Shown here one piece after another: positions 1 to 64,000 of a stretch of 64,000 bases of DNA. Source of the DNA: a virus; the IMG/VR virus record IMGVR_UViG_3300033489_000003, positions 1 to 64,000 of that record, one strand, 5' to 3'. A model generated the notes under the pieces. It was not told the origin of the DNA. It did not search any database and worked only from the letters and a program-made list of their open reading frames with translations. Numbering within the stretch: the stretch's first letter is position 1; every line of letters begins with the position of its first letter. The position numbers and the translations under genes were made by a program.

Positions 1-291
1 ATGGACCAAGACGAAGAGCGCGCCGTTCAGATCCTGCATTCACTCGCGCACGTTCTCGGGTGGAGCGAGACCGCGCGGCTGATGAATCGACTGCAATGCG
101 AGACGAGGGGCCTGCGGGCGCCGAGAGCGATGGCGGAGCTGATCGCCGGTAAGAAACGGTTCAACGAAGCCTTGCGTGTGTTCATGGGTGAGCACGAGGA
201 TCTGCTGCGCACGCTGGAGGCGTTGGAGGTGAAGGCGGAAGGCGGCGTCGTCGCCGACGAGAAGAGCGCGGGCGTGGGGGAGAAGCGATGA
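1..291 (+). CDS. hypothetical phage protein (may start upstream of the window)
   Basis: ORF coupled by an ATGA overlap to the next ORF. Confidence 0.5.
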   Translation: MDQDEERAVQILHSLAHVLGWSETARLMNRLQCETRGLRAPRAMAELIAGKKRFNEALRVFMGEHEDLLRTLEALEVKAEGGVVADEKSAGVGEKR

Positions 292-503
292 CCGCCGCGC
301 CGCCGCCTGAACGTCTATCGGATGGCGAACTAGAGTTCGTCTCGGCCGACATCCAAACGATGGTGAAGCTGCTGGCCGATATGCCTGAGTGCAGGGTGTT
401 AGAGCGTCTCGGCTTCGTGTCGCGAATCGGTGCACAGCTTGGCAAGCTCATCGGGCACGTTGCCGCGGTCGAACTGGAGCTGGCGAAAGCGGAGAGGAAG
501 TAG
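288..503 (+). CDS. hypothetical phage protein
   Basis: 71-aa ORF, ATGA overlap with the upstream ORF. Confidence 0.55.
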   Translation: MTAAPPPERLSDGELEFVSADIQTMVKLLADMPECRVLERLGFVSRIGAQLGKLIGHVAAVELELAKAERK

Positions 504-557
504 GGAGAGATGTCGATTTGTGCATTGCGCGTATGGCGCGTGATGTTGGCAATGGTT

Positions 558-574
558 AACTGAAACGTTCAGTT
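558..574. promoter_or_regulatory. inverted repeat AACTGAA-ACG-TTCAGTT, possible operator
   Basis: Perfect 7-bp inverted repeat in the AT-richer intergenic region before the Cas7-like gene. Confidence 0.3.
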
Positions 575-620
575 CGTGGCATTACAAGTCTGGCCCAAAG
601 GGCAAGGAAGGGTAACGACA

Positions 621-1454
621 ATGGCATTCGGAAAGAAAACGCAGAGCAGTGAGAAGTTGGATCAGGCGACTGTGGCGATGAAGGCTTCCGAGGCGCTAAA
701 GAAGCGCCGAGCCGTCGGCGTTCAGTTGGCCATTAGAGTGGTCGGCACGTCGCCGCTCCTGATGCACCGCTGGACGACCAAGGCCATTATCCAGATGGTT
801 GGTAAAGCGGTAGGCCAGAGTCAGCCGAGAGGCGCCAAGGATCTCACGGAAGAATACGAGCAATCGTACCATCGTAACGAGAACGGCAAGGTCGCGATGC
901 CTTGTCGGATCGTGAAGGCAGCAACGATCGACGGCGCCATCGCAACCGAGGGCGCTGTCACCAAAGCGGATCTGAAGCGTTCGCTTCGTGTCGTCGGCTA
1001 TACGGCTCCGATCGTTACGAAGAAGCCGATGGAAATGGATTGCCGCATCGCTTCGAATAACGGCTCCCCAGACATGCGCGCCCGCGCCGTGATCCCGGCG
1101 GGATATCACTTCGATATCGTCGTCCAGTTTAACAGCCCGTTGACGCCTGACAAGGTGGTGGCGGCGCTCGAAGGAGCTGGCTCCTGCATAGGTCTGTGCG
1201 AAATGCGACCAGAGCGCGGCGGCGAGTACGGGACGTTCACGATCGAGATCCTGGGCAACGATCAGATTGCGCGCATCCTCAAAGAGAACTCCGTGCCCGA
1301 GGAGGAGTACAAGATTCCGCCTGAGTTCCTGCGGGCGTTCTCCATGGGCGAGGTCAAATCCGATGTGGCCGCCAAGGCGATGGCCGTCGCCGGTCACGTC
1401 AACGGTCAGGCGAATGGGAAGAAGACCAAAAAGCAAGCGGAGGTTGAGGCATGA
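621..1454 (+). CDS. stand-alone Cas7/RAMP-like RNA-binding protein (candidate effector of the GGY-NN array)
   Basis: N-terminal IRVVGTSPLLMH (RAMP beta1), MPCRIVKAA (P-x3-K helix) and C-terminal Gly-rich loop GAGSCIGLCEMRPERGGEYGTF; ATG 621 has a GGAAGG RBS. Confidence 0.8.
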   Translation: MAFGKKTQSSEKLDQATVAMKASEALKKRRAVGVQLAIRVVGTSPLLMHRWTTKAIIQMVGKAVGQSQPRGAKDLTEEYEQSYHRNENGKVAMPCRIVKAATIDGAIATEGAVTKADLKRSLRVVGYTAPIVTKKPMEMDCRIASNNGSPDMRARAVIPAGYHFDIVVQFNSPLTPDKVVAALEGAGSCIGLCEMRPERGGEYGTFTIEILGNDQIARILKENSVPEEEYKIPPEFLRAFSMGEVKSDVAAKAMAVAGHVNGQANGKKTKKQAEVEA

Positions 1455-2056
1455 AAAAACACATAACCAAGGCGTCGCCGCCGGCGCCGCCCATGGCCAA
1501 GAGATACGTCGCGTCAGGCTACTCGGAGGACGAAGCGCAGATCATCGGCGCGGAGCTAGCGCGCATCGCCAAGGCGAACAAGACGGACGTCGCGTCACTC
1601 GACAAGGAGCTCGTATTCGACCGAGTGGAGAAAACGCCCAATCACCCGCTACGCCAATTCTACGATTGGGACGACGCGAAGGCGGCACGCGCGCAACGCG
1701 TGACCGTCACTGGCAACATGATCCGGTGCATCCGCACGGTCGACATCGGGCAGCAAAACGGGAACCGAGACGAACAACGCCGCGTCCCGGAATTCATCTA
1801 CGTCCCAAATGGGTTGGTCAAGACCGATGGCAGCGTGACACGAAGCCGTGTGCTAACCGACGACGTCTTGGCGAACGATCCGATGTTTGCGAACGCGCTA
1901 GGTCACAAGATCCGGATGGTAAAGAATGCCGTCGGCGAGCTCGCGTGGCTCGCGCGCAGTCGCAACACATCTACCGAGGTCGCGGGACTGGTCCAAGACC
2001 TTGAGGCGGCGCTCAACGAATATCTGGCCAGCGTGGCGATCGCGGACGTTGGATGA
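1451..2056 (+). CDS. partner protein coupled to the Cas7-like gene, function unknown
   Basis: ATGA overlap; motif HPLRQFYDWDDAKAARAQR resembles a phage family I recall seeing beside such RAMP genes. Confidence 0.7.
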   Translation: MKKHITKASPPAPPMAKRYVASGYSEDEAQIIGAELARIAKANKTDVASLDKELVFDRVEKTPNHPLRQFYDWDDAKAARAQRVTVTGNMIRCIRTVDIGQQNGNRDEQRRVPEFIYVPNGLVKTDGSVTRSRVLTDDVLANDPMFANALGHKIRMVKNAVGELAWLARSRNTSTEVAGLVQDLEAALNEYLASVAIADVG

Positions 2057-2066
2057 AAGCAGACGG

Positions 2067-2517
2067 GGCAGGCAAGGTAGGGCCCGGCGGGGCATGGCTT
2101 GGCATGTTCAGGCGCGGCGTGGCAGGCAAGGCAGGCGCGGCCAGGCACGGTTCGGTTGGGCAAGGCTCGGTCCGGTATGGCATGGCAAGGCAGGCATGGT
2201 TCGGCGCGGCAGGGTGCGGCCCGGCTAGGTGCGGCTCGGCGCGACAGGGCAAGGCAGGCGTGGCACGGTTCGGCCCGGTGCGGCGGCGCTTGTCCGGGCA
2301 CGGCGAGGCTTGGCATGGTTGGGCGTGGCAGGCGCGGCTGGGCACGGTTAGGCACGGCGTGGCGTGGTTTGGTGCGGCATGGCAGGCGTGGCACGGCTGG
2401 GCAGGGCCCGGCGAGTCGCGTCCGGGCAGGTCTCGGTTTGGCGCGGCAGGCTAGGCTAGGCGCGGCCGGGTTCGGTTCGGCCTGGCGAGGTATGGCTGGT
2501 CGGGACAGGGCAGGCGT
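2067..2517 (+). repeat. GGY-NN pentamer array divided by GGCA tetramers (putative guide-RNA array)
   Basis: Manual parse: 83 pentamers, 74 starting GGC/GGT; GGCA delimiters at 2067, 2121, 2130, 2189, 2253, 2327, 2381, 2445, 2509. Confidence 0.93.
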
Positions 2518-2598
2518 GGAGTAGATGTTGAGATGGCTGTGCTAAAGAAGTAGGTATTCGCAGACGGCTCCGCGCTGGCGCGGGGCGGGAGTTAGTGG

Positions 2599-3165
2599 AT
2601 GGCAGCAATCGAGAACGTAAGAGGTACGGTCCGCTTTGACGAGATCGTGCCGCGTGAGTCGCCGGACTACTTCAACGTCGGTGACAGGTGCATGATCGAT
2701 CAGGTAGCCGAATGGATGGCCGACGAAGACGCCGTCGGCATGGTTGCGCCTGGCGGTGCCGTCAGAGACACGCTTCGGAGTCCGACGGCTACGCTGTGTC
2801 TTGATCGCGGCTGGCTCGGGTCGAAACGGGAACGCGCCGAGACGCTGCAAGCGCAGGCGAAGCGCGGCTGGAAAGTCACAGATGACGAGTGGCTAACCAT
2901 CCAGCGCGCCTTCGACTTCAGGTGCGTCTATTGCGAAGCCACGCCAAATCGTCTCACGCGCGATCACGTTAAGGCGCTCGCCGCTGGCGGCCGAAACGTG
3001 TGGCGCAACATCCTGCCAGCGTGCCGAAGCTGTAACTCGCGCAAGAACGTGAAGAGTCTGTCGCTTTGGTTCGGCGCTGAGCCGGCGAAGCTTGAAGGGT
3101 TGTTGGCGCGCGTCGCAGCGGGCAGGTCGAAGGCGGCAAGGCTTCGGAGGGAAGAGCGTACGTAG
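2599..3165 (+). CDS. HNH endonuclease
   Basis: CVYC...TRDHVKALAAGGRNVWRNILPACRSCNSRK. Confidence 0.82.
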   Translation: MAAIENVRGTVRFDEIVPRESPDYFNVGDRCMIDQVAEWMADEDAVGMVAPGGAVRDTLRSPTATLCLDRGWLGSKRERAETLQAQAKRGWKVTDDEWLTIQRAFDFRCVYCEATPNRLTRDHVKALAAGGRNVWRNILPACRSCNSRKNVKSLSLWFGAEPAKLEGLLARVAAGRSKAARLRREERT

Positions 3166-3219
3166 CTTATTCGGTTGTCTCAAATCGGTGACGCGCTGGT
3201 CGCGTAACTGGAGGTTCGG

Positions 3220-4098
3220 ATGGGTAATCGAGCAGCAAGAGAGAAAGCCGCGATCGAACAGTCCGCGGTTCACAGCGAAGAAGGCAAGAAGCGGCCGATG
3301 CGGCACCAAGCGCGCAGATTCCCAGGGCTGTACGCATCATGGGGCGGGTTGGACGCGGTCTTCTATTTTCGGTGGTGCGAGCTAGAGATGGGTTTCAGGA
3401 CTCACGGCATCGAGCCACAGGCTGAAACGATTGGGCAGCCACTTGTGGCGCTTTGGGACAATTTCGAGGCGCTGAAAGACCGCGCCAAGAGAGACCCGAA
3501 GCTGCTCAAGCTGGTGGACTACATCATGCGAACGACCGGAGGCGCGGCGGCTCGTCCTGGCAGTAGCCGCCAAACCAAGGGCTGCATGCAGCCTGACAAG
3601 ACAACGGACGATCAGCTAAGGGCGGTTCGCCGGTACAGGCGTGTGCACGCCGGAATGCTGCGTCTGAAGGCAGAGCACCCGACCCATTACGCCGTGTTGA
3701 ACGTAGTTTGCGTGCCTAGGCGATACGCGCCGGAGATCGAAACGAAGTGGGGGTACGAGCTCGCCGACCTGTGCATGCGGCTCGACCGAACCACGGGCGC
3801 CCACGCGACCGCGATGGCCAAGGAAGCCGAACACAAGCGGGTCACGCTGGAAACGTGGATTCTGCGGCGCATTGAAAAGAACGATAAGTTCATCGAACTG
3901 GCCAGAGAAGAAGCCGAGAAGATGGCGAGCGAGGCCATCCAGGCGTTCGAAGCCGTAACGGAGCTGCCGAAGGCGATGCGGGAAGCCGATGAGACGGCAG
4001 AGGAGGCGGATGCCGCCGCGCAGCCAAAGAAAAGAACGAGAGCACCAAAGGTGGTCAGTCTCGGCTATGACGACGAGCCCGGCGAGGAGGTCGCTTGA
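3220..4098 (+). CDS. hypothetical protein (position suggests a late-gene regulator)
   Basis: 292-aa ORF with GGAGG RBS, upstream of the packaging genes. Confidence 0.6.
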   Translation: MGNRAAREKAAIEQSAVHSEEGKKRPMRHQARRFPGLYASWGGLDAVFYFRWCELEMGFRTHGIEPQAETIGQPLVALWDNFEALKDRAKRDPKLLKLVDYIMRTTGGAAARPGSSRQTKGCMQPDKTTDDQLRAVRRYRRVHAGMLRLKAEHPTHYAVLNVVCVPRRYAPEIETKWGYELADLCMRLDRTTGAHATAMAKEAEHKRVTLETWILRRIEKNDKFIELAREEAEKMASEAIQAFEAVTELPKAMREADETAEEADAAAQPKKRTRAPKVVSLGYDDEPGEEVA

Positions 4099-4385
4099 AG
4101 CCGCCCGACCGGGACCAGGACGAGCTTGTGCTTACGGGCTGGAAACAGATCGCCACCGCGATGGGAACGAGCGTGAAGACCGTCCAGCGGCTCGCCGATA
4201 GGCTCGCTCGAGGGGAGCAGGATCCGCTCCCAGTTTGGGCCTACTGCGACTCCGTAATTGCCTATCCGACGGCGCTGCGAGACTGGCGCGGCCGTCAGAA
4301 AATCGCGTGGAACAAGGCCCGCATGGTCGCGCGGCGGGAGCTAGGTGTCCCATTCAGTCCCGAGCCGAACGGAAAAGCCGAGTGA
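4095..4385 (+). CDS. helix-turn-helix DNA-binding protein
   Basis: LTGWKQIATAMGTSVKTVQRL HTH pattern. Confidence 0.6.
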   Translation: MKPPDRDQDELVLTGWKQIATAMGTSVKTVQRLADRLARGEQDPLPVWAYCDSVIAYPTALRDWRGRQKIAWNKARMVARRELGVPFSPEPNGKAE

Positions 4386-4650
4386 TTGGCTCCAAAGAAT
4401 CTTTCAGGTGACGCACCGTGGGGCTTGATAACTCAGTTTTTCGGCGCACCATTGGCGTCATGCTTCGCGCGTTGCCTCCCGGACAGACCGGTGAGCGAAA
4501 ACGCCAAGCATTCACGCGCCAGCGAGCAGCCGCGAAAACGGCCTAGGCCCTGACGGGTAGCAGCGGTGCACCAACTTCCGGGAGGCAAGCCTCCAAGCGT
4601 AACGGCCGCCCAGGCGGTGTGCGCGCCAGTGAAACGACCTCGTAACTCAG

Positions 4651-4932
4651 TTGAACCACCTCCGCCTAGTCCCAAGCCCCAGGCAGCCCGAAGTCCTGCA
4701 TCGCCGTCCCAAGCGGCCACTCGCCGAGCGGATGGCAGCGGACGGCGTCGCAACCCTGGAAGGCGAAGAGGACTGGCGAGAGTTCAGCCAAATGCTCTAC
4801 GACGACCCCGACCGACTCGGCGAGAAGCCGAAGGCCGAACGCGCCGGGAACGTGATCCCGATTCGGCAGCGCAGTAGTTCTGCCGAGATCCACGCGGTCA
4901 GGCTGAGCGAAGAACGGCGCGGTAAACGTTGA
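4651..4932 (+). CDS. hypothetical protein
   Basis: ORF only; start uncertain (TTG 4651 or ATG 4732). Confidence 0.4.
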   Translation: MNHLRLVPSPRQPEVLHRRPKRPLAERMAADGVATLEGEEDWREFSQMLYDDPDRLGEKPKAERAGNVIPIRQRSSSAEIHAVRLSEERRGKR

Positions 4933-5097
4933 CGACCGACACCCCAAACGTTCTCGACCTCGACTGCGCCGAGTGCGGCCACCAGGGTCGCCGGCACGCG
5001 TATCCACCGCATGCGCGCGGACCCCGCTGGTGCAAAGAGTTCAACTGCACATGCCGAGAGTTTTCGATTCCAGCGCAGGAACCGGCTAAGTGATTAC

Positions 5098-5391
5098 ATG
5101 ATCAACACGGACGGCGCAATGTTCACCGGTGGACCGATGCAGCAAACCTGCCCGGCGTGCGGCTACTGTCCGCACTGCGGCCGAAGCGCTGCGCCGGTGG
5201 TGCCGTTCTACCCGATGCCGTACCCGCAGCCTTGGCCGGCACCGACGTACCCAATGCCAAGCTGGATCGAGCAGCCTTGGGCGACCATCACGGTCAGCCA
5301 AACCGACAACACGACCGGGTGTGCGGCGCCAATCAACGGCATCTGCTCGTACACGCAGGACGCGCTCGTCGGCTGGCAGTTCACCTCGTGA
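5098..5391 (+). CDS. small Cys/Pro-rich protein
   Basis: CPACGYCPHCG motif. Confidence 0.45.
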   Translation: MINTDGAMFTGGPMQQTCPACGYCPHCGRSAAPVVPFYPMPYPQPWPAPTYPMPSWIEQPWATITVSQTDNTTGCAAPINGICSYTQDALVGWQFTS

Positions 5392-5461
5392 TCTCCCGCC
5401 TCCTCGACGCCCTCCCGCTCTGGCTGCTCGCCATCGTGTTCGTCGTCGTCTGCGGGGTGTG

Positions 5462-5707
5462 ATGAAGCTCACGGCGGTCGATGGTGACGGCAAGTCATCG
5501 GCACCGACCGTGGTTGAGACGCTCGAAGAACTTCTAGTTCAGGCGAAGCGCGGCGACATCACGCAGATAGCGCTGGCGTACGAGACTTCTGACGGATCGG
5601 TGGGCAATCAATTCGCCGCCGGACCGCGACAGAGTCTCTCGACGCTCATCGGCGCCGTCTCGATTCTGCAAGCTCACATGTACGACTGGTGGAAACGCCA
5701 GACGTGA
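5462..5707 (+). CDS. hypothetical phage protein
   Basis: Protein-like ORF MKLTAVDGD...YDWWKRQT. Confidence 0.55.
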   Translation: MKLTAVDGDGKSSAPTVVETLEELLVQAKRGDITQIALAYETSDGSVGNQFAAGPRQSLSTLIGAVSILQAHMYDWWKRQT

Positions 5708-5783
5708 ATTGACCCAGTAACCGCGCGAAAGCGCCTCCCGACCGCCTCGACCTGGCGACACAGGCCGTAAAGGGAGAAGCAAA

Positions 5784-6245
5784 GTGCCGGCAGGAGTACC
5801 TACATCAGAAGAGACGATTGCGGAGTTCCGCGCAGACTACGTTTGCAGCGGCAATCCTTCGAAATCTGCTCGCAAAGTCGGCATCTCCGAGCGTACCGGT
5901 AGGGAGATAGCGCAGCGTCTACAGCTGGACGCGTCCTTCGCCGAAGAGCGCCGCGTTCAACGCGCGAGATTCCTGGAGGAGGCGGTAGTTGCTCGCCACC
6001 GCGTACTCGAGAAGGCGCTGAAGCGGTTCTTGGCGAAGAGCGAAGTGCCGCAAGTCGTAGGCGAAGGCGCCAACGTCACCATCATCGACAAGCGGCCCGA
6101 CTACGGGAAGCTGGTGCTGGAGGCTGAGAAGAACGCGCACGCGTTGGCGCGGTTCGAGGCGGAGAAGAGCGGCGAGGTTCTAAACGCCAGGGACGTCAGA
6201 ATCACAGTGGTGGGGCCCGATGACCCTGCTAAACCAGAGTCATGA
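5784..6245 (+). CDS. putative terminase small subunit
   Basis: N-terminal HTH (PSKSARKVGISERTG); lies upstream of the large subunit. Confidence 0.55.
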   Translation: MPAGVPTSEETIAEFRADYVCSGNPSKSARKVGISERTGREIAQRLQLDASFAEERRVQRARFLEEAVVARHRVLEKALKRFLAKSEVPQVVGEGANVTIIDKRPDYGKLVLEAEKNAHALARFEAEKSGEVLNARDVRITVVGPDDPAKPES

Positions 6246-6886
6246 AACGCTGCACCGGCTGCGCTGCCGAGAAACCCGCGTCAGACTTCTATCGAGACAA
6301 GCAAAAGAAAGACGGCCTGTCGTCTCGATGCAAGCCTTGTAAGAACGCAGACAATCGCGCCCACTTCTTGGCTGATCCAACGGCAGCTCGGCGTGGCAAA
6401 CGCAAGTGGGCAAAGGCCAACCCGGGTCGTATGCGGGCCCTAGGTGACCGATGGCGAGCCGCTAACCCTGCCAAGGTCAAAGCCAGCTTTGCAAAGTGGG
6501 CAAAGGCCAACAAGCCCAAGATCGTCGAGTGGCGAGAGTCACACCGAGAGGTGTTTCGTAAAGCGGCCAAGAATTGGGCCGCTCGCCATCCGGAGAACGT
6601 TAAGGCGGCGTGTCGAAACCGTCGAGCCCGCATTGCCGGGTCATCGTCTCAACTCACTGCTTTCGATTGGGTCGGCAGATTGGACGAGTTCTGTGGTCTG
6701 TGCGCATATTGCCTGGTCGCAACTGACAGGCCGACGCAGGATCACTTTCGGCCGTTGTTCCGTGGCGGACAACACGACTGCGAAAACGTTGTTCCGGCGT
6801 GCGGCAGTTGCAACAGTTCCAAGCGCGACGGTTTAGTCTTTGACTGGGTCAGTCGCGGAGTCGGCGTCTGCCAACCGTCGACGTAG
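6242..6886 (+). CDS. HNH endonuclease with N-terminal Zn finger
   Basis: KRCTGC...CKPC; CAYC...DHFRPLFRGGQHDCENVVPACGSCNSSK. Confidence 0.85.
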   Translation: MKRCTGCAAEKPASDFYRDKQKKDGLSSRCKPCKNADNRAHFLADPTAARRGKRKWAKANPGRMRALGDRWRAANPAKVKASFAKWAKANKPKIVEWRESHREVFRKAAKNWAARHPENVKAACRNRRARIAGSSSQLTAFDWVGRLDEFCGLCAYCLVATDRPTQDHFRPLFRGGQHDCENVVPACGSCNSSKRDGLVFDWVSRGVGVCQPST

Positions 6887-8277
6887 GGGTCAAGTTCAAC
6901 CGTCCACAGCATCGCGCGTTCTGTGCGATGGGCGAGCGCCGGACCATCTTTCTCGGATGGGGAAGAGGGACTGGAAAGTCTCACTTTCTCCGCACCGTGT
7001 GTTGGCTACGCGTGGCGGAATGGGACGGGAAGCTTAGAACGAAGGCGCAGGAGCCGTTTCGCGGTGTTCGCATCGCATGGCTAATGCCGGCTCGAAAACA
7101 ATTTGTTGATGTCCACGGGGCCTCGATCCTTCAGGATCTTGAGCCAGGTGGAAAATACGGCTTTTTGGGCGGGAAGGTCAACCGCGCAACCTGGCATATC
7201 GATTTTCCTGGCGGGTCGACGTTGATGCCGTTCCCCGCGGCTGACGCGAACTCCAAGACCGCCAGAGGGATCCGTGCAGACATTTTGGTTGTCGACGAAG
7301 GCGACGACGTCGACACATCCGTCTACGATTCGGTGGCCATACCGTGGCTTAGCGCGCGGTGGTCGCTTGGCGAGGAACTAATCGCCGGCACGCCCACGCG
7401 TGGGCGTCACGGTCTGTGGTTTAGAACACTCAAGTGGGGCAGACTCGGCGAGCGCATTCGACGCGGCGAAGCCGTTCCGGATTTGTCTCCGGAAGAGACC
7501 AAGGCTTACGCCAGCATCTATCCGTTTCTGGCGACATACGTTGATACGCCTGAGACGGTTGACCCTGTTGCCGTGGCGAAAGCCAAGGCAACAACGCCGC
7601 CGTCGATATTCAAGCGAGAGTGGCTCGCCGATCCAGATTCCGCAGAGGGGCTTGTTTTTGGCGACGTCTTCGTCGAGAGCTTTCATGTCCGTTCACCGCC
7701 GCAAGACGTCACGTGGACAGAGATTCTCATCGGGTGCGACCACGGCACCGAGGACCCAGGGTGCTTGCTTCTCGTCGGCGTGATTGGCCACGGGAACGAC
7801 GCCACCGCTTGGGTGATTGACGAAGTCTACGAGAGCCACCGCCTTGAGGGCTGGTGGACCCAGCAGCTCAAGCGCTGGACCGGTTGGTACCCCAACCACC
7901 GATTCTACGGCGACCCGTCGAGACCCGGCACCGTTGAAGCCTATCGGCTCAATGCCGGCGCGCGCGTGCAGGAGGTCGACAACTCGATCGAGGACGGCAT
8001 CAACGCCGTTGCGGATCGCTTCGTCATTCGCGAGCGTGAGGACGGCTCGCGGTTCGCTCGCCTCTACGTCTCGCCGAAGTGTGTGAACCTGATCGCTGAG
8101 CTCGGCAAGTATCGCCGCAAAGCGGACCCGCGCGACAAGGACCGCTACCTCGAAGACATTCTCGACCGCTGGAACCATTCGATCGACGCCCTGCGCTACT
8201 GCCTGTTTAACCGATTCGATCCACGGTCCAGGGCGGGAAAGCGCAACACGAGAAGCCTCGAAGAACGCAGCTCCTAG
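6868..8277 (+). CDS. terL: terminase large subunit (probable CTG start)
   Basis: Walker A GRGTGKS, Walker B ILVVDE, coupling motif GTP, nuclease IGCDHG and NHSIDALRY. Confidence 0.9.
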   Translation: MPTVDVGVKFNRPQHRAFCAMGERRTIFLGWGRGTGKSHFLRTVCWLRVAEWDGKLRTKAQEPFRGVRIAWLMPARKQFVDVHGASILQDLEPGGKYGFLGGKVNRATWHIDFPGGSTLMPFPAADANSKTARGIRADILVVDEGDDVDTSVYDSVAIPWLSARWSLGEELIAGTPTRGRHGLWFRTLKWGRLGERIRRGEAVPDLSPEETKAYASIYPFLATYVDTPETVDPVAVAKAKATTPPSIFKREWLADPDSAEGLVFGDVFVESFHVRSPPQDVTWTEILIGCDHGTEDPGCLLLVGVIGHGNDATAWVIDEVYESHRLEGWWTQQLKRWTGWYPNHRFYGDPSRPGTVEAYRLNAGARVQEVDNSIEDGINAVADRFVIREREDGSRFARLYVSPKCVNLIAELGKYRRKADPRDKDRYLEDILDRWNHSIDALRYCLFNRFDPRSRAGKRNTRSLEERSS

Positions 8278-8298
8278 CGGCCCACGGGCCAACCCGAC

Positions 8299-10101
8299 AT
8301 GGCCGAAACCCAAGCACCCGCCGCCGAGTCGGTATCGTTCGCTCCGGTGCAAACGCCGATCGCGCCGCAGTTCTTCAGCGAGACGGAGCGGTACCGCACG
8401 ATCGCGCGCCTGTGCGCCTACTATGACGGCACCCAGTACCGCGACCGTCCTGACTTCTGGACCGGTCGCAAGGTTGGCGGCTCGAGCGGCAAAGCGGTTC
8501 CGCTGCGCGAGCGCGCGCCGTGCGTCATCTACCCGCTGCCGAAAGCAGCAGTGCAGCAGGCGGTACGGTACACGTTCGGCGAGGGCAAATACCCCACCGT
8601 CAAGGTCGATGAGGCGACCGCAAACGACGCGGTAGCGGGCCTCCAGTTCTCGAAGGAGGACGCGGCCGCCGCGACCAGCTACATCGCGGAGCTGACGGAG
8701 CAGTGCGGGCTTCGGCCCACCATGCGGACGCTGCTGCGGCACGGGCTCAGCGCGAAAACGGCAGTCGCCATGCTGGCGGTCCGTGAGGGCAAGTTCGCAA
8801 TCGACCTCGCGCACGCGAAGGATTGCTGGCCCAAGTTCAAGAACGACGACCCGAGCAGCGACGTCGAGTCGCTCGTCTGGTGCTACCGATTCTCCAAGAT
8901 GGTTCCCGACAAGAACGGGAAGCCCGAGTACAAAGACCACTTCTTCCGCCGCGACTTCACGGCCGATGCTGTCATCGTTTACGACGACACGCCGGCAGAA
9001 GACAACGGCAAAACACCGCACTTCGTCGTCAACCAAGCGCTGTCGAAGGCGCACGGCTTGGGCTTTTGCCCGGTCGTCTGGATCCGCAACATGGCGGAGC
9101 AGTGCAGCGGCGACATCGACGGCATCAGCATTTACGCCGATCTCGAAGACGAGTTCGACGCGCTCAACTTCGCCCTCTCGCAGCGCCACCGCGGCATCGT
9201 CATCTTTGGTGTACCGCAGCCGTGGGAGACGGGCGTCGAAGAGGGCGACGGACCCGGCCAATCTGGCCGGCAGGCCTACCCGACGATGCCGTACAGCGCG
9301 CCCGGTGCGCCACCGTTTGGAGCCGCCGAGACGGTGCCGGCGCGTCCCACGGGCCCCGACCAGATGTGGTCGTACGGCGGCAAGGACGTGCGGCTCGGGC
9401 TGCTCGAGACGACCGGCAAGGCTTTCGAGGCCGCGACCGAACACGTCGTCGACATCCGCAGCCGATTGCTGGAAGCGATGTCGGTGGTGCTGGTCGACAC
9501 GACCAAGCTAGCGGGCCACGGCGCCATGTCGGCCAAGTTTTTGGCCATGGTGTTCCAGGACCTCTTCAGCCTGGTGGACGACCTACGTCCCTCCTGGTGG
9601 CAGAGCGGGCTAGCGTGCATCCTCAACATGATGCTGCGCATGACCGCCATCCTGGGCGGCGAGCGCATTCTACTTCCGGGCGCGCAGCAGGTGGCCGACA
9701 TCATGTCGCGCCGCAACGTCAACTTCGACGGCGAGACCGTCTGGGTGCCGCCGAAGCTCGTGCCGATTTGGGGCGACTACATGAGCCCCAGCAACGACGA
9801 GATCAAGGTCGGGGTAGAGGCTGTCGCGAAGGCGCGCGAGGCGAAGATCATCCCGACGCGCGAGGCCACGGAGTTCATCGCTTCGTACTTCGCCATTGAC
9901 GATGTCGACGCGGCCGTCAAGGAACTCACGAAGGAAGCGGACGACGAGTCGAAGAAGCAGCTGTCGATCGAACACGCCCTTTCGAGCATGAATGGCAGCA
10001 ACGCAAACGCACCAGGAGATGCTGGCGGCGGAGCAGCGGACAAAGCGGCGTCTGGAGTTGGCGGTAGCGCTGGCGTTGCTGCTGCCGACGCGAAAGCGTG
10101 A
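8299..10101 (+). CDS. portal protein
   Basis: 600 aa directly after terL; YYDGTQY and HGLGFCPVVWIRN portal-like motifs. Confidence 0.72.
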   Translation: MAETQAPAAESVSFAPVQTPIAPQFFSETERYRTIARLCAYYDGTQYRDRPDFWTGRKVGGSSGKAVPLRERAPCVIYPLPKAAVQQAVRYTFGEGKYPTVKVDEATANDAVAGLQFSKEDAAAATSYIAELTEQCGLRPTMRTLLRHGLSAKTAVAMLAVREGKFAIDLAHAKDCWPKFKNDDPSSDVESLVWCYRFSKMVPDKNGKPEYKDHFFRRDFTADAVIVYDDTPAEDNGKTPHFVVNQALSKAHGLGFCPVVWIRNMAEQCSGDIDGISIYADLEDEFDALNFALSQRHRGIVIFGVPQPWETGVEEGDGPGQSGRQAYPTMPYSAPGAPPFGAAETVPARPTGPDQMWSYGGKDVRLGLLETTGKAFEAATEHVVDIRSRLLEAMSVVLVDTTKLAGHGAMSAKFLAMVFQDLFSLVDDLRPSWWQSGLACILNMMLRMTAILGGERILLPGAQQVADIMSRRNVNFDGETVWVPPKLVPIWGDYMSPSNDEIKVGVEAVAKAREAKIIPTREATEFIASYFAIDDVDAAVKELTKEADDESKKQLSIEHALSSMNGSNANAPGDAGGGAADKAASGVGGSAGVAAADAKA

Positions 10102-10642
10102 CGGCATCGAGGTAGGCGTCTTCACCGCCACGCTGGCGGGCCGAATCGACGCTAGCAACGCGGGTATTTCGGCGGCAGCGCGGGAGGTCAACGAGGCCAT
10201 CCGCGGAGAGCTGCCAGTTGGGCTCTTCGGGCTCGACAAGCACGCCGCCGGCTACGTAGCAGAAGCGGTCGACATCCGCAGGGCGCAAGCAGTAGCGCGC
10301 TCGTACGGCGAAGCGCTCGCGAAGACAGAGGCAACGGAAAAAGCGGCGTCAATCGCGGAGGCCGCGAAGCAGCAGGCGTACCGGCTCGAGCGCATTGCCG
10401 CTACGGAGAACGCGCAAGCCTTCAACGCGGCTAAGACACTTGAGGTCGAGCGCCGCGCCGAGCGGGCCGGCGTCGTGCTCATGAAGACGTGGGACGCGAC
10501 GCTCGACAAGCGCACGTGCGACGTGTGCAGCGGCCTAGACGGCACATCGGTCCGCGTCGGCGAATCCTACCCAGGCGGCCAAGAGCCTGGCAGCGCGCAT
10601 GCAATGTGCCGCTGTACTGAAACCATCTCCGCAGTTCACTGA
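9992..10642 (+). CDS. minor head protein (Mu gpF/SPP1 gp7-like)
   Basis: RIAATE...KTWDATLDKRTCDVC...PGSAHAMCRC. Confidence 0.7.
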   Translation: MAATQTHQEMLAAEQRTKRRLELAVALALLLPTRKRDGIEVGVFTATLAGRIDASNAGISAAAREVNEAIRGELPVGLFGLDKHAAGYVAEAVDIRRAQAVARSYGEALAKTEATEKAASIAEAAKQQAYRLERIAATENAQAFNAAKTLEVERRAERAGVVLMKTWDATLDKRTCDVCSGLDGTSVRVGESYPGGQEPGSAHAMCRCTETISAVH

Positions 10643-10660
10643 CCCACATCGGAGGCAAAC

Positions 10661-10900
10661 ATGCCGGCATACTTTTGCACCAAAACGGGCGCGCGCATCG
10701 TTGCGCCGGGCGTCTCGAAGGCAGTCGATCCTGTCAACGGCCAAGAGGAATGCACGGCCGACGACGAGCACGTGAAGACGAAGCGAGAGCTTCGTGAAGA
10801 CGCCAAGGAAGAAGCCGCAGCCGACAAGAAGGAAGCGGCGGCTGTTGCCGACAAGGCAGCTCACTCCTTCCACAAATCCCACAAGGGCGACGACAAGTAA
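10661..10900 (+). CDS. hypothetical protein
   Basis: GGAGG RBS; within the head operon. Confidence 0.6.
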   Translation: MPAYFCTKTGARIVAPGVSKAVDPVNGQEECTADDEHVKTKRELREDAKEEAAADKKEAAAVADKAAHSFHKSHKGDDK

Positions 10901-10936
10901 CCCAGCGCCACCGCGCTGACCTGAGGAGATTCCAAG

Positions 10937-11320
10937 ATGGCTCTTACCAGCGGAACCGTGCACACGGTCAACACGCTTCAATCGGACGCCGTGACCTCTG
11001 TGCAGGTTGCGAACGTGCTCTTCACGATGTCGGGCACGTACGACCAATCGGCCAACAGTTCGCTCGTTGGCGTGCCGACGCTCATTCAGAACAGCCGACG
11101 CAACGGCAAGACCGTTACGATGATCGGCGTGATGCCTGGCAACGCTGCCGCCAAGGCGAGCGCGCCCGGCACCATCATGGGACTGAAGACGGTCGCCATC
11201 TCGTCGGCTGACGTCACGTTCGAAATTACGGACGGCGACTTCACGACCGAGCTTGCGGCCGCTGCAATCCCGGCGCAGTCGCGCCCGTTCGCGATTCTCG
11301 TCGCGTTCACGGAAGCCTGA
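10937..11320 (+). CDS. putative virion structural protein
   Basis: GAGGAG RBS; beta-rich composition. Confidence 0.6.
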   Translation: MALTSGTVHTVNTLQSDAVTSVQVANVLFTMSGTYDQSANSSLVGVPTLIQNSRRNGKTVTMIGVMPGNAAAKASAPGTIMGLKTVAISSADVTFEITDGDFTTELAAAAIPAQSRPFAILVAFTEA

Positions 11321-11556
11321 TGATGGGCCCCGGTTGCTACGAGGACCCGCACCGCGATCCCGATCGCGAGTTCGCGTCGCAGCAGCTATCGCACCATCAG
11401 TACGCCGTCGAGGACGCGAAGAAAGCGCTCGAAGAAATCGAAGACCCGGCGCTCAAGGCGCTGGCGAATCGCGTCATCGCGTCGAGCTCTAAAGAAGTCG
11501 TCACGTTGGCGAAGTGGCTGGCGAAGCGTTGGGCACAACCGGACGAAGACAAGTAG
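11320..11556 (+). CDS. hypothetical protein
   Basis: Coupled ORF. Confidence 0.5.
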   Translation: MMGPGCYEDPHRDPDREFASQQLSHHQYAVEDAKKALEEIEDPALKALANRVIASSSKEVVTLAKWLAKRWAQPDEDK

Positions 11557-11621
11557 CGAGCGCCGACAAGGCGCATCTCCACCGCTCTCGCGAGCGACAT
11601 CGCGAGTAGGAGAGTAGCAAA

Positions 11622-12359
11622 ATGGCTGATGAAACGAACGGCGCTCCGGCGTCGACCGGTACGGCTGCGCCCGCGGCAGCGACAGATACGGCGACGAATG
11701 GTGTCACGCCGCCAGCGGCAACACCGCCCGCCGCAGCGGCTCCCGCTGCAACGCCAGCGCCCGTCGGTATCAACTCCGAGCAGCTCACCGCTCGGCTCCG
11801 TGAAGCGGAGGCCAACGGCGTCAAGAAACTGCTGAAAGAGCTCGGGTTCGAGAAGCCGTCGGACGTCAAGGCGATCCTCAAGATCGCCAAGGACCAACAG
11901 GACGCCGACCTCACGGACAAGCAGCGCATAGAGAAAGAGCGCGACGAGCTGAAGCCGAAGGCCAGCAAGGCCGACGCGCTTGAGTTGCTCGTCAGCGCGA
12001 TGGTCGAAGAGCAGTTCACCGGATTGCCGGAAGCCGCCAAGACTGCGATCGACGAAGTCGCCAAGGGCGATGCGCAAGAGCGGCTCCGCATGATGCAGGT
12101 GATGCGCAAGGCGGGCTTTCTGAACGGCGCTGCCGCTTCGGTCGCGGCACCCGTTGCTGGCACGAACGGAGCAGCTGCGCCGGTCGCGAAGCCAGCACCG
12201 GTAACGACCGCTCCGCCGGCCAACGCGCCGAAGCCCGGCGGCGTCCGCACGAAGTGGGACGAGTATCTCGACATCAAGAAGAGAAACGACACCCAAGGCG
12301 CGATCTTCTACCAGACGCACGCCATCGACATCGAGCAATCCAGACCAGCGACGCAGTAG
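11622..12359 (+). CDS. putative capsid scaffolding protein
   Basis: Ala/Pro-rich ends and coiled-coil core; directly precedes the major capsid gene. Confidence 0.65.
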   Translation: MADETNGAPASTGTAAPAAATDTATNGVTPPAATPPAAAAPAATPAPVGINSEQLTARLREAEANGVKKLLKELGFEKPSDVKAILKIAKDQQDADLTDKQRIEKERDELKPKASKADALELLVSAMVEEQFTGLPEAAKTAIDEVAKGDAQERLRMMQVMRKAGFLNGAAASVAAPVAGTNGAAAPVAKPAPVTTAPPANAPKPGGVRTKWDEYLDIKKRNDTQGAIFYQTHAIDIEQSRPATQ

Positions 12360-12424
12360 CGAACGAACCCCGTTCTCCTGCCGTCGGTTGACATCGTCGC
12401 AACCCGAACAACGAGGACAGCCAT

Positions 12425-13582
12425 ATGCCGTCAATCAACAGGGGAACACTCCCTTCCAATTACGTCGACTTCTTGGAGTCGACCATGTCGCCAATGCGGC
12501 TCACGACTCCAGAGCCGCAATACTTCTTTGCGCGCATGGCACTTGGCGCTCGCATGAGCCTCCAGGCGATGGCCGTTGGTGCGCCGAACCTCCGCTCGTT
12601 TGCCATGCAAGGCGCGGCGGGTGCGGAGCTGCCGTCGGATCTCGACGAGCTCGTCCGGGCCGGCGATGCATACCCGGGCGCCGTCAAAGCGGTTGACGAC
12701 TACGGCAAGGGCAAGGGCGACACGATCAAGTTTGATCGCGATCTCTACCTGGCCACCGGCGGCGCGTTCACGAAGGCGGGCCGAAAGCTTGCCACGGACG
12801 CAGCCATCTCGGTGTCGGGTCAACTCATTCAGAACGAAGAAGTACCGATCGTGCTCGAAGAGTACATCGGCCCAGGCGCTGCCGACGATACCGTCAAGCC
12901 GTACGAGATTTGGGGCTTTGACAACAAGTTCCGCGCGGCCAAGGAAAGCTTGGTCAGCAAGGTTACGCGCTACCACAAACGCGACTACGTGAAGTGGCTC
13001 GACACCGTCATTCGCGATCAGTTCCGCGAGACCGCCAACATCACGTACTCGGACGACGTTACGAACGCGTTGTCGTTTACGGCAGGCGCCGGCCACGTCG
13101 CGAACCTCGAGATGATCATGGCCGCCCGCAAGGCGCTCAGCGATCGCGAGTGGCAGCCATTCCCCAACGGCCGCTACATGCTGCTCGTGCCGACGAAGTT
13201 CAACGTCGACATGATCCAGGACCCCGACTACCGCGAGCTGTCGCACACGCACCGCGACGGGCGAAACCAGCTGTTCGGCTACATCGCCAGCGTGCAGGAC
13301 GTCGACATCTTCGAGGTGTCGACCCTGAAGACGCACGCCGCAGGCACCACCGTTCCGGATGACGGGCAGGTCGTGCCTGCTGGCGTGACGGTGCAGGAAG
13401 CTCTTCTGTTCGGACCTGGCGCCGTCGGGTTCGGCACCGCGGAAGACGAGACCACCAAGTCGCCGATGATTCGATTCGCCGACGACACCAACTACCAGAC
13501 GGTTGCGAAGACGATCTGGTACGCGCTGCACGCCTTCACGGCGCTCGATACACGCGGCGTTCAACGCATCCTGTTCCAGTAA
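12425..13582 (+). CDS. major capsid protein
   Basis: 385 aa; KGKGDTIKF, ALLFGPGAVG and DDTNYQ...IWY typical of HK97-fold capsids; synteny. Confidence 0.8.
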   Translation: MPSINRGTLPSNYVDFLESTMSPMRLTTPEPQYFFARMALGARMSLQAMAVGAPNLRSFAMQGAAGAELPSDLDELVRAGDAYPGAVKAVDDYGKGKGDTIKFDRDLYLATGGAFTKAGRKLATDAAISVSGQLIQNEEVPIVLEEYIGPGAADDTVKPYEIWGFDNKFRAAKESLVSKVTRYHKRDYVKWLDTVIRDQFRETANITYSDDVTNALSFTAGAGHVANLEMIMAARKALSDREWQPFPNGRYMLLVPTKFNVDMIQDPDYRELSHTHRDGRNQLFGYIASVQDVDIFEVSTLKTHAAGTTVPDDGQVVPAGVTVQEALLFGPGAVGFGTAEDETTKSPMIRFADDTNYQTVAKTIWYALHAFTALDTRGVQRILFQ

Positions 13583-13594
13583 GCGAGGACCGCC

Positions 13595-13975
13595 ATGGCA
13601 TCCAGTGGAGCTAATAAAGCCATCGCCGCGCGCGCCGCGGCCATTCTCACGACAGGTGAGGTGGCCGCTGAGCGGATCGATCTCAACGTGACGTGGGGCG
13701 GCAAAGTCTCAGTGTTCCTCGATTTCACGCTCGGATCGCTGACGAACGTCATCATCCGGCACTACGTGAGCATGGACGGTACGACCTACTACCCGCTCGC
13801 GATCGGTTCCGCCGTCATCACGGAGACCATTACGGCCTCGGCGACGCGCGCGTATTCGGTCGGCGACCTCGGCGGGTGGAAGTTCTACCGCGCAAGCTTG
13901 CAGGGGACTGGCACCGTCACGAGCTCGACAGCGACGCTCGTCTACCGATACCTGCGACGCGGTTCGCAGAACTAG
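13595..13975 (+). CDS. putative virion structural protein
   Basis: RBS and synteny. Confidence 0.6.
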   Translation: MASSGANKAIAARAAAILTTGEVAAERIDLNVTWGGKVSVFLDFTLGSLTNVIIRHYVSMDGTTYYPLAIGSAVITETITASATRAYSVGDLGGWKFYRASLQGTGTVTSSTATLVYRYLRRGSQN

Positions 13976-13984
13976 CCGGACGCC

Positions 13985-14401
13985 ATGGCCGTAAGGGACA
14001 TCATCCTAACGGCGACGTCGCCGGCTGCTGCGTCTACCGCGGCCTCGACGGCAGAGGCGTCCGGCCTCGACGCCTACGACTCGTTCATGATCGACGCCGA
14101 TCTCGTCGGCGCAACGGGCGGCACGCTCGACGTCATCCTGCAACGGTTCTCCGGGACGTTGTGGCGGGAATGGTACCGGTTCCCGCAGTTGGCAGCCGCC
14201 GCCGCCGCCATTCACTACACCTACGTGCCGGCGCTCAACGACTCCGTGACGGTGCACGGCGTTACGATCACGCCAGCGCTTGCAGTAAGCACGGCCGTCG
14301 GCGGGCACCCCGGCGACAAGTTGCGGTTCCTGTTCATCGCGGGAGCGAGCACAAGCGCCGGCGGCGTCCAGACCGTAACGATTCAGTGCCGCCGGCGGTA
14401 G
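13985..14401 (+). CDS. putative virion structural protein
   Basis: Synteny; composition similar to the upstream gene. Confidence 0.6.
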   Translation: MAVRDIILTATSPAAASTAASTAEASGLDAYDSFMIDADLVGATGGTLDVILQRFSGTLWREWYRFPQLAAAAAAIHYTYVPALNDSVTVHGVTITPALAVSTAVGGHPGDKLRFLFIAGASTSAGGVQTVTIQCRRR

Positions 14402-14404
14402 CGG

Positions 14405-15028
14405 ATGGCACTGTCCGTACTGACAACTGCCGAGATCGAATCGCTTCGATTTCATCTCGGATACGGTCAGATCGGGATTGGCGCCTACCCGTCGACACCA
14501 GACGGGTTCTACGAGCTTTTCCACGACGTCATTCAGCCGTATCTGACGTCCGGCGAAGAGACCAGTTCGACGACTGTTATTGCCGCCGGCGCCGCAACCG
14601 TGACGCCGCTGTCGATGACGAGCATTGCCGTCCACACGCAGCTCGTCGTCGACGTTGGCGACCTCGCCGAAATTGTGGTCGTCAAGAGCGTGACCGGAAC
14701 AACGTTCACGGCCGTCTTCGCATTCGCGCATCCGGTGACAGGTTATCCGATCGCCGTGCTGAGCGGAGTCAGCCGGCTGCGGATGTTGCTGTGGCTGGCC
14801 GACAAGGCGTGGGGCGTGATCCAGAGCGGTAGCTCGTCGTCGGCATCGTCGCTGCTGACTGGCGGGTTGAAGAAGGTAGATGAGATTGAGTGGCATCCAT
14901 CAGGGTCCACGATGACGACGCAGGAAGCGCGCGTCCTCGACTACCGAAACATTCAAGCGCTGATTTCTAGCCTCGTCCGCGTAGCCATATACGGGGAAAA
15001 CTGCGGCACCGTGCTCTCTGTGTACTGA
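14405..15028 (+). CDS. putative head-tail adaptor
   Basis: EIESLRFHLGY...LKKVDEIEW; synteny. Confidence 0.55.
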   Translation: MALSVLTTAEIESLRFHLGYGQIGIGAYPSTPDGFYELFHDVIQPYLTSGEETSSTTVIAAGAATVTPLSMTSIAVHTQLVVDVGDLAEIVVVKSVTGTTFTAVFAFAHPVTGYPIAVLSGVSRLRMLLWLADKAWGVIQSGSSSSASSLLTGGLKKVDEIEWHPSGSTMTTQEARVLDYRNIQALISSLVRVAIYGENCGTVLSVY

Positions 15029-15029
15029 C

Positions 15030-15494
15030 ATGGGCACGCTACCGATCACGCCAGCCGCGCTCGACGCGATTCGCACGCAGTACCCAAACGATTACGCGCT
15101 CCGCACGGTAGCGCTAACGGTCCGCGTCAAGACATGGTCGGGCACGAAGGTGGGCCCGCCTGGCATCGCGACAACGGTCGACACCGTCATCGCTGGCACG
15201 GCCGGCAATCTGTACAAGATCCGAGCGGTCACGCAGAAGGACATCGTCGCTTCGGGCGGCAAGTACCAGGCGGGGCAGTACAGGGTTGGACCCATCACGC
15301 CGCCGTTCGCCGGCGGCCCCATCACGGCCGACGACATCATTCCGCCGAAGATCGCGGGGCAGGGCCGCGAGGTTTACTACGGCGTCACGGACGCGACCGG
15401 CACGACGCAGTGGTGCTCAATGGTCGGCGCCGAGACCATGCACGCGCTGCACTGGTACCTGGTCCTGAAGCCAACCGGCACTGAGAACCCATGA
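15030..15494 (+). CDS. putative head closure protein
   Basis: Synteny. Confidence 0.5.
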   Translation: MGTLPITPAALDAIRTQYPNDYALRTVALTVRVKTWSGTKVGPPGIATTVDTVIAGTAGNLYKIRAVTQKDIVASGGKYQAGQYRVGPITPPFAGGPITADDIIPPKIAGQGREVYYGVTDATGTTQWCSMVGAETMHALHWYLVLKPTGTENP

Positions 15495-15946
15495 CGATTG
15501 CGGTCAAGGTGGACGGTGTCAAGCGGGCACTCAACGAGCTGCTCGTCGGACTCATGAAGGCGCAGAACGACTCGATCGATGACGCGCTCAAGGCAGCCGA
15601 AGCGGGCGCCAAGTCTGCCGTTTCGTCGATGACCAAGACGCGCACGGGTGCGCTACTGCGCGGGTTCACGACGCGTCGCCAGAACAACTTCTCCGGCTAC
15701 CTGTCGAACGGCGTCGGACACGCCATCTTCATCGAGAAGGGGACGGCGCCGCATACGATTCGAGCGCGCAACGCACAGTTCCTTCGGTTCGAGATAGGTG
15801 GCACCGTCTACTTCCGTCGCTCCGTGCGCCACCCAGGCACGAAGGCGAGACCGTTCACGCCGCTCGCAATGGCGTCTGGCCAGATGGCGCTTCGCGATGG
15901 CCTACGCGGCCGCGTGGACGACCTCACGGCCCGCTTCAACCGATGA
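15491..15946 (+). CDS. HK97 gp10-like neck protein
   Basis: TRTGALLRG...HAIFIEKGT...HPGTKARPF. Confidence 0.75.
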   Translation: MTIAVKVDGVKRALNELLVGLMKAQNDSIDDALKAAEAGAKSAVSSMTKTRTGALLRGFTTRRQNNFSGYLSNGVGHAIFIEKGTAPHTIRARNAQFLRFEIGGTVYFRRSVRHPGTKARPFTPLAMASGQMALRDGLRGRVDDLTARFNR

Positions 15947-16647
15947 CCGAGCCCTACGGCGCCTTCAACTTTGCTGGCGTCAGCTACCCGCTTCTAACGC
16001 AGCCATCGGGCGGCGGACTTCTCTCGGTATGCGATCCGTCGGTCGCCAAGCTGATCGACTTCATCGAGTCGGTTCTGACGACCTACATGGGCGCGGCGCT
16101 CGTGGACGCTGCGGCAACGGTCGCGCCCATCGACGCGGTCGTCAAGATGACGAGCTCGGTCGACCCGTCGAGCATTTCCAAAGTCGACCAGCTCGACTTC
16201 CCGCACCTCGCCGTATTCCGCAAGCGGGCGGAGAAGACCCAGAAGACCGCCAACTGGGACCAAAACACCTGGCGGATCGGCGTCGCGTACATCTTCCCGC
16301 CGCTCAGCGCGGCGCAAGCGATTCAGCTGATGCCGGCGCTCAACTCCGTTGGCCACATCATCACGAACCGTCTGCATTACGGGTTCGACCCCGCCTACAA
16401 CAGCGGCGAGCGCATCCTTGAGAACTCCGGGATGGCGTCATGCAAGGTCGACTCGTCGGAGATCGGGCGCTGGGATGTTTCCAATGAACTCGATTACCAC
16501 GGCTGGTTCGCCGAGCTCGTGATGGTCGAGCAGGAGATGGAGACGCCGAACGCCGGTCTCCAAACGCTCTCCGGCACCGCCGCAAAGATCACGGACGAAT
16601 CCGTTCAGCCGGGCGATCCCGTCGACGTCATCAACGCCGAAGTCTGA
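15943..16647 (+). CDS. putative tail terminator
   Basis: Synteny before the sheath gene; FPHLAVFR. Confidence 0.5.
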   Translation: MTEPYGAFNFAGVSYPLLTQPSGGGLLSVCDPSVAKLIDFIESVLTTYMGAALVDAAATVAPIDAVVKMTSSVDPSSISKVDQLDFPHLAVFRKRAEKTQKTANWDQNTWRIGVAYIFPPLSAAQAIQLMPALNSVGHIITNRLHYGFDPAYNSGERILENSGMASCKVDSSEIGRWDVSNELDYHGWFAELVMVEQEMETPNAGLQTLSGTAAKITDESVQPGDPVDVINAEV

Positions 16648-16674
16648 CCGACACCCCAAAGAGGACACAGCCAC

Positions 16675-17007
16675 ATGCAGCAACCCATTCGGGTGCGCGC
16701 CAAGCCTGGCGTGCTCGTGCCCGTGCCGCGTCTTCACGGCGGCGTCGCACAGTACGTAGGCCGCGACATCGACGCGCAAGCGTTCGAGCGCAAAGAAACC
16801 GACCTCGAGAAGCTCTACCCGATCTCCAAAGAGCCGACGGAGTTTTCGGTCGAGCAGCACGGCATCGAAGTCATGAGCGAGGTCCGCCGCATCCTCCGAG
16901 ACGGCGATCTGCTGACGGAGCTGAAGGCGCCATCGAAAGCGCCTGAGCCGTTTCACCAGGCGCAGAAGACGCTCGCGCAAGAATCTCCAAGCAAGGGAAA
17001 GACCTAG
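16675..17007 (+). CDS. hypothetical protein preceding the sheath gene
   Basis: RBS; RRILRDGDL resembles Mu gp38-like proteins. Confidence 0.55.
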   Translation: MQQPIRVRAKPGVLVPVPRLHGGVAQYVGRDIDAQAFERKETDLEKLYPISKEPTEFSVEQHGIEVMSEVRRILRDGDLLTELKAPSKAPEPFHQAQKTLAQESPSKGKT

Positions 17008-17010
17008 CCA

Positions 17011-18561
17011 ATGTCGATCGAGCTAACCGGCATTCCGAGCGGCTGGGCTACACCCGGCGACTATCTCGAGCTCAACCTCGGCGTCGGCCCCGCAGGCGCC
17101 GGCACGAATCAATACGTAGCGCTCATCATTGGCAACAAGACGGCGTCGGGCTCTGGCACCGTCGACACGTCGATCTACGGCCCCGACACCACGCCCTCCG
17201 TGCAGTCGGAGACGGACGTCGTTGCCGTCGCTGGCGCTGGATCCGAAGCGCACCGCCTATGGCGCCGCTTCCGGCAGACCAACAAGGGCACGCCCGTCTA
17301 CATGATCTTCCCGGCCGACGCAGCCGGTACTCCTGGCACGACCACCGTAGTCCTGTCCAACACGTCGACAGGTTCGGCTGCTCTGCGCTGCTGGGTTGGC
17401 GACGAGGTCATCGACACGCCGATCGCGAACGGCGATCTGATTGCCACAGTCGGCGCGGCCGCTGTCATCCAGATCAACAGCCGCACGCACCTGCCCGTCA
17501 CGGTCGCGTTCGTCACCGACACGTTCACTTTCACGTCGAAGAACACTGGCCCGCGAGCGAACGAGATCCGCGTCCGCATGGCGATCGTGAACGGCTCGAC
17601 CGCTACCACCGTCACGCCGAACAACGTCGCTACGGCGCTCACGAGCGGCGCTACCGAGGACAGCTGGACCAACGCGCTCGCGACGATTCTGCCGAGCCGT
17701 TACTACTACATCGTCAGCCCGAGCTCGAACGTCTCCGGAACCAATTTCGACGATGCCGTAGCTCAGATCAAGGCTCAGGCGCTCCCGCTCACCGGCATCC
17801 GCCAGCGCCTCATAGCCGGTTTCGTCGGCAGCCAGGCGGCCGGCTCCACCATCGCGGCCAACGCCGCGATCAACGATGCCCGCGTGCAGATTCCGTGGCT
17901 ACAGTCCGCCGATTGGACCGCTGGCGAGATTGCCGCGCACGTCGCCGCAACGCTAGCGATCCAAGAAGACAAGATTTGGAGCTACAACCTTCGCGGCTTC
18001 GGCAACGGCGTCATCGCAGGACAGGATACGTCGCAAATCTGGCGCATCCCGGCCCCGTTTACCCGCTCCGCTTGGCCGACCACTACCGGAATCGAGACAG
18101 CGCTCAACAACGGCCTCATGCCGATTGGCGTTACGGGCGCCAACGGAGGCACCTACATCGTCTGGTCGACGACGACCAAGCACAAGAACGGCTCCGCGTT
18201 CGATTACCGCAGCCGCTCCTCGCATATCGTCGCCGTGCTCGACCGTTGGTGCGACGAGTTTTTGTCCACGTATTCGGAGCGATTCGGCGGCAAGAACCTG
18301 GCCGATGACCCGAAGGACGGCGAACCGCTGCCAGCGCAGCACGTCGTCACGCCGCGGCAGATCCGCGCGCTCATCACCGAGAAGGTCTTCAAGTACGGCA
18401 ACAAGTACCTGAAGCACGCGCAGAAGATCTCCGACAACGCGATCGTCGAGCGCGACCCCATCGTCACAAGCCGCGTCGGACTCCGTATCCCCGCGGAGGT
18501 CATCGATCTGCTCCTCCAGAGCATGATCGCGGTCGACGACAACTCGTCCGCTACTTCCTGA
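17011..18561 (+). CDS. contractile tail sheath protein (Mu gpL-like)
   Basis: IPSGWATPGDYLE, AGAGSEAHRL, TALNNGLMPI, VVTPRQIRA. Confidence 0.88.
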   Translation: MSIELTGIPSGWATPGDYLELNLGVGPAGAGTNQYVALIIGNKTASGSGTVDTSIYGPDTTPSVQSETDVVAVAGAGSEAHRLWRRFRQTNKGTPVYMIFPADAAGTPGTTTVVLSNTSTGSAALRCWVGDEVIDTPIANGDLIATVGAAAVIQINSRTHLPVTVAFVTDTFTFTSKNTGPRANEIRVRMAIVNGSTATTVTPNNVATALTSGATEDSWTNALATILPSRYYYIVSPSSNVSGTNFDDAVAQIKAQALPLTGIRQRLIAGFVGSQAAGSTIAANAAINDARVQIPWLQSADWTAGEIAAHVAATLAIQEDKIWSYNLRGFGNGVIAGQDTSQIWRIPAPFTRSAWPTTTGIETALNNGLMPIGVTGANGGTYIVWSTTTKHKNGSAFDYRSRSSHIVAVLDRWCDEFLSTYSERFGGKNLADDPKDGEPLPAQHVVTPRQIRALITEKVFKYGNKYLKHAQKISDNAIVERDPIVTSRVGLRIPAEVIDLLLQSMIAVDDNSSATS

Positions 18562-18571
18562 GGAGCAACGA

Positions 18572-18943
18572 ATGGCCGCTGAGCTATATACGAATGCCGC
18601 CGTCTACATCGAAGGCGCGCTGCTCCTCCAAGCTACGTCAGTCCAGGTCGCCAGAAAGACCGGCGCTCAAGTGCAGCTCACGATGGCGAAGGGTTTCGCC
18701 GGCATGTCGCCAGGCGCTCCCATCCTGGAGATCACGTTTTCGAACGCCGTGCCGGCTGTCGAGATGGAATACGACCCAGGCGAGGTAATGAAGCTGCTGT
18801 CCACGCAGGCATTCACGGTCTTTGCCGGTAACCGCTCCCTAACGACGACCGGCTTCGTGACCGATGACACGTTCAAGAAAGCCGTCAACAGCGAAGCGTC
18901 GCTCGACATCACGATGATGTGCGAATTCGCCGAGTGGCAGTAG
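18572..18943 (+). CDS. tail tube protein
   Basis: 123 aa directly after the sheath gene. Confidence 0.72.
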   Translation: MAAELYTNAAVYIEGALLLQATSVQVARKTGAQVQLTMAKGFAGMSPGAPILEITFSNAVPAVEMEYDPGEVMKLLSTQAFTVFAGNRSLTTTGFVTDDTFKKAVNSEASLDITMMCEFAEWQ

Positions 18944-19584
18944 TGCAGGCAGTCGGTACCAAAGAAGAGCAGATTCCAGCGTCCGAGCTTTGGACGAAGC
19001 TTGCGTCGCAGAAGCGTCCGACCAAAGAGGTAGACTTCCCGCGCGCTGACCCGGAGACGGGTGAGCCGATGGGCAAGCTGCTGATGCGGCCGCTCAAGCA
19101 AGGCGAGATCCTCGCCGCGCAGTCGGCGGCGCTCAAGTACGCCAAGACGCTCGTCGCGTCCGACCCGGAGCTTGCCGCGCGCATCGAAGGCTCGCCCGTG
19201 TACCAGAACGCGTGCGCGTGCGAGATCTTGTTCCGTGCGTGCATGCGCATCGAGAACCCGTCTCTTCCGCTGTTTCCTACCGCGGCTAGCGTGCGCGACG
19301 TGCGCAACGGGCTAACGACCGACGAGGTAGGTGTGCTGATGAACGCGTACGAGTTCGTCCAGCTCGAGCTCGGACCTATCGCGGCGTTTCTGTCGGAGCC
19401 AGCGCGCGAAGCGCTGATCGAGCGTCTTCGGGAGGGCGGCTCGGCCATCCCTTTAGCTTCACTCTCGTTGGCTCAATGGACCGACCTGACCATGCATTTG
19501 GTGTCGCGATGTCCGAGCTCAGCGATGGGCAGTATTTTGCCTGGTACGCAGCCAGAAGAGCTTACCTTGAGCACGAGCGAATGA
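18943..19584 (+). CDS. tail assembly chaperone; predicted -1 frameshift variant ends at 19595
   Basis: Between tube and tape measure genes; slippery site C CCT TTA. Confidence 0.65.
   Translation: MQAVGTKEEQIPASELWTKLASQKRPTKEVDFPRADPETGEPMGKLLMRPLKQGEILAAQSAALKYAKTLVASDPELAARIEGSPVYQNACACEILFRACMRIENPSLPLFPTAASVRDVRNGLTTDEVGVLMNAYEFVQLELGPIAAFLSEPAREALIERLREGGSAIPLASLSLAQWTDLTMHLVSRCPSSAMGSILPGTQPEELTLSTSE
19449..19455 (+). other. putative -1 programmed frameshift site CCCTTTA
   Basis: X XXY YYZ heptamer in the correct phase; -1 frame open to TAG 19593-19595. Confidence 0.55.
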
Positions 19585-19689
19585 CGAACGCGTAGCTTTC
19601 AAATCCAATTGTCGCAACTACTCTGCCCGCGCCTGTGCCCCATCGAGCACACGGTAGCGGGTTTTCAGCATTTCTAGACCCATGAACGA

Positions 19690-19803
19690 ATGCCTCTGAT
19701 GACGCTGGATCAATTGCTCGCCGAGATGCTTAGCCCTTACGGGTTCACTCGGTTGAAGCGCGACAGGCACTGGTACGTGATGCTCGGCAGGCTGGTGGCG
19801 TAG
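19690..19803 (+). CDS. 37-aa mini-ORF resembling a segment of the baseplate hub
   Basis: MTLDQLLAEMLSPYGFTRL versus LTLEHLLTDLLTPYGFTKF encoded from 23287. Confidence 0.35.
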   Translation: MPLMTLDQLLAEMLSPYGFTRLKRDRHWYVMLGRLVA

Positions 19804-19804
19804 A

Positions 19805-22009
19805 GTGGCGACCCCGGTCGAAATCCTCTTTTCTGTCCCAAACTTCCGTGATGTACAAAGTGCGATCGGAAACGTTCAGAGTTCGCTAGATAAGCTATCA
19901 CGCGCCGGACAGTCGGCGCACGACCGCGCAGCGAAGGCCGCTGATAAGAGTTTCAAGGATACGGCGAAGGCGGCAGACAAGTCTTCGCGCGAAGCGACGC
20001 GTGCGGTTGACCGAGAGGCGCGCGAGCAGATTCGGATTAGGAATGCCGTTAATCAGCTCGAAGTAAAAAGCTGGCAGGAAAAGGAGCGCGCGAAGACGCG
20101 CTCTCTTAACGAAGAGGCGCGCAAACGCGCCAATGCAGAGAAGGCTACGTTTCAGGAGTCGAAGACGGCGCACGAGCGCCTAGTCCGCGATGCTGAATCC
20201 CGCGCCCGCTCATTCGGGCGCGCCGGCGGCGGCGCTGTTACCCGCGCACTCGGCACGGCCGGTCGCATCGCCGGAACGGTCGCAGCGATCGGCGGCGGGT
20301 TCACGATCGCCGACGCGCTTGGCAAGGGTATCCGCGATGAAACTACTTCGGGAATCATCTTCCGCGGCGCCGCGAACAAGGGCGGCTTCGGCAGTTCCAA
20401 AGAGGTAAAGGATCTCGCCCAGGCGACCGCCATCAAGACTGGCGGCACCACAGAGGAGATGCTTGCCGGTCTCGACCAGTTCGTACGCAAGACGGGCGAT
20501 CTAGGCGCCGCTAGGAACATGCTCGAGGACATGGCGAAGATGTCGGCCGCGACCGGCACGAACTTCGCCGATCTTGGCAACACGGCAGCCGAGGTGCAGA
20601 ACCAACTTCAGGATCCGAAGAAGACGCTGGAGGTCATGCGCGCCCTTATCGGACAGGGCATGGCCGGTGCCATCGACATCAAGGACCTCGGGCAGTACGG
20701 CGGCAGGCTAGCGGCGAGTGCGGCGCAATACGAAGGCGGTCTCGCCGGCAACATCGAAAGCTTCGGCGCGATTGCGCAGCTCGCGAAGAAGCTCGGCGGT
20801 GCCACCGATACGGCAGAGGCGACGGAGTCAGTAGCGCGTCTGTCGTCGGACATGGCCAAGCACGAGTCAGGTTTCAAGGCAATCGGCGTGGATGTTTTCG
20901 CAGACAAGGGTAAGACGAAGTTTAGAAACGCTGAAGACGTCATCACGGAGTCTGTCGTCAAGTCCGGCGGCAACATGACGATTCTCAAGGAGCTCTTCGG
21001 TGAGCGCTCGATACGTGCAGCGATTGGCGCGCAGGTAGCGTACGCCAATGCCGGCGGAGGGTCGGCAGGGGAAGCTGCGATTCGCGGGCAGTTCAGTTCT
21101 CTTAAATCGAACACTCCTACGCAGTCCGCCATCGACAAGGGCGCGGCCGAAGCGATGGAAGAGCGCCAGCGCAAGATCAACGTAGCGCTTGAGAAACTTG
21201 GCAAGGTATTCGACGAGCAACTTGGGCCGCTCATCCCGAAGCTGGTCGAGAAGCTCATCGAGCTAATCCCCGCTATAGAGTCGATGCTCAAGTTTTTCAC
21301 CAACCAGTCGGCATGGGTCGGCGTCGGCGCGCTTGTCGGCGCAGCGCTGGTTGCCGAAATCGCGACCGCTGGCATTGGCGCAGGCGTTGGCGCCGCGCTA
21401 ACTGCTGTCATCAAGGCCATTACGGTTCCGGCCGCGGCGTCATCGGTCGCGTCCGTGATAGGAAGCGCCGGCATGAGCGCTGCTGGTGGCGCAGCGGCAG
21501 CTGGCGCAGGGACAGCAACCGGCGCAGGGGCCGCCGCAGTCGGCACGTGGGCACTTGGCACGGCTGCTGGCTTCGCCGGCATTTTAGGAGTTGGCGTCGG
21601 TGCGCTTTATGGCATCAGCAAGATATCCCAATCGCGCGCAGAGGGCAGAGTGTCTGACGTGCTCGCCGAAGGTGAAGCAACGCCAGAAGAGAAGCGGAAG
21701 AAGCTCGCCGACGTGCAGAGCCTGATCGCTCAGTCCGCAGCAAGAGACGCGGCTAACAAGAAGCACCGAAATGCATCGGGCACGATCGTCAATACGGATC
21801 TTGTCACGCCTGACGAAGCTACAGCGATGGGGTCTTCAACGGCCGTGGCGGCTTCTAAGGAAATGGAGAAGCTCACTACGGTTCTACAGTCGCTCCAGCA
21901 GAGCCTTCAGCAGATGAACGAGAAGGCGAAAGAGATTGCGTCGATCGAAGTGCCAACCGGAGGCCCAACGAACCCTGGCGATCCGACCCGCGGTAGCGCC
22001 GCGCGGTAA
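19805..22009 (+). CDS. tape measure protein
   Basis: 734 aa, Ala/Gly-rich and helical; LKELFGERS motif; synteny. Confidence 0.8.
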   Translation: MATPVEILFSVPNFRDVQSAIGNVQSSLDKLSRAGQSAHDRAAKAADKSFKDTAKAADKSSREATRAVDREAREQIRIRNAVNQLEVKSWQEKERAKTRSLNEEARKRANAEKATFQESKTAHERLVRDAESRARSFGRAGGGAVTRALGTAGRIAGTVAAIGGGFTIADALGKGIRDETTSGIIFRGAANKGGFGSSKEVKDLAQATAIKTGGTTEEMLAGLDQFVRKTGDLGAARNMLEDMAKMSAATGTNFADLGNTAAEVQNQLQDPKKTLEVMRALIGQGMAGAIDIKDLGQYGGRLAASAAQYEGGLAGNIESFGAIAQLAKKLGGATDTAEATESVARLSSDMAKHESGFKAIGVDVFADKGKTKFRNAEDVITESVVKSGGNMTILKELFGERSIRAAIGAQVAYANAGGGSAGEAAIRGQFSSLKSNTPTQSAIDKGAAEAMEERQRKINVALEKLGKVFDEQLGPLIPKLVEKLIELIPAIESMLKFFTNQSAWVGVGALVGAALVAEIATAGIGAGVGAALTAVIKAITVPAAASSVASVIGSAGMSAAGGAAAAGAGTATGAGAAAVGTWALGTAAGFAGILGVGVGALYGISKISQSRAEGRVSDVLAEGEATPEEKRKKLADVQSLIAQSAARDAANKKHRNASGTIVNTDLVTPDEATAMGSSTAVAASKEMEKLTTVLQSLQQSLQQMNEKAKEIASIEVPTGGPTNPGDPTRGSAAR

Positions 22010-22012
22010 CCC

Positions 22013-22942
22013 ATGACGACGTCGCTTGATGTCCTCGAGCAGCTCATCGGGCCCGAGTGGCGCGGAATCCCGTTTCCTCTCCTCGGCATGCGAACGTCCG
22101 GATCGACCGATATGGTCGAGCACAAGCGCCCAGACCAAGACGGCTTCCACGTGGAGGCTACGGGCGCGAACAACCTCGTCATCACGGCCACGATTCCGTT
22201 TCGAAATAGCCTAAGGGCAGCGCCGAGCGAGAAGTGGGCAGGTCAGACACTCTTCCCAGACATTTTTCGTAGGTTCGTGGCAGCTTGCGCCAACGCGATG
22301 ACGGGTGAACTCGTTCACCCTGATCTAGGAAAGCTGAACGTAAAGTGTCGCACGTTCAATTGGAACTACGATCCGAACAAGCGCGACGGTTGTGACTTCG
22401 ACGTTGAGTGGGTGCAATCGCTCGACGACGGCGAGTTCATTGGATCCATCTCGGTCTACTCGCCTGTCGCTACCGGCATCGCGGTCGCGTCTAAGCTCGA
22501 CGAGCAGATCGTCATAATGTTCCCGGCTCCGCCGGAGCTCCTGGAGGATCCAGTCTCCTTCTCCGACATGATGCGGTCGCTCCAAGCGATCCCGGATACC
22601 GCTACGCTTCTATCGAAGCAAGTCGGCGGCATCTTTCACCGCATCGTAGCTAAACTCGACCGACTCGAAGACGCGCTGGCGCGGTTCAACGCTACCCGAT
22701 GGTGGCCAATCGTCGACGGCATGGAGCACCTGCGCGCGACGGTCTTTGACCTTCAACGCAAGTTCGCCGTCGATCACAAGGCGATCCGCGAATACCTCGT
22801 GCGCGTGCCGTCGACGCTTGCGGTACTGGCGCAGCTTCTTGACCAGAAGCTCGATGACATGATCCGTCTGAATCGCGACAAGCTCGAGAAGCCGGTGATT
22901 CCCGCGGGCGCTCGCGTCAAGTACTACAAGGTCGCGGCTTGA
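22013..22942 (+). CDS. Mu gpN-like DNA circularization/tail protein
   Basis: WRGIPF...VEHKRP...VEATG...GELVHPDLG; LysM-like C-terminus. Confidence 0.78.
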   Translation: MTTSLDVLEQLIGPEWRGIPFPLLGMRTSGSTDMVEHKRPDQDGFHVEATGANNLVITATIPFRNSLRAAPSEKWAGQTLFPDIFRRFVAACANAMTGELVHPDLGKLNVKCRTFNWNYDPNKRDGCDFDVEWVQSLDDGEFIGSISVYSPVATGIAVASKLDEQIVIMFPAPPELLEDPVSFSDMMRSLQAIPDTATLLSKQVGGIFHRIVAKLDRLEDALARFNATRWWPIVDGMEHLRATVFDLQRKFAVDHKAIREYLVRVPSTLAVLAQLLDQKLDDMIRLNRDKLEKPVIPAGARVKYYKVAA

Positions 22943-24360
22943 CCGTTGGAGCTGGCGAATATGGCGTCATGTCGCTGCGGGTTGGCGACACTGAGATCAC
23001 CGTATACAAGGCGTACACGGTCAACTCCCACTTTCTCGCGCCCACTGATGCGTTCCACCTCATCATCGGCGACGAGGTTCTGACCGACGAGATTCTTGAC
23101 ATACTGGTTCCTGGTAGGAGATGCCAGCTTCTCATCGACGGCGCCCCTCAGTGCGCCGGCTACATCGCTGTAGTCGATACGACTGGCGACCGCATGACCG
23201 GAAACGTCGTCGTCGTCAACGGGTTTGATGTGTTTGCGCCGGTAGTCCGATCCGAGATCGACCCTAAGCGCAGATACCCAGAAAAGCTAACGCTGGAACA
23301 CCTGCTGACAGACCTCCTGACGCCTTACGGATTCACGAAGTTTGCAATCGACAACGATGAGAATCGCTCCGTTGCGGCGGATCGCGCACTCAAGCAACCG
23401 AAGGGCGCGAGACCGAAGAAGCTCTCAAGCGTTCCACGAAAGACGCGCGCGGCAGCGCCAAAAGCGCTTAAGCAATGGTCGCTCCAGAAAACGCGGCCCC
23501 ATAGTGGCGAGACGATGTTTCAGTTTCTTGGCCGCATCATGCAGCGCCAAGGCCTGTGGATGTGGCCGAACGTGCAAGGCGACGGGGTCATCATTGGGAA
23601 ACCGAACTACGATCAAGAGCCAGCGGCGGAGCTGCGGCGCAAACGCGGCGGCGCCAACAACAACATTATCCGCGGCGGCATAGTTAGGGACGGCACCGAT
23701 CAACCGAGCCACATCATCGCGACCGGCAAGATTCCTGCGCGCGAAGTGCAGCATTCGAAGATGCAGGTGGTGCTGGACAACCACTTCACCGGAAAGTTCA
23801 GCCCCACAGGGGAATTCAAGTTCAGCAGGTCACAAGGCGCGCTTCGCAACGAAGACGGCTCGCTACCGGCCTTGCCGGCGCCGCCCAAGGTCTCTCCGTT
23901 GACAGCGATTGAGAAACGGCACGCTGGACCCCTGGAGCCGAGGCGCACGGAAGACGGCTCATTCAGCGAGGATTACTTCGTCGTTCATGAAGAGCTGAAG
24001 AAGTGGACGACACGCGTAAAGGCGGAGCCCGTAACGCTCGTCAACCCATTCGCGTCGCTAGTTTCTACGCCGAAGTATGTGCGCGACGACGAGAGCACGA
24101 CGATCGACCAACTACAGAACTTCGCGCGTCGTCAGATGAGCCTTCACCAGAGGCACGCGTTCGTCGCCACCTACGTGATAGCGGGCCACCGCTTCGACAA
24201 CGGGGTGATTCCGCAGATCGACATGGTCGTCTCAGTGCAGGACGACCGCTCTCGATTCAGCGGGCCGCTTTGGATCGTGGGTCGCACGTTCAGCAAGAGC
24301 CGCCAGACAGGCACGACTACTGAGCTAGAAATGTTGCCGCTAAACGCGCTGTTCTTTTAG
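22939..24360 (+). CDS. baseplate hub protein (Mu gpP-like)
   Basis: GETMFQFLGRI...QGLW; WIVGRTFSKSRQTGTTTELEM. Confidence 0.75.
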   Translation: MTVGAGEYGVMSLRVGDTEITVYKAYTVNSHFLAPTDAFHLIIGDEVLTDEILDILVPGRRCQLLIDGAPQCAGYIAVVDTTGDRMTGNVVVVNGFDVFAPVVRSEIDPKRRYPEKLTLEHLLTDLLTPYGFTKFAIDNDENRSVAADRALKQPKGARPKKLSSVPRKTRAAAPKALKQWSLQKTRPHSGETMFQFLGRIMQRQGLWMWPNVQGDGVIIGKPNYDQEPAAELRRKRGGANNNIIRGGIVRDGTDQPSHIIATGKIPAREVQHSKMQVVLDNHFTGKFSPTGEFKFSRSQGALRNEDGSLPALPAPPKVSPLTAIEKRHAGPLEPRRTEDGSFSEDYFVVHEELKKWTTRVKAEPVTLVNPFASLVSTPKYVRDDESTTIDQLQNFARRQMSLHQRHAFVATYVIAGHRFDNGVIPQIDMVVSVQDDRSRFSGPLWIVGRTFSKSRQTGTTTELEMLPLNALFF

Positions 24361-25167
24361 ATGACCGAACCGTTCGATCTGTTTCACGTGCTGTCTTCGA
24401 AGATCGAGGACACGGGCGCCGTCATGCTTGGCATCGGCGACGCGCAAGCCGAGGTAGCGCACGACGAGCGCGTGGCGCTCATGCAGACGTCTGGCATTGT
24501 TTCGATACCGCCAGTCGGCTCAGAAATCCTTGCTTTCGAAACGTCGTCCGGTTTCATCGGTGTTGCGGGGCGCGACATTCGTACCGGCGACATCGCCGGC
24601 AACATGCAGCCAGGCGAGACAACGGTCTATGCCCCTGGCTCGCAAGCGTGCACGCTCTACAAGCTCGACGGGTCCGTCACGCATATGACGACGACGACCG
24701 GGCTGAGCACAGGGCAGACCGTCTACGAACGGATGTCGCCGACCGCATTCACTCGGTTGGCCGGATGGGGCAAGGAAACGTTCGACGCGACCGGCTACCA
24801 CCTTTTCACGTTCTCCGGTGCGCGCCTCGACATGGGCGGCATCGGAGGGCTGCCGGCGCCCCTAAGCTCGCTTGGTTCGTACGCGAAACTGTCGGCCAAG
24901 ATGATTCAGATCGAGGCATCGATCGTGGCGCTCGGCCCGCGCGCTGCGGCGGCGGACGCGGCGGCAAAGGCAACGCCTGTGATTCTAGCCCTCAACGCGC
25001 TGAACACAGTTTTGGCGGCTCTCCTGGCGCCAGGAGCCTACGTGTCCGCTGCTCCTGGCTTACCAGCCGTTCCGGGCCCAGGGCTCATCGCGGCCATCGC
25101 CACGGCTCAAGCAACGCTCGGCGCGTCACCGGCGCTCATCCCATCTAACAGCGTGACCGTTACCTGA
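24361..25167 (+). CDS. baseplate spike (Mu gp45-like)
   Basis: GIVSIPPVG...MQPGETTVY. Confidence 0.7.
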   Translation: MTEPFDLFHVLSSKIEDTGAVMLGIGDAQAEVAHDERVALMQTSGIVSIPPVGSEILAFETSSGFIGVAGRDIRTGDIAGNMQPGETTVYAPGSQACTLYKLDGSVTHMTTTTGLSTGQTVYERMSPTAFTRLAGWGKETFDATGYHLFTFSGARLDMGGIGGLPAPLSSLGSYAKLSAKMIQIEASIVALGPRAAAADAAAKATPVILALNALNTVLAALLAPGAYVSAAPGLPAVPGPGLIAAIATAQATLGASPALIPSNSVTVT

Positions 25168-25454
25168 TGGCGTGTATCGATCTACCGTCGTTTCCGCTAC
25201 CGCCGCTGCCGTTGCCGTTTTTGATTCCCGCGCTGCCAGCGTTCCCATTCCCGTCGCAGCCGAAGCTGTGCTGCCAACTGCCCGACATTGCCGCGATGAT
25301 CCTAGCGCAACTCCCACCGATTCCACTGCCGCCAACGACGCTGAATCCGGCCGAAGTGGCGATCGTTGTGGCCGCATTCCAAGAGGCGATCGCCACTGTG
25401 CAGCTGTACGTGGACGGTCTCATCCCGCCTTGTCCGAAAGTGAGTGAACTCTAG
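25167..25454 (+). CDS. Pro/Cys-rich hypothetical protein
   Basis: Coupled ORF. Confidence 0.5.
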   Translation: MACIDLPSFPLPPLPLPFLIPALPAFPFPSQPKLCCQLPDIAAMILAQLPPIPLPPTTLNPAEVAIVVAAFQEAIATVQLYVDGLIPPCPKVSEL

Positions 25455-26074
25455 TGCCCGGAATCTCCGCGCAGCAAGGCGTCACCACCGTCAATGCCGC
25501 AGGCGGCTCGTCATTCGCTTCGCCGCAGACCGGCATCACCACCGGCACACTCGTCACGCTTGCGCTCGTCGGAGCGACGCACGACGCCTACCTGTGGTCG
25601 CTGGCGGGACCGGCCGGCAGCGAGGCTGTGCTTTCCGACGTAGCCGCTGCGGGTCCGACGTTCACGCCAACGATCGGAAGCGACGCGTGGCTCGTCATCC
25701 TGCAAGGGCTCGACGCCGACGGCGTCGTAGAGGCAACGTACCTCCTACCGCTCTCCATCCCGCAAGTCGCACTCGCGTACTTCGTCGGCCCGCTGGCGCT
25801 CGCGTACGTCGCGCCAGCGACAATCGACACGCCTGGCATCGGTCAGTTTCTCTACCAAGACTTGAGCAAGGCAGGCGCCCTCTCGGCGAAGGACGCGTCG
25901 GCGGTGACGCGGCAGGTCGGGATCGTGCGCTCCGGCACCACAGGCGCGCGGCCAGCTACCACCAACCTCGACATCGGCACCACATACTTCGACACGACGC
26001 TTGCCGCCGGCGCAGGGAAGCCGATCTACTGGAACGGGACCATTTGGGTCCTGGCTGACGGGACGGCCGCCTGA
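25454..26074 (+). CDS. putative virion protein (PKD-like)
   Basis: YLWSLAGPAGS...PTFTP; FDTTL...KPIYWNGTIW. Confidence 0.6.
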   Translation: MPGISAQQGVTTVNAAGGSSFASPQTGITTGTLVTLALVGATHDAYLWSLAGPAGSEAVLSDVAAAGPTFTPTIGSDAWLVILQGLDADGVVEATYLLPLSIPQVALAYFVGPLALAYVAPATIDTPGIGQFLYQDLSKAGALSAKDASAVTRQVGIVRSGTTGARPATTNLDIGTTYFDTTLAAGAGKPIYWNGTIWVLADGTAA

Positions 26075-26586
26075 TGGTCGCCCCTTCCCGCGGCATGGGC
26101 GTGTCTCCTTTTGGACTATCCGCATACGGGTACGGGACTCCCGTGGTCGCCCCCATCCCAGGCGGCGCCGTCTACCGCGACGACCACGGCGTCATTCGCG
26201 GCAGCCGCAAGCTGAAGTTCGGCGACCGCAGCTCGTTGCTACCAATCCGCACTGGAGCGAAATACGAGTACGACTCCTACGGTCGTGCGAAGGGCATGCC
26301 GGACGTCCAGCACCTAGTCACGATCGCGGCGCTCATGGTGAAGGGATCGTCGGTCGCCAAGGACATTGGCAATCGCTTCTACGAAGCCCGCTACGTCACG
26401 CCCAACTTGCAGCAAGAAATGGAAGCGCGCGTTCAAGAGGCATTCAAGCCGCTCATCGACCAGGAGTTTATCCGCATCGACTCGATCACGGTCGAACCCA
26501 ACGGCGGAATGCCGACGGTGACGCGCGTTCGAATCACCGATCTAACGATCGAGCTTCCGCTCGATGAAGTCACGATCACTGGCTGA
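26074..26586 (+). CDS. baseplate wedge protein (gp25/Mu gp46-like)
   Basis: Synteny; VQEAFKPLID. Confidence 0.55.
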   Translation: MVAPSRGMGVSPFGLSAYGYGTPVVAPIPGGAVYRDDHGVIRGSRKLKFGDRSSLLPIRTGAKYEYDSYGRAKGMPDVQHLVTIAALMVKGSSVAKDIGNRFYEARYVTPNLQQEMEARVQEAFKPLIDQEFIRIDSITVEPNGGMPTVTRVRITDLTIELPLDEVTITG

Positions 26587-28133
26587 TGGCAGACATCGAC
26601 GAATTCTACTCGCCCACGGTGGACGATCTAATAAACGCAAATCTGCGCGTTACGCGAAATGCGCTCATCCTGCGCGGCGTAGAGAACCCGAACGTGACTC
26701 GCGACAGCGACCATTACGTGCGAGCCCGCGCACTCGCGTTGAACCTTGTTCCCGCGTACCGGAACGGCGTCATCATGGGCGATCAGATGATGCCAGACAC
26801 CGCCACGGGCGAGCGGCTGGTGCGGCACCTGAAGATCTACGGTCTGACGCCTCTCACTGCGGCCGGCGCTAGCGGAAACATCATCCTGACGACGAGCACG
26901 ACGACGCTCGTCCCGGTCGACTCGCAGCTCATCGACGACGTTGGCCAGGTCTACCGGGTCACGGTCGGCGGCAATTACGACGACGGCGACGAGATCCCTG
27001 TCATTGGCGTCTCGACCGGCAAGTCGACAGACCACGACGAAGACGACATCCTGCAATGGGTCGACCAGCCGGCATTCGCGGATCCGCTTGCCGCGGTGGC
27101 GTCGCCTGGGCTCATCGGCGGCGCCGACACGGACGAGGACGAAGACAGCAGATCGCTGCTCTACACGCACCTTCGCAATCCGGCCGGCGGCGGCAATTGG
27201 TCGCAAATCATCGCGTGGGCGAAAGCTGCAAGCTCGAGCGTGAAGGCGGCGTTCGTTTACCCGGCGCTCGACGGCCCCGCGACCGTGGGCCTGAACTTGC
27301 TAGGGGAGCTCACGTACGACGTCGTCAACGGGTTCACGCGCGAGGTGTCGGCGACCGTGCGCACGCTTGTGCATGCTGCCGTTGCGGCGCAGCTCAATGC
27401 GCGCGGACACGTCAACCTGACGACGACGACGCCAACGGACTCTGGAGCAACGCCGAATGTAAACCTATCGGTGTCGATAGGGCTAGATCTGCCAGAATCA
27501 ACCGGCGCCGGCGGACCAGGCGGCGGATGGGTTGACGTGCGGCCATGGCCGATCCTTAACGGCGTAGCGACGCGGTGCACGGTCCTGTCGGTGACCGACT
27601 CGACGCACTTGATACTCACGTCGGACGAGGCTGGCACGACGCCAAGCGCCGACGGTCTCCAGGACGGCGTCACACAAATCGCTTGGTTCTCGCCAGTCTC
27701 GTACTCCGATGGAAACGCGGCCATCATCACGGCGACCGTGACGGCGCACGGCGGCACGACCGGCGCCATCACCGTTACGCTGTCGGCGCCATTCACTGGC
27801 ATCATCGCGGGCGACTACGTGTTTCCCAACGCGGAGAATCACGAAGTCTACGCGCAAGCGCTGCTGACGGCGATCGGCGACCTCGGTCCTGGGCAGTGGC
27901 ATCCCAATCTCGCGCTCGTGCCCGAAGCGGCGCGGCAGCCGCTCGTCAACCGACAACAGCCGAGCGACATCACGGGCTCGCTTCTCAAGCCGATCGTCGA
28001 CTCGGGCGAAGAGGTTGAGGACGCCCAGTACCTATACCGCTCGGCGACCACGCCCGGCGTTCCGGCAACGACAGCGGATAGCCCGTTCGTGTTCGTGCCA
28101 TCCAGGCTCGGGTTTTTCGACCGCATTCCCTAG
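26586..28133 (+). CDS. baseplate J/Mu gp47-like protein
   Basis: QMMPDTATG, GGADTDEDE...PAGGGN, AFVYPA...GPATV. Confidence 0.85.
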   Translation: MADIDEFYSPTVDDLINANLRVTRNALILRGVENPNVTRDSDHYVRARALALNLVPAYRNGVIMGDQMMPDTATGERLVRHLKIYGLTPLTAAGASGNIILTTSTTTLVPVDSQLIDDVGQVYRVTVGGNYDDGDEIPVIGVSTGKSTDHDEDDILQWVDQPAFADPLAAVASPGLIGGADTDEDEDSRSLLYTHLRNPAGGGNWSQIIAWAKAASSSVKAAFVYPALDGPATVGLNLLGELTYDVVNGFTREVSATVRTLVHAAVAAQLNARGHVNLTTTTPTDSGATPNVNLSVSIGLDLPESTGAGGPGGGWVDVRPWPILNGVATRCTVLSVTDSTHLILTSDEAGTTPSADGLQDGVTQIAWFSPVSYSDGNAAIITATVTAHGGTTGAITVTLSAPFTGIIAGDYVFPNAENHEVYAQALLTAIGDLGPGQWHPNLALVPEAARQPLVNRQQPSDITGSLLKPIVDSGEEVEDAQYLYRSATTPGVPATTADSPFVFVPSRLGFFDRIP

Positions 28134-28141
28134 GACCACAA

Positions 28142-28639
28142 ATGAGTTTGCCCGACGAAGCCACGCTCTCCGACACGTACGGGGGGCCGTACACGAACGA
28201 GCGCCCCGTCGAAGACCCGACGACGGAGATCGACGCTGATGCCGCTAGCGAGCTGATGAGCGATACCGCTGGGTGCACGCGGATGATCGCGCGAGCGTGG
28301 GTCAAGTTCAACGGGCTCACGTACACGTCCGGCACGCAGTCGATTCCGGTAAGCGACCATAACGCGACGTGGGGCGGATCTGCCGGCGTCATTCCTGTCG
28401 TCACGCAATCGGCCGCCGGCATCTACCTCATCACGTGGCCGGCGACCGTGACGGACGAGATCCTCGTCCTCCGAACGCTCAACATTCGCTACCCGCACGT
28501 GCCGAGCACGATCGACACAGCGCTTAGCAGCGGCAAGGTGTCGGCGTTTACAGCGAACACGATGACAGTCCGCACGTTCAACGCCGCTGGCGCCGCCGAC
28601 GCGCTCAACGCGATCCCTATCTTCTGTTCGTGGACATGA
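28142..28639 (+). CDS. hypothetical baseplate/tail protein
   Basis: RBS and synteny. Confidence 0.6.
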   Translation: MSLPDEATLSDTYGGPYTNERPVEDPTTEIDADAASELMSDTAGCTRMIARAWVKFNGLTYTSGTQSIPVSDHNATWGGSAGVIPVVTQSAAGIYLITWPATVTDEILVLRTLNIRYPHVPSTIDTALSSGKVSAFTANTMTVRTFNAAGAADALNAIPIFCSWT

Positions 28640-29323
28640 ATGGGCTTCGGCGGTCTTAACCCATTCCCGTTTCGATTCGGCGGCGGACCGTCGAATCAAC
28701 TGGTCATCTACCGATCTCTCAACGAGGGGCTCGGGACGGCGTTCGATACGACCGACGAGAGCACCGTCACGGCGGAGACGTCGGCGGACGCCCGCGCCAT
28801 CGCCGCCGTGTGGAGCGCAAACGCGCGTCTCGCCAACCAGATGGATCCGGCGAAGATGACGGATTTCCTGGGCCGGTGGGAAGACATCTTTGATCTTCGC
28901 CCGCATCGCAACGACTCTGACAACGCGCGCCGCGCCGTCGTGGCGCTCAAGTTTCTTGCGCTCAGCGCATCTCTCTACGGAACCATCGAGGAAGTGGCGG
29001 CCGCCATTATGGGCAGCGCGTATATCGATGTCCTGTATGCCGACCTCGTCACGGGCCATTCAAGTTGGCCAGGTGGCACTCCATCCGAGCCGACGATGTG
29101 GACGTCAAGCATCGCGCACGTACTCGTGCGTGTGGTTCGCTACGACGCGATCGTCGGCATGACGCAGCACGAGTTTTTTGATCGGCTGCGCCAATTGAAG
29201 TTCTTCCTGCGCGATTACATGGCGGCGTGGACCACTCTTGACTGGGCGTGGGACGGTAGTGGCGGACCAGGGTTCTATCTCGATGAGGACGGCAATCTCG
29301 ATGGTGAGTACTTCGACTCCTAG
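28640..29323 (+). CDS. baseplate protein (Mu gp48/DUF2313-like)
   Basis: DPAKMTDFLGRWEDIFDL...RRAVV. Confidence 0.65.
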   Translation: MGFGGLNPFPFRFGGGPSNQLVIYRSLNEGLGTAFDTTDESTVTAETSADARAIAAVWSANARLANQMDPAKMTDFLGRWEDIFDLRPHRNDSDNARRAVVALKFLALSASLYGTIEEVAAAIMGSAYIDVLYADLVTGHSSWPGGTPSEPTMWTSSIAHVLVRVVRYDAIVGMTQHEFFDRLRQLKFFLRDYMAAWTTLDWAWDGSGGPGFYLDEDGNLDGEYFDS

Positions 29324-29350
29324 GCGACGTGTCGCCATGCGAATAGCGCA

Positions 29351-30313
29351 ATGACAAAAGCAAGAATCCGACCTGGGAACTGGGGCTTTCTCGAGAAGCT
29401 CACGAGCGCCCAAATGAACGCGTCAGACGCGTACTGGCCCGACCTGATCGACGGCGCTGGCGGTGGGACATGGAACCCATCCGCGCTGATCGAAATCGGC
29501 GGTGCCTTCGGCATCAAGGTGACGGCCCCGTCCAACCTAGAGGGCGACGTCAGCATCGGCGATAACCTAGGCTCGCAGCTCATCATCTACGCCGACACGT
29601 TCGTCAACCGAGACATCGCGTTCGTAGCTGGCAAGACGGCGACGTTCAACGGCTTCGCCGTCTTCAACGATCCGTCCACCTTCAATGACACGCTCACCCT
29701 AGCCGCGAACAAGAACTTCGTTGCCGCCGCTGGCACTGGCGTCATCGACTTCTTCGGCGAAGTCACGATCAGCCAGGCGATAGGGTTTCAGGTCGGAGGC
29801 GGCGTGCCGGCGTCGTTCGGCGGCACAGTCGACGCGATCTCGATCGACATTGGATCGGGCGACATCATCCTCGATTCGTCTTCGCTCACGTGCGCGGTGC
29901 CGGCAAGTTTCTCTGACGCCACCAACTTCACGGCCGGCGTCACGTTCACTTCGGCTGGCTCGGTTGCGCTGGCGGGGCCGGTGGCGCTAACCGGGATCTT
30001 GACGCCGAGCGGAACGGGGCGGGTGGCGTTCCGCCGGTACAACCTGCCAGACCTCAACGCCACCGTAGGAATCAACGAAGGCACACTCTTCATTGTCCCC
30101 GCGCTCGGCGCAGGCCGTACCTACACCCTATCCACAACTGGCGCCGTAACGGGAGACGTCATCGTCTTCAGCGCATATACAAATACCACCGTTAACGTCG
30201 GTGGCGTCGCCGGGTGGAATCTCAACAACACAGGCACCGCCGGCGAGAACCCAGCGGTTGCTTTCTACTATGACGGCGCGGCATGGCAGACGCTGTGGCA
30301 TTCCAGAATCTAG
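29351..30313 (+). CDS. tail fibre protein
   Basis: KLTSAQMN N-terminus; beta-rich repeats. Confidence 0.65.
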   Translation: MTKARIRPGNWGFLEKLTSAQMNASDAYWPDLIDGAGGGTWNPSALIEIGGAFGIKVTAPSNLEGDVSIGDNLGSQLIIYADTFVNRDIAFVAGKTATFNGFAVFNDPSTFNDTLTLAANKNFVAAAGTGVIDFFGEVTISQAIGFQVGGGVPASFGGTVDAISIDIGSGDIILDSSSLTCAVPASFSDATNFTAGVTFTSAGSVALAGPVALTGILTPSGTGRVAFRRYNLPDLNATVGINEGTLFIVPALGAGRTYTLSTTGAVTGDVIVFSAYTNTTVNVGGVAGWNLNNTGTAGENPAVAFYYDGAAWQTLWHSRI

Positions 30314-30888
30314 TGCTTGCAACACAAGCTATACGGTGGATAGCCGAAGCCGCCTGGCGTTAGTTCGCATCCATCCGGCGGTTTAACGCCGACTGCGCAT
30401 TGCATCGCAAGTGGGCCGCGCGCCTGCGACCGGCACAATTGGTCCCACTCCGGCAATCGTTTGCATTCGCACGCGCCGCCGATACAGTTGCCGAACTCGC
30501 ACCCGCAGCTGAGCTTGCCGCCGCAGTAGTCGTCGAGCATGCCGCAGAGCGGCGCCCCGCCGTCGGGATCCGGTGCCGGGCACATCGATCGCGGCGTGCA
30601 GCCGCCACCGGCGCCGCCAGTTCCGCTTCCGCCCGTCCCAGCGGAGCCACCCATGCCTGCTCCACTCCCGGCGCTGCCGCCACTCCCAGCTCCTCCGCCG
30701 CATTGGCACGCCTCGTAGCCTGTCCCGTCGTCGCGGCACGACTGCGCGCCTTTGGTGCCACCGGGGCAGGCGCATTCGATGGTCGTGCCGGCGACGCAGA
30801 CCCTCGCCCCGAACAGGTCTTTCGTCTCCGCGCCGTCGCCGCAAGCGGCAATGGCCGCAACCCCCATCAGCAATCCAAAAAGCCTCAT
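30310..30888 (-). CDS. Cys-rich lipoprotein with Gly linker (myxobacterial type; moron)
   Basis: Lipobox IAAC; GGAGSGG linker; CGMLDDYCGGKLSCG. Confidence 0.7.
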   Translation of the reverse strand: MRLFGLLMGVAAIAACGDGAETKDLFGARVCVAGTTIECACPGGTKGAQSCRDDGTGYEACQCGGGAGSGGSAGSGAGMGGSAGTGGSGTGGAGGGCTPRSMCPAPDPDGGAPLCGMLDDYCGGKLSCGCEFGNCIGGACECKRLPEWDQLCRSQARGPLAMQCAVGVKPPDGCELTPGGFGYPPYSLCCKH

Positions 30889-30939
30889 TGCTCCAACCTA
30901 ACGCCCCATTGCGACCAGGACAACTGAACCGATGAGCCG

Positions 30940-32805
30940 ATGGCGTCCCCGCTTCTAGAGCTCAACAGCGCCTCCCTCGGCGGCTGGGTCGCGGCCGCCG
31001 AGGACGGTGTCGACGTCCTACCCGGGGAAGTAGTCAGCCTTCGACTGATCGATTCGGCCGGAATTCGCCTATGGAACCTCACGGTTATTGGGACCGATGA
31101 GGAGATTACGGCGCCGGCGATCACGCAGGCTGGGTCGATCTCCGGAACTGCCACCTTTACGGTACCGACGCCGCCAGACGACGGCGTTGCGCTCGGCATT
31201 CAGTCCCAGGTTGGTTTTCTGGCGCTCGGCGAGGACCGCTACAGCCAGCCCGACCCCACCTACACGACCACCATTGGCGTCTTCGTACGCACAGGTGAGG
31301 GGCTAAGGCTCGGCTTCATCAACGAGAAACTTGAGGGCTCGGCCGAGTGGGGCTGGGTTATCAAGATCAACGAGCTCACGCGCCGCGCCCCCGCGACCGG
31401 AACGGGCGTCCCCACGGGGCGCACGATCAGCACGACGACGCCCATCCGCATCGACGGCGGCGCGTCGGCGGACCTGTCGGCAAACCGCACCATCTCCCTC
31501 ATCCCCGGCACCGTAGCGGGTCAGGTGCTCGGCTGGGACGGGGCGTCGTGGCTCGCGCGGCAGGTCGTCGTCCTCACCGGCATTACGGTGTCGACGCTCG
31601 GGCTTGGCGTCGTCCACTCGAGCGCCGGCGGCGTCTTTTCGAGTTCGCTCATCGTCGATGCAGACGTTGACCCTGCTGCCGCTATTGCGGTCTCCAAGCT
31701 CGCGCCAGGCGCCAACGGGCAGGCGATCGTCACGGCCGGAGGCGTTGCCGTATGGGGCACCGTTACGGCGGGCTCGATCGCGCCAGGCGCCAACCGGCAG
31801 ATCTACGTCACCAATGCGACGCCGCTTGGTGCCTGGGCAACGGTATCAGGCGACGTCTCGGTGCCGACGACGGCTGGCGTCTTTCGCGTTGACGCGATCA
31901 ACGGCACCGCGGTAACGACGCCAGGCGGCGGTGCTGTCGGATCCGTGCTCCGCATGACTGGCGTCGCGACGTGCGACTTCGGCGAACTCGATCTTGCCGA
32001 CGAAGACGCGGTAGACGGGCTTCTCGCCGTCACGCACATCGCACCCGGTACCAACGGGCAGTTTCTCGGCACCGTCGGTGGCGTCACTACGTGGACCGCG
32101 GTCCCGATCGGCTCCATTACGCCGGGCGCTGCCAACACGGTCCTGACGACCAACGCGGGCGCGACGGCAACGGCTTGGACGCTAGCGGTCAATGCGAACA
32201 TCGATCCGGCGGCGGCGATTGCCGTCACGAAGCTCGCGCCCGGTGGGCTCAATTACACGCTCATCACCGACGGTACCGGCACGATCGTCTGGTCGCCGGG
32301 TGTGCCTGGCACGGGTACGCTGCTAGGCGACGTCACGGGCCCGCTCGCCACCAACGTCGTCGAGCGCATCCACGGCACCACCGTCCCCGCGGGCGGCGCT
32401 CTCCTGGTCGGCCAATCGCTCCGCGCGACCGGTCTCGCCGCGTCCGCGTGGGGCGCCGTCGACCTATCCAACTCGAACGCCGTCATCAACGCCCTTCCGC
32501 TCGCCAACATCGCGCAGGGCGGCGCCGTCCTCAACGACGTCATGCGGTGGAACGGTGGCGTGTGGGACCCGGAGCCGATTGGCAACCTGCTGCCGCCGAG
32601 TGCGACCGCGGTGCAGATCGTGGCCGATATGCCGGCGCTCGAGCTGCTCCTCGTGACACCACTCGCCGATCGGATCCTCTGCATCGTGCAAACGCCAACA
32701 CGTCTCTACTGGCTCGACAAGGGCGCTACGCCAGCGGCTAGCGGCGACGACGAACTTCCGCCCGCCAACGGTGGCGGCGCGTGGCGCTTCAAGGAGGCGG
32801 CGTAG
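30940..32805 (+). CDS. tail fibre-like protein with internal repeats
   Basis: Repeated DPAAAIAV[ST]KLAPG and APG.NGQ units. Confidence 0.7.
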   Translation: MASPLLELNSASLGGWVAAAEDGVDVLPGEVVSLRLIDSAGIRLWNLTVIGTDEEITAPAITQAGSISGTATFTVPTPPDDGVALGIQSQVGFLALGEDRYSQPDPTYTTTIGVFVRTGEGLRLGFINEKLEGSAEWGWVIKINELTRRAPATGTGVPTGRTISTTTPIRIDGGASADLSANRTISLIPGTVAGQVLGWDGASWLARQVVVLTGITVSTLGLGVVHSSAGGVFSSSLIVDADVDPAAAIAVSKLAPGANGQAIVTAGGVAVWGTVTAGSIAPGANRQIYVTNATPLGAWATVSGDVSVPTTAGVFRVDAINGTAVTTPGGGAVGSVLRMTGVATCDFGELDLADEDAVDGLLAVTHIAPGTNGQFLGTVGGVTTWTAVPIGSITPGAANTVLTTNAGATATAWTLAVNANIDPAAAIAVTKLAPGGLNYTLITDGTGTIVWSPGVPGTGTLLGDVTGPLATNVVERIHGTTVPAGGALLVGQSLRATGLAASAWGAVDLSNSNAVINALPLANIAQGGAVLNDVMRWNGGVWDPEPIGNLLPPSATAVQIVADMPALELLLVTPLADRILCIVQTPTRLYWLDKGATPAASGDDELPPANGGGAWRFKEAA

Positions 32806-34067
32806 TGAGCATCACGGAGCGGATGGCCGCCATCCACATTGATTCAGCTGCGGCCAACAACCGCGGCGACGGCGCGACGGCGGGCACGGCGTGGCGAGAC
32901 GCAGAAGAGCTTACGCGGCGACTCGGTCGCGGGACGGCATGGTTTCGTCAGCCCACCACGATCACCTATCACGGTAACACCATTGATCCAGACGCGGCGC
33001 GCTTCGACGCCGTCATCGGAAACAATTCGAATCTAACACTTCAAGGCGTTGCAAGTGTTGTGGCATCAGGAACGCTTACGAATTTCACAGCGTTTAACCG
33101 AACGCCTGGATCCGAAGCGCTCAACCTCGTTGAGGCGACAGGACTCTCAGGAGGGTTCGCCGCACACGCCGGCCGATACATGCGCATAAGCGGAGGAGCC
33201 CGCGCCGGTAATGGCTGGTGGATTCACGAATCATTCGGCACTTCCGCGTCAATCTCCACACCTGGCACCATTCCGTTTCCTTTCATTTCTACTGGGTTCA
33301 CGCGAGCGACCCCGCAAGCAGGCGACCCGTTCGAGATCGTAACCTATCCGGTCGTGCATTGTGCTGATTGGCGTTTCGGCTCAGGCGATAACCAAGTTGT
33401 ATTCGGTGGAGCCGGGTTCAACCAAGTCAACGTTCAGGACATCGAACTGGACTTCGGTGGCGAGAATACAGGTTTGCAGCATGATACTGGCAGCGCAATC
33501 TCTTCCACCGTCACTGGCGTCTTCTTTAGGAGATGCAACATTTGGACGCCGTCAATCTTCGCTGGCTCAGGGTTCACTCAATTCTACCAGTGCAATTTCC
33601 GCGGTAACACGGTTGTCCTCTCTGGACTACTCGTACGGTTCGTCGCTTGTCGCCACAAGGACAACACAGCGTCGCTGGCGGTCCGCGGAGGTAGTAACGC
33701 AGTATTAGACTTCGACGACCTCTTCGACGCGAGCGCCATCTTTTGTGTCGACCGTGGAAGTGTTGTCGTTGGGACCGCTTGTATCTTCAATCGCGGCGCC
33801 GATCGTGTCGTGCTGATCGATCCTGGATGCCAAGTGTGGCTCACGCAAGTGTCCACAGAGATACCGGCGCTATGGGGCACCAACAACCCAACGCACGGCG
33901 TAACGGTGGGTGCTGGCGCTAGACTCATAGTGGATGCTGGCTCGTCCGTGACGGTGAACAAGACGCTTGGCGCCGGAAGGGAGATGCTCGTCGGCGGTCA
34001 GGACGTTCTATACAGTCAGATCAACGGGTCGATCACTAACAACGGTGCAACGGTGGCGTTCTTATGA
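32805..34067 (+). CDS. putative beta-helix tail spike/receptor-binding protein
   Basis: IHIDSAAANNRGDG...AWRD; beta-helix-like periodicity. Confidence 0.6.
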   Translation: MSITERMAAIHIDSAAANNRGDGATAGTAWRDAEELTRRLGRGTAWFRQPTTITYHGNTIDPDAARFDAVIGNNSNLTLQGVASVVASGTLTNFTAFNRTPGSEALNLVEATGLSGGFAAHAGRYMRISGGARAGNGWWIHESFGTSASISTPGTIPFPFISTGFTRATPQAGDPFEIVTYPVVHCADWRFGSGDNQVVFGGAGFNQVNVQDIELDFGGENTGLQHDTGSAISSTVTGVFFRRCNIWTPSIFAGSGFTQFYQCNFRGNTVVLSGLLVRFVACRHKDNTASLAVRGGSNAVLDFDDLFDASAIFCVDRGSVVVGTACIFNRGADRVVLIDPGCQVWLTQVSTEIPALWGTNNPTHGVTVGAGARLIVDAGSSVTVNKTLGAGREMLVGGQDVLYSQINGSITNNGATVAFL

Positions 34068-35764
34068 GCAACAACGCCATCTACGGCTTCGCGAGCACGC
34101 CTAGCGGTACAGCTCCGACTGGAGCTATTGCGTCCAATGCGACGGCCGGAATAGCCTACGTCGGGCAAGGCGGCCTTTGGGTCCCGTTGTTGACCACGAC
34201 GGCAGGCGGCACCGTTACGCTCGCAGGCGACGTCTCCGGCGTAAGCAGCGGCAACGTCGTAGAAAAGCTAACGGGGCTCGCTGGCATCGTAACGCTGGTC
34301 GGCACAACGATCAAACCCGCAACGGTCGTTGGTACTGGGTCAGGCGCGGTCTTCGCGGCCGGAGACAGCAGCGGCGATGTTGGTGGTCTTCTAAAGCTCT
34401 ACGGGGGCGGCGGTGTCACGCCTGGAAGCGTCGATATCAAGTCGAGTTCGACATCCGGCGGGCTCTTCATCGATTCGACCAGGCTTTTGGCGAGCGTGGC
34501 GGAGCTGCGATCCACGGTTTCGTTTACCGTCAAGCCAGAAGACGCCACGGGGACTGGGCTAGGGCTACTCGTTGCTGCCGGTGACGGCACCGTAACGGGA
34601 GGTCTACTCAAGCTCTACGGAGGGGGTGGCCCGGCATCCGGATCGGTCGCCATTCAAGCGTCTTCCAGTGAAGGCGGCGTGAACGTGACGGCGGCATCGG
34701 TCACCGTCACGTTGCCGCTGTTGCAGTTCGGGTCGTCGGTATCGGCTCCGGTCATCGGGCAGGCCACGATCGCCGGTACGCCAAGCGCGCTGACGGTTCA
34801 GGCGCAGAGCAGCTCGACCACCAAGGGCGGCAACCTATCGCTTGTCACCGGCGCTGGCGCCGGCGGCAGTCACGGTGACATGCTGTTCACCACCGGCGGC
34901 CGGCCAGTCGTAACGTTCTTCGACGCATCGAACCCGATCGTTCACGTTTACTCACCAACTTTTCGCTTTGATGAGTCGACATCTTCGCCTGTCATCTCGC
35001 ATCAAGGTCGCACGGGCGACATCGCTTGCACGGATCTTCGGATCAAGTCGCAGGCGCCGTTCGCTAGCGCGGCCAGCAACAAGCTTCCCGGAAATCTGAT
35101 CTACGAAGTTCCGGCGCCAGCGGCGGGTGGCGACCCGCCCGGCTACCACAGCTTCCTCGTTTCCGACGTTGAGTACGTCAACATCACGACGGCGCAGGTA
35201 ACGCTCAACACTGCGGTGGTGTTCACCCGCTCATTTTTGGCTGGTGGCAGCCGAACAATCTACTGCGACATAGCGGGGGCTGGGCTCAACGGCAACAACT
35301 TCAACTTCGAGGGGCAGCAGGGCGGAGCCGGCACCACCAACGGCGGCGACGTCCACATCAGCGGCGGGCCGGCTTCGGGCGCCGGAATACCTGGCGGTGT
35401 GGTGCTGGAACTCGGCGGCGTCGCAATGGTGCAGCTATCGCAGTTCAACAGCCAGAATGTGCTAGGGCTGTTGGCGGGTGGGGTTTCTGCTGCCAACGTG
35501 CCGGCCGATACCGCCGCCAGTTGCATCTTCGTTGGCGATTGCTCGGTTGCTAGCATCGGCGCCGGGTTTCCTGTCGGTGGCTTCGTCATGTATTCCGACG
35601 ACGGGCGCCCTGGATTCAAGACGGCATTCGGAGCCGGCGCCGTGGGCGAGCGGATGTTCACGTTCGACGGCGAGATGACGGTAGCCGGCGGCGCGCTCGA
35701 CAGATACTTCGTCGTCTACATCGACGGCACGCGTTACAAGTTTCCCGTTCACCTCGACTCATAG
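34064..35764 (+). CDS. Gly-rich tail fibre protein
   Basis: Repeated GG(L/N/D)xxL/IxGG units; GGLLKLYGGGG occurs twice. Confidence 0.7.
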   Translation: MSNNAIYGFASTPSGTAPTGAIASNATAGIAYVGQGGLWVPLLTTTAGGTVTLAGDVSGVSSGNVVEKLTGLAGIVTLVGTTIKPATVVGTGSGAVFAAGDSSGDVGGLLKLYGGGGVTPGSVDIKSSSTSGGLFIDSTRLLASVAELRSTVSFTVKPEDATGTGLGLLVAAGDGTVTGGLLKLYGGGGPASGSVAIQASSSEGGVNVTAASVTVTLPLLQFGSSVSAPVIGQATIAGTPSALTVQAQSSSTTKGGNLSLVTGAGAGGSHGDMLFTTGGRPVVTFFDASNPIVHVYSPTFRFDESTSSPVISHQGRTGDIACTDLRIKSQAPFASAASNKLPGNLIYEVPAPAAGGDPPGYHSFLVSDVEYVNITTAQVTLNTAVVFTRSFLAGGSRTIYCDIAGAGLNGNNFNFEGQQGGAGTTNGGDVHISGGPASGAGIPGGVVLELGGVAMVQLSQFNSQNVLGLLAGGVSAANVPADTAASCIFVGDCSVASIGAGFPVGGFVMYSDDGRPGFKTAFGAGAVGERMFTFDGEMTVAGGALDRYFVVYIDGTRYKFPVHLDS

Positions 35765-35830
35765 CGAGTGAGCAGCAGATCCGCGCGAAAGCGCAAACGG
35801 CTTGGCATTTCCAAGCAAGAGGACAGTCAC

Positions 35831-36283
35831 ATGCAATCGTTCCCGTACGTTCCCGATGTTCAACTCACCAACGTGAACCGCACGCCCGCGCTCGACGCGG
35901 ATGGCAAGCCTGTACAGCCGATGACGCACCTTCAGTTTCTGATCGGACGCCTTTCGGACACTGGCCTTACGCAGGGAATGGAGCCCATCAAGGCGTCGCG
36001 GTTCGCGATCAAGCTCTACGACGAGATTGAGGCGCAAGCAGATGTTGCCAAGGCGCGAGGCCACTGGGTGTTCGAGGACGACCGCGCCAATGCGCTCAAG
36101 AGAATCATTCTGAGCCCCACCGTGGGCCCCACCGGCGGCGGATACATTCCGCAGATCCTGCACTGCCTGCTGCCGTTCCTTGAGTCGGCCGAGCAGATGA
36201 AGCCGTGGAAGGACGCCGCTGTTGAGGCGAAGATTCAGAACGGCGCCGAGAAGGCGCTGCCGGAAGTCGCGCAGGCATCGTAA
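35831..36283 (+). CDS. hypothetical protein (possible fibre chaperone)
   Basis: GAGG RBS; follows a fibre gene. Confidence 0.55.
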   Translation: MQSFPYVPDVQLTNVNRTPALDADGKPVQPMTHLQFLIGRLSDTGLTQGMEPIKASRFAIKLYDEIEAQADVAKARGHWVFEDDRANALKRIILSPTVGPTGGGYIPQILHCLLPFLESAEQMKPWKDAAVEAKIQNGAEKALPEVAQAS

Positions 36284-36285
36284 CG

Positions 36286-37284
36286 ATGCGACTTGGTCTT
36301 TCGCTCGACATTGAGTCGTCTGGACTGGCGCGAGCCAATCATGGCAACCCGCTCTACTACGCGGCGCAGTACGGCCTGAAGCTCTTGCTGCGCGCCGACA
36401 AGGGGATTCAGTACGGCCCAACGCTGCGTACCGGCGGAACGACACCGCCCGCGTGGACGATCAGCGGCACTGCCACTCGCCAGGTTGGTTTGCGCGGCAG
36501 AATAGCGTCTGTGGCAGGAGGCACAGGACTAGGTCAGGCCACTTACGATTGGAGCGAGGACAACGGTACGACGTACATCCCAGCGAATTCGGGACTCGTC
36601 ACCGCGGCTGGCCCGACGGCGCTCGGCACGACGGGGCTCTCGGTATCGATGGCCGTCGGCCCTTACAATATCAACAACACGTGGGACATCACAGTCGCGC
36701 AATGGAACGACCAGAGCGGCGCTGGCAATAACGTTGCCCAGGTAACGGCGTCCGCGCAGCCGCTGTTTATTCTAAATGGTCACAACGGCCGACCCGCGCT
36801 TCGTTTCGACGGCACCGATGACAGCTTGCTCAAAGCTGGCGTCGACATGTTCGGCAGCGGTGCATATTCGTGGGTAGTAGCGGCTAAACTGAACTCCGCG
36901 GTTGCGTTAAAAATATTGTTCGGAAACGCCGGCACGGTCGGCGGCGGTAACTACTATTACGTCACGGCGGCCGGGGCCGCGAGAGGCGTTGGGCACCCTG
37001 GCGCATTTGCCGCGACAGACGGGGCGCCTACCACAAACTGGGAGAAGGTGACATTAAGGCGGGCGGCGGCGGCGGCGCCGACGCTTCGCATCGACGGCGC
37101 TAACCAGGCTCTATCTGGCACAACCACAACTCTTGTCGCTCCCACAGGGCCGGTAATCCACATCGGATCCGGCCCTTCCGGGACGTTTCCGCAGCCGTGC
37201 GACGTCTCCGATATCGTAGCCTACGCGGGCGCGTTGCCAGACAGTGTCGCGACGGCACTGGAGGCAGGATTGGAAGGCTTCTAA
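36286..37284 (+). CDS. LamG/ConA-like virion protein
   Basis: VAQWNDQSGAGNN...NGRPALRFDGTDD. Confidence 0.72.
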   Translation: MRLGLSLDIESSGLARANHGNPLYYAAQYGLKLLLRADKGIQYGPTLRTGGTTPPAWTISGTATRQVGLRGRIASVAGGTGLGQATYDWSEDNGTTYIPANSGLVTAAGPTALGTTGLSVSMAVGPYNINNTWDITVAQWNDQSGAGNNVAQVTASAQPLFILNGHNGRPALRFDGTDDSLLKAGVDMFGSGAYSWVVAAKLNSAVALKILFGNAGTVGGGNYYYVTAAGAARGVGHPGAFAATDGAPTTNWEKVTLRRAAAAAPTLRIDGANQALSGTTTTLVAPTGPVIHIGSGPSGTFPQPCDVSDIVAYAGALPDSVATALEAGLEGF

Positions 37285-37577
37285 TGGCCCACGTTGTGTT
37301 CCCCGCCCAGTCTCTAGCTGACGCATTCAGCGCCGCGATCGATGCCGATTTCGGCTATCCGCTCCATAACATTGGCGCGGTTGGCGACTCTACGCCTATC
37401 GGGCTTACGACCCGTTACGCCGCGACGCTGAAGCACCGCACGCTGACCCTTTGGGCTTACCCTTACGATCCCGTCATCGCCGGTAAGTCAGGCCGCGTGC
37501 CTCCGGGCCGAGCGCCGGAAACGATCGATGCAACATGGAACGACGCCACGCCGAACTTGGTTTCCACGAAAACGTAG
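37284..37577 (+). CDS. hypothetical protein
   Basis: TAATG coupling. Confidence 0.55.
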   Translation: MAHVVFPAQSLADAFSAAIDADFGYPLHNIGAVGDSTPIGLTTRYAATLKHRTLTLWAYPYDPVIAGKSGRVPPGRAPETIDATWNDATPNLVSTKT

Positions 37578-37586
37578 TGGACTTGA

Positions 37587-38201
37587 ATGCCGAAGTCATA
37601 CGACGATCCGGGGGAAGGTGACCCGGTCGACCTTGCGCGCATGGCGCGTGAGGCGAAGGAACGCGCGGCAGAGAAAGCAGCGCGGCGCAGCCATCCTGGC
37701 TTTGAACAGAGCACGCCACCGCCGCGCCAAGAGTGGCCGCCTAAACCACTTGAAGGCGGAGGCGGCTACTCGAGTCCTCCTCCTCCTCCGCGTTCCTATC
37801 GCCCAACGTGGCGCGATCGTCACGCGCGCGGGTGGGGGACAACCAAGGAGATCGGCGGCGGCATCATGTTCGTCGGCGGAATCGTAGTCGCGGTCGTCCT
37901 GTGGGTGAACAGCCGCGCTTCGAAAGAAGACATCGCGAGCCTGACGCACCGCATGGACCCGGTGTGCCTGCCGCCAGAGAGCGACGGTAAGAAGCCGCTA
38001 CCACCATCGCTTACGGAGCGACTCGACGATCTCAAGTCGTCGATCAAAGCTGTCGATTCCAAAGTTTCCGATCCGCAGAACCTTCTGAACAAGCGACTTG
38101 ACCGTCTCGACGAGATTCTGATGTCGATGCACGGTTCGAATACGAAGACGCCAGCGCCGCCGGTATTTGGGCCTACGGCAAAGGCAAAAGGGAGACCGTA
38201 G
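37587..38201 (+). CDS. membrane-anchored coiled-coil protein
   Basis: Single hydrophobic segment IMFVGGIVVAVVLWV. Confidence 0.55.
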   Translation: MPKSYDDPGEGDPVDLARMAREAKERAAEKAARRSHPGFEQSTPPPRQEWPPKPLEGGGGYSSPPPPPRSYRPTWRDRHARGWGTTKEIGGGIMFVGGIVVAVVLWVNSRASKEDIASLTHRMDPVCLPPESDGKKPLPPSLTERLDDLKSSIKAVDSKVSDPQNLLNKRLDRLDEILMSMHGSNTKTPAPPVFGPTAKAKGRP

Positions 38202-38287
38202 AACGTGGGTGGGGATAGCAAAGACGGTGCTGATACGCCGTCGTAGCAACGCAACAACGGCGCGTGCCGTAGAAGTGACCCGCTCAG

Positions 38288-38770
38288 ATGAATGACCGCA
38301 ACAACACCATTCCGCCTCCGCCCAACCCAGACCGCGAACGCGACACCGACAGGCCCAATGGTTCAGAGCATGCTGCATCGAATGGCGACAGCGTCCGCAT
38401 TGAGGGCGTCCGCATATCGGAGCAGGTCGCGCTTCGACTGGATGTGTTCGATCAAAACCTGAAGGCTCTTCGGGAGGAGTTCGAACGACTCAACAAGCTA
38501 GACGAACTGCACGCGCTGCTTACCAGCGTTCAGGTCGATACGGATTCGGACCGAAAGGTCACGGTGCTGGATGTGCTCTTGGAGATGAACGCGAAGCTTG
38601 TCGCCGTCAAGGCAAACTCGGAAGTAACGCTCGAGCGTCTCAAGCAGTACGTGAACGAAGTCATCCGCGTTCACGACGACAACAAGCGCATAGAGCTAGA
38701 GCTTGCCGAGCATTCCTTGAAGCTCGCGAAGATCGAATCGAAGTTACCGCCGGCCGTGCACAAGCACTGA
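38288..38770 (+). CDS. coiled-coil hypothetical protein
   Basis: ORF composition. Confidence 0.55.
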   Translation: MNDRNNTIPPPPNPDRERDTDRPNGSEHAASNGDSVRIEGVRISEQVALRLDVFDQNLKALREEFERLNKLDELHALLTSVQVDTDSDRKVTVLDVLLEMNAKLVAVKANSEVTLERLKQYVNEVIRVHDDNKRIELELAEHSLKLAKIESKLPPAVHKH

Positions 38771-38790
38771 CGGTCAAAGGGGACAGACCA

Positions 38791-39093
38791 ATGGATCAAC
38801 TCGTCGCGACCCATTGGTGGGTGATGCCTCTTTACCTGTTCGTGTGGAGCTTTGTGCGGCTGCTGAAGGATGACCACGCCGTGCGGTGGTTTCCGTTGCG
38901 GCTCGCGCCCAAGTACCGCGTTTGGGCCGCGCTCGGCATCGGACTCATCGGCGCCGGCATCGACTGGATCGCGTCGACGAACCCGTGGCTCCAAGCGTTC
39001 CTCGGCGGCTCCGCCGCATCTTGCGCGGCCGTCACGACGCAAGCGCTAATTCTCAGCATCACGGGCGGGCGCGAGCTGGGCGAGGCCGTGTGA
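38791..39093 (+). CDS. holin-like membrane protein
   Basis: 100 aa with 2-3 hydrophobic segments. Confidence 0.45.
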   Translation: MDQLVATHWWVMPLYLFVWSFVRLLKDDHAVRWFPLRLAPKYRVWAALGIGLIGAGIDWIASTNPWLQAFLGGSAASCAAVTTQALILSITGGRELGEAV

Positions 39094-39551
39094 ATCGCCC
39101 CACCTACTTTCACGGCGGGCATCCTGGGCTGAAGATCGGCGAGTTCCTGCTGCCATCGGTCGAGACGGGCGTCCGCGGGCTTGACGACTGGTCGGGCTCC
39201 GCCTCCGAAACGATCGGCCGGTTCGTCTACGTCACGACCAACATGCCGGCGGCTCGCCTGTATGCCGCCATGTACCCAGGCAAGAACGGCGGGACCGTCT
39301 ACGAGGTGTTGCCGGAGGGTGAGATCGTCCTGGATAAGGACTGCGATCTAGCTGGCATCTCCTTCTCTTGCCCGAAGGCGCTCATCATCGCCGAGCACAA
39401 GATTTCGTACGCCGCGGTGCAGTGGTTAAGGTCGTCGATGATGCGCGCGTCGTCTGCCATGATGCGATTGGCCGCGATGGCGGAAGTGGCAGCCGAGATT
39501 CACGCGAGCGAGACCACGGCGGCGCCGGGTACTGACGCCGAACCAAAATGA
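39090..39551 (+). CDS. Arr-like ADP-ribosyltransferase
   Basis: YFHGG..GLKIGEFLLP; FVYVTT; GTVYEVLPEG..D.D; GTGA overlap start. Confidence 0.65.
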   Translation: MNRPTYFHGGHPGLKIGEFLLPSVETGVRGLDDWSGSASETIGRFVYVTTNMPAARLYAAMYPGKNGGTVYEVLPEGEIVLDKDCDLAGISFSCPKALIIAEHKISYAAVQWLRSSMMRASSAMMRLAAMAEVAAEIHASETTAAPGTDAEPK

Positions 39552-39799
39552 CCGACCAGAAGCGGCCACCCTATCGGCCCACCTTGACGACCGACGAAGA
39601 AGAGCGCGATCTCGCGTGGGCGACGGAGCCGGACGCCGAGTGGCGCCACAGCGTCACGTGGCAGCTCTATCGGATTAGCGATCTACTGCACAGACTCACG
39701 ACAATGCGCACCGCTGGCGCGTTCGCGATAGCGATGAGCGTACTTTTCCTGGGGGCATTCTGCGGCGAACTCGTTTGGAGACTTTCCGCGCACCACTGA
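39548..39799 (+). CDS. membrane protein
   Basis: C-terminal transmembrane segment; coupled ORF. Confidence 0.5.
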   Translation: MTDQKRPPYRPTLTTDEEERDLAWATEPDAEWRHSVTWQLYRISDLLHRLTTMRTAGAFAIAMSVLFLGAFCGELVWRLSAHH

Positions 39800-39814
39800 T
39801 CGGAGTTGTTAAAG

Positions 39815-40462
39815 ATGAAACGAATCACAATGGCGCTGCCGCTGGCAGCCGCATCGGTACTGGCTTGCTCGCAGGTTTGGGCCGGAGATACGGCTCCCAC
39901 TGGGGAGCTGCATAACGACCTAGGATCGAAGCACTTGGCCGTCATGCTAGCGGCCGTGCTTCTTCCCGTGCTGGTGAAGTTCTTTGGTAACGAAACGGTC
40001 AAGCTGCCGTATTGGGCCGCGAAACTGCGTGTGGCCGCCGTCATCGTTCTTGGCGCACTCGCGACAGTGGCGGACCAGGTTCAAAACGGCGGTGACTTTT
40101 GGGGCGCCGTCACGGCCGCGCTCATCACGACGGCGCCAGCGCTTCTGATCGAGCTACTGCAAAAGTTCGGCGGTGGCGGAGAAGTCGTAGGGCAGACGGC
40201 GAAGAGCGTAAGGCCGCCGATGTTTCCGCCGGCCTTGATGCTGGTGTTGGCGATTGGAGTGATGGGATGCGCGGCGAAGCCGTACATCTGCCCAATCATC
40301 GAGACGGCTGGAGAGTTGTGCAATTTTTTGGTTGTTCGTCTGCCTGACGGGTCGACGGAACAGGTGCCAAAGTCGGCCGTGATCGGCATGGCGATGAGCG
40401 CGCGCGCGGCAAGATTCGAAGCTGCAAAAGCTGGCGCCTCCGACGCTGGCGCCGACCGATGA
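39815..40462 (+). CDS. multi-pass membrane protein with internal lipobox-like segment (lysis-associated?)
   Basis: Several transmembrane segments, then LAIGVMGC. Confidence 0.55.
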   Translation: MKRITMALPLAAASVLACSQVWAGDTAPTGELHNDLGSKHLAVMLAAVLLPVLVKFFGNETVKLPYWAAKLRVAAVIVLGALATVADQVQNGGDFWGAVTAALITTAPALLIELLQKFGGGGEVVGQTAKSVRPPMFPPALMLVLAIGVMGCAAKPYICPIIETAGELCNFLVVRLPDGSTEQVPKSAVIGMAMSARAARFEAAKAGASDAGADR

Positions 40463-40806
40463 GGCTTCGGCTTCTCGTCGTCGCGCTCGTGCTCGTAGCG
40501 TGCAGCAAGCCGACGCCTACGCCAAATCCTGGCCCGGCGCCGCCGTTGCCGCCGCTGCACCCGCCGACCATGGCTTCGTGCGACAACGCGCAAGAGAGGC
40601 TAGCGCTGCTCGATTGTAGACGCGAAGACGGCTCGCCGTGGGCCAGGACGCCTGCGGGCGCACCGTTCGCGGATGCGTGCAAGCGAGCGCTCGCAGATGG
40701 TCGTTCGTGGGGAAGTAATTGCATCGCGCGCATGGCGTCGTGCTCGGAGCTCGATTGCGCGTTCCGTAGCCAGTGCTGCGGGACAGCCGACGGCGGTGCC
40801 GAATGA
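40459..40806 (+). CDS. Cys-rich lipoprotein
   Basis: Lipobox LVAC. Confidence 0.6.
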   Translation: MRLRLLVVALVLVACSKPTPTPNPGPAPPLPPLHPPTMASCDNAQERLALLDCRREDGSPWARTPAGAPFADACKRALADGRSWGSNCIARMASCSELDCAFRSQCCGTADGGAE

Positions 40807-41645
40807 CGTTCCTCACGGGCGCACATCCTGACCGCCAAGAGTCGCGCGACCGCGACCGAGTCGACTTCAACTACGCTGCGACCAGCGTACCATCTGCGCT
40901 CGAGACTGAGTCAGACTTCATTCAGCCGATCCGGTGGATCCGAGCGCAGCCAAAGTTCCCCGACTGCGTCGGACAGACGTTCGCCGAGATCGTCGACGCG
41001 CTCGGCTACGATGGCAACCTGCCTGAACCTACGTGGGCGTCCGGCGTGTCGATCTGGCGCGACGCTCGCCGCCGGCAAGGGCTCATCGAGGCAATCGAAA
41101 TCGGGACGCGGCTCGAGTACGCGGTCGACAGCCTCGTGCTGCGCGGCTGGGATCCCTACCGCGAAGGCGAAGACTACGACGATATAGAGGCCGGCAAGGG
41201 CGCCGCGCCAGCTGGCGACGATCTCGCTGACGAGATGTTCGCGGACGACAAGCGGCTTGCAAAGGACATCAAGCGGTACCGCATCCTTGGACTCGGGTCG
41301 GGCGTGCTCGACCAGGTCGACGAAGCACTACGGCGCGGTTGGGGCGTCGGCGTAGGAACCGGGCTATCGGATCTATTCCTGAACTACCAACAGCGAACGC
41401 CAGATCAGCCGGAGCACGTTCTTGGGCTCGACTTCATCGGTGGCACCGAGAACGGTCACGCTCAACGAGTTGCTGGACGCGGCACGTACAACGGACGGCG
41501 CAAGTATCTGCTGCAAAATAGCTGGACCGAAAGCTTCGCCGGATGCCATGCGCCCGACGGCGGCTGGCTTCCTGGATGCGTTTGGGCAGACGAGGCCGTG
41601 ATTGTCGGAGCGCACGACGTGCACGTGCTCGAGATTCGCGTCTGA
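40803..41645 (+). CDS. papain-like (C1) cysteine peptidase
   Basis: Q..PDCVG, GHAQ and QNSW catalytic motifs. Confidence 0.78.
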   Translation: MTFLTGAHPDRQESRDRDRVDFNYAATSVPSALETESDFIQPIRWIRAQPKFPDCVGQTFAEIVDALGYDGNLPEPTWASGVSIWRDARRRQGLIEAIEIGTRLEYAVDSLVLRGWDPYREGEDYDDIEAGKGAAPAGDDLADEMFADDKRLAKDIKRYRILGLGSGVLDQVDEALRRGWGVGVGTGLSDLFLNYQQRTPDQPEHVLGLDFIGGTENGHAQRVAGRGTYNGRRKYLLQNSWTESFAGCHAPDGGWLPGCVWADEAVIVGAHDVHVLEIRV

Positions 41646-41660
41646 AGGGGGAGTACCACC

Positions 41661-41845
41661 ATGTCGATCATAGGTATCATTCTCATCATCATCGTCGTTG
41701 GCGTCTTGCTCTACTTGGTCAACTCCGTCATTCGAAGGTCAAGGTGGTGCTGCAAGTCGTCGTGATTCTCGTCTTGCTCATATGGCTGCTTCAGGTGTTC
41801 GGGCTGCTCGGCGGGTCCACGTTCGGGACCGTCCGCGTGCGTTGA
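41661..41845 (+). pseudogene. frameshifted two-helix small membrane protein (Thivi_2564-like)
   Basis: MSIIGIILIIIVVGVLLYLVNSVI in one frame, KVKVVLQVVVILVLLIWLLQVFGLLG in another; GGGGAG RBS. Confidence 0.6.
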
Positions 41846-42119
41846 GACAGCGCCGCAAGCCCGGCACCGGCTGCGTGACGAAGCGCGGGCCGCGGCGCTG
41901 GGTAGCGTTTGAGCCGAGGCACGGCGGACACGCGGCGCGGCAGGTTCGCATAGCAACACGCCGGACGAGGCGCGCGGCTACGGCGGCGCTTGAAGCGTGG
42001 CTGAATCGGCGCGGTCGGATCGTGACGCGATCCTCATAGTTTCAATACGCATTTCACGTAGACGCATCGACCTCGGGGGAGGCCACTGAGTTGTCCGCAA
42101 CAGGTACAGGAGAAGTTCC

Positions 42120-42809
42120 ATGAGTGCATTGTCAACGGCGTTCGTAACGAACCTGCTGAACCACTATTTCCAGAACGCCGACCATGCGAATATCGGTGAT
42201 GCTGCCGGGATCCAGAACAGCACGGCGGCGGGCAGCTTTTACCCCGCACTGCATTCTGCGGATCCAGGAGACGCCGGCTCTCAGAACACGAGCGAGATCA
42301 CGTACACTGGGTACGCGCGTCCAGCGATCGCGCGAAGCGCAGGCGGATTCTCTACGTCTGGCAAAACCGTAAGCCCTGTCGCTGAAATCAGCTTCGGCAA
42401 GCGCACGGACGTAGGGTCTACGACCGCATTCTTTTGGTCGATCGGCACGGACGTGTCGGGCGCTGGTAACCTGATTCTTCGCGGCGGCATCGGTCCTGCT
42501 CCAACGCCGTTCACTGCTGCGATAAGCGATACCGTGACGTCGAACGCGCACGGCATGATCGTCGATGACCGCGTCGTATTCTGGCAGTACGAGGCGGGCT
42601 CTCTGCCAACCGGCATAACGGAGGGCACGGTCTACTGGATCAAGACGGCGCCAGACGCCAACACGTTCACGGTGTCGACCACGCAGGGCGGCGCGACGCT
42701 CGACATCACGGCAGTCGGAAACGGAACGGTGCAGCGCATCACGCCCATCACGATCACGCAGAACGTTCGGCCTGTGCTCGAGACCGGCACGACGATTCGG
42801 TTGCAGTAG
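42120..42809 (+). CDS. virion fibre-associated structural protein
   Basis: NLLNHYF...YPALHSADPG...YTGYAR. Confidence 0.7.
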   Translation: MSALSTAFVTNLLNHYFQNADHANIGDAAGIQNSTAAGSFYPALHSADPGDAGSQNTSEITYTGYARPAIARSAGGFSTSGKTVSPVAEISFGKRTDVGSTTAFFWSIGTDVSGAGNLILRGGIGPAPTPFTAAISDTVTSNAHGMIVDDRVVFWQYEAGSLPTGITEGTVYWIKTAPDANTFTVSTTQGGATLDITAVGNGTVQRITPITITQNVRPVLETGTTIRLQ

Positions 42810-42811
42810 TC

Positions 42812-43663
42812 GTGCTTCTCCTTGCTAGCACGAGCGACCTGCTCCGCGTCACCACAGGCCAGGCCGTATCTTCGGTCCACGTGCACGCGTCGTGGGTCGA
42901 CATGCTCGCCGCAGCCGTCACGCCTGGCCGGACCAACACGCCCCCGATCACCACGGCCACGACGACGACCGTCGTCGCATCGCCAGCCGCAAGCACGTTC
43001 CGCACCGTCAAGACGCTCACCGTCCGGAACACGCACGCGTCATCGTCCGTCGACGTGACGGTAGTGCACACCGACGGCACGAACGCGATGGAGCTAGTCA
43101 AAGCGACGCTTTCGGCTGGCGACTCTCTCCACTACGACGAGCACAACGGCTTCACCGTGCGGGACAACCGCGGCCGCGTCATCATGCGGAGCGACGGCTT
43201 CGTGGCGGCAGCCGTTCAGTCGCTCAACACGGTCATTCTGGCGTCCGACGTCACCAATAACAACGCCGTCGCGAACACGATCGCGAACGTGACGGGGCTA
43301 GCCTTTCCGACGTCACCGAACGAGACCTACTGGTTCGAGTTCGTCATCGCCTACACTTCCGCCGCAACGACGACCGGCTCCCGTTGGTCGATCACCGGGC
43401 CGTCGTCGCCATCGCTGCTCCACTATCGCAGCGAATACACGCTCGCTGCGACGACGACGAGCCTGAACTCAGCGACTGCATATGACATTCCAGCCGCGTG
43501 CAATGCGACCAGTCTAACCGCCGGCAACATCGCGACGCTCTGGGGCATCATCCGAACCGCTGGCACTGGCGGCGACGTGACGGCGCGATTCGCGTCGGAG
43601 GTCGCCTCGAGCGCCATCGTCGCCAAGGCCGGCTCGGCTTGCCGTTGGATGCGCACGCTCTAA
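42812..43663 (+). CDS. putative virion structural protein
   Basis: Thr/Ala-rich beta protein in the operon. Confidence 0.62.
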   Translation: MLLLASTSDLLRVTTGQAVSSVHVHASWVDMLAAAVTPGRTNTPPITTATTTTVVASPAASTFRTVKTLTVRNTHASSSVDVTVVHTDGTNAMELVKATLSAGDSLHYDEHNGFTVRDNRGRVIMRSDGFVAAAVQSLNTVILASDVTNNNAVANTIANVTGLAFPTSPNETYWFEFVIAYTSAATTTGSRWSITGPSSPSLLHYRSEYTLAATTTSLNSATAYDIPAACNATSLTAGNIATLWGIIRTAGTGGDVTARFASEVASSAIVAKAGSACRWMRTL

Positions 43664-43664
43664 C

Positions 43665-45350
43665 ATGGCTCGCCCCGGCGCATTCGACCGGCTGCTCGTT
43701 GCCGACGAGTGGTTCGACGAAGATGCCACGCCAGACTTCGCCGCTGAGTTCGCCGAGGCCGGCGGTGGCGAGGACGAGACCGTCATCGATGAGCCGGCGA
43801 CCGCGAATGCCGCGGCGACAGCTGACGGCGTCGCGCAAGCGGCCGTTTCAATCCCGGTCGAGGCCGGTTGCGAATCTGCCGCGGCCGGAGTCGCGCAAGC
43901 GGCTCAATCGGTGGCGGCCGTATCGGCCGGCGATGCGGAAGCGACAGCGGCGCCACGCGTCGACAATTCGGTAGCGTCCGAAGCTGCCGTAGCCTCCCAA
44001 GCGCTCGGAACTGGGCAGGCGGTAAGTTCGGCGGCGCCAACAACGTCGGCGGTGAGTTTCGTGGCCACGCTCGGCGGCGCCGATGTACCTGTTACGGTTG
44101 CAGCCGTTGCGGCGACGGCGGCCACGTCGTCTTGGCTGCTCGATCTGCCGCAGTCCGGCGCCGCGAGCTCCATCGCCTCCGCTTCGGCGGCGGAGCGCGC
44201 AGACGTCTCGGTGGCGGTGGCGGCTTCGGCCGAGTCTACATCCTCCGCGGATGGCACGGCGAACGCCAGCGCGGCCCCACAGACGGGCGGCGCGGCGTCG
44301 GCGTTCGGGTCAGGCGCCCAAGACCTTACGGCGGCACCGGCGGCCGTCTCGGCGTCTGGAGCGGCAGGCGCCGGGGCTCTACTTGTACCAGGCATCGGCG
44401 AGGCCGCGGCGGCTTCGCATGCGGCCGGCGCTGGCGCATCTACCTACGCATCGTCGCCAGCACTATCGGCGGCGTCGAGCACATCCGCCGACCATACCGC
44501 GCACGCTTACGTTTATGGATCTGCGGCTGGCGCCGAGAGCTCCGCATACGCGCAGGGGTCGGCGGTCAGGTCAGAATCGCCAAGCGTTGGCGGAGTAGCG
44601 ACCGCAACGGCGGCGCCGACTGGCGTTGCATCGTCTGCCGCTGAGGCAATCTGTCAGGCCAGCGGAGCGTCGTCGGCCCGCGCGGACGAGTACGCTGCGC
44701 CTGTTCTGCATGCTGCCTCGACGGCAAGTGCGGATTCCACTTCTAACCTTACGGCGGCGCCGGTAAACGGATCCACTTCGTCCGCGCACGCGATGGCAGC
44801 TCTAGCGCTGCCGATTGCGCCGGCCGCGGTAGGACCAAGCGCAGCTTACGGCACCAGTCTCGTCGAGCTCGTCGTCGCGCTCGACGCGCTATCGGTCCTG
44901 TCCGCCGAAGCCGTTGGCGGGGCATACGTAAGCCCAGCGCCCGAAATGTTCTCGGCAGCGCTCGCGTTCGCTGCTGCCGAGGGACTAGCGGACGTGCCCG
45001 GCGCGGCACACGCCACGTCCTCCGCGTTCGCGATCGGGAGATCCGACTCGTATCTGCCTTACGCGAGCGCTCCAGCCGCGCGCCGCATGACAGTGCACCG
45101 AGAGCGCCGCCAGTCCGCCGTCTTGGCTGAAGAGCGATCGACGGCGGCTACGGCCGAATACCGCACGGCTTCTGTCGCGGCAGAAATTCGAAGCGTCGTC
45201 GCGCTCGCCACAACGGGCATACGTATAGAAGTGCCAGCAGAGCGGCGCCGCGTCGTCGTTGCAACTGAACCGAGACGCACAGATGTGCCGCGAGAACCGC
45301 GCCGCTATAGCGTGTCGCGCGAACGGAGAAGCATCCAGGTGTCTCCATGA
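43665..45350 (+). CDS. Ala/Ser-rich fibre-like protein
   Basis: Low-complexity periodic Ala/Ser; C-terminal AE.R repeats. Confidence 0.6.
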   Translation: MARPGAFDRLLVADEWFDEDATPDFAAEFAEAGGGEDETVIDEPATANAAATADGVAQAAVSIPVEAGCESAAAGVAQAAQSVAAVSAGDAEATAAPRVDNSVASEAAVASQALGTGQAVSSAAPTTSAVSFVATLGGADVPVTVAAVAATAATSSWLLDLPQSGAASSIASASAAERADVSVAVAASAESTSSADGTANASAAPQTGGAASAFGSGAQDLTAAPAAVSASGAAGAGALLVPGIGEAAAASHAAGAGASTYASSPALSAASSTSADHTAHAYVYGSAAGAESSAYAQGSAVRSESPSVGGVATATAAPTGVASSAAEAICQASGASSARADEYAAPVLHAASTASADSTSNLTAAPVNGSTSSAHAMAALALPIAPAAVGPSAAYGTSLVELVVALDALSVLSAEAVGGAYVSPAPEMFSAALAFAAAEGLADVPGAAHATSSAFAIGRSDSYLPYASAPAARRMTVHRERRQSAVLAEERSTAATAEYRTASVAAEIRSVVALATTGIRIEVPAERRRVVVATEPRRTDVPREPRRYSVSRERRSIQVSP

Positions 45351-45628
45351 TCGGCAACTTCGGCAAAGACCCAGACGCTACCCTAGACTACACGATCGAC
45401 TGGTCGGCGTGGCTCGCTACCGGCGAAACTATCGTCATATCGACGTGGGCGATCGCCCCGTCAGGACCGACGAACACCGGCGAAAGCTTCAGCGCGAGCG
45501 CCGCCACGATATGGCTGTCTGGCGGGACCGTTGGCAAGAAATACAGGATCACGAATTCGATCACTACGTCGTCCGTGCCGCCACGCGTCGACAACCGGTC
45601 GTTTCAGATTGCAGTAGAGGATAGATGA
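45347..45628 (+). CDS. fibre adaptor-like protein
   Basis: KDPDATLDYTIDWSAWL...WLSGGTVG. Confidence 0.7.
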   Translation: MIGNFGKDPDATLDYTIDWSAWLATGETIVISTWAIAPSGPTNTGESFSASAATIWLSGGTVGKKYRITNSITTSSVPPRVDNRSFQIAVEDR

Positions 45629-46428
45629 CCACACCAAGAACTCTACGCGCAGGCATGCTAGGCGACGACGTTGCGGATTGGCAGCTGCAACTAGGAATCT
45701 TCCCGACGGGTCGCTTCGACCTCAACACCGAGACGATGACGAAGATGTGGCAGAGCGCGCACGGCTTGATGCCGGACGGGTACGTCGGTCCGCTCACGCG
45801 AGCGAAGATGGCCTCGACCGCGACGGTTCCGCCGCGGCCTGTGTCGCCACCGATCATGACGGCAAAGCCGGCTGAGTTCATCGCGGCAAAGAACTTCACG
45901 CGCGGCCGATACGGTACGCAGCCATCCGTGATCGTGATCCATTCAATGGAATCACAAGAAAAGCCGAACACCGCGCGCAACGTGGCGCTTTGGTTCGCTG
46001 GCGCGACGGCGCCGCAAGCCTCTGCTCACTTCAACGTAGATGCCGACGAGATTGTCCAGTGTGTCAATACTACCGACATGGCCTGGGGAGCACCTGGGGC
46101 GAATCGACAAGGCATCCACATCGAGCACGCTGGGCGCGCTTCGCAGACCGCGGAGCAATGGGCGGACGCGTACTCCGATGCGATGCTGCGCCGCTCCGCC
46201 GTGCTGGTCGCGGACCTGTGCCGCCGCCACGGCATCGCGATCAAGCGGATCGGGCCTGAGGAATTGAAGTCAGGCGCGCGTGGGATTTGTGGCCACGACA
46301 CAGTGTCGAAGGCATTCCCAGTAAAGGGCGGTCACACAGACCCTGGCCCCAACTTCGATTGGGCCAGATACATCGACCTCGTCATGACCGCCGATGGCAT
46401 GGGCGAGAAGCCCAACGTGGGCGCGTGA
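45625..46428 (+). CDS. endolysin: peptidoglycan-binding domain plus N-acetylmuramoyl-L-alanine amidase
   Basis: GDDVADWQ..LG...WQSAHGLMPDGYVGPLT; IVIHSME, ASAHF, IHIEH, ICGH, HTDPG. Confidence 0.9.
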   Translation: MTTPRTLRAGMLGDDVADWQLQLGIFPTGRFDLNTETMTKMWQSAHGLMPDGYVGPLTRAKMASTATVPPRPVSPPIMTAKPAEFIAAKNFTRGRYGTQPSVIVIHSMESQEKPNTARNVALWFAGATAPQASAHFNVDADEIVQCVNTTDMAWGAPGANRQGIHIEHAGRASQTAEQWADAYSDAMLRRSAVLVADLCRRHGIAIKRIGPEELKSGARGICGHDTVSKAFPVKGGHTDPGPNFDWARYIDLVMTADGMGEKPNVGA

Positions 46429-46433
46429 CGCAA

Positions 46434-46640
46434 ATGACCATGGCTGTACGCGCTGAACTCTCGCTCGAGATGCGAGTCAAAGTTCTTGAGGCTGACGTGA
46501 CGCTGCTCGTCAACTACGTCCGGGAACTCGCCAAGGAACGCGTGTCGCCAGAGACGCGAAAACGCATAGAGGACGAGTACGAGCAGTGCCGCTGCGAACT
46601 CGCGGATCTGATCGCGTCTCAGCCGAGCGGCAGCGTCTGA
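46434..46640 (+). CDS. hypothetical protein
   Basis: Short helical ORF after the endolysin. Confidence 0.5.
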   Translation: MTMAVRAELSLEMRVKVLEADVTLLVNYVRELAKERVSPETRKRIEDEYEQCRCELADLIASQPSGSV

Positions 46641-46715
46641 ATCACCGCGCCGCATAGGCGCTCCGTAAGCAAAAGCGTTTCACCACCGTGGGGGGATGGA
46701 TGGAGCCTGGCCCCC

Positions 46716-47516
46716 ATGAGAACAATTCTATTTGTCGTGTGCGCGTTGTTCCTTTTCGGTTGCTCTGGTGCCGACGTGGAAAGCGTCGAGTCAACGCAAT
46801 CACCGCTCGTCACCTACAGGACCGCGGTCAACGGATGGACCAATCTGCCGGCGGCCTCGCAGTACTACTGCCACACGACCAGCATGCGGGCGACTGGCGG
46901 TCACGCCGGAGCCGTGGTCTTTAACGGTGGCCTTGGCCAGATGGTCCCGGCGGCTGGCGCGGCGTTCGGCGGAGACACGAGCGCCATCGCGGCTATCCCG
47001 TACAACACCGCGCTCGGCACCTCGACCCAGGATGTGCAATGCGACTCGTGGTCGAACTTTCATGGATCGGGCGGGGCAATCGCCGGTCGTTACTGGCTAA
47101 GTTGGTCTGGCACCGGCATGCTGTCTGCGGTATCGGGCAGCATTGGGGCTTACTACCAGGACTCGGTGTGCGGACTATCGGGAGCGTGGAGCATGTCCCA
47201 TGCGTCCGAGAAGACCGACATCGACGTAACGAGCAACCAATGGCTCTACACGCTGAACGCCACGGGCTTTCGAGAGCTATCGGCACAGACGACTTGCGCG
47301 TGGCTCGGGCGTCCGCTCTACGGGCAGGAATGGATCACCGCGACCACTGCCTCATCGCCGTTCAGCAGCTACAGTTCGGCGAGCGGCGTGTGTTTGGTCA
47401 TGGCGATAACGGGCAATTTGGATGATGGGTCAGTATCGATCATCGGCGGATCGCAGATGCGGCTAGAAATCACCGGACAGGTCACCGGTGCAAAGGCCAT
47501 GTGCTTTCCGAAGTGA
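46716..47516 (+). CDS. Cys-containing lipoprotein (paralogue of 57912-58763)
   Basis: Lipobox LFGC; shared Cys pattern and GNLDD motif. Confidence 0.7.
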   Translation: MRTILFVVCALFLFGCSGADVESVESTQSPLVTYRTAVNGWTNLPAASQYYCHTTSMRATGGHAGAVVFNGGLGQMVPAAGAAFGGDTSAIAAIPYNTALGTSTQDVQCDSWSNFHGSGGAIAGRYWLSWSGTGMLSAVSGSIGAYYQDSVCGLSGAWSMSHASEKTDIDVTSNQWLYTLNATGFRELSAQTTCAWLGRPLYGQEWITATTASSPFSSYSSASGVCLVMAITGNLDDGSVSIIGGSQMRLEITGQVTGAKAMCFPK

Positions 47517-47749
47517 TTGATCCACCTGAACCCGGAAGCCTGCTCGAACATCTCTGCGGCCAGGTCACTCTCGAAAGCTGCGTCGCGTGCGAGAACGTCG
47601 CCGCTCAAGGTGAGGTCTGCGAACTGTGCCAAGGCGCCGGCATGACGACGGTCGAGCGTAACGACAAGTGGCGCGTTGCGCACGGCATGACGCCTCAACG
47701 TGGTCCACTTCCGCCAATGGCCGACCCGCCGACGATACCGCCTAAGTAA
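47513..47749 (+). CDS. small Zn-finger protein
   Basis: CVAC...CELCQG. Confidence 0.5.
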   Translation: MIDPPEPGSLLEHLCGQVTLESCVACENVAAQGEVCELCQGAGMTTVERNDKWRVAHGMTPQRGPLPPMADPPTIPPK

Positions 47750-47781
47750 CGGTTCCAAGAATCCGCAACAACGCATCATCC

Positions 47782-47835
47782 GCCGTCCACTGCGCCGGTC
47801 CGACTCCTATCGGCCTGCGCAGGGGACGGCTTTTT
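47782..47835 (+). terminator. rho-independent terminator ending the late operon
   Basis: GCCGTCC..CTGCGC / GCGCAG..GGACGGC stem followed by TTTTT. Confidence 0.6.
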
Positions 47836-47905
47836 GCGTTTGTTCCCAAAGATCGATCTCACAACGGCTCGCTCGACTCGAATGTGATCGTGAGGCCGTG
47901 ACTGG

Positions 47906-48109
47906 TTACGGCAACCCGCACCACAGCGCGTCGATTCCGCGCCGCACAACCTCCGAGCGCGAGCACCCCCACTTTTGGGCCAGCACTCCGATCAGGATCG
48001 CGACCGTGGGGTGCAGCGAAAACGACGCGACGACCGTCTTACCTTCCGCGCGCCGCTTCTCCTGCGTCCACGTTTCGCCGTGGCTGGCCTTTTTGCTACG
48101 CTTCTTCAC
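47906..48109 (-). CDS. ribbon-helix-helix (CopG-like) regulator
   Basis: VASFSL...LAQKWGCSRSEVVRRGI; GGAGG RBS. Confidence 0.7.
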   Translation of the reverse strand: MKKRSKKASHGETWTQEKRRAEGKTVVASFSLHPTVAILIGVLAQKWGCSRSEVVRRGIDALWCGLP

Positions 48110-48185
48110 GGTCGATCCTCCTATCAGGGTTGGCCCACGGCCCCGGGAGGTGTCTGCCTCGCCGGGGCCACCTCGTGGGGACGAT

Positions 48186-48419
48186 TTACTCGGCTGCCCA
48201 GCGCGCCGTTACATCGGCCTCGCCAGCGGCCGCCGCCCAATCCGATCGGCGGGACCAAGTGCCGCCAAGCACTGCGTGCAACAGGTCGCGCACCTCGCCG
48301 TCGTCGGCGTCACCAGGCTGCGAGACGAGAGCCTCCTTGCCGTCCACCTTCGCCTCGATGCCGTCGCCGAGGTAGGTCCACTCACCAACCACGTCACCCG
48401 CCTTTGCCGCGGTGGTCAT
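48186..48419 (-). CDS. hypothetical protein
   Basis: ATGA-coupled ORF. Confidence 0.5.
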   Translation of the reverse strand: MTTAAKAGDVVGEWTYLGDGIEAKVDGKEALVSQPGDADDGEVRDLLHAVLGGTWSRRSDWAAAAGEADVTARWAAE

Positions 48420-48676
48420 AGCGCCACCGTCGTCCCCGCCGGGAACACCAGCGTGGAGCACCCGAGACCGAGGGCGAGCGTCGAAATCTGCCCGCGGATG
48501 CGGAGCCGGTCGGCCTCGGACACCCATCGGCCCTCCCACTGAGAGGCCTCCGACTCACTGAGCAGGTACCGGCCGGCCGATCGCGCCGCAGCGGCATCGG
48601 TCAGCCGCGCGACCTCCGTACGACTCGCCTGGCCGAGTAGTTCGACTTGCTCGCTGCCGTGATTGTATTTGCTCAT
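48416..48676 (-). CDS. hypothetical protein
   Basis: AAGGAG RBS; first gene after a sigma70-like promoter. Confidence 0.55.
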   Translation of the reverse strand: MSKYNHGSEQVELLGQASRTEVARLTDAAAARSAGRYLLSESEASQWEGRWVSEADRLRIRGQISTLALGLGCSTLVFPAGTTVAL

Positions 48677-48722
48677 CTGCCTATCTCTCCTTGGAGGCGG
48701 TGTCTGCCGCCTCACAACACTC

Positions 48723-48750
48723 AAGATATCACCGCTATTAGCGGTGTCAA
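48723..48750 (-). promoter_or_regulatory. sigma70-like promoter TTGACA-N16-TATCTT with an embedded 17-bp palindromic operator
   Basis: CACCGCTA-T-TAGCGGTG at 48730-48746 spans the spacer. Confidence 0.7.
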
Positions 48751-48977
48751 GACTGTTGTGTCGATTATTCGTAAGTGCTTGAAACCACATGATATTACTC
48801 AGCGCCAGCTGGCGCCGTGACGATCGCTTCGGCCGCGTCCTCGACGCTCGCGATCGGTCCATCTGTGCCCCCTTGCTGACCACGCTAGCGCCGTGTTCGT
48901 GCGCTCGTCTACCCCTCACGGCGTAGCGATACTGTGGCGTAATCGCCGCTACCCAAACGTACTTACCGCCGGGACTT

Positions 48978-49202
48978 TCAGCCGCCTTCGCCTTCGGGTG
49001 AGGGCGGCTTTTTTGCGTTTGGTGCTTCGAGTGCTGCGCGCATCATGTCGGCGGCGCCGGCTTGGCCAACGGCCTCGACGTTTCGGATCCACTGCGCGAT
49101 CGCCGTTCGGAAGCGCTCGGTTTCTTCGCGGAGACTGTCGATCTCCGCGCGCAAGTGCGCCGGCCCTTTGCGAAACATCGCGTACCATTCCTCGTCGTTC
49201 AT
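48978..49202 (-). CDS. hypothetical protein
   Basis: MNDEEWYAM..., ATGA-coupled. Confidence 0.45.
   Translation of the reverse strand: MNDEEWYAMFRKGPAHLRAEIDSLREETERFRTAIAQWIRNVEAVGQAGAADMMRAALEAPNAKKPPSPEGEGG
48980..49014 (+). terminator. rho-independent terminator
   Basis: AGCCGCCTTCGCC-TTCG-GGTGAGGGCGGCT followed by a T run. Confidence 0.7.
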
Positions 49203-49432
49203 TGTTCGGCCTCGTTCTCCGCGCACGCTTTCGGTTTGAGCCGTCGGCCACCAGCTATTTGGTTGAATCGCTTTAGCAGGTCGAGCCGCTTGAATTCGAG
49301 ATGAACGTTTTGATTGCGAAACGCCTTGAACCGAAACAGCGGAGTCTCCCCACGTCCTTCCCTTCCGCTCTGACCGATCGCCGTCTCCACCGCCACTCGA
49401 CGCCGTCGTGAGACGCCGCCATTGCGCCAGAA
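49199..49432 (-). pseudogene. C-terminal remnant of a DUF4942-like protein
   Basis: GETPLFRFKAFRNQNVHLEFKRLDLLKRFNQIAGG. Confidence 0.5.
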
Positions 49433-50152
49433 TTACCGCAACCGACGCAGCTCGACCGCGTAGTATCGCCGTTCCCACTCCGCCCGCCCATGTCCGTCGC
49501 CGCGCCGCCCGCCTAGCGAAGCAACGCGAATGCGCGTCGCGTCTAGCTGCCCACCGAGCGAGCACGCGTAGGCCGGATGGATCGGCAGGTCGTGCTCGAC
49601 GAGATACGCGAACACGTCGAGCCCGGACCACCACCCGATGGGCGCGCACGTGGACGCGCTGGACTCGCCGTATGCGCGCATCCGCGCCTTGCGTTGCCCG
49701 CTCTCGTCGGCGCGTACGCCGCTCACGTGAGCAGCGCCGAAGCGTTGCGCCGCTTCAGCGAAGCCACGCTCAAGCGTGCCCGTAGCATGCCAGCCGTCTT
49801 CGTCGCGGATGCACTGGCTCACGATCTCGTGATAGTTTGAGCTCGGGTACGTTTGAAAAAAAGCGTCTCGCACGAGCGAGCAATCAGGGTTGCAGATAGG
49901 CTCAACGCGGATCCAAACGACAGGCACCTCCGCCGCAAGCCCGGACACCATGTGAGCGATCACGACCGAGTCCTTCCCCCAACTGACACCCGCGTAGCAT
50001 CGCGTCCTAGCTACGAATTCGGCGACAGCCGCGCGCGCCCTATCTACGTGACGACGGTAGAGCGACAACGACGCGTGGGCTCGCGCTGTCCTCTCAACTA
50101 TCTCCCACGCCGCAAGGTCATCTGGCGTGTGCCGCGGTGACGCAATCAGCAC
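49433..50152 (-). CDS. cysH: CysH/PAPS-reductase-like protein of type IV-B loci
   Basis: GVSWGKDS PP-loop; GVRADES..R; PIGWWSGLDVFAYL...LPIHPAY. Confidence 0.85.
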   Translation of the reverse strand: MLIASPRHTPDDLAAWEIVERTARAHASLSLYRRHVDRARAAVAEFVARTRCYAGVSWGKDSVVIAHMVSGLAAEVPVVWIRVEPICNPDCSLVRDAFFQTYPSSNYHEIVSQCIRDEDGWHATGTLERGFAEAAQRFGAAHVSGVRADESGQRKARMRAYGESSASTCAPIGWWSGLDVFAYLVEHDLPIHPAYACSLGGQLDATRIRVASLGGRRGDGHGRAEWERRYYAVELRRLR

Positions 50153-50613
50153 GGTCGCCACGCACCGAAAACGCTCTCGGCTAGCCTTTCGTGTTTGCGC
50201 CATTCGCCAAACCCAAACCGCTGCATCTCGTCCCACGTGGCAGATCGTGTCCAGCCTGTGTGAAGTCGATGGGCGGCGACAACGGCGCCTGTCCTATGCG
50301 ACCCTTTCCAACAATGCACGAGCGTTCCACGCACAAGAAGCGATAGCACGTTGAGCGCTGGTAATCCCAGATGCTCATCGATCGGAAATCGAACGTACTC
50401 AACGCCAAGCTTTGCGTAGGTGCTTGAGGCCAGCAGTTGGCGAGGATTGTCTCTGAGGTCGACGACGCGACGGATTGCGTTATGAGTCAATGCCAGCTTC
50501 AATTCTCCGGCGGAATACTTTCCGGATCGGAACAGCCCGCGGTCGAATTCTGCGAACCTGCGCAAGCTCGTCAGCCCGGCACCGCGCAAAGCTGCTCTCG
50601 CGAATGCATCCAA
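50146..50613 (-). CDS. tyrosine/dual-specificity phosphatase-like protein (start uncertain)
   Basis: LFRSG, VVDLR and P-loop HCWKGSHRTG. Confidence 0.8.
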   Translation of the reverse strand: MDAFARAALRGAGLTSLRRFAEFDRGLFRSGKYSAGELKLALTHNAIRRVVDLRDNPRQLLASSTYAKLGVEYVRFPIDEHLGLPALNVLSLLVRGTLVHCWKGSHRTGAVVAAHRLHTGWTRSATWDEMQRFGFGEWRKHERLAESVFGAWRPC

Positions 50614-51218
50614 TACGGAAACGTGATCGTTGCATACGCGAGCGGAGGATCCTCTAAACCTGGCCAGTCCGCCGGCAACGCGCGCAGTGGCTTACCATCT
50701 CGGACGACTGGAAACCCGTCTCCCCACGACTCATACGGGTCCACGGCCCACTCGCGAACCCTTCCGCGCCCGGTTGAACGCTTGTGCCCAAGGTAGCGAA
50801 CGAGAGTGAGCAGATCGCGAATGGCGTCAGCGTCACCCATGGCGAACCACTCAACCTCGTCGCGCTCTGCCCACGCTACTTCGCTCGGCAAGCGGTACGA
50901 CTTCGTTGGCCCTGCCGATAACAGAATCCGTCTGAACTTCGTTGCGCCCATTGCCTGCGCTTCGGCAAGCGGGAACTTGCGGTTGACGTATCGCAGCTCG
51001 TGCTGGTCGAATTTAGGCGTAGCGAACGAGCACAGGTGAAACCTACCGCAGGGCTCCTTCGTAACCGGGATCTCGATGTCGGCGAGTTCGCCGAATCCTG
51101 GCGGTGGCAGTTGATCGCGCTGTGCCACGGCCCACGCGAGCAGACCATCTAGGCGTAACGACCCGTCCCGTAGCGAGATGGGGCCATCTAGCCGCGCCGT
51201 GATTCGAAGCGGAGTCAC
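50571..51218 (-). CDS. csf3: Csf3 (Cas5-like RAMP)
   Basis: PLRITARL...LDGLLA; LGHKRSTGRGRV..W. Confidence 0.85.
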   Translation of the reverse strand: MTPLRITARLDGPISLRDGSLRLDGLLAWAVAQRDQLPPPGFGELADIEIPVTKEPCGRFHLCSFATPKFDQHELRYVNRKFPLAEAQAMGATKFRRILLSAGPTKSYRLPSEVAWAERDEVEWFAMGDADAIRDLLTLVRYLGHKRSTGRGRVREWAVDPYESWGDGFPVVRDGKPLRALPADWPGLEDPPLAYATITFPYWMHSREQLCAVPG

Positions 51219-52198
51219 GCATTCACCGTAGCGAGAAACTCTTTGATGCGCGCCGCCCTGGCTTGAACGTGCGACCTGAACATGGTCCCAGTCTTCGCGG
51301 CAAGATCCGTCGTGTCCATGGGGTGTAGCCTATCAGCCGGCGCACTTACGGCAACGCCCTTGGCCATAATGGCGCGGAGTAGCCCATGCCCTGTTCCTCG
51401 CTTTCCGCCGACGCGCGCGTTGGCAAGCATTGCTGCCACCGTAGTGGAGAAAACGTCGACATCGAGATCGTTGTAGAGCGTGGCCTCGACTCCCCAAGAG
51501 AAAAGCGAGCCTGACGCGACGCGTTCGAACGTGCGGGGCAACATCGTACTCTTCGTTGCCTCCCGCGCCGTTGCGATGTCGGTATCGTGCGCGGCTTCGC
51601 TCTGCAAGAGTCGGTTCTCCGCATCGGAAGCGGCGCCAGCAGATAGGAGCTTACGCTTGCCTGGGTCGAGCGTTGGGTCCATGCGCACGCGCTGCTCTAG
51701 TTCCATGTGCGCGCGTGACGTGTCGAACTGACCTACGTGATCAACGATCCACTTTGGCAAAAGGTGCTTTGACTCCGCGCAAACCAGCAACGCGTCCTCC
51801 ACGACGAGTCGCCCAGGGATGACGCGATTGCCTGCGCACCCGCCCAGCAGCGACAGGGACGGCACGAGATCACACATCTCTCGATAGGTGTCGAGTTTGA
51901 TGGTGCTGGCGTCACCACGTCCAGTGATCATTCCGCCAGCAAAGAGAAGGCGGAGAGCGGCCTCCGACAGCGACGGGTCGGCCAGCAGCCCAGCGGCGTC
52001 GAGAAACGCGTACGCGATGGCCTCACGGCAAGCGTGGCGCATCGTGTCCGACGTCACGCACGCCACTTGCGCCCACGCACCATCAGGCATGCGGATCTTG
52101 CGACGGAACGCGACGGCGCTGTTCCCGTGCACTTCAGAGTGGTGCGCTATTGGCGTTGCCGCCTCCAGCAAAAACTCAAACCGTTTGATCTCGTGCAT
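51215..52198 (-). CDS. csf2: Csf2 (Cas7-like RAMP)
   Basis: ATPIAH, MRHACR, LFAGG, PSLSLLGG, VGGKRGTGHG; AAGGAGG RBS. Confidence 0.88.
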   Translation of the reverse strand: MHEIKRFEFLLEAATPIAHHSEVHGNSAVAFRRKIRMPDGAWAQVACVTSDTMRHACREAIAYAFLDAAGLLADPSLSEAALRLLFAGGMITGRGDASTIKLDTYREMCDLVPSLSLLGGCAGNRVIPGRLVVEDALLVCAESKHLLPKWIVDHVGQFDTSRAHMELEQRVRMDPTLDPGKRKLLSAGAASDAENRLLQSEAAHDTDIATAREATKSTMLPRTFERVASGSLFSWGVEATLYNDLDVDVFSTTVAAMLANARVGGKRGTGHGLLRAIMAKGVAVSAPADRLHPMDTTDLAAKTGTMFRSHVQARAARIKEFLATVNA

Positions 52199-52559
52199 CT
52201 CTAGCCTCCTTACGTTCTTCGGCAATCTTTCTAGTCAAAACCAACAGGAACGCGTATTCCCGCTCGATAAGGTCCAGCCACTCACTTGCGCACCCGCGCT
52301 CGTGCACGAGGTGCGTCAGTTGGAGTAATGATGTCGAATAGCGAACACTGGGCGCCGACAGTTGGAGCTGTCTTGCGATCATCGTCGCCCACTCCTCCGG
52401 ACCCGACGACATCCGCGCCGCCGCTCTCATTCTGTCCTGCAACTGCTCCCAATGTTTCAGCACGTTCACGTGCGGCGTCGACAGGTATGCCGCTCGGATC
52501 TCGAGCAGCACGTCTACCGTCGCGCTTCGGAGTTGCTCCTTCACCTTTTCTTCTATCAC
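52176..52559 (-). CDS. Cas11-like small subunit
   Basis: 127-aa helical protein with WEQLQDRMRAAA; AAGGAGG RBS; between csf1 and csf2. Confidence 0.68.
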   Translation of the reverse strand: MIEEKVKEQLRSATVDVLLEIRAAYLSTPHVNVLKHWEQLQDRMRAAARMSSGPEEWATMIARQLQLSAPSVRYSTSLLQLTHLVHERGCASEWLDLIEREYAFLLVLTRKIAEERKEARDARDQTV

Positions 52560-53286
52560 GCTGAGCCTCCTTCTTTGCGGCCCGCGCCGCCTTCTCTTCT
52601 TCCATTCGTTTGGCGACCGTTTCTTCATCTCGTTGCGCCAGCCATAGCGCGAGCGCGAACCACGGCGAGCGGCGCTTGTCCGACCAGTTCTCCTCGAAAC
52701 GGCGAATCTCTTCGGCGCACCGTTGGTATGAGCCCTGTCCGTACTCACCGCGCTCCACTTCTTCTTTCGTCGCGCCAGCCGTAAGCAACGTCGTCATTCG
52801 ATCGACAAGCGTCCACCCGGACGCATGATCGATCGGAATCGTTACGAGCGTCTCCTCGAACATGATGGCGCCTCGCCGTGTATTTGGCGGGTTCACTGGC
52901 GTCCAAGGAATCACGTGTTTTTGGCCGCTGTCAGCAATAGCTGCGAACCACGGCCCCTCTTTCGGCGCACGCAGCCACGCGCGCATCTCCGGCTTGTTTC
53001 CCTTGTTGAACTTGAGCACGCATCGATCATCTACGAGCCACGAATACATGCGCATCGTATCCGGCGGTCGGCCGGCCATCACGTGGACGCATGAAGCGCA
53101 AACATGTGCGCTGGACGGCGACCGAACGCGTGACTGACCGACGAACGTACTGCCTAGCCACCGCTCCACCGGAACACCGAACACGCTCGATCCGGCGCAG
53201 ACCCAGCAATGTTCAGCGGCATGCTCTACAGCGTCGGCGACCTTCGCCCCGCCGAGACGGTCGCTCAAAAGTTGAGAGGCCATCAT
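52282..53286 (-). CDS. csf1: Csf1 (Cas8-like large subunit)
   Basis: CWVC...VCASC Zn finger; GQKHVIPWTPVN. Confidence 0.8.
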   Translation of the reverse strand: MMASQLLSDRLGGAKVADAVEHAAEHCWVCAGSSVFGVPVERWLGSTFVGQSRVRSPSSAHVCASCVHVMAGRPPDTMRMYSWLVDDRCVLKFNKGNKPEMRAWLRAPKEGPWFAAIADSGQKHVIPWTPVNPPNTRRGAIMFEETLVTIPIDHASGWTLVDRMTTLLTAGATKEEVERGEYGQGSYQRCAEEIRRFEENWSDKRRSPWFALALWLAQRDEETVAKRMEEEKAARAAKKEAQRDRRKGEGATPKRDGRRAARDPSGIPVDAARERAETLGAVAGQNESGGADVVGSGGVGDDDRKTAPTVGAQCSLFDIITPTDAPRARARVRK

Positions 53287-54230
53287 CACAGCATCATGTC
53301 CGTTATTATGACACGACCGCACCCGAATGCCGTTCTGCCTCCGAATCCAATCCTAGCCGCCGCCTCGAGCAGCCACCGCGAAACCGCGTTCACCTCAAGC
53401 ACGAGCGATCCGCTCCACCCACGCACGGGCCCATACTTACCACCGAATGGTATCGTTTCCGGATGCGTGTCCTGTGACACGATCTCAACGCAGATCCTCT
53501 TGGCGACATAGCGCGCCCACTCCTCTGACGGGGCGAGTCGTCGAACGAACTCAACACCGATCGCGCTTGCTATGTTGACGGCGCCAGGTCGAACGCATTC
53601 CGACGCACCACCGCCCGAGCGAATGACGATCGGAGTGATGGCGTCGAGCCGAACCAGCTGCCGCCCGCGCCTTTGGATCGCAGGTGATCGAAAGCGCCAC
53701 GCCGGTCCAAACGTTAGCGTAGTCGGCCGGTCGAACAACGGAACGTGTACCGACTTTCCTGCTAGCTTCATTCCTTCCTGTCTGAACCAGTGTACTCCCC
53801 ATCCGGATCCATGCGGGACGAGAGAGAAGTTTGGAATACGCGGCACGTGGCCGGCGCCGAGTACAGCCGTAAGCGCGCCATGAAGAGCGGGCGAGTTTCT
53901 TAGTTCGATGGGCCAACGCGGCAACGGTGAATAGTGCACCGTCATGGCGCATCCCGGAAGGTGGACATGGTATGGAGGAGCGCCGGCAAGCCAATGGTTT
54001 TGGCGCGTGCAGTTTCTGTTCCTCCTCGCCCACGCTTCGCACCGAAGCCTTACGGCAAGCGTTTCGCCAATCGGTCGGCGTCGCTCTCTAGTCTGTTCGC
54101 GAGCGCTGTCTAGCGTGCGTTTGCGTTTGCTCCTACAGGCTTCAGAGCACGTCGCCGCGTTCGCGCACAGTTTCCGGAACGTTGACCCGCATTGAACGCA
54201 CCAAGCTTGCCTTATTGAGGACAACGGCAT
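53286..54230 (-). CDS. Cas6-like RAMP with N-terminal Zn finger
   Basis: LHGAL, ITPIVIR, GWSGSL and C-terminal GFGGRTAFGCGRV G-loop; N-terminal CVQC...CSEAC. Confidence 0.78.
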   Translation of the reverse strand: MPLSSIRQAWCVQCGSTFRKLCANAATCSEACRSKRKRTLDSAREQTRERRRPIGETLAVRLRCEAWARRNRNCTRQNHWLAGAPPYHVHLPGCAMTVHYSPLPRWPIELRNSPALHGALTAVLGAGHVPRIPNFSLVPHGSGWGVHWFRQEGMKLAGKSVHVPLFDRPTTLTFGPAWRFRSPAIQRRGRQLVRLDAITPIVIRSGGGASECVRPGAVNIASAIGVEFVRRLAPSEEWARYVAKRICVEIVSQDTHPETIPFGGKYGPVRGWSGSLVLEVNAVSRWLLEAAARIGFGGRTAFGCGRVIITDMML

Positions 54231-54232
54231 TG

Positions 54233-54529
54233 CTACTCTCTCCTCCTGTAACGCTCAACACATCTAACGCAGCTCGGCACGTTGGCGCTCGTCACCGTGT
54301 GCGCCGGCTTGCTGCAAAAATAGCATTCGAAGATTCCACGCTGCTTACGTGTGCCGTCGAGTTGTTCGCCAGTCTCCGGCTTGCGCCGCGGCGTCGCAGC
54401 TTGCTGCGTGATTGACACCGGTTCGTTGGCGTTATCCCAAACGAGCATGCCCACCGGAAACATCACCCCGACCTCCCGCATGTCGGACACCGCGCGATCA
54501 ATCCCATCAGCCGCGCGTGCGTTTTGCAC
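54233..54529 (-). CDS. hypothetical Zn-finger protein
   Basis: CYFC...CVRC; start uncertain. Confidence 0.45.
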   Translation of the reverse strand: MQNARAADGIDRAVSDMREVGVMFPVGMLVWDNANEPVSITQQAATPRRKPETGEQLDGTRKQRGIFECYFCSKPAHTVTSANVPSCVRCVERYRRRE

Positions 54530-54556
54530 GGAACGCGCGGTTGCGTGACAACTCCT

Positions 54557-55750
54557 TCACGAAGCATTGTCTGCCTCGCTACGGCTTCTCGGTTCAACGA
54601 GGCGCTTACAGCTCGCCCCTCCCCGATCGCGGTGCCCCCGCGATTGTACGTTCTTGGCAGCGTTGACGTCGCGGTCCAGTACGAGTCCGCAATGCGGACA
54701 GTCGTGGACGCGAACGCTTAGGCTCTTGCGAACCGTAGCGCCGCAACCGCTGCATTCTTGTGATGTGCCGCGTGGTTCCACCTTGATGAACTCGCGTCCG
54801 GCGCTTTCAGCCTTGTACGCGAGAATCCTGATGAATTGTGCCCATCCGGCGTCGTGAACTTGTTTGGCTAGGCGCATCTGCGCCAAACCTTTGATGCTGA
54901 GATTTTCGACGGCGACCGAATCGAAACGGGCGACGATGCCGCGCGCCGCCTTGTGGTGGAAGTCGAGCCGAGCTCGCCTGACGCGGTCGTGTTGCTTCGC
55001 TAGCAACACAACCGCTTTGCGACGCCGACGCGAACCGCGTTTGCGGCGAGTGACCTTACGGTCAGCCGTTTTGAGCAATTGTAACGCGGACTCGTAGCGC
55101 CTTGGATTCTCAACAGTCTCGCCGGTGCTCAGAGCGGCGAAAGTGGTGACGCCAACGTCGATGCCAACGCTGGCGCCTGTTGCCGTTAGATGTTCGACGC
55201 GGACGTTGTCGCACACGAAAGTCACATACCAGTGGCCGTCTCCGGCGAGCGTGACGCGGACTTGCTTGACCGTGCCTACGATCGGGCGATGCAGCTTAAC
55301 CTTGACCTTGCCGATGCAAGACAGTTCCACCTTGGTTCCGCCAGCAACAAGGCGAGCGCCGTTGCGATTTATCGCGTCACGGAACGTGAAAGTGCGGTAG
55401 CGCCCACGCCCCTTGAACCGTGGAAACCCAGGAGTCTCGCCGGCCTTGCAGCGACGGAAGAACGCACGGTAGGCGCGGTCGAGACGCGTGATAGCGTCCT
55501 GGAGCAGGTGGACGTGAATGCCAGTGTACTCTGGCCGTACAACGCGAACTTCCTTCAGCTCAAGCTGCTGTTGGTACTCGGAAATGGATCGCCCCTGCTT
55601 CTTGTAAGCGTCTCTTCGCTCCTGTAGAGCAGCGTTGTATAGTTCACACAGTAGGCGCATCGTTTCTCGCAAGCGCGCCTCTTGGGCCCGCGTAGGATAG
55701 ATACGATAGCGATAGGCGCGGATCACAGCGCCATCCTTGACTCTACTCAT
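54557..55750 (-). CDS. tnpB: RNA-guided endonuclease TnpB (IS200/IS605 family)
   Basis: AYRYRIYPT, GFPRFK, GIDVG, VAVENL, TSQECSGCG, CPHCG, DRDVNAAKN. Confidence 0.95.
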   Translation of the reverse strand: MSRVKDGAVIRAYRYRIYPTRAQEARLRETMRLLCELYNAALQERRDAYKKQGRSISEYQQQLELKEVRVVRPEYTGIHVHLLQDAITRLDRAYRAFFRRCKAGETPGFPRFKGRGRYRTFTFRDAINRNGARLVAGGTKVELSCIGKVKVKLHRPIVGTVKQVRVTLAGDGHWYVTFVCDNVRVEHLTATGASVGIDVGVTTFAALSTGETVENPRRYESALQLLKTADRKVTRRKRGSRRRRKAVVLLAKQHDRVRRARLDFHHKAARGIVARFDSVAVENLSIKGLAQMRLAKQVHDAGWAQFIRILAYKAESAGREFIKVEPRGTSQECSGCGATVRKSLSVRVHDCPHCGLVLDRDVNAAKNVQSRGHRDRGGASCKRLVEPRSRSEADNAS

Positions 55751-55858
55751 TTAGCCACCGCCGCACCTTCTCGCCCGGCACGTCGGACTTGCAGCGGTCG
55801 GCTTCGCGGCCTAGGCGCAGCCAGTAGCGTGGTCCGAAGTGGGAGGCGAAGGCGGCGG

Positions 55859-56035
55859 TCATAGGAAACAATCACACGGTGTGGATGCGCCGCACTCCGG
55901 ACAGGCATCTACCTCACAGCATGCGCGTAGAACTTTTTTGCGTCGCGCCTGTCGCCGCTCGAACCATTGGTTGGCCAGCGTGCCGACAAGGCCGACGGCG
56001 GACATTGCGACGGTCACGAACAGCACTGCGGTCAT
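55859..56035 (-). CDS. small membrane/Cys-rich protein
   Basis: Coupled ORF. Confidence 0.4.
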   Translation of the reverse strand: MTAVLFVTVAMSAVGLVGTLANQWFERRQARRKKVLRACCEVDACPECGASTPCDCFL

Positions 56036-56547
56036 GCTGGTCTGCCGCGGTAGAGCGACACCGGTGAGTCGTACCCGGGACGAGAAGGGTGCAGAGGCGA
56101 GCCCGCTCGCGTCACTCCGATGCACATCGGTTTCTTTCCTGTCGCCGCGAGAACCTTCATCACTGCGATGTCGCGATCGCGGTAAAGACCGATGTCTCCC
56201 CAGCCGACGAAGACGTCCATGCAACGCTCGGCCATCGCCAAGATGTGAGCATCATTGTCAGGCCCGATCGGGTCGTCAGCCGCATACATGCCTGCCGGAT
56301 CGGTCGAGATGAACGCGAACAGATTGGCGAGTGACAGCGCGCCGTAGCCCCAGCGCTTCGCGAAACCTATGAGCTTGCGGCAAGTCGCGTCGTTCACGTC
56401 CGCCGTGGCGATCGACGGGTTCGCGCAGATGGCCAGCAGCCGCGGACCTGCCGCCCATCGTTCGCGGTGGAGTTCGTACCGATAGCGACCGCATGGCGAT
56501 AAGACGGCGCTGCCGCGCTCGAGACCGGGTAGGACGGCGGTGGTCAC
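56032..56547 (-). CDS. DUF1643 family protein
   Basis: SPCGRYRYEL.R, NPSIA...D.T, NLFA...T.P, PLHP. Confidence 0.88.
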   Translation of the reverse strand: MTTAVLPGLERGSAVLSPCGRYRYELHRERWAAGPRLLAICANPSIATADVNDATCRKLIGFAKRWGYGALSLANLFAFISTDPAGMYAADDPIGPDNDAHILAMAERCMDVFVGWGDIGLYRDRDIAVMKVLAATGKKPMCIGVTRAGSPLHPSRPGYDSPVSLYRGRPA

Positions 56548-56858
56548 AGCGCGTTTCCGGTCCTTCGCTCAGCTTCGACGCAGCAGTCGAAAAAAAGATC
56601 AACGTCACGCACTCCGCATTTCTTTAGCTCGCGCGCAGCGGCGGCAAAACAGACGCGATGCGCCTTATGTACATCACCGCCCTTCTCAAAGCCCAAGGCG
56701 CCAACCATGCACGCCAACTCGGCGGTAATGCGGGCCGATCGGTAAACGTCCAGTGCGCGCTGGAATAGTTTGTCTTTCAACATCACCGCTGCTTCTTTTG
56801 TAGTGGCCGGGGGCAACCGGACGCGTCGCAGACTCTTTGGACTAAATTTCTTGATCAT
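56544..56858 (-). CDS. hypothetical protein
   Basis: Coupled ORF. Confidence 0.5.
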   Translation of the reverse strand: MIKKFSPKSLRRVRLPPATTKEAAVMLKDKLFQRALDVYRSARITAELACMVGALGFEKGGDVHKAHRVCFAAAARELKKCGVRDVDLFFDCCVEAERRTGNAL

Positions 56859-57370
56859 TCGCTCGCGCTTCCTTTCGCGCCTTCGGCTATCCACGTCGTG
56901 ATGAGCCTCATTTCTTCCTCCTGCCAATAGGGTGAACCCTTGGGCATCCGGTTGGATCCGAATTGTCCGCGAAGCGCTTGCACGATCGCCGACTCGTCGG
57001 GCTTGCCAGGAACGATGATGCGAGTACCGGTAGAGCCGCCGCCTTGGCGGAGCTCGCCCAGCGTGGTCACGTCAAAGCCAGACAGCGCCGTTCCTGTCGA
57101 ATTGGTCACTCCGCGAAGGTGACACGGCGCGCAGCCGCGTCCGACTCCCATGGCGGTCGCCTGGTCCTTTGTTCGCATGATGATGGGCCGGATATCCAGC
57201 GCGAAGCTCACGGTCCCCGGTGGCTCATCGTCGTCGCCATCCACGGCGTCCTCCGCCGCGCCAGCGTCACCAACGTCAACCGGCTCAACGTAGAGCCGGC
57301 CCACGTTGGGGTCGAGTTCGGAGCAGCCCACCATCACGATCGCGATCACTGCGATTCTTGAGCTTTTCAT
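56855..57370 (-). CDS. lipoprotein with planctomycete-type cytochrome c domain
   Basis: Lipobox MVGC; SFALDIRPI, CAPCH, IVPGKPDES, RMP, WIAEGA. Confidence 0.78.
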   Translation of the reverse strand: MKSSRIAVIAIVMVGCSELDPNVGRLYVEPVDVGDAGAAEDAVDGDDDEPPGTVSFALDIRPIIMRTKDQATAMGVGRGCAPCHLRGVTNSTGTALSGFDVTTLGELRQGGGSTGTRIIVPGKPDESAIVQALRGQFGSNRMPKGSPYWQEEEMRLITTWIAEGAKGSASE

Positions 57371-57897
57371 GGCGTCACCGTTTCACATCCCGCCGGCCGC
57401 GTCGACGGGCATCCGTAGCCATTGCGGCACGCCTCCGCGATGTCCTCGCTCGTCAGGCAGTTGAGCGACGCGTCGCTGCCCTTTGGCGCCATGATGGCGC
57501 GCTCGTCACTCACGTGCTCAAGCCCCATCGCGTGACCGAGCTCGTGCGCGAACACGATTCGAAGCGGGTCGCCGTGGAGCTTGTCCATCAGAATCACGAT
57601 CTTCGTCGGCTCGAGCGGGCTGTGTACGCGTGCCGCCACGCCCGTCGTGTGGTCTCGGAAGTAACGGTCGATGTTGCTGGCGCCGCGCGAGTTGCTTCGG
57701 ATGATCATGTTTCGGTCGCTGGCAACGTCGGAGAACCCGATGCCGAAGATGAGATCGCGGTGCAGCCCGGTCGGCGCCCACAGAGCAGCGCCGACGCGGA
57801 TCTGCTCTGCTTCTTCTGGCGTGAATCGTTGATCAACATAATACAACTCTCCAAAACACGCCGTGCATAGCACCGACAGCAACGCCGCGCTCGACAT
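57367..57897 (-). CDS. matrixin-like zinc metallopeptidase
   Basis: HELGHAMGLEH plus Met-turn AIM. Confidence 0.8.
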   Translation of the reverse strand: MSSAALLSVLCTACFGELYYVDQRFTPEEAEQIRVGAALWAPTGLHRDLIFGIGFSDVASDRNMIIRSNSRGASNIDRYFRDHTTGVAARVHSPLEPTKIVILMDKLHGDPLRIVFAHELGHAMGLEHVSDERAIMAPKGSDASLNCLTSEDIAEACRNGYGCPSTRPAGCETVTP

Positions 57898-57911
57898 GCG
57901 CGTCGCGCTGC

Positions 57912-58763
57912 TTACGGGAACTGCGCGCACGACATCTCTGCGTACGGGATTGTGTCGTTGTCGTTGTACGCCGTGACCGATAGCCACCAGCTTCCTTGCG
58001 CGGCGTAAATCTGCACCAAGGCATCGTCCAGGTTGCCCTGGAGCAGCGTAAGACCGCAAAACGTACGGGCCGTGCTAGGGCCTCTCGTCGTTTGACCAGG
58101 TCCAGCAGAAAAGACGCGCCAAATGTTGAACGGGCGGTTCGGGTGCAAACACTTGACCCATGCGGCGAGCGCTGGCGTACCGAACGCGCGCAGCTTCCAC
58201 ATGTTCACGACAGGATCGATGGATACGTACTCAAGCGTGGTTTCATCGTCCCCGCCGGCCGACATGCCACTTACGCCGGTTATCCAGCAGAAATTGTCAG
58301 GGTACGAAAACAGGTCGATCTGCTGATCTACATGACCCGAGCCGGCACCCTGCGGCCAATAGAGCTGGAAAGGATTCGTGTCTGACGAGCCGAATGCTCC
58401 AGCGGGTAGCGAGTAATTGGAGAACGACTCGCAACGTGCGCCAGCCCGTGCGAATTCACCTCCGCCATATCCGCCCTGCGGGGAAGCGACGAAGTTGCCC
58501 GGCAACACAAGCCACGTCGCACCGCTCTTCGCTACACCGTTCGGCCAATTCGCCGACCCTGCATGCGCAAGCGATGCCTGAAAATATGTCGGCCGACAGA
58601 ATCTCAGAGGAGCGGCCGGAATCGACCCGTAGCCATTCGTGGTCGCGTAGTCGATCGTCAACCCTTGCGCCTGCTCATCTGGCGCTTGGTTTAGCGTCGC
58701 CTCAGGCGCGTTACCGCACGCGGCGAGCAGGGTGACCATCAACAACATCAGACTTCGTTTCAT
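57912..58763 (-). CDS. Cys-containing lipoprotein (paralogue of 46716-47516)
   Basis: Lipobox LAAC; GNLDD motif. Confidence 0.7.
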   Translation of the reverse strand: MKRSLMLLMVTLLAACGNAPEATLNQAPDEQAQGLTIDYATTNGYGSIPAAPLRFCRPTYFQASLAHAGSANWPNGVAKSGATWLVLPGNFVASPQGGYGGGEFARAGARCESFSNYSLPAGAFGSSDTNPFQLYWPQGAGSGHVDQQIDLFSYPDNFCWITGVSGMSAGGDDETTLEYVSIDPVVNMWKLRAFGTPALAAWVKCLHPNRPFNIWRVFSAGPGQTTRGPSTARTFCGLTLLQGNLDDALVQIYAAQGSWWLSVTAYNDNDTIPYAEMSCAQFP

Positions 58764-59131
58764 GATTGGTTTGCTTCCTTCTCCCCGCCCTTAGAACTTC
58801 CACCGAGCGCAGCCAGACAGTGCTCACATGTCGGCCGCATCTTGGCGCTGCCCCACCGAAGCGTGACGTACATGCCGCACGCGGTCGGATCGCACGTCGC
58901 GTCCGCCGACGGCTTGCGGCCGTCCTTCGTCGCGCACCAGCGGTCGCGAGACTGCACGCACCAGACGTCATCCGCATTCATCGCCGCGACGATGCGCTTC
59001 GCGAGCCGCAACATCTTCGGCGTGTCGCCCCACATCTTCGCCACCGGCTCATCGTTGAGGCGGATCGAGATGCTTCCGTAGCGGCCACCTGGCAGATGGT
59101 GGTTGACGGTCCATTGCTTGGGCTTGCTCAT
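58760..59131 (-). CDS. hypothetical Cys-rich protein
   Basis: GGAGG RBS; coupled ORF. Confidence 0.55.
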   Translation of the reverse strand: MSKPKQWTVNHHLPGGRYGSISIRLNDEPVAKMWGDTPKMLRLAKRIVAAMNADDVWCVQSRDRWCATKDGRKPSADATCDPTACGMYVTLRWGSAKMRPTCEHCLAALGGSSKGGEKEANQS

Positions 59132-59412
59132 CGTGCGCCTCCGTCTCGGAGTTCGAAGACGCACCCGCAGCCGTCGTAGACGCGATAGATGGCAGACGAT
59201 GCGCCGCGCTCTCGGCAGCGAGAGACGCAGCCGGCCATGGCGCCGTCTTGGTAACTAGGGCCGGGGTTGCAGCCGGCGAGGAGTAGCGAGGCGCCGCTAG
59301 CCAACACGAATTGGCTTGTTTTGCGCCATTTCACCAGTGCAAAGGCGCGTAGTATCTCACTTATTCTTTGGCACGCAGACTCCAAGGGTGTGCTTTCCCG
59401 CGCAAGCTTCAT
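59128..59412 (-). CDS. hypothetical lipoprotein-like protein
   Basis: LLLAGC; coupled ORF. Confidence 0.45.
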   Translation of the reverse strand: MKLARESTPLESACQRISEILRAFALVKWRKTSQFVLASGASLLLAGCNPGPSYQDGAMAGCVSRCRERGASSAIYRVYDGCGCVFELRDGGAR

Positions 59413-60878
59413 AGCCGCTCATCTCCCGCGATCTCTTCAGCCGATCGCCATTCTACCACCGGATCGCGATCTCGCTCGATTCGTACCGCGTGCGCTAGCT
59501 CATGAAGCGCCGCGCGCTGCACCTGTCGGTCGGCCCTTTTCCAAATCGTCTTGATGTTCTCGATCCGCAAGAGCGCCTCACGCCGAAGACCTGCGTTCTC
59601 GAGCGGCGACGGCCTGGCTTGCTGAGCCGCCTTCGACTCCAACCGCGTCCGCGCCTCGTCGACCTTGGCCAAGGATGCGACCAGCTCAGCCTTGGTCATT
59701 CCCGCGTCTGAGAACGCCTCCAGGAATCGCTCGCGCTTCTTCTGGAGTCTGACCCGCTCCGCCACGAAGTCGACCGTCTTAGCCGGCTTCTGTGGCTCTG
59801 GCCCACGGCCCAACTCGTCGCGCAGTTCCACAAGCCGAGCCAGCGTCATGTCAGCCACCAATGGGTCGAAGTGTTTGACCTGCATGTAGTGGGACCCTGG
59901 GCAGGCGCGATGGCACCGGTAATAGTAAGTGTAGTTCTTGGCGCCAGTGTAGAAGCCGCCGCCGTAGGATGCGCCAAGCCTTGCTCCGCATCTTCCGCAC
60001 CGCCCGATCTCACGAAGCAGCCAGTCCTTGGTGCGGGACCCCGCCTGCGGCGCCGCACCGACGAGGCGCCGAGAATCAAGAGCTGCCTGCGCGCGCGCGA
60101 AGACATCCGCGTCGATGAGCGGCTCGTGCATGCCCTTGATCCAAACGCCGCGCGTATCTTTCGTCTCGCCGAGGTAGATGCGGTGACGCAGCGTCTTGTT
60201 GACGAGCTTCTTGTCCCAGCCACGATGACGATAGGTCTTCGTGAGGTGGTCGAGAATCGTCCCGATGGCCGCGCCGCGGATGCACATCCGGTACATCTCG
60301 CGAACGATCGCTGCGCCATCGGCGTCGACGATGAGCACGTTGTGTTCGAGTCGAGAGACGCCCTTGCGCGGCGGACGCACGTAGCCGATCGGCGCGAGTC
60401 CGTCGATGTAGTAGCCGCGATCTCGCAGCAGACGTCTCGTTCCAACCGTCCGCTCTTTGATGCGCTTGTGTTCTTCCCTGGCGACGAGCACTCGAACGCC
60501 GAGCATCGTGTCACCGTCTCGGGTCGACGGGTCGCACCTGTCGCCGACGGCGTAGAACGAGACGCCAGCCTCAAGCAATCTTCTGATGCTGCCGTATGTG
60601 AACTCTGGATCGCGCGACCACCGGTCGAGCTTGTCGCACACGACGAGGTCGCCCTTGCGCGCCTCTTTGAGCAGAAGCTGGATCTGCTCTCGCTTTTCGA
60701 TCCGCTCGTAGACTGCGCTCTCGGCTTCAACATAGAACCGCGTTACCTTTAGGCCGCGTGCTTTCGCGTACGCCGAGATGGCGTCTTGCTGATCTTGGAG
60801 TGACGTTCCCCTTGCTTGATCTTCGCTGGAAACTCTCGCGTAGCCGAATACTCGGCCGACTGTTCCGGCTCCGGACAT
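59409..60878 (-). CDS. large serine recombinase (integrase)
   Basis: GYARVSS..Q, KLDRWSR, recombinase domain, CGRCG...YYRC Zn ribbon, coiled coil. Confidence 0.92.
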   Translation of the reverse strand: MSGAGTVGRVFGYARVSSEDQARGTSLQDQQDAISAYAKARGLKVTRFYVEAESAVYERIEKREQIQLLLKEARKGDLVVCDKLDRWSRDPEFTYGSIRRLLEAGVSFYAVGDRCDPSTRDGDTMLGVRVLVAREEHKRIKERTVGTRRLLRDRGYYIDGLAPIGYVRPPRKGVSRLEHNVLIVDADGAAIVREMYRMCIRGAAIGTILDHLTKTYRHRGWDKKLVNKTLRHRIYLGETKDTRGVWIKGMHEPLIDADVFARAQAALDSRRLVGAAPQAGSRTKDWLLREIGRCGRCGARLGASYGGGFYTGAKNYTYYYRCHRACPGSHYMQVKHFDPLVADMTLARLVELRDELGRGPEPQKPAKTVDFVAERVRLQKKRERFLEAFSDAGMTKAELVASLAKVDEARTRLESKAAQQARPSPLENAGLRREALLRIENIKTIWKRADRQVQRAALHELAHAVRIERDRDPVVEWRSAEEIAGDERL

Positions 60879-60989
60879 GCGAGGAGCGGTAACAGCATCG
60901 CGGCGAGTCGGTCAAAGCCGTTCGACATGATGAACTCCTATTCTTTCTCCACACTTGCGCGCATGTTCCGGCTTGCGTCGGACGGATGT

Positions 60990-61175
60990 TCAGCGAACGA
61001 CATCTGGCGCCGCCTTTCTCAAGTAGTTCCTCGACGTGACCACCCTGAATCCGTCCGCAAACTCAACTAACGCGCTGTTGAGCGCGCCTCGCACGACGAC
61101 GCGACATCTCTGCCCGAAACGCTCGGCCAGCCTAGTGCGCACGCGCCACACGCGGTCGTATTGGTCAACGCGCAT
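60990..61175 (-). CDS. small hypothetical phage protein
   Basis: GGAG RBS; RGALNSALVEFADG.RVVTSRN. Confidence 0.55.
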   Translation of the reverse strand: MRVDQYDRVWRVRTRLAERFGQRCRVVVRGALNSALVEFADGFRVVTSRNYLRKAAPDVVR

Positions 61176-61370
61176 CGCGCTTCTCCAAGAGCCGGTGGAG
61201 GATTATCTCCCCGATGGGTTTCACGCCGCTCTCGCTGCGTATTCCGCTCAGCGCCGCTTCGAGTTTCGCGGCCCAGTCAACCGCCGCTTCCTTCTCCGCC
61301 CGCACGGCGTCTAGCTCGGCGAGGAGCGCGAACCTGTCGGCCTGCGTAAACTCAGAACGCGGCTTCTTGT

Positions 61371-61506
61371 GGGAAGCGGGCAGGACTCGAACCTGCGACC
61401 CAAAGATCCGGTAACGATTCTCGGCCGGCCCGTCACCGGGCAAAGATGTGAGAACCGATATCCCTTGCGGGAATTCTTTTGCTCTACCGACTGAGCTACC
61501 GCTTCC
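61371..61506 (-). ncRNA. tRNA mimic 2 with expanded anticodon arm (Y-RNA-related)
   Basis: Acceptor GGAAGCG/CGCTTCC, D arm TAGCTCAGTCGGTAGAGC, T arm GCAGGTTCGAGTCCTGC; large insert replaces the anticodon loop. Confidence 0.8.
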
Positions 61507-61519
61507 AAAAAACGAACAG

Positions 61520-61580
61520 CGCGGATAAAGAGGCAGCAGACCGATTTCTATTAGCGAGAACAGTCTGCCTGCGACCCGCG
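61520..61580 (-). ncRNA. Y-RNA-like hairpin 2
   Basis: 5' CGCGGGTCGCAG ... CTTTATCCGCG 3' terminal stem with bulged C. Confidence 0.6.
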
Positions 61581-61583
61581 TCG

Positions 61584-61706
61584 GGGATCCGTCCCGGAAT
61601 CGAACCGGGATATCTACCTTAAATGGGTAACGGTCACTCAGCGGCCCGCGAACGGGCAAAGTACGACTGACCGGTTTTAGCGTCCTGCCTTTAGACGAAC
61701 GGATCC
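61584..61706 (-). ncRNA. tRNA mimic 1 with expanded anticodon arm (Y-RNA-related)
   Basis: Acceptor GGATCCG/CGGATCC, D arm TTCGTCTAAAGGCAGGACG, T arm CCCGGTTCGATTCCGGG. Confidence 0.78.
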
Positions 61707-61710
61707 ATAA

Positions 61711-61770
61711 GAGCGAATAAGGAGCGCTACCGGAGTCATCCCAAAGATAACCGGTAACTTCGACTCGCTC
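61711..61770 (-). ncRNA. Y-RNA-like hairpin 1
   Basis: 5' GAGCGAGTCGAAG ... CTTATTCGCTC 3'; GNCGAA motif of bacterial Y RNAs. Confidence 0.65.
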
Positions 61771-61775
61771 AACAC

Positions 61776-61805
61776 ACATATTCCCCATTCCTTTCGAATT
61801 GTCAA
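61776..61805 (-). promoter_or_regulatory. putative promoter for the ncRNA cluster
   Basis: Perfect TTGACA at 61805-61800, about 30 nt before hairpin 1; -10 box weak. Confidence 0.45.
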
Positions 61806-61808
61806 TAG

Positions 61809-63497
61809 TCAGTTTCGAGCAAAGTCGGCCATGAGGGCCGGCGCCGCAGAATCGAATCCTACGAAGTCCAACATTCCGGCATCGTTGGGATCGGCGATCG
61901 TGAACTCCGTTGCTGTCATGCCAACTACGGCTAGTTTGGCTGGTCGGCTGAGCTTCTCCCGGTACGCGCGGAGCGCCTGGAATGGATGAATCGTCCCTGC
62001 CCAAGTTTCGTTGTCCGTGTAGACCTGGAACATGTCGACCTCGATATCGGAGCCGGCTGCGTAGAGCATGGGCAATGCGCAATCGGTTCCGCCCATGGGC
62101 AGCTTTGCTATCGCGCGGATGACGTCGTCGAGGCGCTGCTTGGGGCTGATATCGATCGGCGTGAAACCCGGCGCTCCGCCGCCATGCATGCCACCGTACC
62201 CGCGTCCGTTCATCGGTGCCGTAAACCCGAATATGTGCCAGTTTTTCTCTGTGCGAGCAGTCACCATTGCCATCGCTGCGCTGGCCACGCGCGGCGTGAG
62301 ACCAGGGCAGCCAGCGATTGCGCCGCTTTCCATAGACCCTGAGACATCAAGGCCGATCAGGATGTTCTTGCCCGTCGGCTCCACCGCCTGAAACGCCAGG
62401 TAGAACGCTTCGTCGAGCGCGTCGACAATCTCCCGCGCTGGAGCCCAGGTGAGCTTGCCCTTATCCCCGTGGCCTTGCTGATAGACGCGCAGCGCCGACA
62501 GGAGCGCGATCGGGTGAACGCGCGCCTTCTTGATCCTGTCGGCGTCGGCGATCATGCCGGCCGCCAGCTTGACGTGCTCGCCCATCGGCTTGAAGAGCCC
62601 GACTGCCGTCATCTTCGCGAGGTTGCGGACCAGCGCCGTCTGCGGCATCTCTTCGAGCAGCGCTTCCCACACGTCCACCGAGTTCTTGTGCTCTGTCGGG
62701 ATCATCTCGTGGGTGAATCGATGTTGCCGGATGAGCTTCGCGGTCGTCTTCGGATCCGGCGACGCCTTGAGCTCATCGTACGCGGCGAGAAGTGCTGGCA
62801 ACGCTTCCAGCCTGCTCGGGTACTGGACTGCGCGCTCTTCCTTTCCGGCCATGCGCTTCATGCCGCGCTCGCCCATCGGGGCGCCTACGCACCAACGGAA
62901 CGCGGCGTCATGCTGCGGCGTGGGCGCCTTCGGATGCGATAGACGCAGCACGTCACGATGGGCCCAACCGTAGCGCTGTTGATACTTGAGCAGCTGCTGA
63001 GCGAGCCTGTCGGGCTCCTTCGCGGTGTACCACCGAGCAACCGCCGAGCGCAGACCTCGCCCCCACTTGCGGAAGTTCTCCACGTCACGAACGAAGTGGA
63101 ACAGGTGGGTGCCGATGCGGCAGACTTTCGGGAGAGCAGCAAGCGCAATAGCCCTTGTTTCCGGCCTGCTATCAGCGGCCGCCATCGCGAGCGCGAAGAT
63201 CGCCGGGTCGTTCTTGGGCGCGCGACCGGCGTCGGAAATCTCGACGATCCGAGCGACCGTGCGCGCCCCGTCTTCTGCGAGGCAGTCGAGGACGACTTGC
63301 GCGTTGTCGCGCGTGAGCGCCCGCTCAGAGGCGTAGTAGGTCCCGCCGTCAGCGCCCAAGATGAGCCAGCGATCAAGCCGCGCCCACTTGTCGAGCGTGA
63401 ACGCGAAGCCCCCAGCGGAGTTCTTCTTCTGGTCGCTCCGCGCAGACTCCGACTGCGGCGTCTTCAGCGTGGAAAAGTGTTGCCCATAGTTCGACAT
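61809..63497 (-). CDS. rsr: Ro60/TROVE-domain RNA-binding protein with vWA domain
   Basis: NSAGGFAF, GGTYYASE, HRDVLRLSHP, ALVRNL, RVHP, MIDAS DVSGSM, GGTDCALP, TDNETW. Confidence 0.95.
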   Translation of the reverse strand: MSNYGQHFSTLKTPQSESARSDQKKNSAGGFAFTLDKWARLDRWLILGADGGTYYASERALTRDNAQVVLDCLAEDGARTVARIVEISDAGRAPKNDPAIFALAMAAADSRPETRAIALAALPKVCRIGTHLFHFVRDVENFRKWGRGLRSAVARWYTAKEPDRLAQQLLKYQQRYGWAHRDVLRLSHPKAPTPQHDAAFRWCVGAPMGERGMKRMAGKEERAVQYPSRLEALPALLAAYDELKASPDPKTTAKLIRQHRFTHEMIPTEHKNSVDVWEALLEEMPQTALVRNLAKMTAVGLFKPMGEHVKLAAGMIADADRIKKARVHPIALLSALRVYQQGHGDKGKLTWAPAREIVDALDEAFYLAFQAVEPTGKNILIGLDVSGSMESGAIAGCPGLTPRVASAAMAMVTARTEKNWHIFGFTAPMNGRGYGGMHGGGAPGFTPIDISPKQRLDDVIRAIAKLPMGGTDCALPMLYAAGSDIEVDMFQVYTDNETWAGTIHPFQALRAYREKLSRPAKLAVVGMTATEFTIADPNDAGMLDFVGFDSAAPALMADFARN

Positions 63498-63522
63498 GTA
63501 GATGCTCCTATCTTCCGTTGCG

Positions 63523-63816
63523 TCAGCCTTCTGTACTCCCAAACCACCCAACGCCCAACCTCTTCGCCCACTCGCCAGCGGTCCGCGTCACGACGTCCGC
63601 GCCATCCTGGTCAATCTGCGCGATGTCACCGTCCTCGTCACACCACATCCCAAGCTCCTCCTCGTCCGGCCACTGCCGCCACAGCGCGTCGTCCGTCTCG
63701 TCGTAGTTGTCTCGGCATTCGCCCGTCTGCTCGAACAGCGCCGTCCACGCGTCCGCGACGTCGGCCGCGACGACGAGATCGCAGTCGGAGAACTCGAAGA
63801 CGTGGAGGGGGGTCAT
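63523..63816 (-). CDS. acidic hypothetical protein
   Basis: GGAAGG RBS; protein-like ORF. Confidence 0.55.
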   Translation of the reverse strand: MTPLHVFEFSDCDLVVAADVADAWTALFEQTGECRDNYDETDDALWRQWPDEEELGMWCDEDGDIAQIDQDGADVVTRTAGEWAKRLGVGWFGSTEG

Positions 63817-64000
63817 CGGCCTTCCAGCTTGTCGAGGTCAACGTGTCCGCCTGTCGCAGCAAACAAAGCATCGGTTAGAGTACGCACGCGCGCTTCGGCG
63901 GCTTCAACGCTCTTGAGCAGTTCATCTATGCGCTCTCGCTGGTCCATCGTCTGGTCAAGGAGCGCCTCATTGCATGCATGTGTCCTCGCCTGCGTTGCCT

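What the first reader, a model, noticed from the sequence alone, without database searches (positions are those of the whole stretch)
621..3165. Candidate non-CRISPR RNA-guided system: solo Cas7-like RAMP, partner gene, GGY-NN array and HNH
Seen: a Cas7/RAMP-like ORF (621-1454; GTSPLLMH and a C-terminal G-rich loop) is coupled to a 201-aa partner ORF. The GGY-NN array starts 10 nt after the partner's stop codon, and an HNH gene follows. No cas1/cas2, cas5, cas6 or CRISPR repeats are adjacent. Established: Cas7 proteins polymerise along guide RNA with a fixed nucleotide period. Inference: each protomer grips a constant GGY and presents the variable NN for base pairing, so each array unit would be a guide read by a gapped, non-contiguous code, perhaps aimed at competing phages or host genes. 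From memory this resembles the recently reported phage 'VIPR'-type systems; I cannot verify that here. Whether the partner and HNH belong to the system is untested.
Basis: partly seen in the sequence, partly recalled or inferred. Interest (0 to 1): 0.97.

Follow-up and report, generated by a model that had tools for sequence, protein, structure and literature searches.

The report
Phage VIPR guide-RNA silencing locus
This is a real example, in a complete 105-kb uncultured phage genome, of the VIPR system first described in 2026 preprints: a lone Cas7-like protein, an accessory protein and seven guide RNAs written as GGY-NN pentamers. It is a new member of a known kind, and its targets are still unknown.

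Summary
Window 621-2524 (+) is a VIPR system (bioRxiv 10.64898/2026.04.26.720920).

- **vipr (621-1454):** it folds as a minimal RAMP. The best structural matches are Csm3/Cas7 (Z 11.4). It aligns over its whole length with the experimentally studied SUSP1 Vipr (hhalign 96.7%, E 4e-10).
- **Accessory gene (1451-2056):** it is translationally coupled to vipr. The same family sits beside vipr in 62 of 69 homologous IMG/VR loci.
- **Array (2067-2524):** it has 90 pentamers, 81 of them perfect GGY. The NN positions carry about 0.1 bit of information. Invariant GGCA|GGY junctions with a 1-nt overlap cut it into seven guide-sized runs of 11-15 units. This is the published "staggered" architecture.
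- **Specificity:** such runs occur nowhere else in the 104.6-kb genome. In 54 of 69 homologous loci they lie on the vipr strand, never on the opposite strand.
- **Hypervariable guides:** a relative with 88% identical Vipr carries entirely different guides.
- **HNH gene (2599-3165):** it is absent from all homologous loci and is probably not part of the system.

No target was found. VIPR type could not be assigned. This scan has already reported VIPR systems in at least nine other genomes.

The parts
504..620 (+). Intergenic leader upstream of vipr with a ribosome-binding site (AGGAAGG about 8 nt before the ATG). This is the presumed promoter region of the operon.
   Evidence: Sequence read. 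The consensus sigma-70 scan found no promoter here, so a promoter is inferred, not shown. There are no GGYNN units here.
621..1454 (+). vipr: a 277-aa minimal RAMP (Cas7-like) protein. It has an RRM core (strand 34-42, helix 95-109, strands 122-130 and 163-170, helix 176-190, strand 206-210), a helical insert at 53-82, a thumb hairpin at 138-158 and a G-loop at 193-204. It also has a roughly 65-aa C-terminal helical extension (211-277) that short Viprs lack.
   Evidence: AF2 model: pLDDT 83, pTM 0.72. Foldseek best matches are Csm3/Cas7 at E 1e-7, with 177 hits at E<=1e-3. VIA-align gives Z 11.4 to Csm3 and 11.2 to a type III-B Cmr-beta complex chain (6s6b_I). hhalign against SUSP1 Vipr gives 96.7% probability, E 4e-10, over 170 columns. 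phrog_4652 matches at E 2e-15. There is no Pfam hit.
1451..2056 (+). vap-like accessory gene (201 aa), translationally coupled to vipr by an ATGA overlap. It has an N-terminal alpha/beta domain with a conserved HPL..(F/Y).W(D/N)..AA motif and a C-terminal helical hairpin (141-201).
   Evidence: A profile HMM of alignment A3 finds the family on the same strand next to vipr in 62 of 69 IMG/VR loci, and also in L072 and L073. AF2 model pLDDT 79. No Pfam hit. No solved fold matches beyond the helical hairpin. No similarity to SUSP1 Vap1.
2067..2524 (+). Staggered vrRNA array. There are nine GGCA delimiters (2067, 2121, 2130, 2189, 2253, 2327, 2381, 2445, 2509), seven guide-sized runs, one 2-unit mini-run, and a short terminal piece (GGCGTGGAGTAG).
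   Evidence: This is the only such array in the 104.6-kb genome. The junction GGCA|GGY is invariant across 114 junctions in homologous loci. No Rfam family, including hammerhead, matches here.
2071..2125 (+). Guide run v1: 11 pentamers, one degenerate (GTTCA).
2134..2193 (+). Guide run v2: 12 pentamers, all perfect GGY. It is preceded by a 2-unit mini-run at 2125-2134.
2193..2257 (+). Guide run v3: 13 pentamers, one degenerate (GACAG).
   Evidence: The first 9-10 NN match several unrelated phage ORFs in IMG/VR; I judge these matches not significant.
2257..2331 (+). Guide run v4: 15 pentamers, two degenerate (CGCTT, GTCCG).
2331..2385 (+). Guide run v5: 11 pentamers, all perfect GGY.
2385..2449 (+). 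Guide run v6: 13 pentamers, three degenerate.
2449..2513 (+). Guide run v7: 13 pentamers, two degenerate.
2599..3165 (+). HNH endonuclease gene next to the array. I judge it a neighbour, not a component.
   Evidence: PF01844 at E 3e-9. No homologue in any of 69 vipr loci. It shares only the 58-aa HNH motif (38% identity) with a second HNH gene at 6242-6886, just before the large terminase gene.

Best explanation
Window 621-2524 is a VIPR (Viral Interference Programmable Repeat) system of the staggered-array architecture. It sits near the left end of a complete 104.6-kb phage genome, about 4.4 kb upstream of the large terminase gene.

Likely mechanism, by homology to the SUSP1 and P. fulva systems:
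1. One transcript covers vipr, the vap-like gene and the array.
2. Vipr protomers assemble one per pentamer. The residues H49, R155 and E194-M195-R196, together with the thumb, hold each GGY. The two N bases are left exposed.
3. At each GGCA|GGY junction the unit is 4 nt instead of 5. This breaks the register, ends one filament and starts the next. The transcript is cut there into seven vrRNAs of 55-75 nt.
4. Each ribonucleoprotein binds double-stranded DNA that reads NNxNNx... (one base skipped per pentamer) and blocks transcription of a rival mobile element.

What is shown here: the fold, homology to a characterised Vipr, the array grammar, conserved gene order, and guide turnover between relatives.

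What is inferred: transcription, processing at the junction, RNP formation, the 1-nt-skip rule for this clade, and the nature of the targets.
For: **RAMP fold.** The AF2 model has pLDDT 83. The top structural matches are all class 1 backbone subunits (Csm3, Cmr4, Cas7-11, type IV and type VII Cas7): Foldseek E 1e-7, VIA Z 11.4-9.

**Homology to the experimentally studied SUSP1 Vipr.** The comparison was with L071:28474-29061:-. hhalign gives 96.7% probability, E 4e-10, covering residues 3-192 of 195. The SUSP1 GGY-contact residues named in 10.64898/2026.04.26.720927 align as follows: H17 with H49, R138 with R155 (invariant), D177 with E194, W178 with M195, and R179 with R196 (invariant). The clade consensus at the last three is D-W-R.

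**Array.** 81 of 90 units are perfect GGY, and the NN positions carry about 0.1 bit. Run lengths of 11-15 units fall within the published 9-16. The 1-nt-overlap junctions match the published 'staggered arrays' (fig. S18 legend).

**Comparative evidence.**
- 54 of 69 IMG/VR loci encoding a homologue carry 247 runs of 6 or more units on the vipr strand, and none on the other strand, in 597 kb.
- All 114 junctions read GGCA|GGY.
- The partner family is adjacent to vipr in 62 of 69 loci.
- L073 (Vipr 88% identical, coding DNA 83-85% identical) has the same gene order but unrelated guides.
- Gordonia phage UmaThurman gp39-gp41 has the same module.

**No self-targeting.** Under the 1-nt-skip rule, no site in the phage's own genome scores above shuffled controls. 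The paper reports the same for its systems.
Against: - There are no expression or binding data for this locus.
- The consensus scan found no promoter or intrinsic terminator.
- Two GGY-contact residues differ from SUSP1 (D to E194, W to M195). In SUSP1, D177A abolishes silencing, and the effect of E and M at these positions is unknown.
- The partner shows no detectable similarity to SUSP1 Vap1.
- No convincing natural target was found for any of the seven guides.
- VIPR type (I-VII) could not be assigned, because the classification figures and data files are not held.
Confidence: 0.88

Rival explanations
1. This is a nuclease-armed VIPR, like the published types III-V. In that case the HNH gene (2599-3165) would be the real effector partner, and the system would cut its targets rather than silence them.
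For: The HNH gene starts about 75 nt after the end of the array (terminal piece ends at 2524), on the same strand, with no predicted terminator in between. The paper reports HNH-containing Vap proteins in some types (fig. S21 legend).
Against: No HNH homologue was found in any of 69 loci with related Viprs (tblastn). The 201-aa partner, by contrast, is in 62 of 69. HNH genes are common free-standing elements in this genome. A second one lies at 6242-6886 before the terminase gene, and earlier notes report a third beyond the window's end. The published nuclease types are enriched in host defence islands, not in phages.
Confidence: 0.06
2. The locus is a decayed or repurposed VIPR. The array and genes are recognisable, but Vipr no longer reads GGY (E194/M195 in place of D/W), or the many degenerate units make the guides non-functional.
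For: The window protein and its 77%-identical relative P0002 have E-M where the clade consensus and SUSP1 have D-W. 9 of 90 units are not GGY, and they cluster in v4, v6 and v7.
Against: Both ORFs are intact and translationally coupled. The E-M pair is shared by the relative P0002, so it is not private to this genome. Other clade members carry F, N, S or R at the W position. The paper notes frequent internal degeneracy of functional vrRNAs. All nine junctions are intact.
Confidence: 0.05
3. The pentamer tract is not an RNA guide array. It would instead be a coding region for a Gly/Ala/Trp-rich repeat protein, or a structural DNA element such as a G-quadruplex-prone packaging or replication site near the genome end.
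For: Open frames of 133-163 aa run through the tract on both strands. Gene callers have translated such tracts elsewhere: the N-terminal extension of P0020 and UmaThurman gp40. The tract lies about 4.4 kb from the terminase gene, near the record's left end.
Against: The period is 5 nt, with a -1 shift every 55-75 nt, so no reading frame is preserved. Conservation falls on GGY and not on any codon position. Relatives keep GGY and the junctions but not the NN positions. The tract always follows the vipr strand and travels with vipr to other genome positions, for example next to the immunity region in UmaThurman.
Confidence: 0.01

Closest known systems
VIPR systems with 'staggered' vrRNA arrays (bioRxiv 10.64898/2026.04.26.720920, text and fig. 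S18 legend)
   Same: Both have a lone minimal RAMP (Vipr), one accessory gene and GGY/NN pentamer guides. Successive guides share one nucleotide, so the end of one marks the start of the next. Both are phage-encoded and lack cas1/cas2 and a CRISPR array.
   Different: This locus comes from an IMG/VR metagenomic phage, not from the NCBI set used in the paper. Its Vipr belongs to a small 'long' subclade (270-300 aa) with a C-terminal helical extension and a conserved MAFGKK N-terminus. In its nearest IMG/VR relatives (L001-L003) the array lies between vipr and vap, and it is more degenerate. Which of the seven types it belongs to could not be read from the text held here.
Type II VIPR of Escherichia phage SUSP1 (vipr-vap1 plus four vrRNAs), the experimentally and structurally characterised system
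   Same: The Vipr proteins are homologous (hhalign 96.7%). H17, R138 and R179 are conserved, and D177 and W178 are substituted (E194, M195). Both use GGYNN guides of about 11-15 units. In both, a two-gene operon is flanked by guides. No self-targeting was found.
   Different: SUSP1 Vipr is 195 aa. SUSP1 guides each end in an invariant 3' tail with a pseudoknot and are separate units. Here there is no tail, only GGCA|GGY junctions. The G-loop is four residues longer here. The accessory proteins are unrelated in sequence.
Gordonia phage UmaThurman gp39-gp41 (NC_031249; a cultured actinophage), and similar loci in Mycobacterium phages
   Same: gp39 is 31% identical to the window's Vipr. It is followed by a six-run staggered array with the same GGCA|GGY junctions, ending in the same GGCAGGCGTGGA as the window's array. 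A partner-family gene (gp41) follows.
   Different: The order is vipr-array-vap rather than vipr-vap-array. The Vipr is short (about 207 aa). The locus sits next to the integrase, repressor and excise region. The array is annotated in GenBank as a hypothetical protein (gp40).
Class 1 CRISPR-Cas backbone subunits (Cas7 family: Csm3, Cmr4, Csf2)
   Same: They share the RRM-thumb-G-loop fold (Z 9-11.4). Both polymerise along a guide RNA with a fixed period, and in both a thumb interrupts base pairing.
   Different: There are no CRISPR repeats or spacers, no cas1/cas2, and no Cas5, Cas6, Cas10 or Cas8 partner in the locus. The period is 5 nt, with 3 of every 5 guide bases sequestered, rather than 6 nt with 1 flipped. 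Sequence identity is only 8-19%.

Membership tests
VIPR system (Vipr + vap + vrRNA) | Vipr is a minimal RAMP: a single RRM core with a thumb and a glycine-rich loop | tested here: met
   AF2 model pLDDT 83. The best matches are Cas7-family chains: Foldseek E 1e-7, VIA Z 11.4, rmsd 3.7, 152 residues aligned. The thumb hairpin is at 138-158 and the G-loop RPERGGEYG at 196-204.
VIPR system (Vipr + vap + vrRNA) | Homology to a Vipr whose function was shown experimentally (SUSP1) | tested here: met
   hhalign of A1 against L071:28474-29061:- gives probability 96.7%, E 4.1e-10, 170 columns.
VIPR system (Vipr + vap + vrRNA) | GGY-contacting residues (SUSP1 H17, R138, D177, W178, R179) are conserved | tested here: inconclusive
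   H49, R155 and R196 are conserved. D177 aligns with E194 and W178 with M195 in this protein, while the clade consensus is D-W-R. The functional effect of E and M at these positions is unknown.
VIPR system (Vipr + vap + vrRNA) | Adjacent same-strand tandem YNNGG repeats (at least 4 units, typically 9-16 per vrRNA), with GGY constant and NN variable | tested here: met
   Seven runs of 11-15 units. 81 of 90 units are perfect GGY. Information is 1.9, 1.5 and 1.3 bits at positions 1-3, against 0.09 and 0.06 bits at positions 4-5.
VIPR system (Vipr + vap + vrRNA) | Guides (NN) are hypervariable between close relatives, while the proteins and GGY are kept | tested here: met
   In L073, Vipr is 88% identical at protein level and vipr and vap DNA are 83-85% identical. 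The array is at the same place but the guides are different.
VIPR system (Vipr + vap + vrRNA) | A minimal locus with a conserved accessory (vap) gene and no adjacent CRISPR array or adaptation genes | tested here: met
   The partner family is next to vipr in 62 of 69 loci. No CRISPR-type repeats lie within 10 kb. No cas families were hit in the neighbouring ORFs. Which of vap1-6 this gene corresponds to is unknown.
VIPR system (Vipr + vap + vrRNA) | Encoded mainly by phages or proviruses | tested here: met
   The record is an IMG/VR virus of 104,643 bp, 100% complete by CheckV. A large terminase gene is at 6928-8277.
VIPR system (Vipr + vap + vrRNA) | vrRNAs are expressed, processed and bound by Vipr | not testable with these tools
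   This needs small-RNA sequencing and a pull-down.
VIPR system (Vipr + vap + vrRNA) | Targets are recognised by the 1-nt-skip code (NNx), and natural targets lie in rival mobile elements | tested here: inconclusive
   There is no self-target. No significant match was found in session loci, in IMG/VR exact scans for all seven guides, or in species genomes for v2.
Type II VIPR (SUSP1 / P. fulva clade) | Each vrRNA ends in an invariant structured 3' tail (a pseudoknot in SUSP1), and the accessory gene is vap1 | tested here: not met
   There is no invariant tail between guides. The runs abut with a 1-nt overlap. The partner is unrelated to SUSP1 Vap1.
Nuclease-type VIPR (types III-V, HNH or helicase vap) | A nuclease or helicase accessory gene is conserved with vipr | tested here: not met
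   A homologue of HNH 2599-3165 is absent from all 69 related loci.
CRISPR-Cas class 1 | A repeat-spacer array, adaptation genes and a multi-subunit effector (Cas5, Cas7 and a large subunit) | tested here: not met
   No 20-nt or longer direct repeats other than the pentamer array lie within 10 kb. No cas Pfam hits were found in ORFs 1-4385.

The most novel reading that the evidence does not exclude
The 'long Vipr' subclade could be a distinct VIPR subtype. The subclade is defined as follows:
- proteins of 270-300 aa, with a conserved MAFGKK N-terminus and a roughly 65-aa C-terminal helical extension;
- only about 25 clusters at 50% identity;
- almost entirely metagenomic;
- no close relative in 185,579 species genomes.

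In such a subtype, the C-terminal extension would add a function that short Viprs lack. Examples are a built-in small-subunit-like module, filament capping at the GGCA junctions, or recruitment of another factor. Alternatively, guide processing could depend on another phage gene, such as the weak Cas6-like gene of the possible type IV-B-like operon at 49433-54230.
Probability: 0.12. Interest if true: 0.5.

Novelty: new member of a known kind. Interest (0 to 1): 0.3.

Why it matters
The locus adds a well-resolved natural example of the staggered-array form of VIPR, in a complete phage genome. It offers seven clean guides (v2 and v5 have no degenerate units), an explicit junction grammar (GGCA|GGY, invariant in 114 junctions), and a partner family found in about 90% of related loci.

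This is useful material for three questions the preprints leave open in the text held here. How are tail-less staggered arrays cut? What does the accessory protein do? How tolerant is the GGY pocket to D-to-E and W-to-M changes?

It does not change the picture of what VIPR is.

Tried and rejected
**Target searches under the 1-nt-skip rule**
- Own genome: best scores of 14-18 out of 20-28 specified bases, equal to shuffled guides.
- All session loci, 655 kb including 70 vipr loci: nothing above controls, so no guide is aimed at relatives' vipr or vap.
- IMG/VR exact scans:
  - v2, v7, v1, v4 and v6, with 18 specified bases each: 0 hits.
  - v5, with 16 bases: 24 hits, about the chance number, and none extends.
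  - v3, with 18 bases: 8 hits, of which three distinct sequences reach 20 of 20 on the first ten NN. All are antisense and in frame with the peptide [DE]AYGALA[DE][IM], but in unrelated proteins (large terminase, J-like tail protein, unknowns). I read this as a common GC-rich peptide, not a target.
- Species genomes, v2 with 20 bases: 4 hits, against about 1 expected. One is 22 of 22, but in a 33%-GC Eubacterium MAG, which is implausible for a 62%-GC phage.

**NN composition.** It fits the reverse complement of codon positions 1-2 (LLR +13 bits over the genome background). A simple per-position base bias explains it equally well (P 0.30), so I make no claim from it.

**Other checks that gave nothing**
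- Vipr-partner complex prediction: no verdict (score 0.00).
- Partner fold: no Pfam hit, no PDB sequence or fold match beyond a generic helical hairpin, and only unnamed viral clusters in the ESM Atlas.
- Rfam: nothing, including hammerhead.
- Close-Vipr scan of species genomes to infer the host: nothing (one search failed for lack of a conserved stretch).
- VIPR type assignment: the figures and data files are not held.
- The 5-unit run at 31336-31360 lies inside a 625-aa ORF and is chance.
Full report
**What is there.** The window is bases 1-64000 of an IMG/VR virus record of 104,643 bp, rated 100% complete. The record is 62% G+C, and a large terminase gene lies at 6928-8277.

On the + strand, ORF 621-1454 (277 aa) overlaps ORF 1451-2056 (201 aa) by ATGA. 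Ten nucleotides after the second stop codon, a G-rich tract begins and runs to about 2524. An HNH gene follows at 2599-3165. Neither of the first two proteins has a Pfam family. The first matches phrog_4652, of unknown function (E 2e-15).

**The array.**
- A plain Fourier test does not show a 5-nt period, because the register slips.
- Plotting GGY matches in each of the five phases shows long coherent runs that step back by one phase each time.
- Parsed, the tract is seven runs of 11, 12, 13, 15, 11, 13 and 13 pentamers, plus one two-unit run. Each run ends in GGCAG, and that final G is the first G of the next run.
- Of 90 units, 81 are perfect GGY. Information is 1.91, 1.50 and 1.26 bits at positions 1-3, and 0.09 and 0.06 bits at positions 4-5.
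- No other run of six or more units exists on either strand of the whole genome. Shuffled genomes give 0-3 runs of five or more units. The single 5-unit run at 31336-31360 lies inside a 625-aa ORF.
- No CRISPR-type repeat lies within 10 kb, and no Rfam family matches.

**The protein.**
- With an alignment of 33 homologues, AlphaFold2 gives a confident model: pLDDT 83, pTM 0.72. It has a beta-alpha-beta-beta-alpha-beta core, a beta-hairpin at 138-158 and a glycine-rich loop at 196-204.
- Foldseek against the PDB returns 177 matches at E<=1e-3. Csm3 subunits of type III-A complexes lead at E 1e-7.
- An independent all-against-all structural search gives Z 11.4 (Csm3), 11.2 (6s6b_I, a chain of the type III-B Cmr-beta complex) and 10.5 (a Cas7 domain of gRAMP). 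Essentially only RAMPs score above Z 7.5.

**It is a known kind.** A literature search found three 2026 preprints describing VIPR systems. A fourth preprint recovers VIPR arrays from metagenomes.

The published definition has four parts:
- a minimal RAMP, Vipr;
- an accessory gene, vap;
- vrRNAs made of 9-16 YNNGG repeats, whose GGY is held by the protein and whose NN pairs with DNA while skipping one target base per unit;
- mostly phage-encoded loci.

Array architectures include separate tailed guides (type II), hammerhead-separated arrays, and 'staggered arrays with overlapping vrRNAs' that share one nucleotide.

I fetched the SUSP1 record and located its vipr-vap1 pair between two GGYNN-bearing intergenic regions. 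I then compared my alignment with SUSP1 Vipr. The result was 96.7% probability, E 4e-10, end to end.

The residues that the cryo-EM paper names as GGY contacts align as follows:

| SUSP1 | This protein |
|---|---|
| H17 | H49 |
| R138 | R155 |
| D177 | E194 |
| W178 | M195 |
| R179 | R196 |

The consensus of this clade at the last three positions is D-W-R. The G-loop here is four residues longer than in SUSP1.

- A pattern-plus-tblastn scan of IMG/VR gave 69 loci encoding relatives.
- 54 of them carry 247 GGYNN runs of six or more units, all on the vipr strand. None lies on the opposite strand in 597 kb. Ten more loci have shorter runs.
- In 114 places one run abuts the next, and every one reads GGCA|GGY. 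The A is 99% conserved and the C 100%.
- Arrays typically end with one more GGCAGGYNNGG before ordinary sequence resumes.
- A profile of the partner protein finds its family on the same strand beside vipr in 62 of the 69 loci. It is therefore a true accessory gene. It shows no similarity to SUSP1 Vap1 or to any Pfam or PDB entry.
- The HNH protein has no homologue in any of these loci.
- The only close relative retrievable with flanks (L073, Vipr 88% identical) has the same vipr-vap-array order. Its coding DNA is 83-85% identical, but its guides are unrelated.
- A cultured actinophage, Gordonia phage UmaThurman, has the same module. Its array is annotated as a hypothetical protein.
- The family is large: 6,305 representatives at 50% identity with E<=1e-3. 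The 'long' form with the C-terminal extension, seen here, accounts for only about 25 of them.

**Mechanism.** By homology, one transcript carries both genes and the array. Vipr coats the RNA, one protomer per pentamer. The 4-nt GGCA unit breaks the register and marks where one filament and guide ends and the next begins. Each guide then directs binding to DNA that reads NNxNNx.

The fold, the homology, the grammar, the gene order and the guide turnover are shown here. Transcription, cleavage at the junction, RNP formation, the skip rule in this clade and the silencing outcome are inferred.

**Targets.** None was established.
- There is no self-match and no match to relatives' VIPR loci.
- Exact IMG/VR scans of 16-18 specified bases were run for all seven guides. 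They gave zero hits for five guides, chance-level hits for v5, and eight hits for v3.
- The v3 hits fall in unrelated proteins that share a common GC-rich peptide.
- A species-genome scan for v2 gave only chance-level hits.
- The host is unknown. No close Vipr was found in 185,579 species genomes.

**Verdict.** This is a new member of a known kind, and it belongs to the staggered-array form rather than the SUSP1 type II form. The HNH gene is most likely a bystander. This scan has already reported VIPR loci in at least nine other genomes, with the same conclusion, and a companion note on this window gave the same array parse.

Noticed in passing
I confirmed a PAPS-reductase (CysH-like) domain at 49433-50236 (E 1e-9) and a tyrosine-phosphatase-like ORF at 50146-50613. 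I found only a weak, sub-threshold Cas6 hit at 53286-54230 (E 0.006). The four ORFs in between have no Pfam hit. If the call is right, this phage carries two different RAMP-based systems.
   Followed up: partly
window 6242-6886 and 6928-8277: A second HNH endonuclease gene sits immediately upstream of the large terminase gene, which is the usual packaging-associated arrangement. It shares only the 58-aa HNH motif (38% identity) with the HNH gene next to the array.
   Followed up: partly
L072 (Gordonia phage UmaThurman, NC_031249) 3087-3397: The GenBank CDS 'gp40 hypothetical protein' is in fact a six-run staggered GGYNN array lying between a Vipr homologue (gp39) and a partner-family gene (gp41). 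Mycobacterium phages such as Quico, Florinda and Saal also encode Vipr homologues annotated as hypothetical proteins.
   Followed up: partly
P0020 (370 aa), residues 1-86: The N-terminal extension of this database protein is a translated GGYNN array lying upstream of its vipr gene, so it is a gene-calling artefact. Open frames through L033 and L013 have similar array-derived N-terminal stretches.
   Followed up: no
L033 4849-7507: One IMG/VR phage has three large staggered arrays (32 runs of six or more units) interleaved with two near-identical copies of the partner gene. This is a duplicated array-vap module.
   Followed up: no
L001-L003, about 5900-6420: In the nearest IMG/VR relatives (46-54% identical Vipr), the array lies between vipr and the partner gene. 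It consists of short, degenerate runs of 3-7 units that still step back one phase at a time.
   Followed up: partly
L073 431-610: The 88%-identical vipr on this 1.9-kb metagenome contig is interrupted near its 5' end. The frame from the conserved ATG stops after 59 codons, and the match resumes at residue 33 in another frame. This is either a sequencing error or a real frameshift.
   Followed up: no
window 61370-63497: Earlier notes on this genome report a Ro60 gene with tRNA-shaped and Y-RNA-like RNAs. I did not examine this.
   Followed up: no

What the first reader, a model, noticed from the sequence alone, without database searches (positions are those of the whole stretch)
2067..2517. Array grammar: seven guide-sized units delimited by GGCA, with information only in the NN positions
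Manual parse gives GGCA delimiters at 2067, 2121, 2130, 2189, 2253, 2327, 2381, 2445 and 2509. Units hold 10, 11, 12, 14, 10, 12 and 12 pentamers, plus two singletons. 74 of 83 pentamers start with GGY, and the 9 exceptions (GTT, GTC, GAC, CGC) keep the 5-nt phase. NN strings differ in every unit: U1 AA AG CC GG AT TT AT CA GC GT; U2 GC CA AC TC TG AA TC CC AT AT AA; U3 AT TC GC AG GC CC TA GC TC GC AG AA; U4 GT AC TC CC GC GG TT CG AC GA TT AT TG GT; U5 GC TG AC TA AC GT GT TT GC AT; U6 GT AC TG AG CC GA GC CG AG TC TT GC; U7 TA TA GC CG TC TC CT GA AT TG GG AG. Slippage would homogenise a microsatellite, and a period of 5 does not fit codons. Inference: GGCA marks processing or filament boundaries. 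If every third target base is skipped (NNx), recognition could ignore codon wobble positions.
Basis: partly seen in the sequence, partly recalled or inferred. Interest (0 to 1): 0.92.

Follow-up and report, generated by a model that had tools for sequence, protein, structure and literature searches.

The report
Phage VIPR guide-RNA array, staggered type
The run of five-base GGY-NN repeats broken by four-base GGCA steps is the guide-RNA array of a phage VIPR system, a CRISPR-related RNA-guided DNA-silencing device first described in 2026 preprints. It is real and was read well, but it is a new example of a known kind, and I could not find its targets.

Summary
Window 2067-2517 holds 83 in-phase pentamers, 74 of them GGY-NN, cut by nine GGCA 4-mers into units of 10, 1, 11, 12, 14, 10, 12 and 12.

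The two genes just upstream make it a VIPR locus (bioRxiv 10.64898/2026.04.26.720920 and .720927):
- Gene 621-1454 is a Vipr homologue. Its family profile hits PDB 36pp 'SUSP1 Vipr protein' at E 4e-10, and its model matches Csm3/Cas7.
- Gene 1451-2056 is a partner found beside vipr in 70 of 76 related loci.

The same grammar recurs in 61 of 76 vipr loci, including Cluster F mycobacteriophages: 87 arrays, all on the vipr strand, and none in about 365 kb of control phage DNA. The GGCA step fits the 1-nt-overlap 'staggered array' of that paper's fig. S18.

I found no targets. There is no self-target, and exact 9-dinucleotide seeds for six guides in IMG/VR gave only chance-level hits.

Local differences from the SUSP1 reference:
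- no 3' tails on the guides;
- an accessory protein unrelated to vap1;
- Met in place of the G2-stacking Trp.

This scan has already found staggered VIPR arrays in other genomes. Verdict: new member of a known kind.

The parts
621..1454 (+). vipr gene: a lone Cas7-like RAMP protein of 277 aa counted from the conserved MAFGKK start. The ORF listing extends it to a GTG at 576.
   Evidence: A profile of 22 homologues (A1) hits PDB 36pp 'SUSP1 Vipr protein' at E 4.1e-10 over 194 of 202 residues. The same profile finds the SUSP1 vipr gene in KT454805.2. The AlphaFold model (pLDDT 80) matches Csm3/Cas7 chains in Foldseek at E 1e-7, prob 1.0. The SUSP1 GGY-contact residues align to H64, R170, E209 and R211 in 292-aa numbering; W178 aligns to M210.
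1451..2056 (+). vipr-accessory (vap-like) gene, 201 aa, overlapping the vipr stop. Helical, with the conserved motif HPL..F.WDD..AA. Function unknown.
   Evidence: A homologue lies on the same strand beside vipr in 70 of 76 loci. It is 83% identical to its counterpart in the nearest relative L093. It matches phrog_15946 and BobaPhett gp53. No Pfam or NCBIfam family matched. The only fold matches are generic helical hairpins. There is no similarity to SUSP1 vap1 (hhalign prob 0.09).
2067..2517 (+). vrRNA array of the staggered type: nine GGCA 4-nt steps and 83 pentamers. It starts 10 nt after the vap stop codon.
2071..2120 (+). Guide unit 1, 10 pentamers. NN: AA AG CC GG AT TT AT CA GC GT.
2121..2129 (+). 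Single-pentamer unit (GGCA GGCAA) between two steps. Probably a duplicated boundary, not a guide.
   Evidence: AAGGCAGGC is the common boundary context in related arrays.
2134..2188 (+). Guide unit 2, 11 pentamers, all canonical GGY.
2193..2252 (+). Guide unit 3, 12 pentamers, one degenerate (GACAG).
2257..2326 (+). Guide unit 4, 14 pentamers, two degenerate in the middle (CGCTT, GTCCG).
2331..2380 (+). Guide unit 5, 10 pentamers, all canonical.
2385..2444 (+). Guide unit 6, 12 pentamers, three with GTC in place of GGY.
2449..2508 (+). Guide unit 7, 12 pentamers, the last two degenerate (GTCGG, GACAG).
2599..3165 (+). HNH endonuclease gene next to the array. It is a neighbour and is not shown to belong to the system.
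   Evidence: Pfam HNH and HNH_5. No homologue lies beside vipr in the other 75 loci. Two further HNH genes lie elsewhere in the phage, one directly before the large terminase gene.

Best explanation
Window 621-2517 is a complete VIPR (Viral Interference Programmable Repeat) locus of a temperate 104.6-kb myovirus, laid out as vipr, a vap-like gene, then a staggered array of seven vrRNA guides.

Shown here:
- the pentamer grammar and its GGCA steps;
- homology of the protein to SUSP1 Vipr, including the residues that hold G1, G2 and Y3;
- the conserved partner gene;
- the strict link between such arrays and vipr genes, always on the same strand.

Taken from the VIPR papers by homology:
- The array is transcribed with the operon.
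- One Vipr protomer binds each GGY-NN repeat and flips out the GGY, so the NN pairs are presented.
- Each 10-14-subunit filament binds double-stranded DNA whose sequence reads NN-x-NN-x, skipping every third base.
- Binding silences transcription, most likely of a competing phage, prophage or satellite.

My inference: the 4-nt GGCA step breaks the 5-nt register, so filaments cannot run on from one unit into the next. That break would set the guide length, and host RNases would trim at the junction.
For: Grammar and uniqueness.

Vipr homology: the A1 profile hits PDB 36pp 'SUSP1 Vipr protein' at E 4.1e-10 and finds the SUSP1 vipr gene. The contact residues H17, R138, D177 and R179 align to H, R, E and R (numbering from the paper read). 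Foldseek gives Csm3/Cas7.

Module conservation:
- 71 IMG/VR loci, 2 Actinomycetota genomes, 2 mycobacteriophages and 1 metagenome contig carry vipr.
- 70 of 76 have the partner gene.
- 61 of 76 have a strict array. All 87 arrays lie on the vipr strand, none on the opposite strand, and none in about 365 kb of other phage DNA.

Shared punctuation: of 221 4-nt steps in related arrays, 202 are GGCA, and runs between steps peak at 9-11 pentamers. This lies within the published 9-16 repeats per vrRNA and fits the 1-nt-overlap staggered layout.

Guide turnover: in the nearest relative, vap is 83% identical but the first guides differ.

No self-targeting: the best match in the phage's own genome is at most 73% of NN bases, equal to shuffled guides. 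The paper reports the same for its systems.

Weak support for the wobble-skip reading: NN composition tracks codon positions 1-2, with r 0.51 (sense) for all loci and 0.62 (antisense) for the window.
Against: - I found no target.
- Nine of 83 pentamers depart from GGY. Guides 4, 6 and 7 carry two or three such units, which the SUSP1 protein may not tolerate.
- The residue equivalent to the G2-stacking W178 is Met in this protein, while most relatives keep Trp.
- The guides have no 3' tail, unlike the studied type II system.
- The accessory protein shows no similarity to vap1.
- No promoter or terminator consensus was found around the array.
- Expression, processing and binding were not tested. 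The paper does not report small-RNA data for staggered arrays.
Confidence: 0.93

Rival explanations
1. The locus is a VIPR locus, but this array is partly decayed or serves another role, for example as a decoy or sponge for a rival's Vipr, or with only the fully canonical units 2 and 5 active. The seven 'guides' would then not all be working guides.
For: Nine degenerate pentamers are concentrated in units 4, 6 and 7. No targets were found for any unit. The closest clade members G001 and G002 have far more degenerate arrays. Redirecting vrRNAs are described in 10.64898/2026.10.15.759431.
Against: The paper notes frequent internal degeneracy in real vrRNAs. All units keep exact 5-nt phase and lengths of 10-14. 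GG conservation next to the boundaries is high in related arrays. The array sits beside an intact vipr gene.
Confidence: 0.1
2. The tract is translated into a Gly/Ala/Arg-rich repeat peptide (ORFs 2053-2454 or 2099-2524). The ATG at 2053 overlaps the vap stop codon.
For: Two open frames of 133 and 141 aa cross the array. Annotators have called such genes, for example BobaPhett gp51 and the N-terminal extension of P0016.
Against: - GGY-NN tracts are poor in stop codons in every frame.
- GGY conformity is the same in all three codon phases: 28/29, 23/28 and 22/25.
- The 4-nt steps shift the repeat against any reading frame.
- The translated tract matches the nearest relative at 10 of 46 residues, while the flanking vap is 83% identical.
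- No Pfam or PHROG family matched.
- The arrays follow vipr, not any frame.
Confidence: 0.02
3. The tract is a DNA-level element: a packaging (pac/cos) site, a replication origin, a G-quadruplex or R-loop tract, or a decaying microsatellite.
For: It lies upstream of the HNH, small-terminase-like and large terminase genes. It has strong G skew and GG every 5 nt.
Against: - In mycobacteriophages the same array lies in the early region beside vipr, far from the packaging genes.
- Across 76 loci the arrays track vipr and its strand.
- Slippage does not explain variable NN with fixed GGY, nor a shared GGCA step in 202 of 221 cases.
Confidence: 0.03

Closest known systems
VIPR systems with 'staggered' vrRNA arrays (bioRxiv 10.64898/2026.04.26.720920, Results and fig. 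S18 legend)
   Same: A lone Vipr RAMP gene, one accessory gene and tandem GGY-NN repeats. Adjacent vrRNAs abut with a 1-nt overlap, which in DNA reads as a GGCA 4-mer followed by GGY. The system is phage-borne.
   Different: Nothing essential that I can see. The paper's type tables and figures are not held here, so I could not assign one of its seven types. The paper does not report small-RNA confirmation for this layout.
Type II VIPR of Escherichia phage SUSP1 (KT454805.2: vipr 28474-29061, vap1 28031-28471; PDB 36pp) and of the Pseudomonas fulva prophage
   Same: Homologous Vipr with conserved H, R, D/E and R contacts to GGY. Same gene order, vipr then accessory gene then guides. Guides of 10-14 repeats against about 12 in SUSP1.
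   Different: - SUSP1 guides are separate roughly 100-nt genes, each ending in a conserved tail with a pseudoknot. Here the guides abut with no tails.
- The accessory protein is unrelated to vap1.
- Vipr here is 277 aa with a C-terminal helical extension of about 60 residues, against 195 aa in SUSP1.
- Trp178 is Met here.
- The triplet is mostly GGC here and mostly GGT in SUSP1.
Cluster F mycobacteriophages (Cheoctovirus, e.g. BobaPhett gp52/gp53, Brocalys gp45/gp46)
   Same: Same three-part module and the same GGC-NN plus GGCA grammar.
   Different: The array lies upstream of vipr, not downstream of the accessory gene. The proteins are only about 30% identical. The hosts are actinobacteria. 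The records annotate the genes as hypothetical proteins.
Class 1 CRISPR-Cas backbone proteins (Csm3/Cmr4/Cas7) with crRNA
   Same: RRM core, G-rich loop and thumb. The protein polymerises along a guide and flips bases out at a fixed period (papers read).
   Different: - The period is 5 nt with three bases sequestered, not 6 nt with one flipped.
- There are no CRISPR repeats and no cas1, cas2, cas5, cas6 or large subunit at this locus.
- The guide is written inside the repeat units, not between them.

Membership tests
VIPR system | A Vipr protein: a minimal RAMP (RRM core, G-loop, thumb) homologous to the described Vipr | tested here: met
   The A1 profile hits PDB 36pp SUSP1 Vipr at E 4.1e-10 and 42 bits, covering residues 3-196 of 202. 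It also finds the SUSP1 gene in its genome at E 3.9e-12. Foldseek gives Csm3/Cas7 at E 1e-7.
VIPR system | Residues that hold the GGY triplet (SUSP1 H17, R138, D177, W178, R179) | tested here: met
   In the HMMER alignment they align to H, R, E, M and R in the window protein. Four of five are kept or conservatively replaced. W178 is Met here and in P0002, and Trp in most relatives. The effect of the Met is unknown.
VIPR system | vrRNA made of tandem GGY-NN pentamers, 9-16 per guide, with variable NN | tested here: met
   Seven units of 10-14 pentamers, 74 of 83 GGY, and different NN strings in every unit.
VIPR system | The array lies beside vipr on the same strand | tested here: met
   The array starts 613 nt downstream of the vipr stop and 10 nt after the vap stop. 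In 61 of 76 related loci the arrays flank vipr, with 87 of 87 on its strand.
VIPR system | One accessory (vap) gene in the operon | tested here: met
   A conserved partner is present in 70 of 76 loci. I could not tell which of vap1-6 it is, if any.
VIPR system | Guides match natural targets under the 1-nt skip rule, above controls | tested here: inconclusive
   Exact 9-NN seeds for six guides in IMG/VR gave 8, 1, 0, 0, 0 and 0 seed hits, and none extended above chance. The full 22-base pattern of unit 2 gave no hit in metagenomes. Two related phage genomes scored no better than shuffled guides. No mismatch-tolerant scan of a large collection was possible.
VIPR system | No self-targeting of the carrier genome | tested here: met
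   The best NN match in the 104.6-kb genome is 14/20 to 18/28 under every skip rule, equal to shuffled guides.
VIPR system | vrRNAs are expressed, processed and bound by Vipr; the complex binds DNA and represses | not testable with these tools
   This needs small-RNA sequencing, pull-down and reporter assays.
VIPR staggered array (fig. S18) | Adjacent vrRNAs share one nucleotide, so the 5-nt register steps back by 1 at each boundary | tested here: met
   Nine GGCA 4-mers are each followed by GGY, and all intervals between them are multiples of 5. In related arrays 202 of 221 steps are GGCA. This holds at the sequence level only.
Type II VIPR (SUSP1 / P. fulva) | A vap1 accessory gene | tested here: not met
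   hhalign of the partner-family profile A2 against SUSP1 vap1 gives probability 0.09.
Type II VIPR (SUSP1 / P. fulva) | Each vrRNA ends in a conserved 3' tail with a pseudoknot | tested here: not met
   The units abut directly. The 85 nt after the array show no significant fold (z -0.99) and no tail shared with related loci. SUSP1 tails are visible.
CRISPR-Cas (class 1) | A CRISPR repeat-spacer array and further cas genes next to the Cas7-like gene | tested here: not met
   Tandem Repeats Finder shows no repeat-spacer array in the window. The neighbours are the vap-like gene, an HNH gene and phage genes. A separate type IV-like gene set lies 47 kb away.

The most novel reading that the evidence does not exclude
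The staggered layout may represent a distinct route of guide biogenesis. With no tail, ribozyme or Cas6, the 4-nt GGCA step, helped by the purine-biased last dinucleotide, would break the register. Vipr filaments would then measure out 10-14-repeat guides themselves, and host RNases would cut between them. This would be paired with an accessory family (phrog_15946, motif HPL..F.WDD..AA) that is not vap1 and has no recognisable fold. The preprints describe the layout but report no small-RNA data for it, so the mechanism is open.
Probability: 0.3. Interest if true: 0.5.

Novelty: new member of a known kind. Interest (0 to 1): 0.3.

Why it matters
VIPR is a new class of RNA-guided DNA binder and is proposed as the ancestor of CRISPR RAMPs.

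This locus adds a clean, compact example of about 1.9 kb: vipr, one accessory gene and seven abutting guides. It sits in an uncultured 104.6-kb temperate myovirus that also carries a TnpB and type IV-like csf genes.

The survey made for it shows three further things:
- The staggered GGC-NN/GGCA form is common in IMG/VR phages.
- It is present, unannotated, in cultured Cluster F mycobacteriophages, where it could be tested at the bench.
- It has its own conserved accessory family.

The finding does not change what is known about the mechanism.

Tried and rejected
Tools and searches that gave nothing
- Rfam scan of 1500-3200: no family.
- Promoter and terminator consensus scan of 1-3400: nothing around the array.
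- Fold of the 106 nt after the array: not better than shuffles.
- Accessory protein: no Pfam or NCBIfam family, no Foldseek match in the PDB, and only generic helical-hairpin matches in the wide structural search (Z up to 7.6 on residues 141-201).

Host and relatives
- The genome-contig scan with the Vipr profile returned only two distant actinobacterial loci.
- A tail-sheath search against cultured phages found only hits at about 25% identity.
- No tRNAs were found. The host stays unknown.

Target searches
- Own genome, skip rules 0-3, against shuffled guides: no signal.
- 281 guides from related loci against this genome: no excess for skip 1.
- All guides against all fetched loci: one 16/16 hit and two 20/22 hits under skip 1, against none in shuffled guides. 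The 16/16 hit has about 0.09 expected by chance, and its skipped base falls on codon position 1. I treat this as unproven.
- IMG/VR seeds for unit 3: eight hits, all reading the peptide AYGALA on the opposite strand. They lie in unrelated genes and match 18-21 of 24 bases, which is chance level. None has a homologue in this phage.
- IMG/VR seed for unit 5: one hit at 18/20 in a 41%-GC contig, which is chance level.
- Whole genomes of two clade relatives: nothing above shuffles.

HNH gene: I considered the gene at 2599-3165 as a nuclease-type vap. I rejected it as unsupported, because no HNH lies beside vipr in the other loci.

No complex-prediction job was run.

Full report
**1. The observation**

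GGCA lies at all nine stated positions, and every interval between them is an exact multiple of five. Between the first and last GGCA there are 82 pentamers, 73 of them GGC or GGT. The nine exceptions (five GTC, two GAC, one GTT, one CGC) keep the phase. Positions 4 and 5 use all four bases.

The tract is the only period-5 segment in the window and in the whole 104,643-nt virus record to which the window belongs. Shuffled genomes give about one short run of four or more GGYNN units. The real genome has eight, all inside the tract.

**2. What surrounds it**

The tract begins 10 nt after the stop codon of a 201-aa ORF (1451-2056). That ORF overlaps the end of a 277-aa ORF (621-1454). An HNH gene follows at 2599.

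A permissive blastn of the first 8 kb against cultured phages hit only the tract itself, in Cluster F mycobacteriophages and three Gordonia phages. BobaPhett and Brocalys carry the same GGC-NN pentamers with the same GGCA steps. The two genes just downstream of their arrays are homologues of the two genes upstream of this one. The unit is therefore a three-part module: array, protein A and protein B.

**3. How general the module is**

Protein A has at least 46 relatives in the large protein collection. A profile of 22 of them (A1) retrieved 71 IMG/VR loci, two actinobacterial genome loci and one close metagenome contig.

Across the 76 vipr loci examined:
- 70 have a protein B homologue on the same strand next to protein A.
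- 61 have a strict GGY-NN array. All 87 arrays lie on the strand of protein A, and none on the other strand.

In a parse of 89 arrays I counted 2,439 pentamers (78% GGC, 12% GGT) and 221 four-base steps. Of those steps 202 are GGCA, and runs between steps peak at 9-11 pentamers.

**4. What protein A is**

Its AlphaFold model (pLDDT 80) matches Csm3 and other Cas7 chains in Foldseek at E about 1e-7. At that point my reading was a lone Cas7-like protein with its own periodic RNA.

A look-up of this scan's earlier notes then gave the name VIPR and a preprint identifier. I read the papers myself. They describe Viral Interference Programmable Repeat systems with these features:
- a minimal RAMP protein (Vipr), one accessory gene (vap), and vrRNAs of 9-16 GGY-NN repeats;
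- one protomer bound per repeat, with GGY sequestered and NN exposed;
- double-stranded DNA targets read as NN-x-NN-x, with the skipped base mostly on codon wobble positions;
- a role in silencing rival phages, prophages and satellites.

They also list 'staggered arrays with overlapping vrRNAs', in which one vrRNA ends where the next starts with a 1-nt overlap (fig. S18 legend). In DNA that reads as a GGCA 4-mer followed by GGY.

**5. Membership tests**

- The A1 profile hits PDB 36pp, 'SUSP1 Vipr protein', at E 4.1e-10 over nearly its whole length. It also finds the vipr gene in the SUSP1 genome.
- In that alignment the SUSP1 residues that hold the triplet (H17, R138, D177, R179) align to H, R, E and R in the window protein. 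W178, which stacks on the second G, aligns to Met here and to Trp in most relatives.
- Unit lengths of 10-14 lie inside the published 9-16.
- There is no self-target in the carrier genome, as the paper reports for its systems.
- The record is a phage: large terminase, major head protein, tail sheath, tape measure and a serine integrase.

These results place the locus in VIPR.

It is not type II. The accessory family shows no similarity to SUSP1 vap1. The guides have no 3' tails, whereas SUSP1's tails are plain in its sequence. I could not assign one of the paper's seven types, because its figures and tables are not held here.

**6. Rival readings**

*Translated repeat peptide.* Two ORFs cross the tract, but this reading fails on three counts:
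- GGY conformity is equal in all three codon phases.
- The translated tract matches the nearest relative at only 10 of 46 residues, while the flanking accessory protein is 83% identical.
- No protein family matches.

*Packaging site, origin, G-quadruplex or microsatellite.* These do not explain why arrays follow vipr and its strand in phages where the module sits far from the packaging genes.

*Partly decayed array.* This remains possible. Nine pentamers are degenerate, mostly in units 4, 6 and 7. The closest clade members have much more degenerate arrays lying between vipr and the accessory gene.

**7. Targets**

I followed the paper's scoring, the fraction of NN bases matched in an ungapped NN-x window, with shuffled-guide controls.
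- Own genome: best matches equal the shuffles under skip rules 0-3.
- Guides from related loci against this genome: no excess for skip 1.
- All guides against all fetched loci: a slight excess of near-perfect skip-1 hits. None involves the window's guides beyond a chance-level seed hit, and the single perfect hit has its skipped base on codon position 1.
- Public collections could be scanned only for exact patterns. Seeds of nine dinucleotides for units 2-7 in IMG/VR gave eight hits for unit 3, one for unit 5 and none for the others. Extensions were at chance level.
- The full pattern of unit 2 found nothing in the metagenome collection.
- Two whole genomes of clade relatives scored no better than shuffles.

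The target question is open and is not answered in the negative.

Two indirect points fit the guide reading:
- The nearest relative (88% identical Vipr) has the same gene order but different first guides.
- NN composition correlates with codon positions 1-2 and not with the other two registers. This is a weak statistic.

**8.

The dinucleotide before each GGCA is not free. Its first base is a purine in 8 of 8 cases here. Across 295 boundaries in related loci it is A or G in 84% and C in 1%. GG conservation is highest next to the boundaries. The 9-nt 'unit' at 2121-2129 looks like a duplicated boundary, not a guide.

**9. Verdict**

The system was published in 2026 and has been catalogued independently. 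This scan has already identified staggered VIPR arrays in other genomes. It is a new member of a known kind.

What remains open:
- how staggered arrays are processed;
- what the accessory family does;
- what these seven guides target.

Noticed in passing
L009 2975-3224 (Mycobacterium phage BobaPhett, NC_051636.1) and L010 3003-3233 (Brocalys, NC_031262.1): Cultured Cluster F mycobacteriophages (Cheoctovirus) and three Gordonia phages carry the same staggered VIPR module. The array comes first, followed by a vipr homologue (BobaPhett gp52) and the accessory homologue (gp53). All are annotated as hypothetical proteins. The BobaPhett gp51 CDS lies wholly inside the array and is probably a spurious gene call.
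   Followed up: partly
window 49433-55750, minus strand: The same phage has ORFs with sub-threshold NCBIfam matches to type IV Csf1 (E 1e-13) and Csf2 (E 2e-6), plus a cysH-like protein. It also has a TnpB that scores 297 bits against the guided_TnpB model (cut-off 100). One phage therefore carries up to three RNA-guided modules.
   Followed up: partly
L011 4450-4870 and L012 4400-5350 (IMG/VR relatives, Vipr 51-54% identical): In the closest clade members the array lies between vipr and the accessory gene. It keeps conserved AAGGCAGGCACGG-like boundaries every 50-90 nt, but most interior pentamers lack GGY. These may be decayed arrays or a different repeat consensus. L011 also has an 82-aa ORF between vipr and the array, whose fold I did not test.
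   Followed up: partly
window 2116-2508; 295 boundaries in L009-L081: The last dinucleotide before each GGCA step is biased towards purine then A/T (GT, AA, AA, AA, GT, AT, GC, AG in the window). This suggests that the boundary signal is longer than GGCA.
   Followed up: yes
protein P0016 (370 aa) in alignment A1: A database gene call for a Vipr homologue carries an 85-residue Gly/Ala/Arg-rich N-terminal extension. This is a read-through of an upstream pentamer array, so such arrays cause mis-annotated starts.
   Followed up: no
L020 3096 guide against L045 2454-2477: An 8-repeat guide of one IMG/VR phage matches a 682-aa ORF of another VIPR-bearing phage at 16 of 16 NN bases under the 1-nt skip rule. 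About 0.09 such hits are expected by chance, and the skipped base falls on codon position 1, not on the wobble position.
   Followed up: partly
window 2599-3165, 6242-6886, and G000 about 92206-92334: The phage has three HNH endonuclease genes. One follows the array and one lies directly before the large terminase gene (6928-8277). The first has a weak domain-level match to the HNH of IscB/Cas9d.
   Followed up: partly
window 59409-60878, minus strand: A large serine recombinase (phrog_95 integrase, E 2e-77) indicates a temperate lifestyle. No close cultured relative was found (tail sheath about 25% identical to Mu-like phages), no tRNAs were found, and the host is unknown.
   Followed up: partly

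Follow-up and report, generated by a model that had tools for sequence, protein, structure and literature searches.

The window, the whole stretch of 64,000 nucleotides that was analysed, belongs to a temperate soil myophage record of 104,643 bp and encodes on its minus strand an operon of seven genes (49433-54230), in the order Cas6-family gene, csf1, cas11, csf2, csf3, Cys-phosphatase gene and cysH-like gene. These genes and the adjoining features, with the support for each in brackets, are:

54557..55750, minus strand: TnpB, an RNA-guided nuclease of the IS200/IS605 type (NF040570, E 2.4e-88)
53286..54230, minus strand: Cas6-family protein, 314 aa (AF2 model, Foldseek, VIA, and PF10040 in homologues)
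52282..53286, minus strand: csf1, Cas8-like large subunit, 334 aa, ATG at 53286 (TIGR03114, E 1.3e-13)
52336..52350, minus strand: beta-sliding-clamp-binding motif QCSLF, Csf1 residues 313-317 (translation, homologue enrichment, complex model)
52176..52559, minus strand: cas11, small subunit, 127 aa, GTG at 52559, alternative ATG at 52628 (AF2 model, VIA)
51215..52225, minus strand: csf2, Cas7 backbone subunit, 336 aa, TTG at 52225, alternative ATG at 52198 (TIGR03115, E 1.6e-6)
50571..51218, minus strand: csf3, Cas5, 215 aa (TIGR03116, E 3.6e-15)
50146..50613, minus strand: Cys-based phosphatase of the PTP/DSP superfamily, 147-155 aa (PF03162, E 1.2e-6)
49433..50236, minus strand: cysH-like PP-loop protein (CasCysH, PAPS-reductase-like), 267 aa (PF01507, E 1.1e-9)
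48980..49009, no strand assigned: likely terminator, a 13-bp GC-rich hairpin with a T tract (terminator scan)

Neighbouring genes of the cassette overlap or abut: the stop codon of cas6 and the start codon of csf1 have one base in common (TGATG), and the start of csf3 overlaps the stop of csf2 by 4 nt. All seven genes named by an earlier sequence-only reading were confirmed at the coordinates it gave, on the minus strand, with tool support for each identity, and the lack of a CRISPR array that it noted holds over the complete phage record. No array was found anywhere in the 104,643 bp, which excludes, for the phage record, the suggestion that an array outside the window provides an RNA substrate. 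DinG/RecD helicase, Cas10-HD and adaptation genes are absent from the operon and the neighbouring genes. The cassette is located in the accessory/lysogeny (integrase) arm of the temperate phage and not among the early lytic genes. At its downstream end, the hairpin at 48980..49009 is the likely terminator separating the operon from a convergent plus-strand block. The tnpB gene lies directly upstream of the cassette in the same orientation, and a TnpB or Cas12-like gene adjoins the cassette in five other loci; the TnpB proteins of the phage locus and of locus L006 are only 31% identical. This gene is probably an IS insertion outside the cassette core.

All four effector genes of subtype IV-B are present in the same order and accompanied by a cysH-like gene, and an array, an adaptation module, a helicase and a nuclease are missing from the phage cassette as from IV-B. 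Csf1, Cas11, Csf2 and Csf3 are subunits of an RNA-bound Csf filament like 7JHY, the Csf complex of a Mycobacterium sp. JS623 plasmid (PMC7937560), which is the closest match of the phage Csf2 by sequence and of the phage Cas11 by fold. Csf2 has its closest solved relative in 7jhy_e, the Csf2 of that IV-B complex (E 2.5e-9). Csf1, for which 382 homologues were found, consists of a four-Cys zinc finger, a conserved core and a poorly conserved tail, with C27, C30, C63, C66 and Q313 invariant (alignment A2); the TIGR03114 match covers residues 16-162 and is under the curated cut-off yet specific. The cas11 assignment stood as a gene but not as a separate stretch of DNA: the final 278 nt of csf1 are also part of cas11, which is read in the frame +1 to that of csf1. 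The csf1/cas11 overlap and the conserved core were observed in 12 loci. Sequence searches with Cas11 gave no match. Its AF2 model (pLDDT 93.1) has six helices, and in a wide VIA search the top match was 7jhy_h (Z 10.5, rmsd 3.2 A, 113 of 127 residues), followed by a second match at Z 5.9; the product of 52176..52559 is thus confirmed as Cas11 by predicted fold.

Co-encoded with the Csf subunits are a dedicated Cas6-family protein, a CysH-like PP-loop enzyme and a Cys-phosphatase. In the modelled Cas6-family protein (AF2, pLDDT 92.8), residues 1-87 form an N-terminal CxxC...CxxxC zinc ribbon and helical hairpin, and residues 88-314 a complete Cas6 domain of two RAMP units, its C-terminal G-rich loop being GFGGRTAFGCGR. 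The gene at 53286-54230, previously described as Cas6-like, encodes the full fold as modelled, so that the earlier reading clearly survives the refuting condition set for it, a missing Cas6 fold: all top Foldseek matches are Cas6 proteins (best E 2e-8), and VIA aligns model residues 93-311 with chain residues 1-240 of 6fjw (Z 17.2, rmsd 3.8 A, 212 residues), the G-rich loop aligning with the Cas6 loops of 6fjw and 3pkm. PF10040 matches the phage's own copy weakly (E 0.006) and is matched by 28 of the 33 members of the family. In alignment A1, which comprises those 33 sequences, H117 and H128 are invariant and several arginines nearly so; one of the two histidines belongs to helix alpha1 of the first RAMP domain, and the other follows this helix closely. 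The two histidines are candidate catalytic residues, as judged from conservation; together with the G-rich loop they make it plausible that the Cas6 gene implies a processed RNA substrate. Alternatively, the protein could be structural and non-catalytic, capping the Csf complex in the manner of Cas6/Csf5 of type IV-A, with abundant cellular RNA bound and no processing. Cas6/Csf5 processes crRNA and then remains on the IV-A complex; the fold matches include such retained chains (7xfz_H, Z 10.0; 8rc3_M, Z 9.7), 40% of the related loci do without Cas6, and a cis substrate was looked for and none was found. A cap does not account for two invariant histidines at helix alpha1 and near-invariant arginines, nor for the co-occurrence with RNA-end enzymes, and is possible but improbable. 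The phage protein has the Cas6 fold in common with the type IV Cas6 6njy (Z 15.3), but it is no nearer to IV-A Cas6 (6NJY; 7XFZ, 8RC3) than to type I or III Cas6, and the CRISPR array and DinG of type IV-A are both absent from the phage locus.

About 90 other phage or MAG loci have only the cassette genes in common with the phage locus, their flanks being unrelated; by sequence comparison, the cassette travels as a unit. No cis-encoded RNA is conserved across the related loci, whose flanks share no gene or RNA, and the phage's own noncoding RNAs, formerly put forward as a Cas6 substrate, are therefore not conserved partners. Members of the Cas6 family are present in 25 of the 42 related phage or MAG loci with a complete core, in three different positions. 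Pinilla-Redondo et al. (2020) described IV-B loci with Cas6 as 'rare exceptions: only 12 instances' (PMC7038947), and these likewise combine the IV-B core with Cas6 and no array. Compared by that brief mention, Cas6 is rare there and common in the phage-borne clade (25 of 42), where it frequently has an N-terminal zinc ribbon. The proposal of an undescribed IV-B variant is upheld as to the added Cas6 and phosphatase, with the qualification that Cas6 in IV-B has been recorded already (PMC7038947) and is not a one-off; because such exceptions are published, the phage cassette is a IV-B variant and not a different subtype. The absence of array, adaptation genes and nuclease would suit a decaying CRISPR-Cas remnant devoid of present function, an explanation contradicted by the gene set itself, which dozens of phages that are otherwise unrelated retain at 30-60% identity. 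All seven frames are also intact and translationally coupled, and the Cas6 and Cas11 models are of high confidence (pLDDT 92.8 and 93.1), so that decay is extremely improbable.

A Cas6 whose histidines are conserved, in a phage that has no array, might instead indicate guide hijacking, in which the phage Cas6 and Csf complex take host pre-crRNAs or crRNAs as guides against competing elements; the cassette would then be a portable effector reliant on host arrays. This idea has been discussed for IV-B (PMC8175902), and arrays do occur near a few relatives: in L018 one of 14 repeats lies 6.5 kb from the cassette, and L104, L109 and L107 have arrays or mini-arrays nearby. However, IV-B is negatively correlated with other CRISPR systems according to Pinilla-Redondo et al. 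(PMC7038947), and co-expressed I-E crRNAs were not loaded by the JS623 complex (PMC8175902). The CysH-like enzyme, the phosphatase and the clamp motif of Csf1 would be left unexplained. Cas6 enzymes are repeat-specific, whereas this Cas6 family is found on contigs binned to very different phyla. Hijacking is accordingly considered rather unlikely.

By translation, a consensus beta-clamp-binding motif is present in the tail of Csf1. QCSLF ends 17 residues before the C-terminus, corresponding to QLxLF with an invariant Q in relatives; with Cys at position 2 and 17 residues after it, it departs further from the canonical form than a QLSLF at the extreme C-terminus would. Of 120 homologues, 58 have the pattern Q[LCVIR]x[LMIF][FL] within their final 20 aa, where shuffled tails predict 0.16; among internal windows, 7 of 1748 contain it. 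The codons for the tail overlie the start of cas11 in the +1 frame, and those for the motif coincide with a variable loop of Cas11. Neither this overlap nor the clamp-binding tail had been noticed in the earlier sequence-only reading. Alternative frames in high-GC DNA remain open by chance; the motif is also present in distant low-GC loci that lack any gene overlapping csf1. It is not recognisable in about a third of close relatives, and actinobacterial locus L031 and a majority of the distant loci are without it. Because 40% of the relatives lack Cas6 and about a third lack the clamp motif, neither is obligatory.

Modelled with DnaN from a Xanthobacteraceae MAG as a stand-in for the clamp of the phage host, the Csf1 tail is predicted to bind, residues 308-321 fitting the hydrophobic cleft of DnaN with a score of 0.61 (best control, 0.02); 58 of 80 solved complexes reach the mark for such scores, as do 2 of 110 mismatched pairs. 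The modelled contacts, on DnaN residues 177-182, 248-253 and 366-372, are those of the canonical cleft; at least 67% of contacts agree among three runs, and the pLDDT of the partner is 44 or higher. Peptide binding by the clamp is a textbook interaction, and because many such structures have been solved, the model's pass may reflect its likeness to them. Four non-redundant relatives have a phage-encoded DnaN no more than 8 kb from the cassette. Clamp-binding motifs are known in Pol II (QLGLF), Pol IV, MutS, Hda and Tn7 TnsE. Phage Mu MuC is another clamp-binding motif protein (PMC12867686). In Csf1, as in these proteins, a flexible linker is followed by a short Qxx[LM]F peptide close to the C-terminus or at it, and the predicted binding site is the cleft that DnaN domains II and III form between them. 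No report linking Csf1, or any CRISPR-Cas subunit, to the clamp was found in the searchable literature.

The phosphatase scores 28.6 bits against PF03162 (cut-off 27), also matches PF22785 and PF22741 (E 1.6e-4), and has 11 stand-alone homologues; its active-site loop, HCWKGSHRT, conforms to CX5R / HCX5R(S/T) in translation. Homologous phosphatase domains are fused to a SpoU methylase in IV-B loci L010 and L067, and in L024 a SpoU gene takes the place of the phosphatase between csf3 and cysH. An accessory set of phosphatase and SpoU RNA methyltransferase recurs among these loci, with the phage phosphatase as part of it, and the chemistry of the fusions and of the L024 SpoU points to RNA. As an analogy only, bacterial Pnkp/Hen1 RNA repair, which pairs a phosphatase with a 3'-terminal 2'-O-methyltransferase, resembles the combination of phosphatase and, in relatives, RNA ribose methyltransferase beside an RNA-cutting enzyme. 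The enzyme families are unrelated (HD/kinase and Hen1 there; Cys-phosphatase and SPOUT in IV-B loci), and the phage locus has the phosphatase and no methyltransferase. The CysH-like protein, encoded in nearly all related cassettes, has a PP-loop motif (SWGKDS) and no ECGLH-type catalytic cysteine motif at the C-terminus, by translation; the CysH-like partner of the JS623 system has a PP-loop without the catalytic Cys as well.

Several differences distinguish the phage cassette from the JS623 IV-B system: a Cas6-family gene and a Cys-phosphatase gene are added, Csf1 has a long tail with the clamp-binding motif over cas11 in another frame, and the carrier is a tailed temperate phage instead of an actinobacterial plasmid. 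The JS623 complex binds heterogeneous RNA without any Cas6 and without sequence specificity (PMC7937560), which counts against the module interpretation given below. Such binding would also suit an anti-CRISPR sponge, in which the complex sequesters host guide RNAs and so protects the phage, as proposed for IV-B in the literature (PMC7038947, PMC8175902). Pinilla-Redondo et al. judged this unlikely (PMC7038947). Seven genes are costly compared with single small Acr proteins, the cassette lies in the integrase arm and not among early lytic genes, and a sponge would make the clamp-binding tail, the PP-loop enzyme and the phosphatase superfluous; little probability is given to it here.

With slightly more confidence than doubt, the cassette is interpreted as a functional, array-less IV-B Csf effector module that processes RNA, is tethered to the clamp and acts on replicating DNA. 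An RNA, which would be supplied in trans because no RNA gene accompanies the cassette, would be recognised and probably cut by the Cas6 protein, and the end left by Cas6 would be trimmed by the phosphatase; in relatives, a fused or substituted SpoU 2'-O-methyltransferase may also act on this end. Csf3, Csf2 and Cas11 would assemble on the Cas6-processed RNA. At replication forks or behind them, the flexible Csf1 tail would anchor the assembled complex to DnaN clamps loaded on DNA, and there the CysH-like ATP-pyrophosphatase may work on the bound nucleic acid. The likely role would be to interfere with replicating DNA, or to mark it, when prophage, host and other mobile elements are in conflict. 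The broader proposal that phage IV-B systems are replication-coupled RNA-guided machines, in which the Csf filament is loaded with an RNA that Cas6 has processed and whose end has been modified, the Csf1 tail travels on the sliding clamp and the CysH-like enzyme modifies DNA or RNA chemically at forks, is tentative and, at present, doubtful.

The function of IV-B was called unknown in a 2021 review (PMC8175902), and no later functional study was found in the searchable literature. The presence of a dedicated Cas6 means that a specific RNA can be sought; the RNA-end enzymes (the phosphatase and, in relatives, the SpoU methyltransferase) suggest that this RNA is chemically finished, and the clamp-binding peptide on the large subunit suggests action on replicating DNA. 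If the replication-coupled reading is true, this would be the first case of a replisome clamp recruiting a CRISPR effector, subtype IV-B would have a function, and mobile elements would gain a sequence-directed means to mark or block replicating rivals.

The locus is a genuine, intact type IV-B variant on a temperate phage. CheckV grades as complete the 104,643-bp IMG/VR record, whose first 64 kb make up the window, and among public sequencing runs the phage DNA is present in three soil-metagenome DNA runs, with no RNA run listed that contains it; megablast found no match for the phage in the INPHARED phage collection. The plus strand carries virion genes of myovirus type, among them those for the large terminase, major head protein, tail sheath and tape measure, and a minus-strand block from about 49 kb on, with the cassette at its promoter-distal end, encodes TnpB, a large serine recombinase and a Ro60 orthologue:

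48980-49009: strong hairpin that closes the minus-strand block
54233-54529, minus strand: putative 98-aa ORF with CxxC...CxxC, between tnpB and cas6
54557-55750, minus strand: intact tnpB, directly upstream of cas6 and in the same orientation
59409-60878, minus strand: large serine recombinase
61372-61505, minus strand: 134-nt tRNA-like RNA that follows the Ro60 orthologue
61809-63551, minus strand: Ro60 orthologue with TROVE and Ro60 vWA domains

At 56855-58059 (minus strand), upstream of the cassette by a few kilobases, lie two genes whose Pfam matches are weak (cytochrome-c-like domain, PF07635; matrixin-type metallopeptidase motif, PF00413) and which are unusual phage cargo. In the left arm, 2066-2400 (plus strand) is a run of short tandem repeats rich in GGCA, whose periods range from 15 to 29 nt.

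All seven reading frames named in the sequence-only reading exist on the minus strand, overlapping or abutting, and the gene identities of the cassette are secure. Profile searches assigned Csf1 to TIGR03114 (E 1.3e-13), Csf2 to TIGR03115 (E 1.6e-6), Csf3 to TIGR03116 (E 3.6e-15), the Cys-phosphatase, with the CX5R loop HCWKGSHRT, to PF03162 (E 1.2e-6), and the PAPS-reductase-like (CysH-like) protein to PF01507 (E 1.1e-9). Among solved structures, Csf2 is closest to its namesake in the IV-B complex 7JHY (E 2.5e-9). The CysH-like protein possesses SWGKDS and lacks the C-terminal catalytic cysteine motif, the pattern given for IV-B CasCysH (PMC8175902).

No separate stretch encodes cas11; its frame, at 52176-52748, overlaps csf1. 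By comparison with 11 related loci, the conserved Cas11 protein, of 127 aa, maps to 52176-52559. At 52282-52559 (minus strand) the first 92 cas11 codons run in the +1 frame over the final 278 nt of csf1. The overlap recurs in all related loci examined, at about 220-280 nt in most. The conserved EALGP of the Csf1 tail reflects LKHWDQ of Cas11, read in the other frame. Against the PDB, neither sequence nor profile searches matched Cas11 to anything solved, and Foldseek found nothing with the Cas11 model (pLDDT 93.1); the VIA wide search, the only one to find the 7JHY chain, aligned the model with the IV-B Cas11 of that complex (chain h) with Z 10.5 across 113 residues, ahead of a next-best match with Z 5.9.

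The protein encoded at 53286-54230 has a Cas6 fold, as the sequence-only reading proposed. The Pfam signal of the window copy is weak (E 0.006), and 28 of 33 homologues match PF10040. An AlphaFold2 model built from the homologue alignment (mean pLDDT 92.8) had Cas6 proteins without exception as its top Foldseek matches (best E 2e-8), and VIA-align superposed it on S. thermophilus Cas6 (6fjw; Z 17.2, rmsd 3.8 A, 212 residues) and on the type IV Cas6 6njy (Z 15.3), both alignments spanning model residues ~88-314 and the entire target chains; the agreement of model, Foldseek and VIA-align therefore confirms the fold. Residues 1-87 form an extra zinc ribbon (CxxC...CxxxC) and helical hairpin, missing in some relatives. 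H117, H128 and a G-rich loop are invariant in the family alignment, and we infer from sequence that the window Cas6 may be catalytic.

Type IV-B was defined as csf1-cas11-csf2-csf3 with a cysH-like gene and without Cas6 or an array (PMC8175902). The Cas6 gene makes the cassette a variant of IV-B; Pinilla-Redondo et al. had already noted 12 IV-B loci with Cas6 as rare exceptions (PMC7038947). The same authors noted IV-B on prophages, and carriage by archaeal viruses has also been reported (PMC10848311; bioRxiv 10.1101/2023.08.02.551345). Our literature search found no functional study of IV-B later than the 2021 structure.

Scans of viral and genome collections with Cas6 and Csf1 alignments yielded about 110 related loci, 86 of them non-redundant; the contigs that encode the nearest protein relatives (77% for Cas6, 72% for Csf1) are not among the loci compared. 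Only the cassette genes are common to the relatives and the flanks are unrelated, so the cassette is a mobile module. Within the clade nearest the window, the complete core is present in 42 loci, 25 of which possess the window Cas6 family (16 of 27 when there is room on both sides), with the gene in any of three places: before csf1, between csf3 and cysH, or after cysH. The family was found in none of 27 loci of more distant phage IV-B clades. Eleven phosphatase homologues stand alone, those of two loci (L010 and L067) are fused to a SpoU RNA methylase, and a third locus (L024) has the methylase alone in the same csf3/cysH position; a search of the phage record for a SpoU gene found none. Such accessory enzymes suggest that RNA ends are worked on, which fits an active Cas6 and is no proof of activity.

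In five relatives (L006, L074, L083, L097 and L109) the cassette is likewise flanked by TnpB or Cas12-like genes. The TnpB copies of the window and L006 share just 31% identity and were therefore probably inserted independently. Around the window tnpB there was no sign of IS end repeats, nor was an omega-RNA structure detected.

The absence of a CRISPR array from the cassette was borne out by k-mer array scans, TRF and a dispersed-repeat scan (at least 14 nt), none of which found an array, a mini-array or a solitary repeat unit anywhere in the 104.6-kb record; an array outside the window, one of the RNA sources proposed for Cas6, is thus excluded for this record. For the relatives, mini-array scans were negative to a distance of 8-10 kb around every locus with Cas6; arrays occur near a few relatives without it. 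No conserved non-coding element accompanies the cassette in 500 nt on each side of 27 loci, where flanks are common only to near-identical phages, and the genes of the operon leave no space between them, so the RNA partner must have its source elsewhere. Rfam at a permissive threshold gave chance-level matches only in 48-57 kb, and a folded 416-nt stretch spanning the tnpB-cas6 spacer had z 0.41, so no special structure. The Ro60/Y-RNA-like module (61.4-63.6 kb) was considered as the partner and rejected, not being conserved beside related cassettes. Its 134-nt RNA, scored as tRNA by Rfam (53 bits) and not called by ARAGORN, is probably a Y-RNA/YrlA-like partner of Ro60.

One relative binned to a Myxococcales MAG (L018; 493-1476, 1479-2599, 11395-12870) contains a 36-nt repeat in about 14 copies, a CRISPR-like array directly before a phage-type dnaN, 6.5 kb upstream of csf1. 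It has a radical SAM gene in place of cysH and no Cas6 was found in it; a 281-aa ORF upstream of csf1, tried as Cas6, bears no likeness to the window family. Two distant low-GC phage IV-B loci, L109 (9620-11506, 11790-12100) and L104 (15352-15750), lie near arrays whose repeats read ...GTTGAAAC or ...ATTGAAAC; their gene order is csf2-csf3-cysH-csf1, their Csf1 proteins terminate in QLSLF, and in L109 a 629-aa TnpB/Cas12-like gene adjoins the array.

Beyond its conserved core, Csf1 has a poorly conserved, charged tail, which in the window contains QCSLF 17 residues from the end and in relatives typically ends in QLSLF, QLALF, QLGLF or QLDLF, at most one residue from the C-terminus. The consensus for binding the beta sliding clamp is QL[SD]LF, and Pol II ends in QLGLF; judged by sequence, the Csf1 peptide is a consensus clamp-binding motif. 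Its Q is invariant in an alignment of 51 homologues. Clamp-type motifs occur within the final 20 residues of 58 of 120 homologues, compared with 7 of 1748 internal windows and, over 200 shuffles of the tails, a mean of 0.16 and a maximum of 3; shared ancestry inflates these counts. The overlap with cas11 does not account for the motif, which coincides with a variable loop of Cas11 beyond the LQLSA segment and is also present in distant low-GC loci whose csf1, last in gene order, overlaps nothing.

The C-terminal 50 residues of Csf1 were modelled together with two copies of DnaN, the sliding clamp, taken from the Xanthobacteraceae MAG that contains the closest genomic relative; it may not be the host's DnaN. 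The model scored 0.61 against 0.02 for the best control, a mark that 58 of 80 solved complexes and 2 of 110 mismatched pairs attain; the runs share at least 67% of contacts, and partner pLDDT is at least 44. In the model Csf1 308-321 touch DnaN 177-182, 248-253, 326, 350-352 and 366-372, the canonical cleft. Many clamp-peptide structures are already solved, so the pass shows likeness, not binding. A search for a DnaN gene in the phage record was negative; in four non-redundant relatives a dnaN of their own lies at most 8 kb from the cassette. Phage dnaN genes at this distance include L002:7549-8922, L008:2399-3685 and L065:15525-16697. No paper combining Csf1 with the sliding clamp was found in the literature search. 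As a prediction from sequence statistics and the model, a link between Csf1 and the clamp is well supported.
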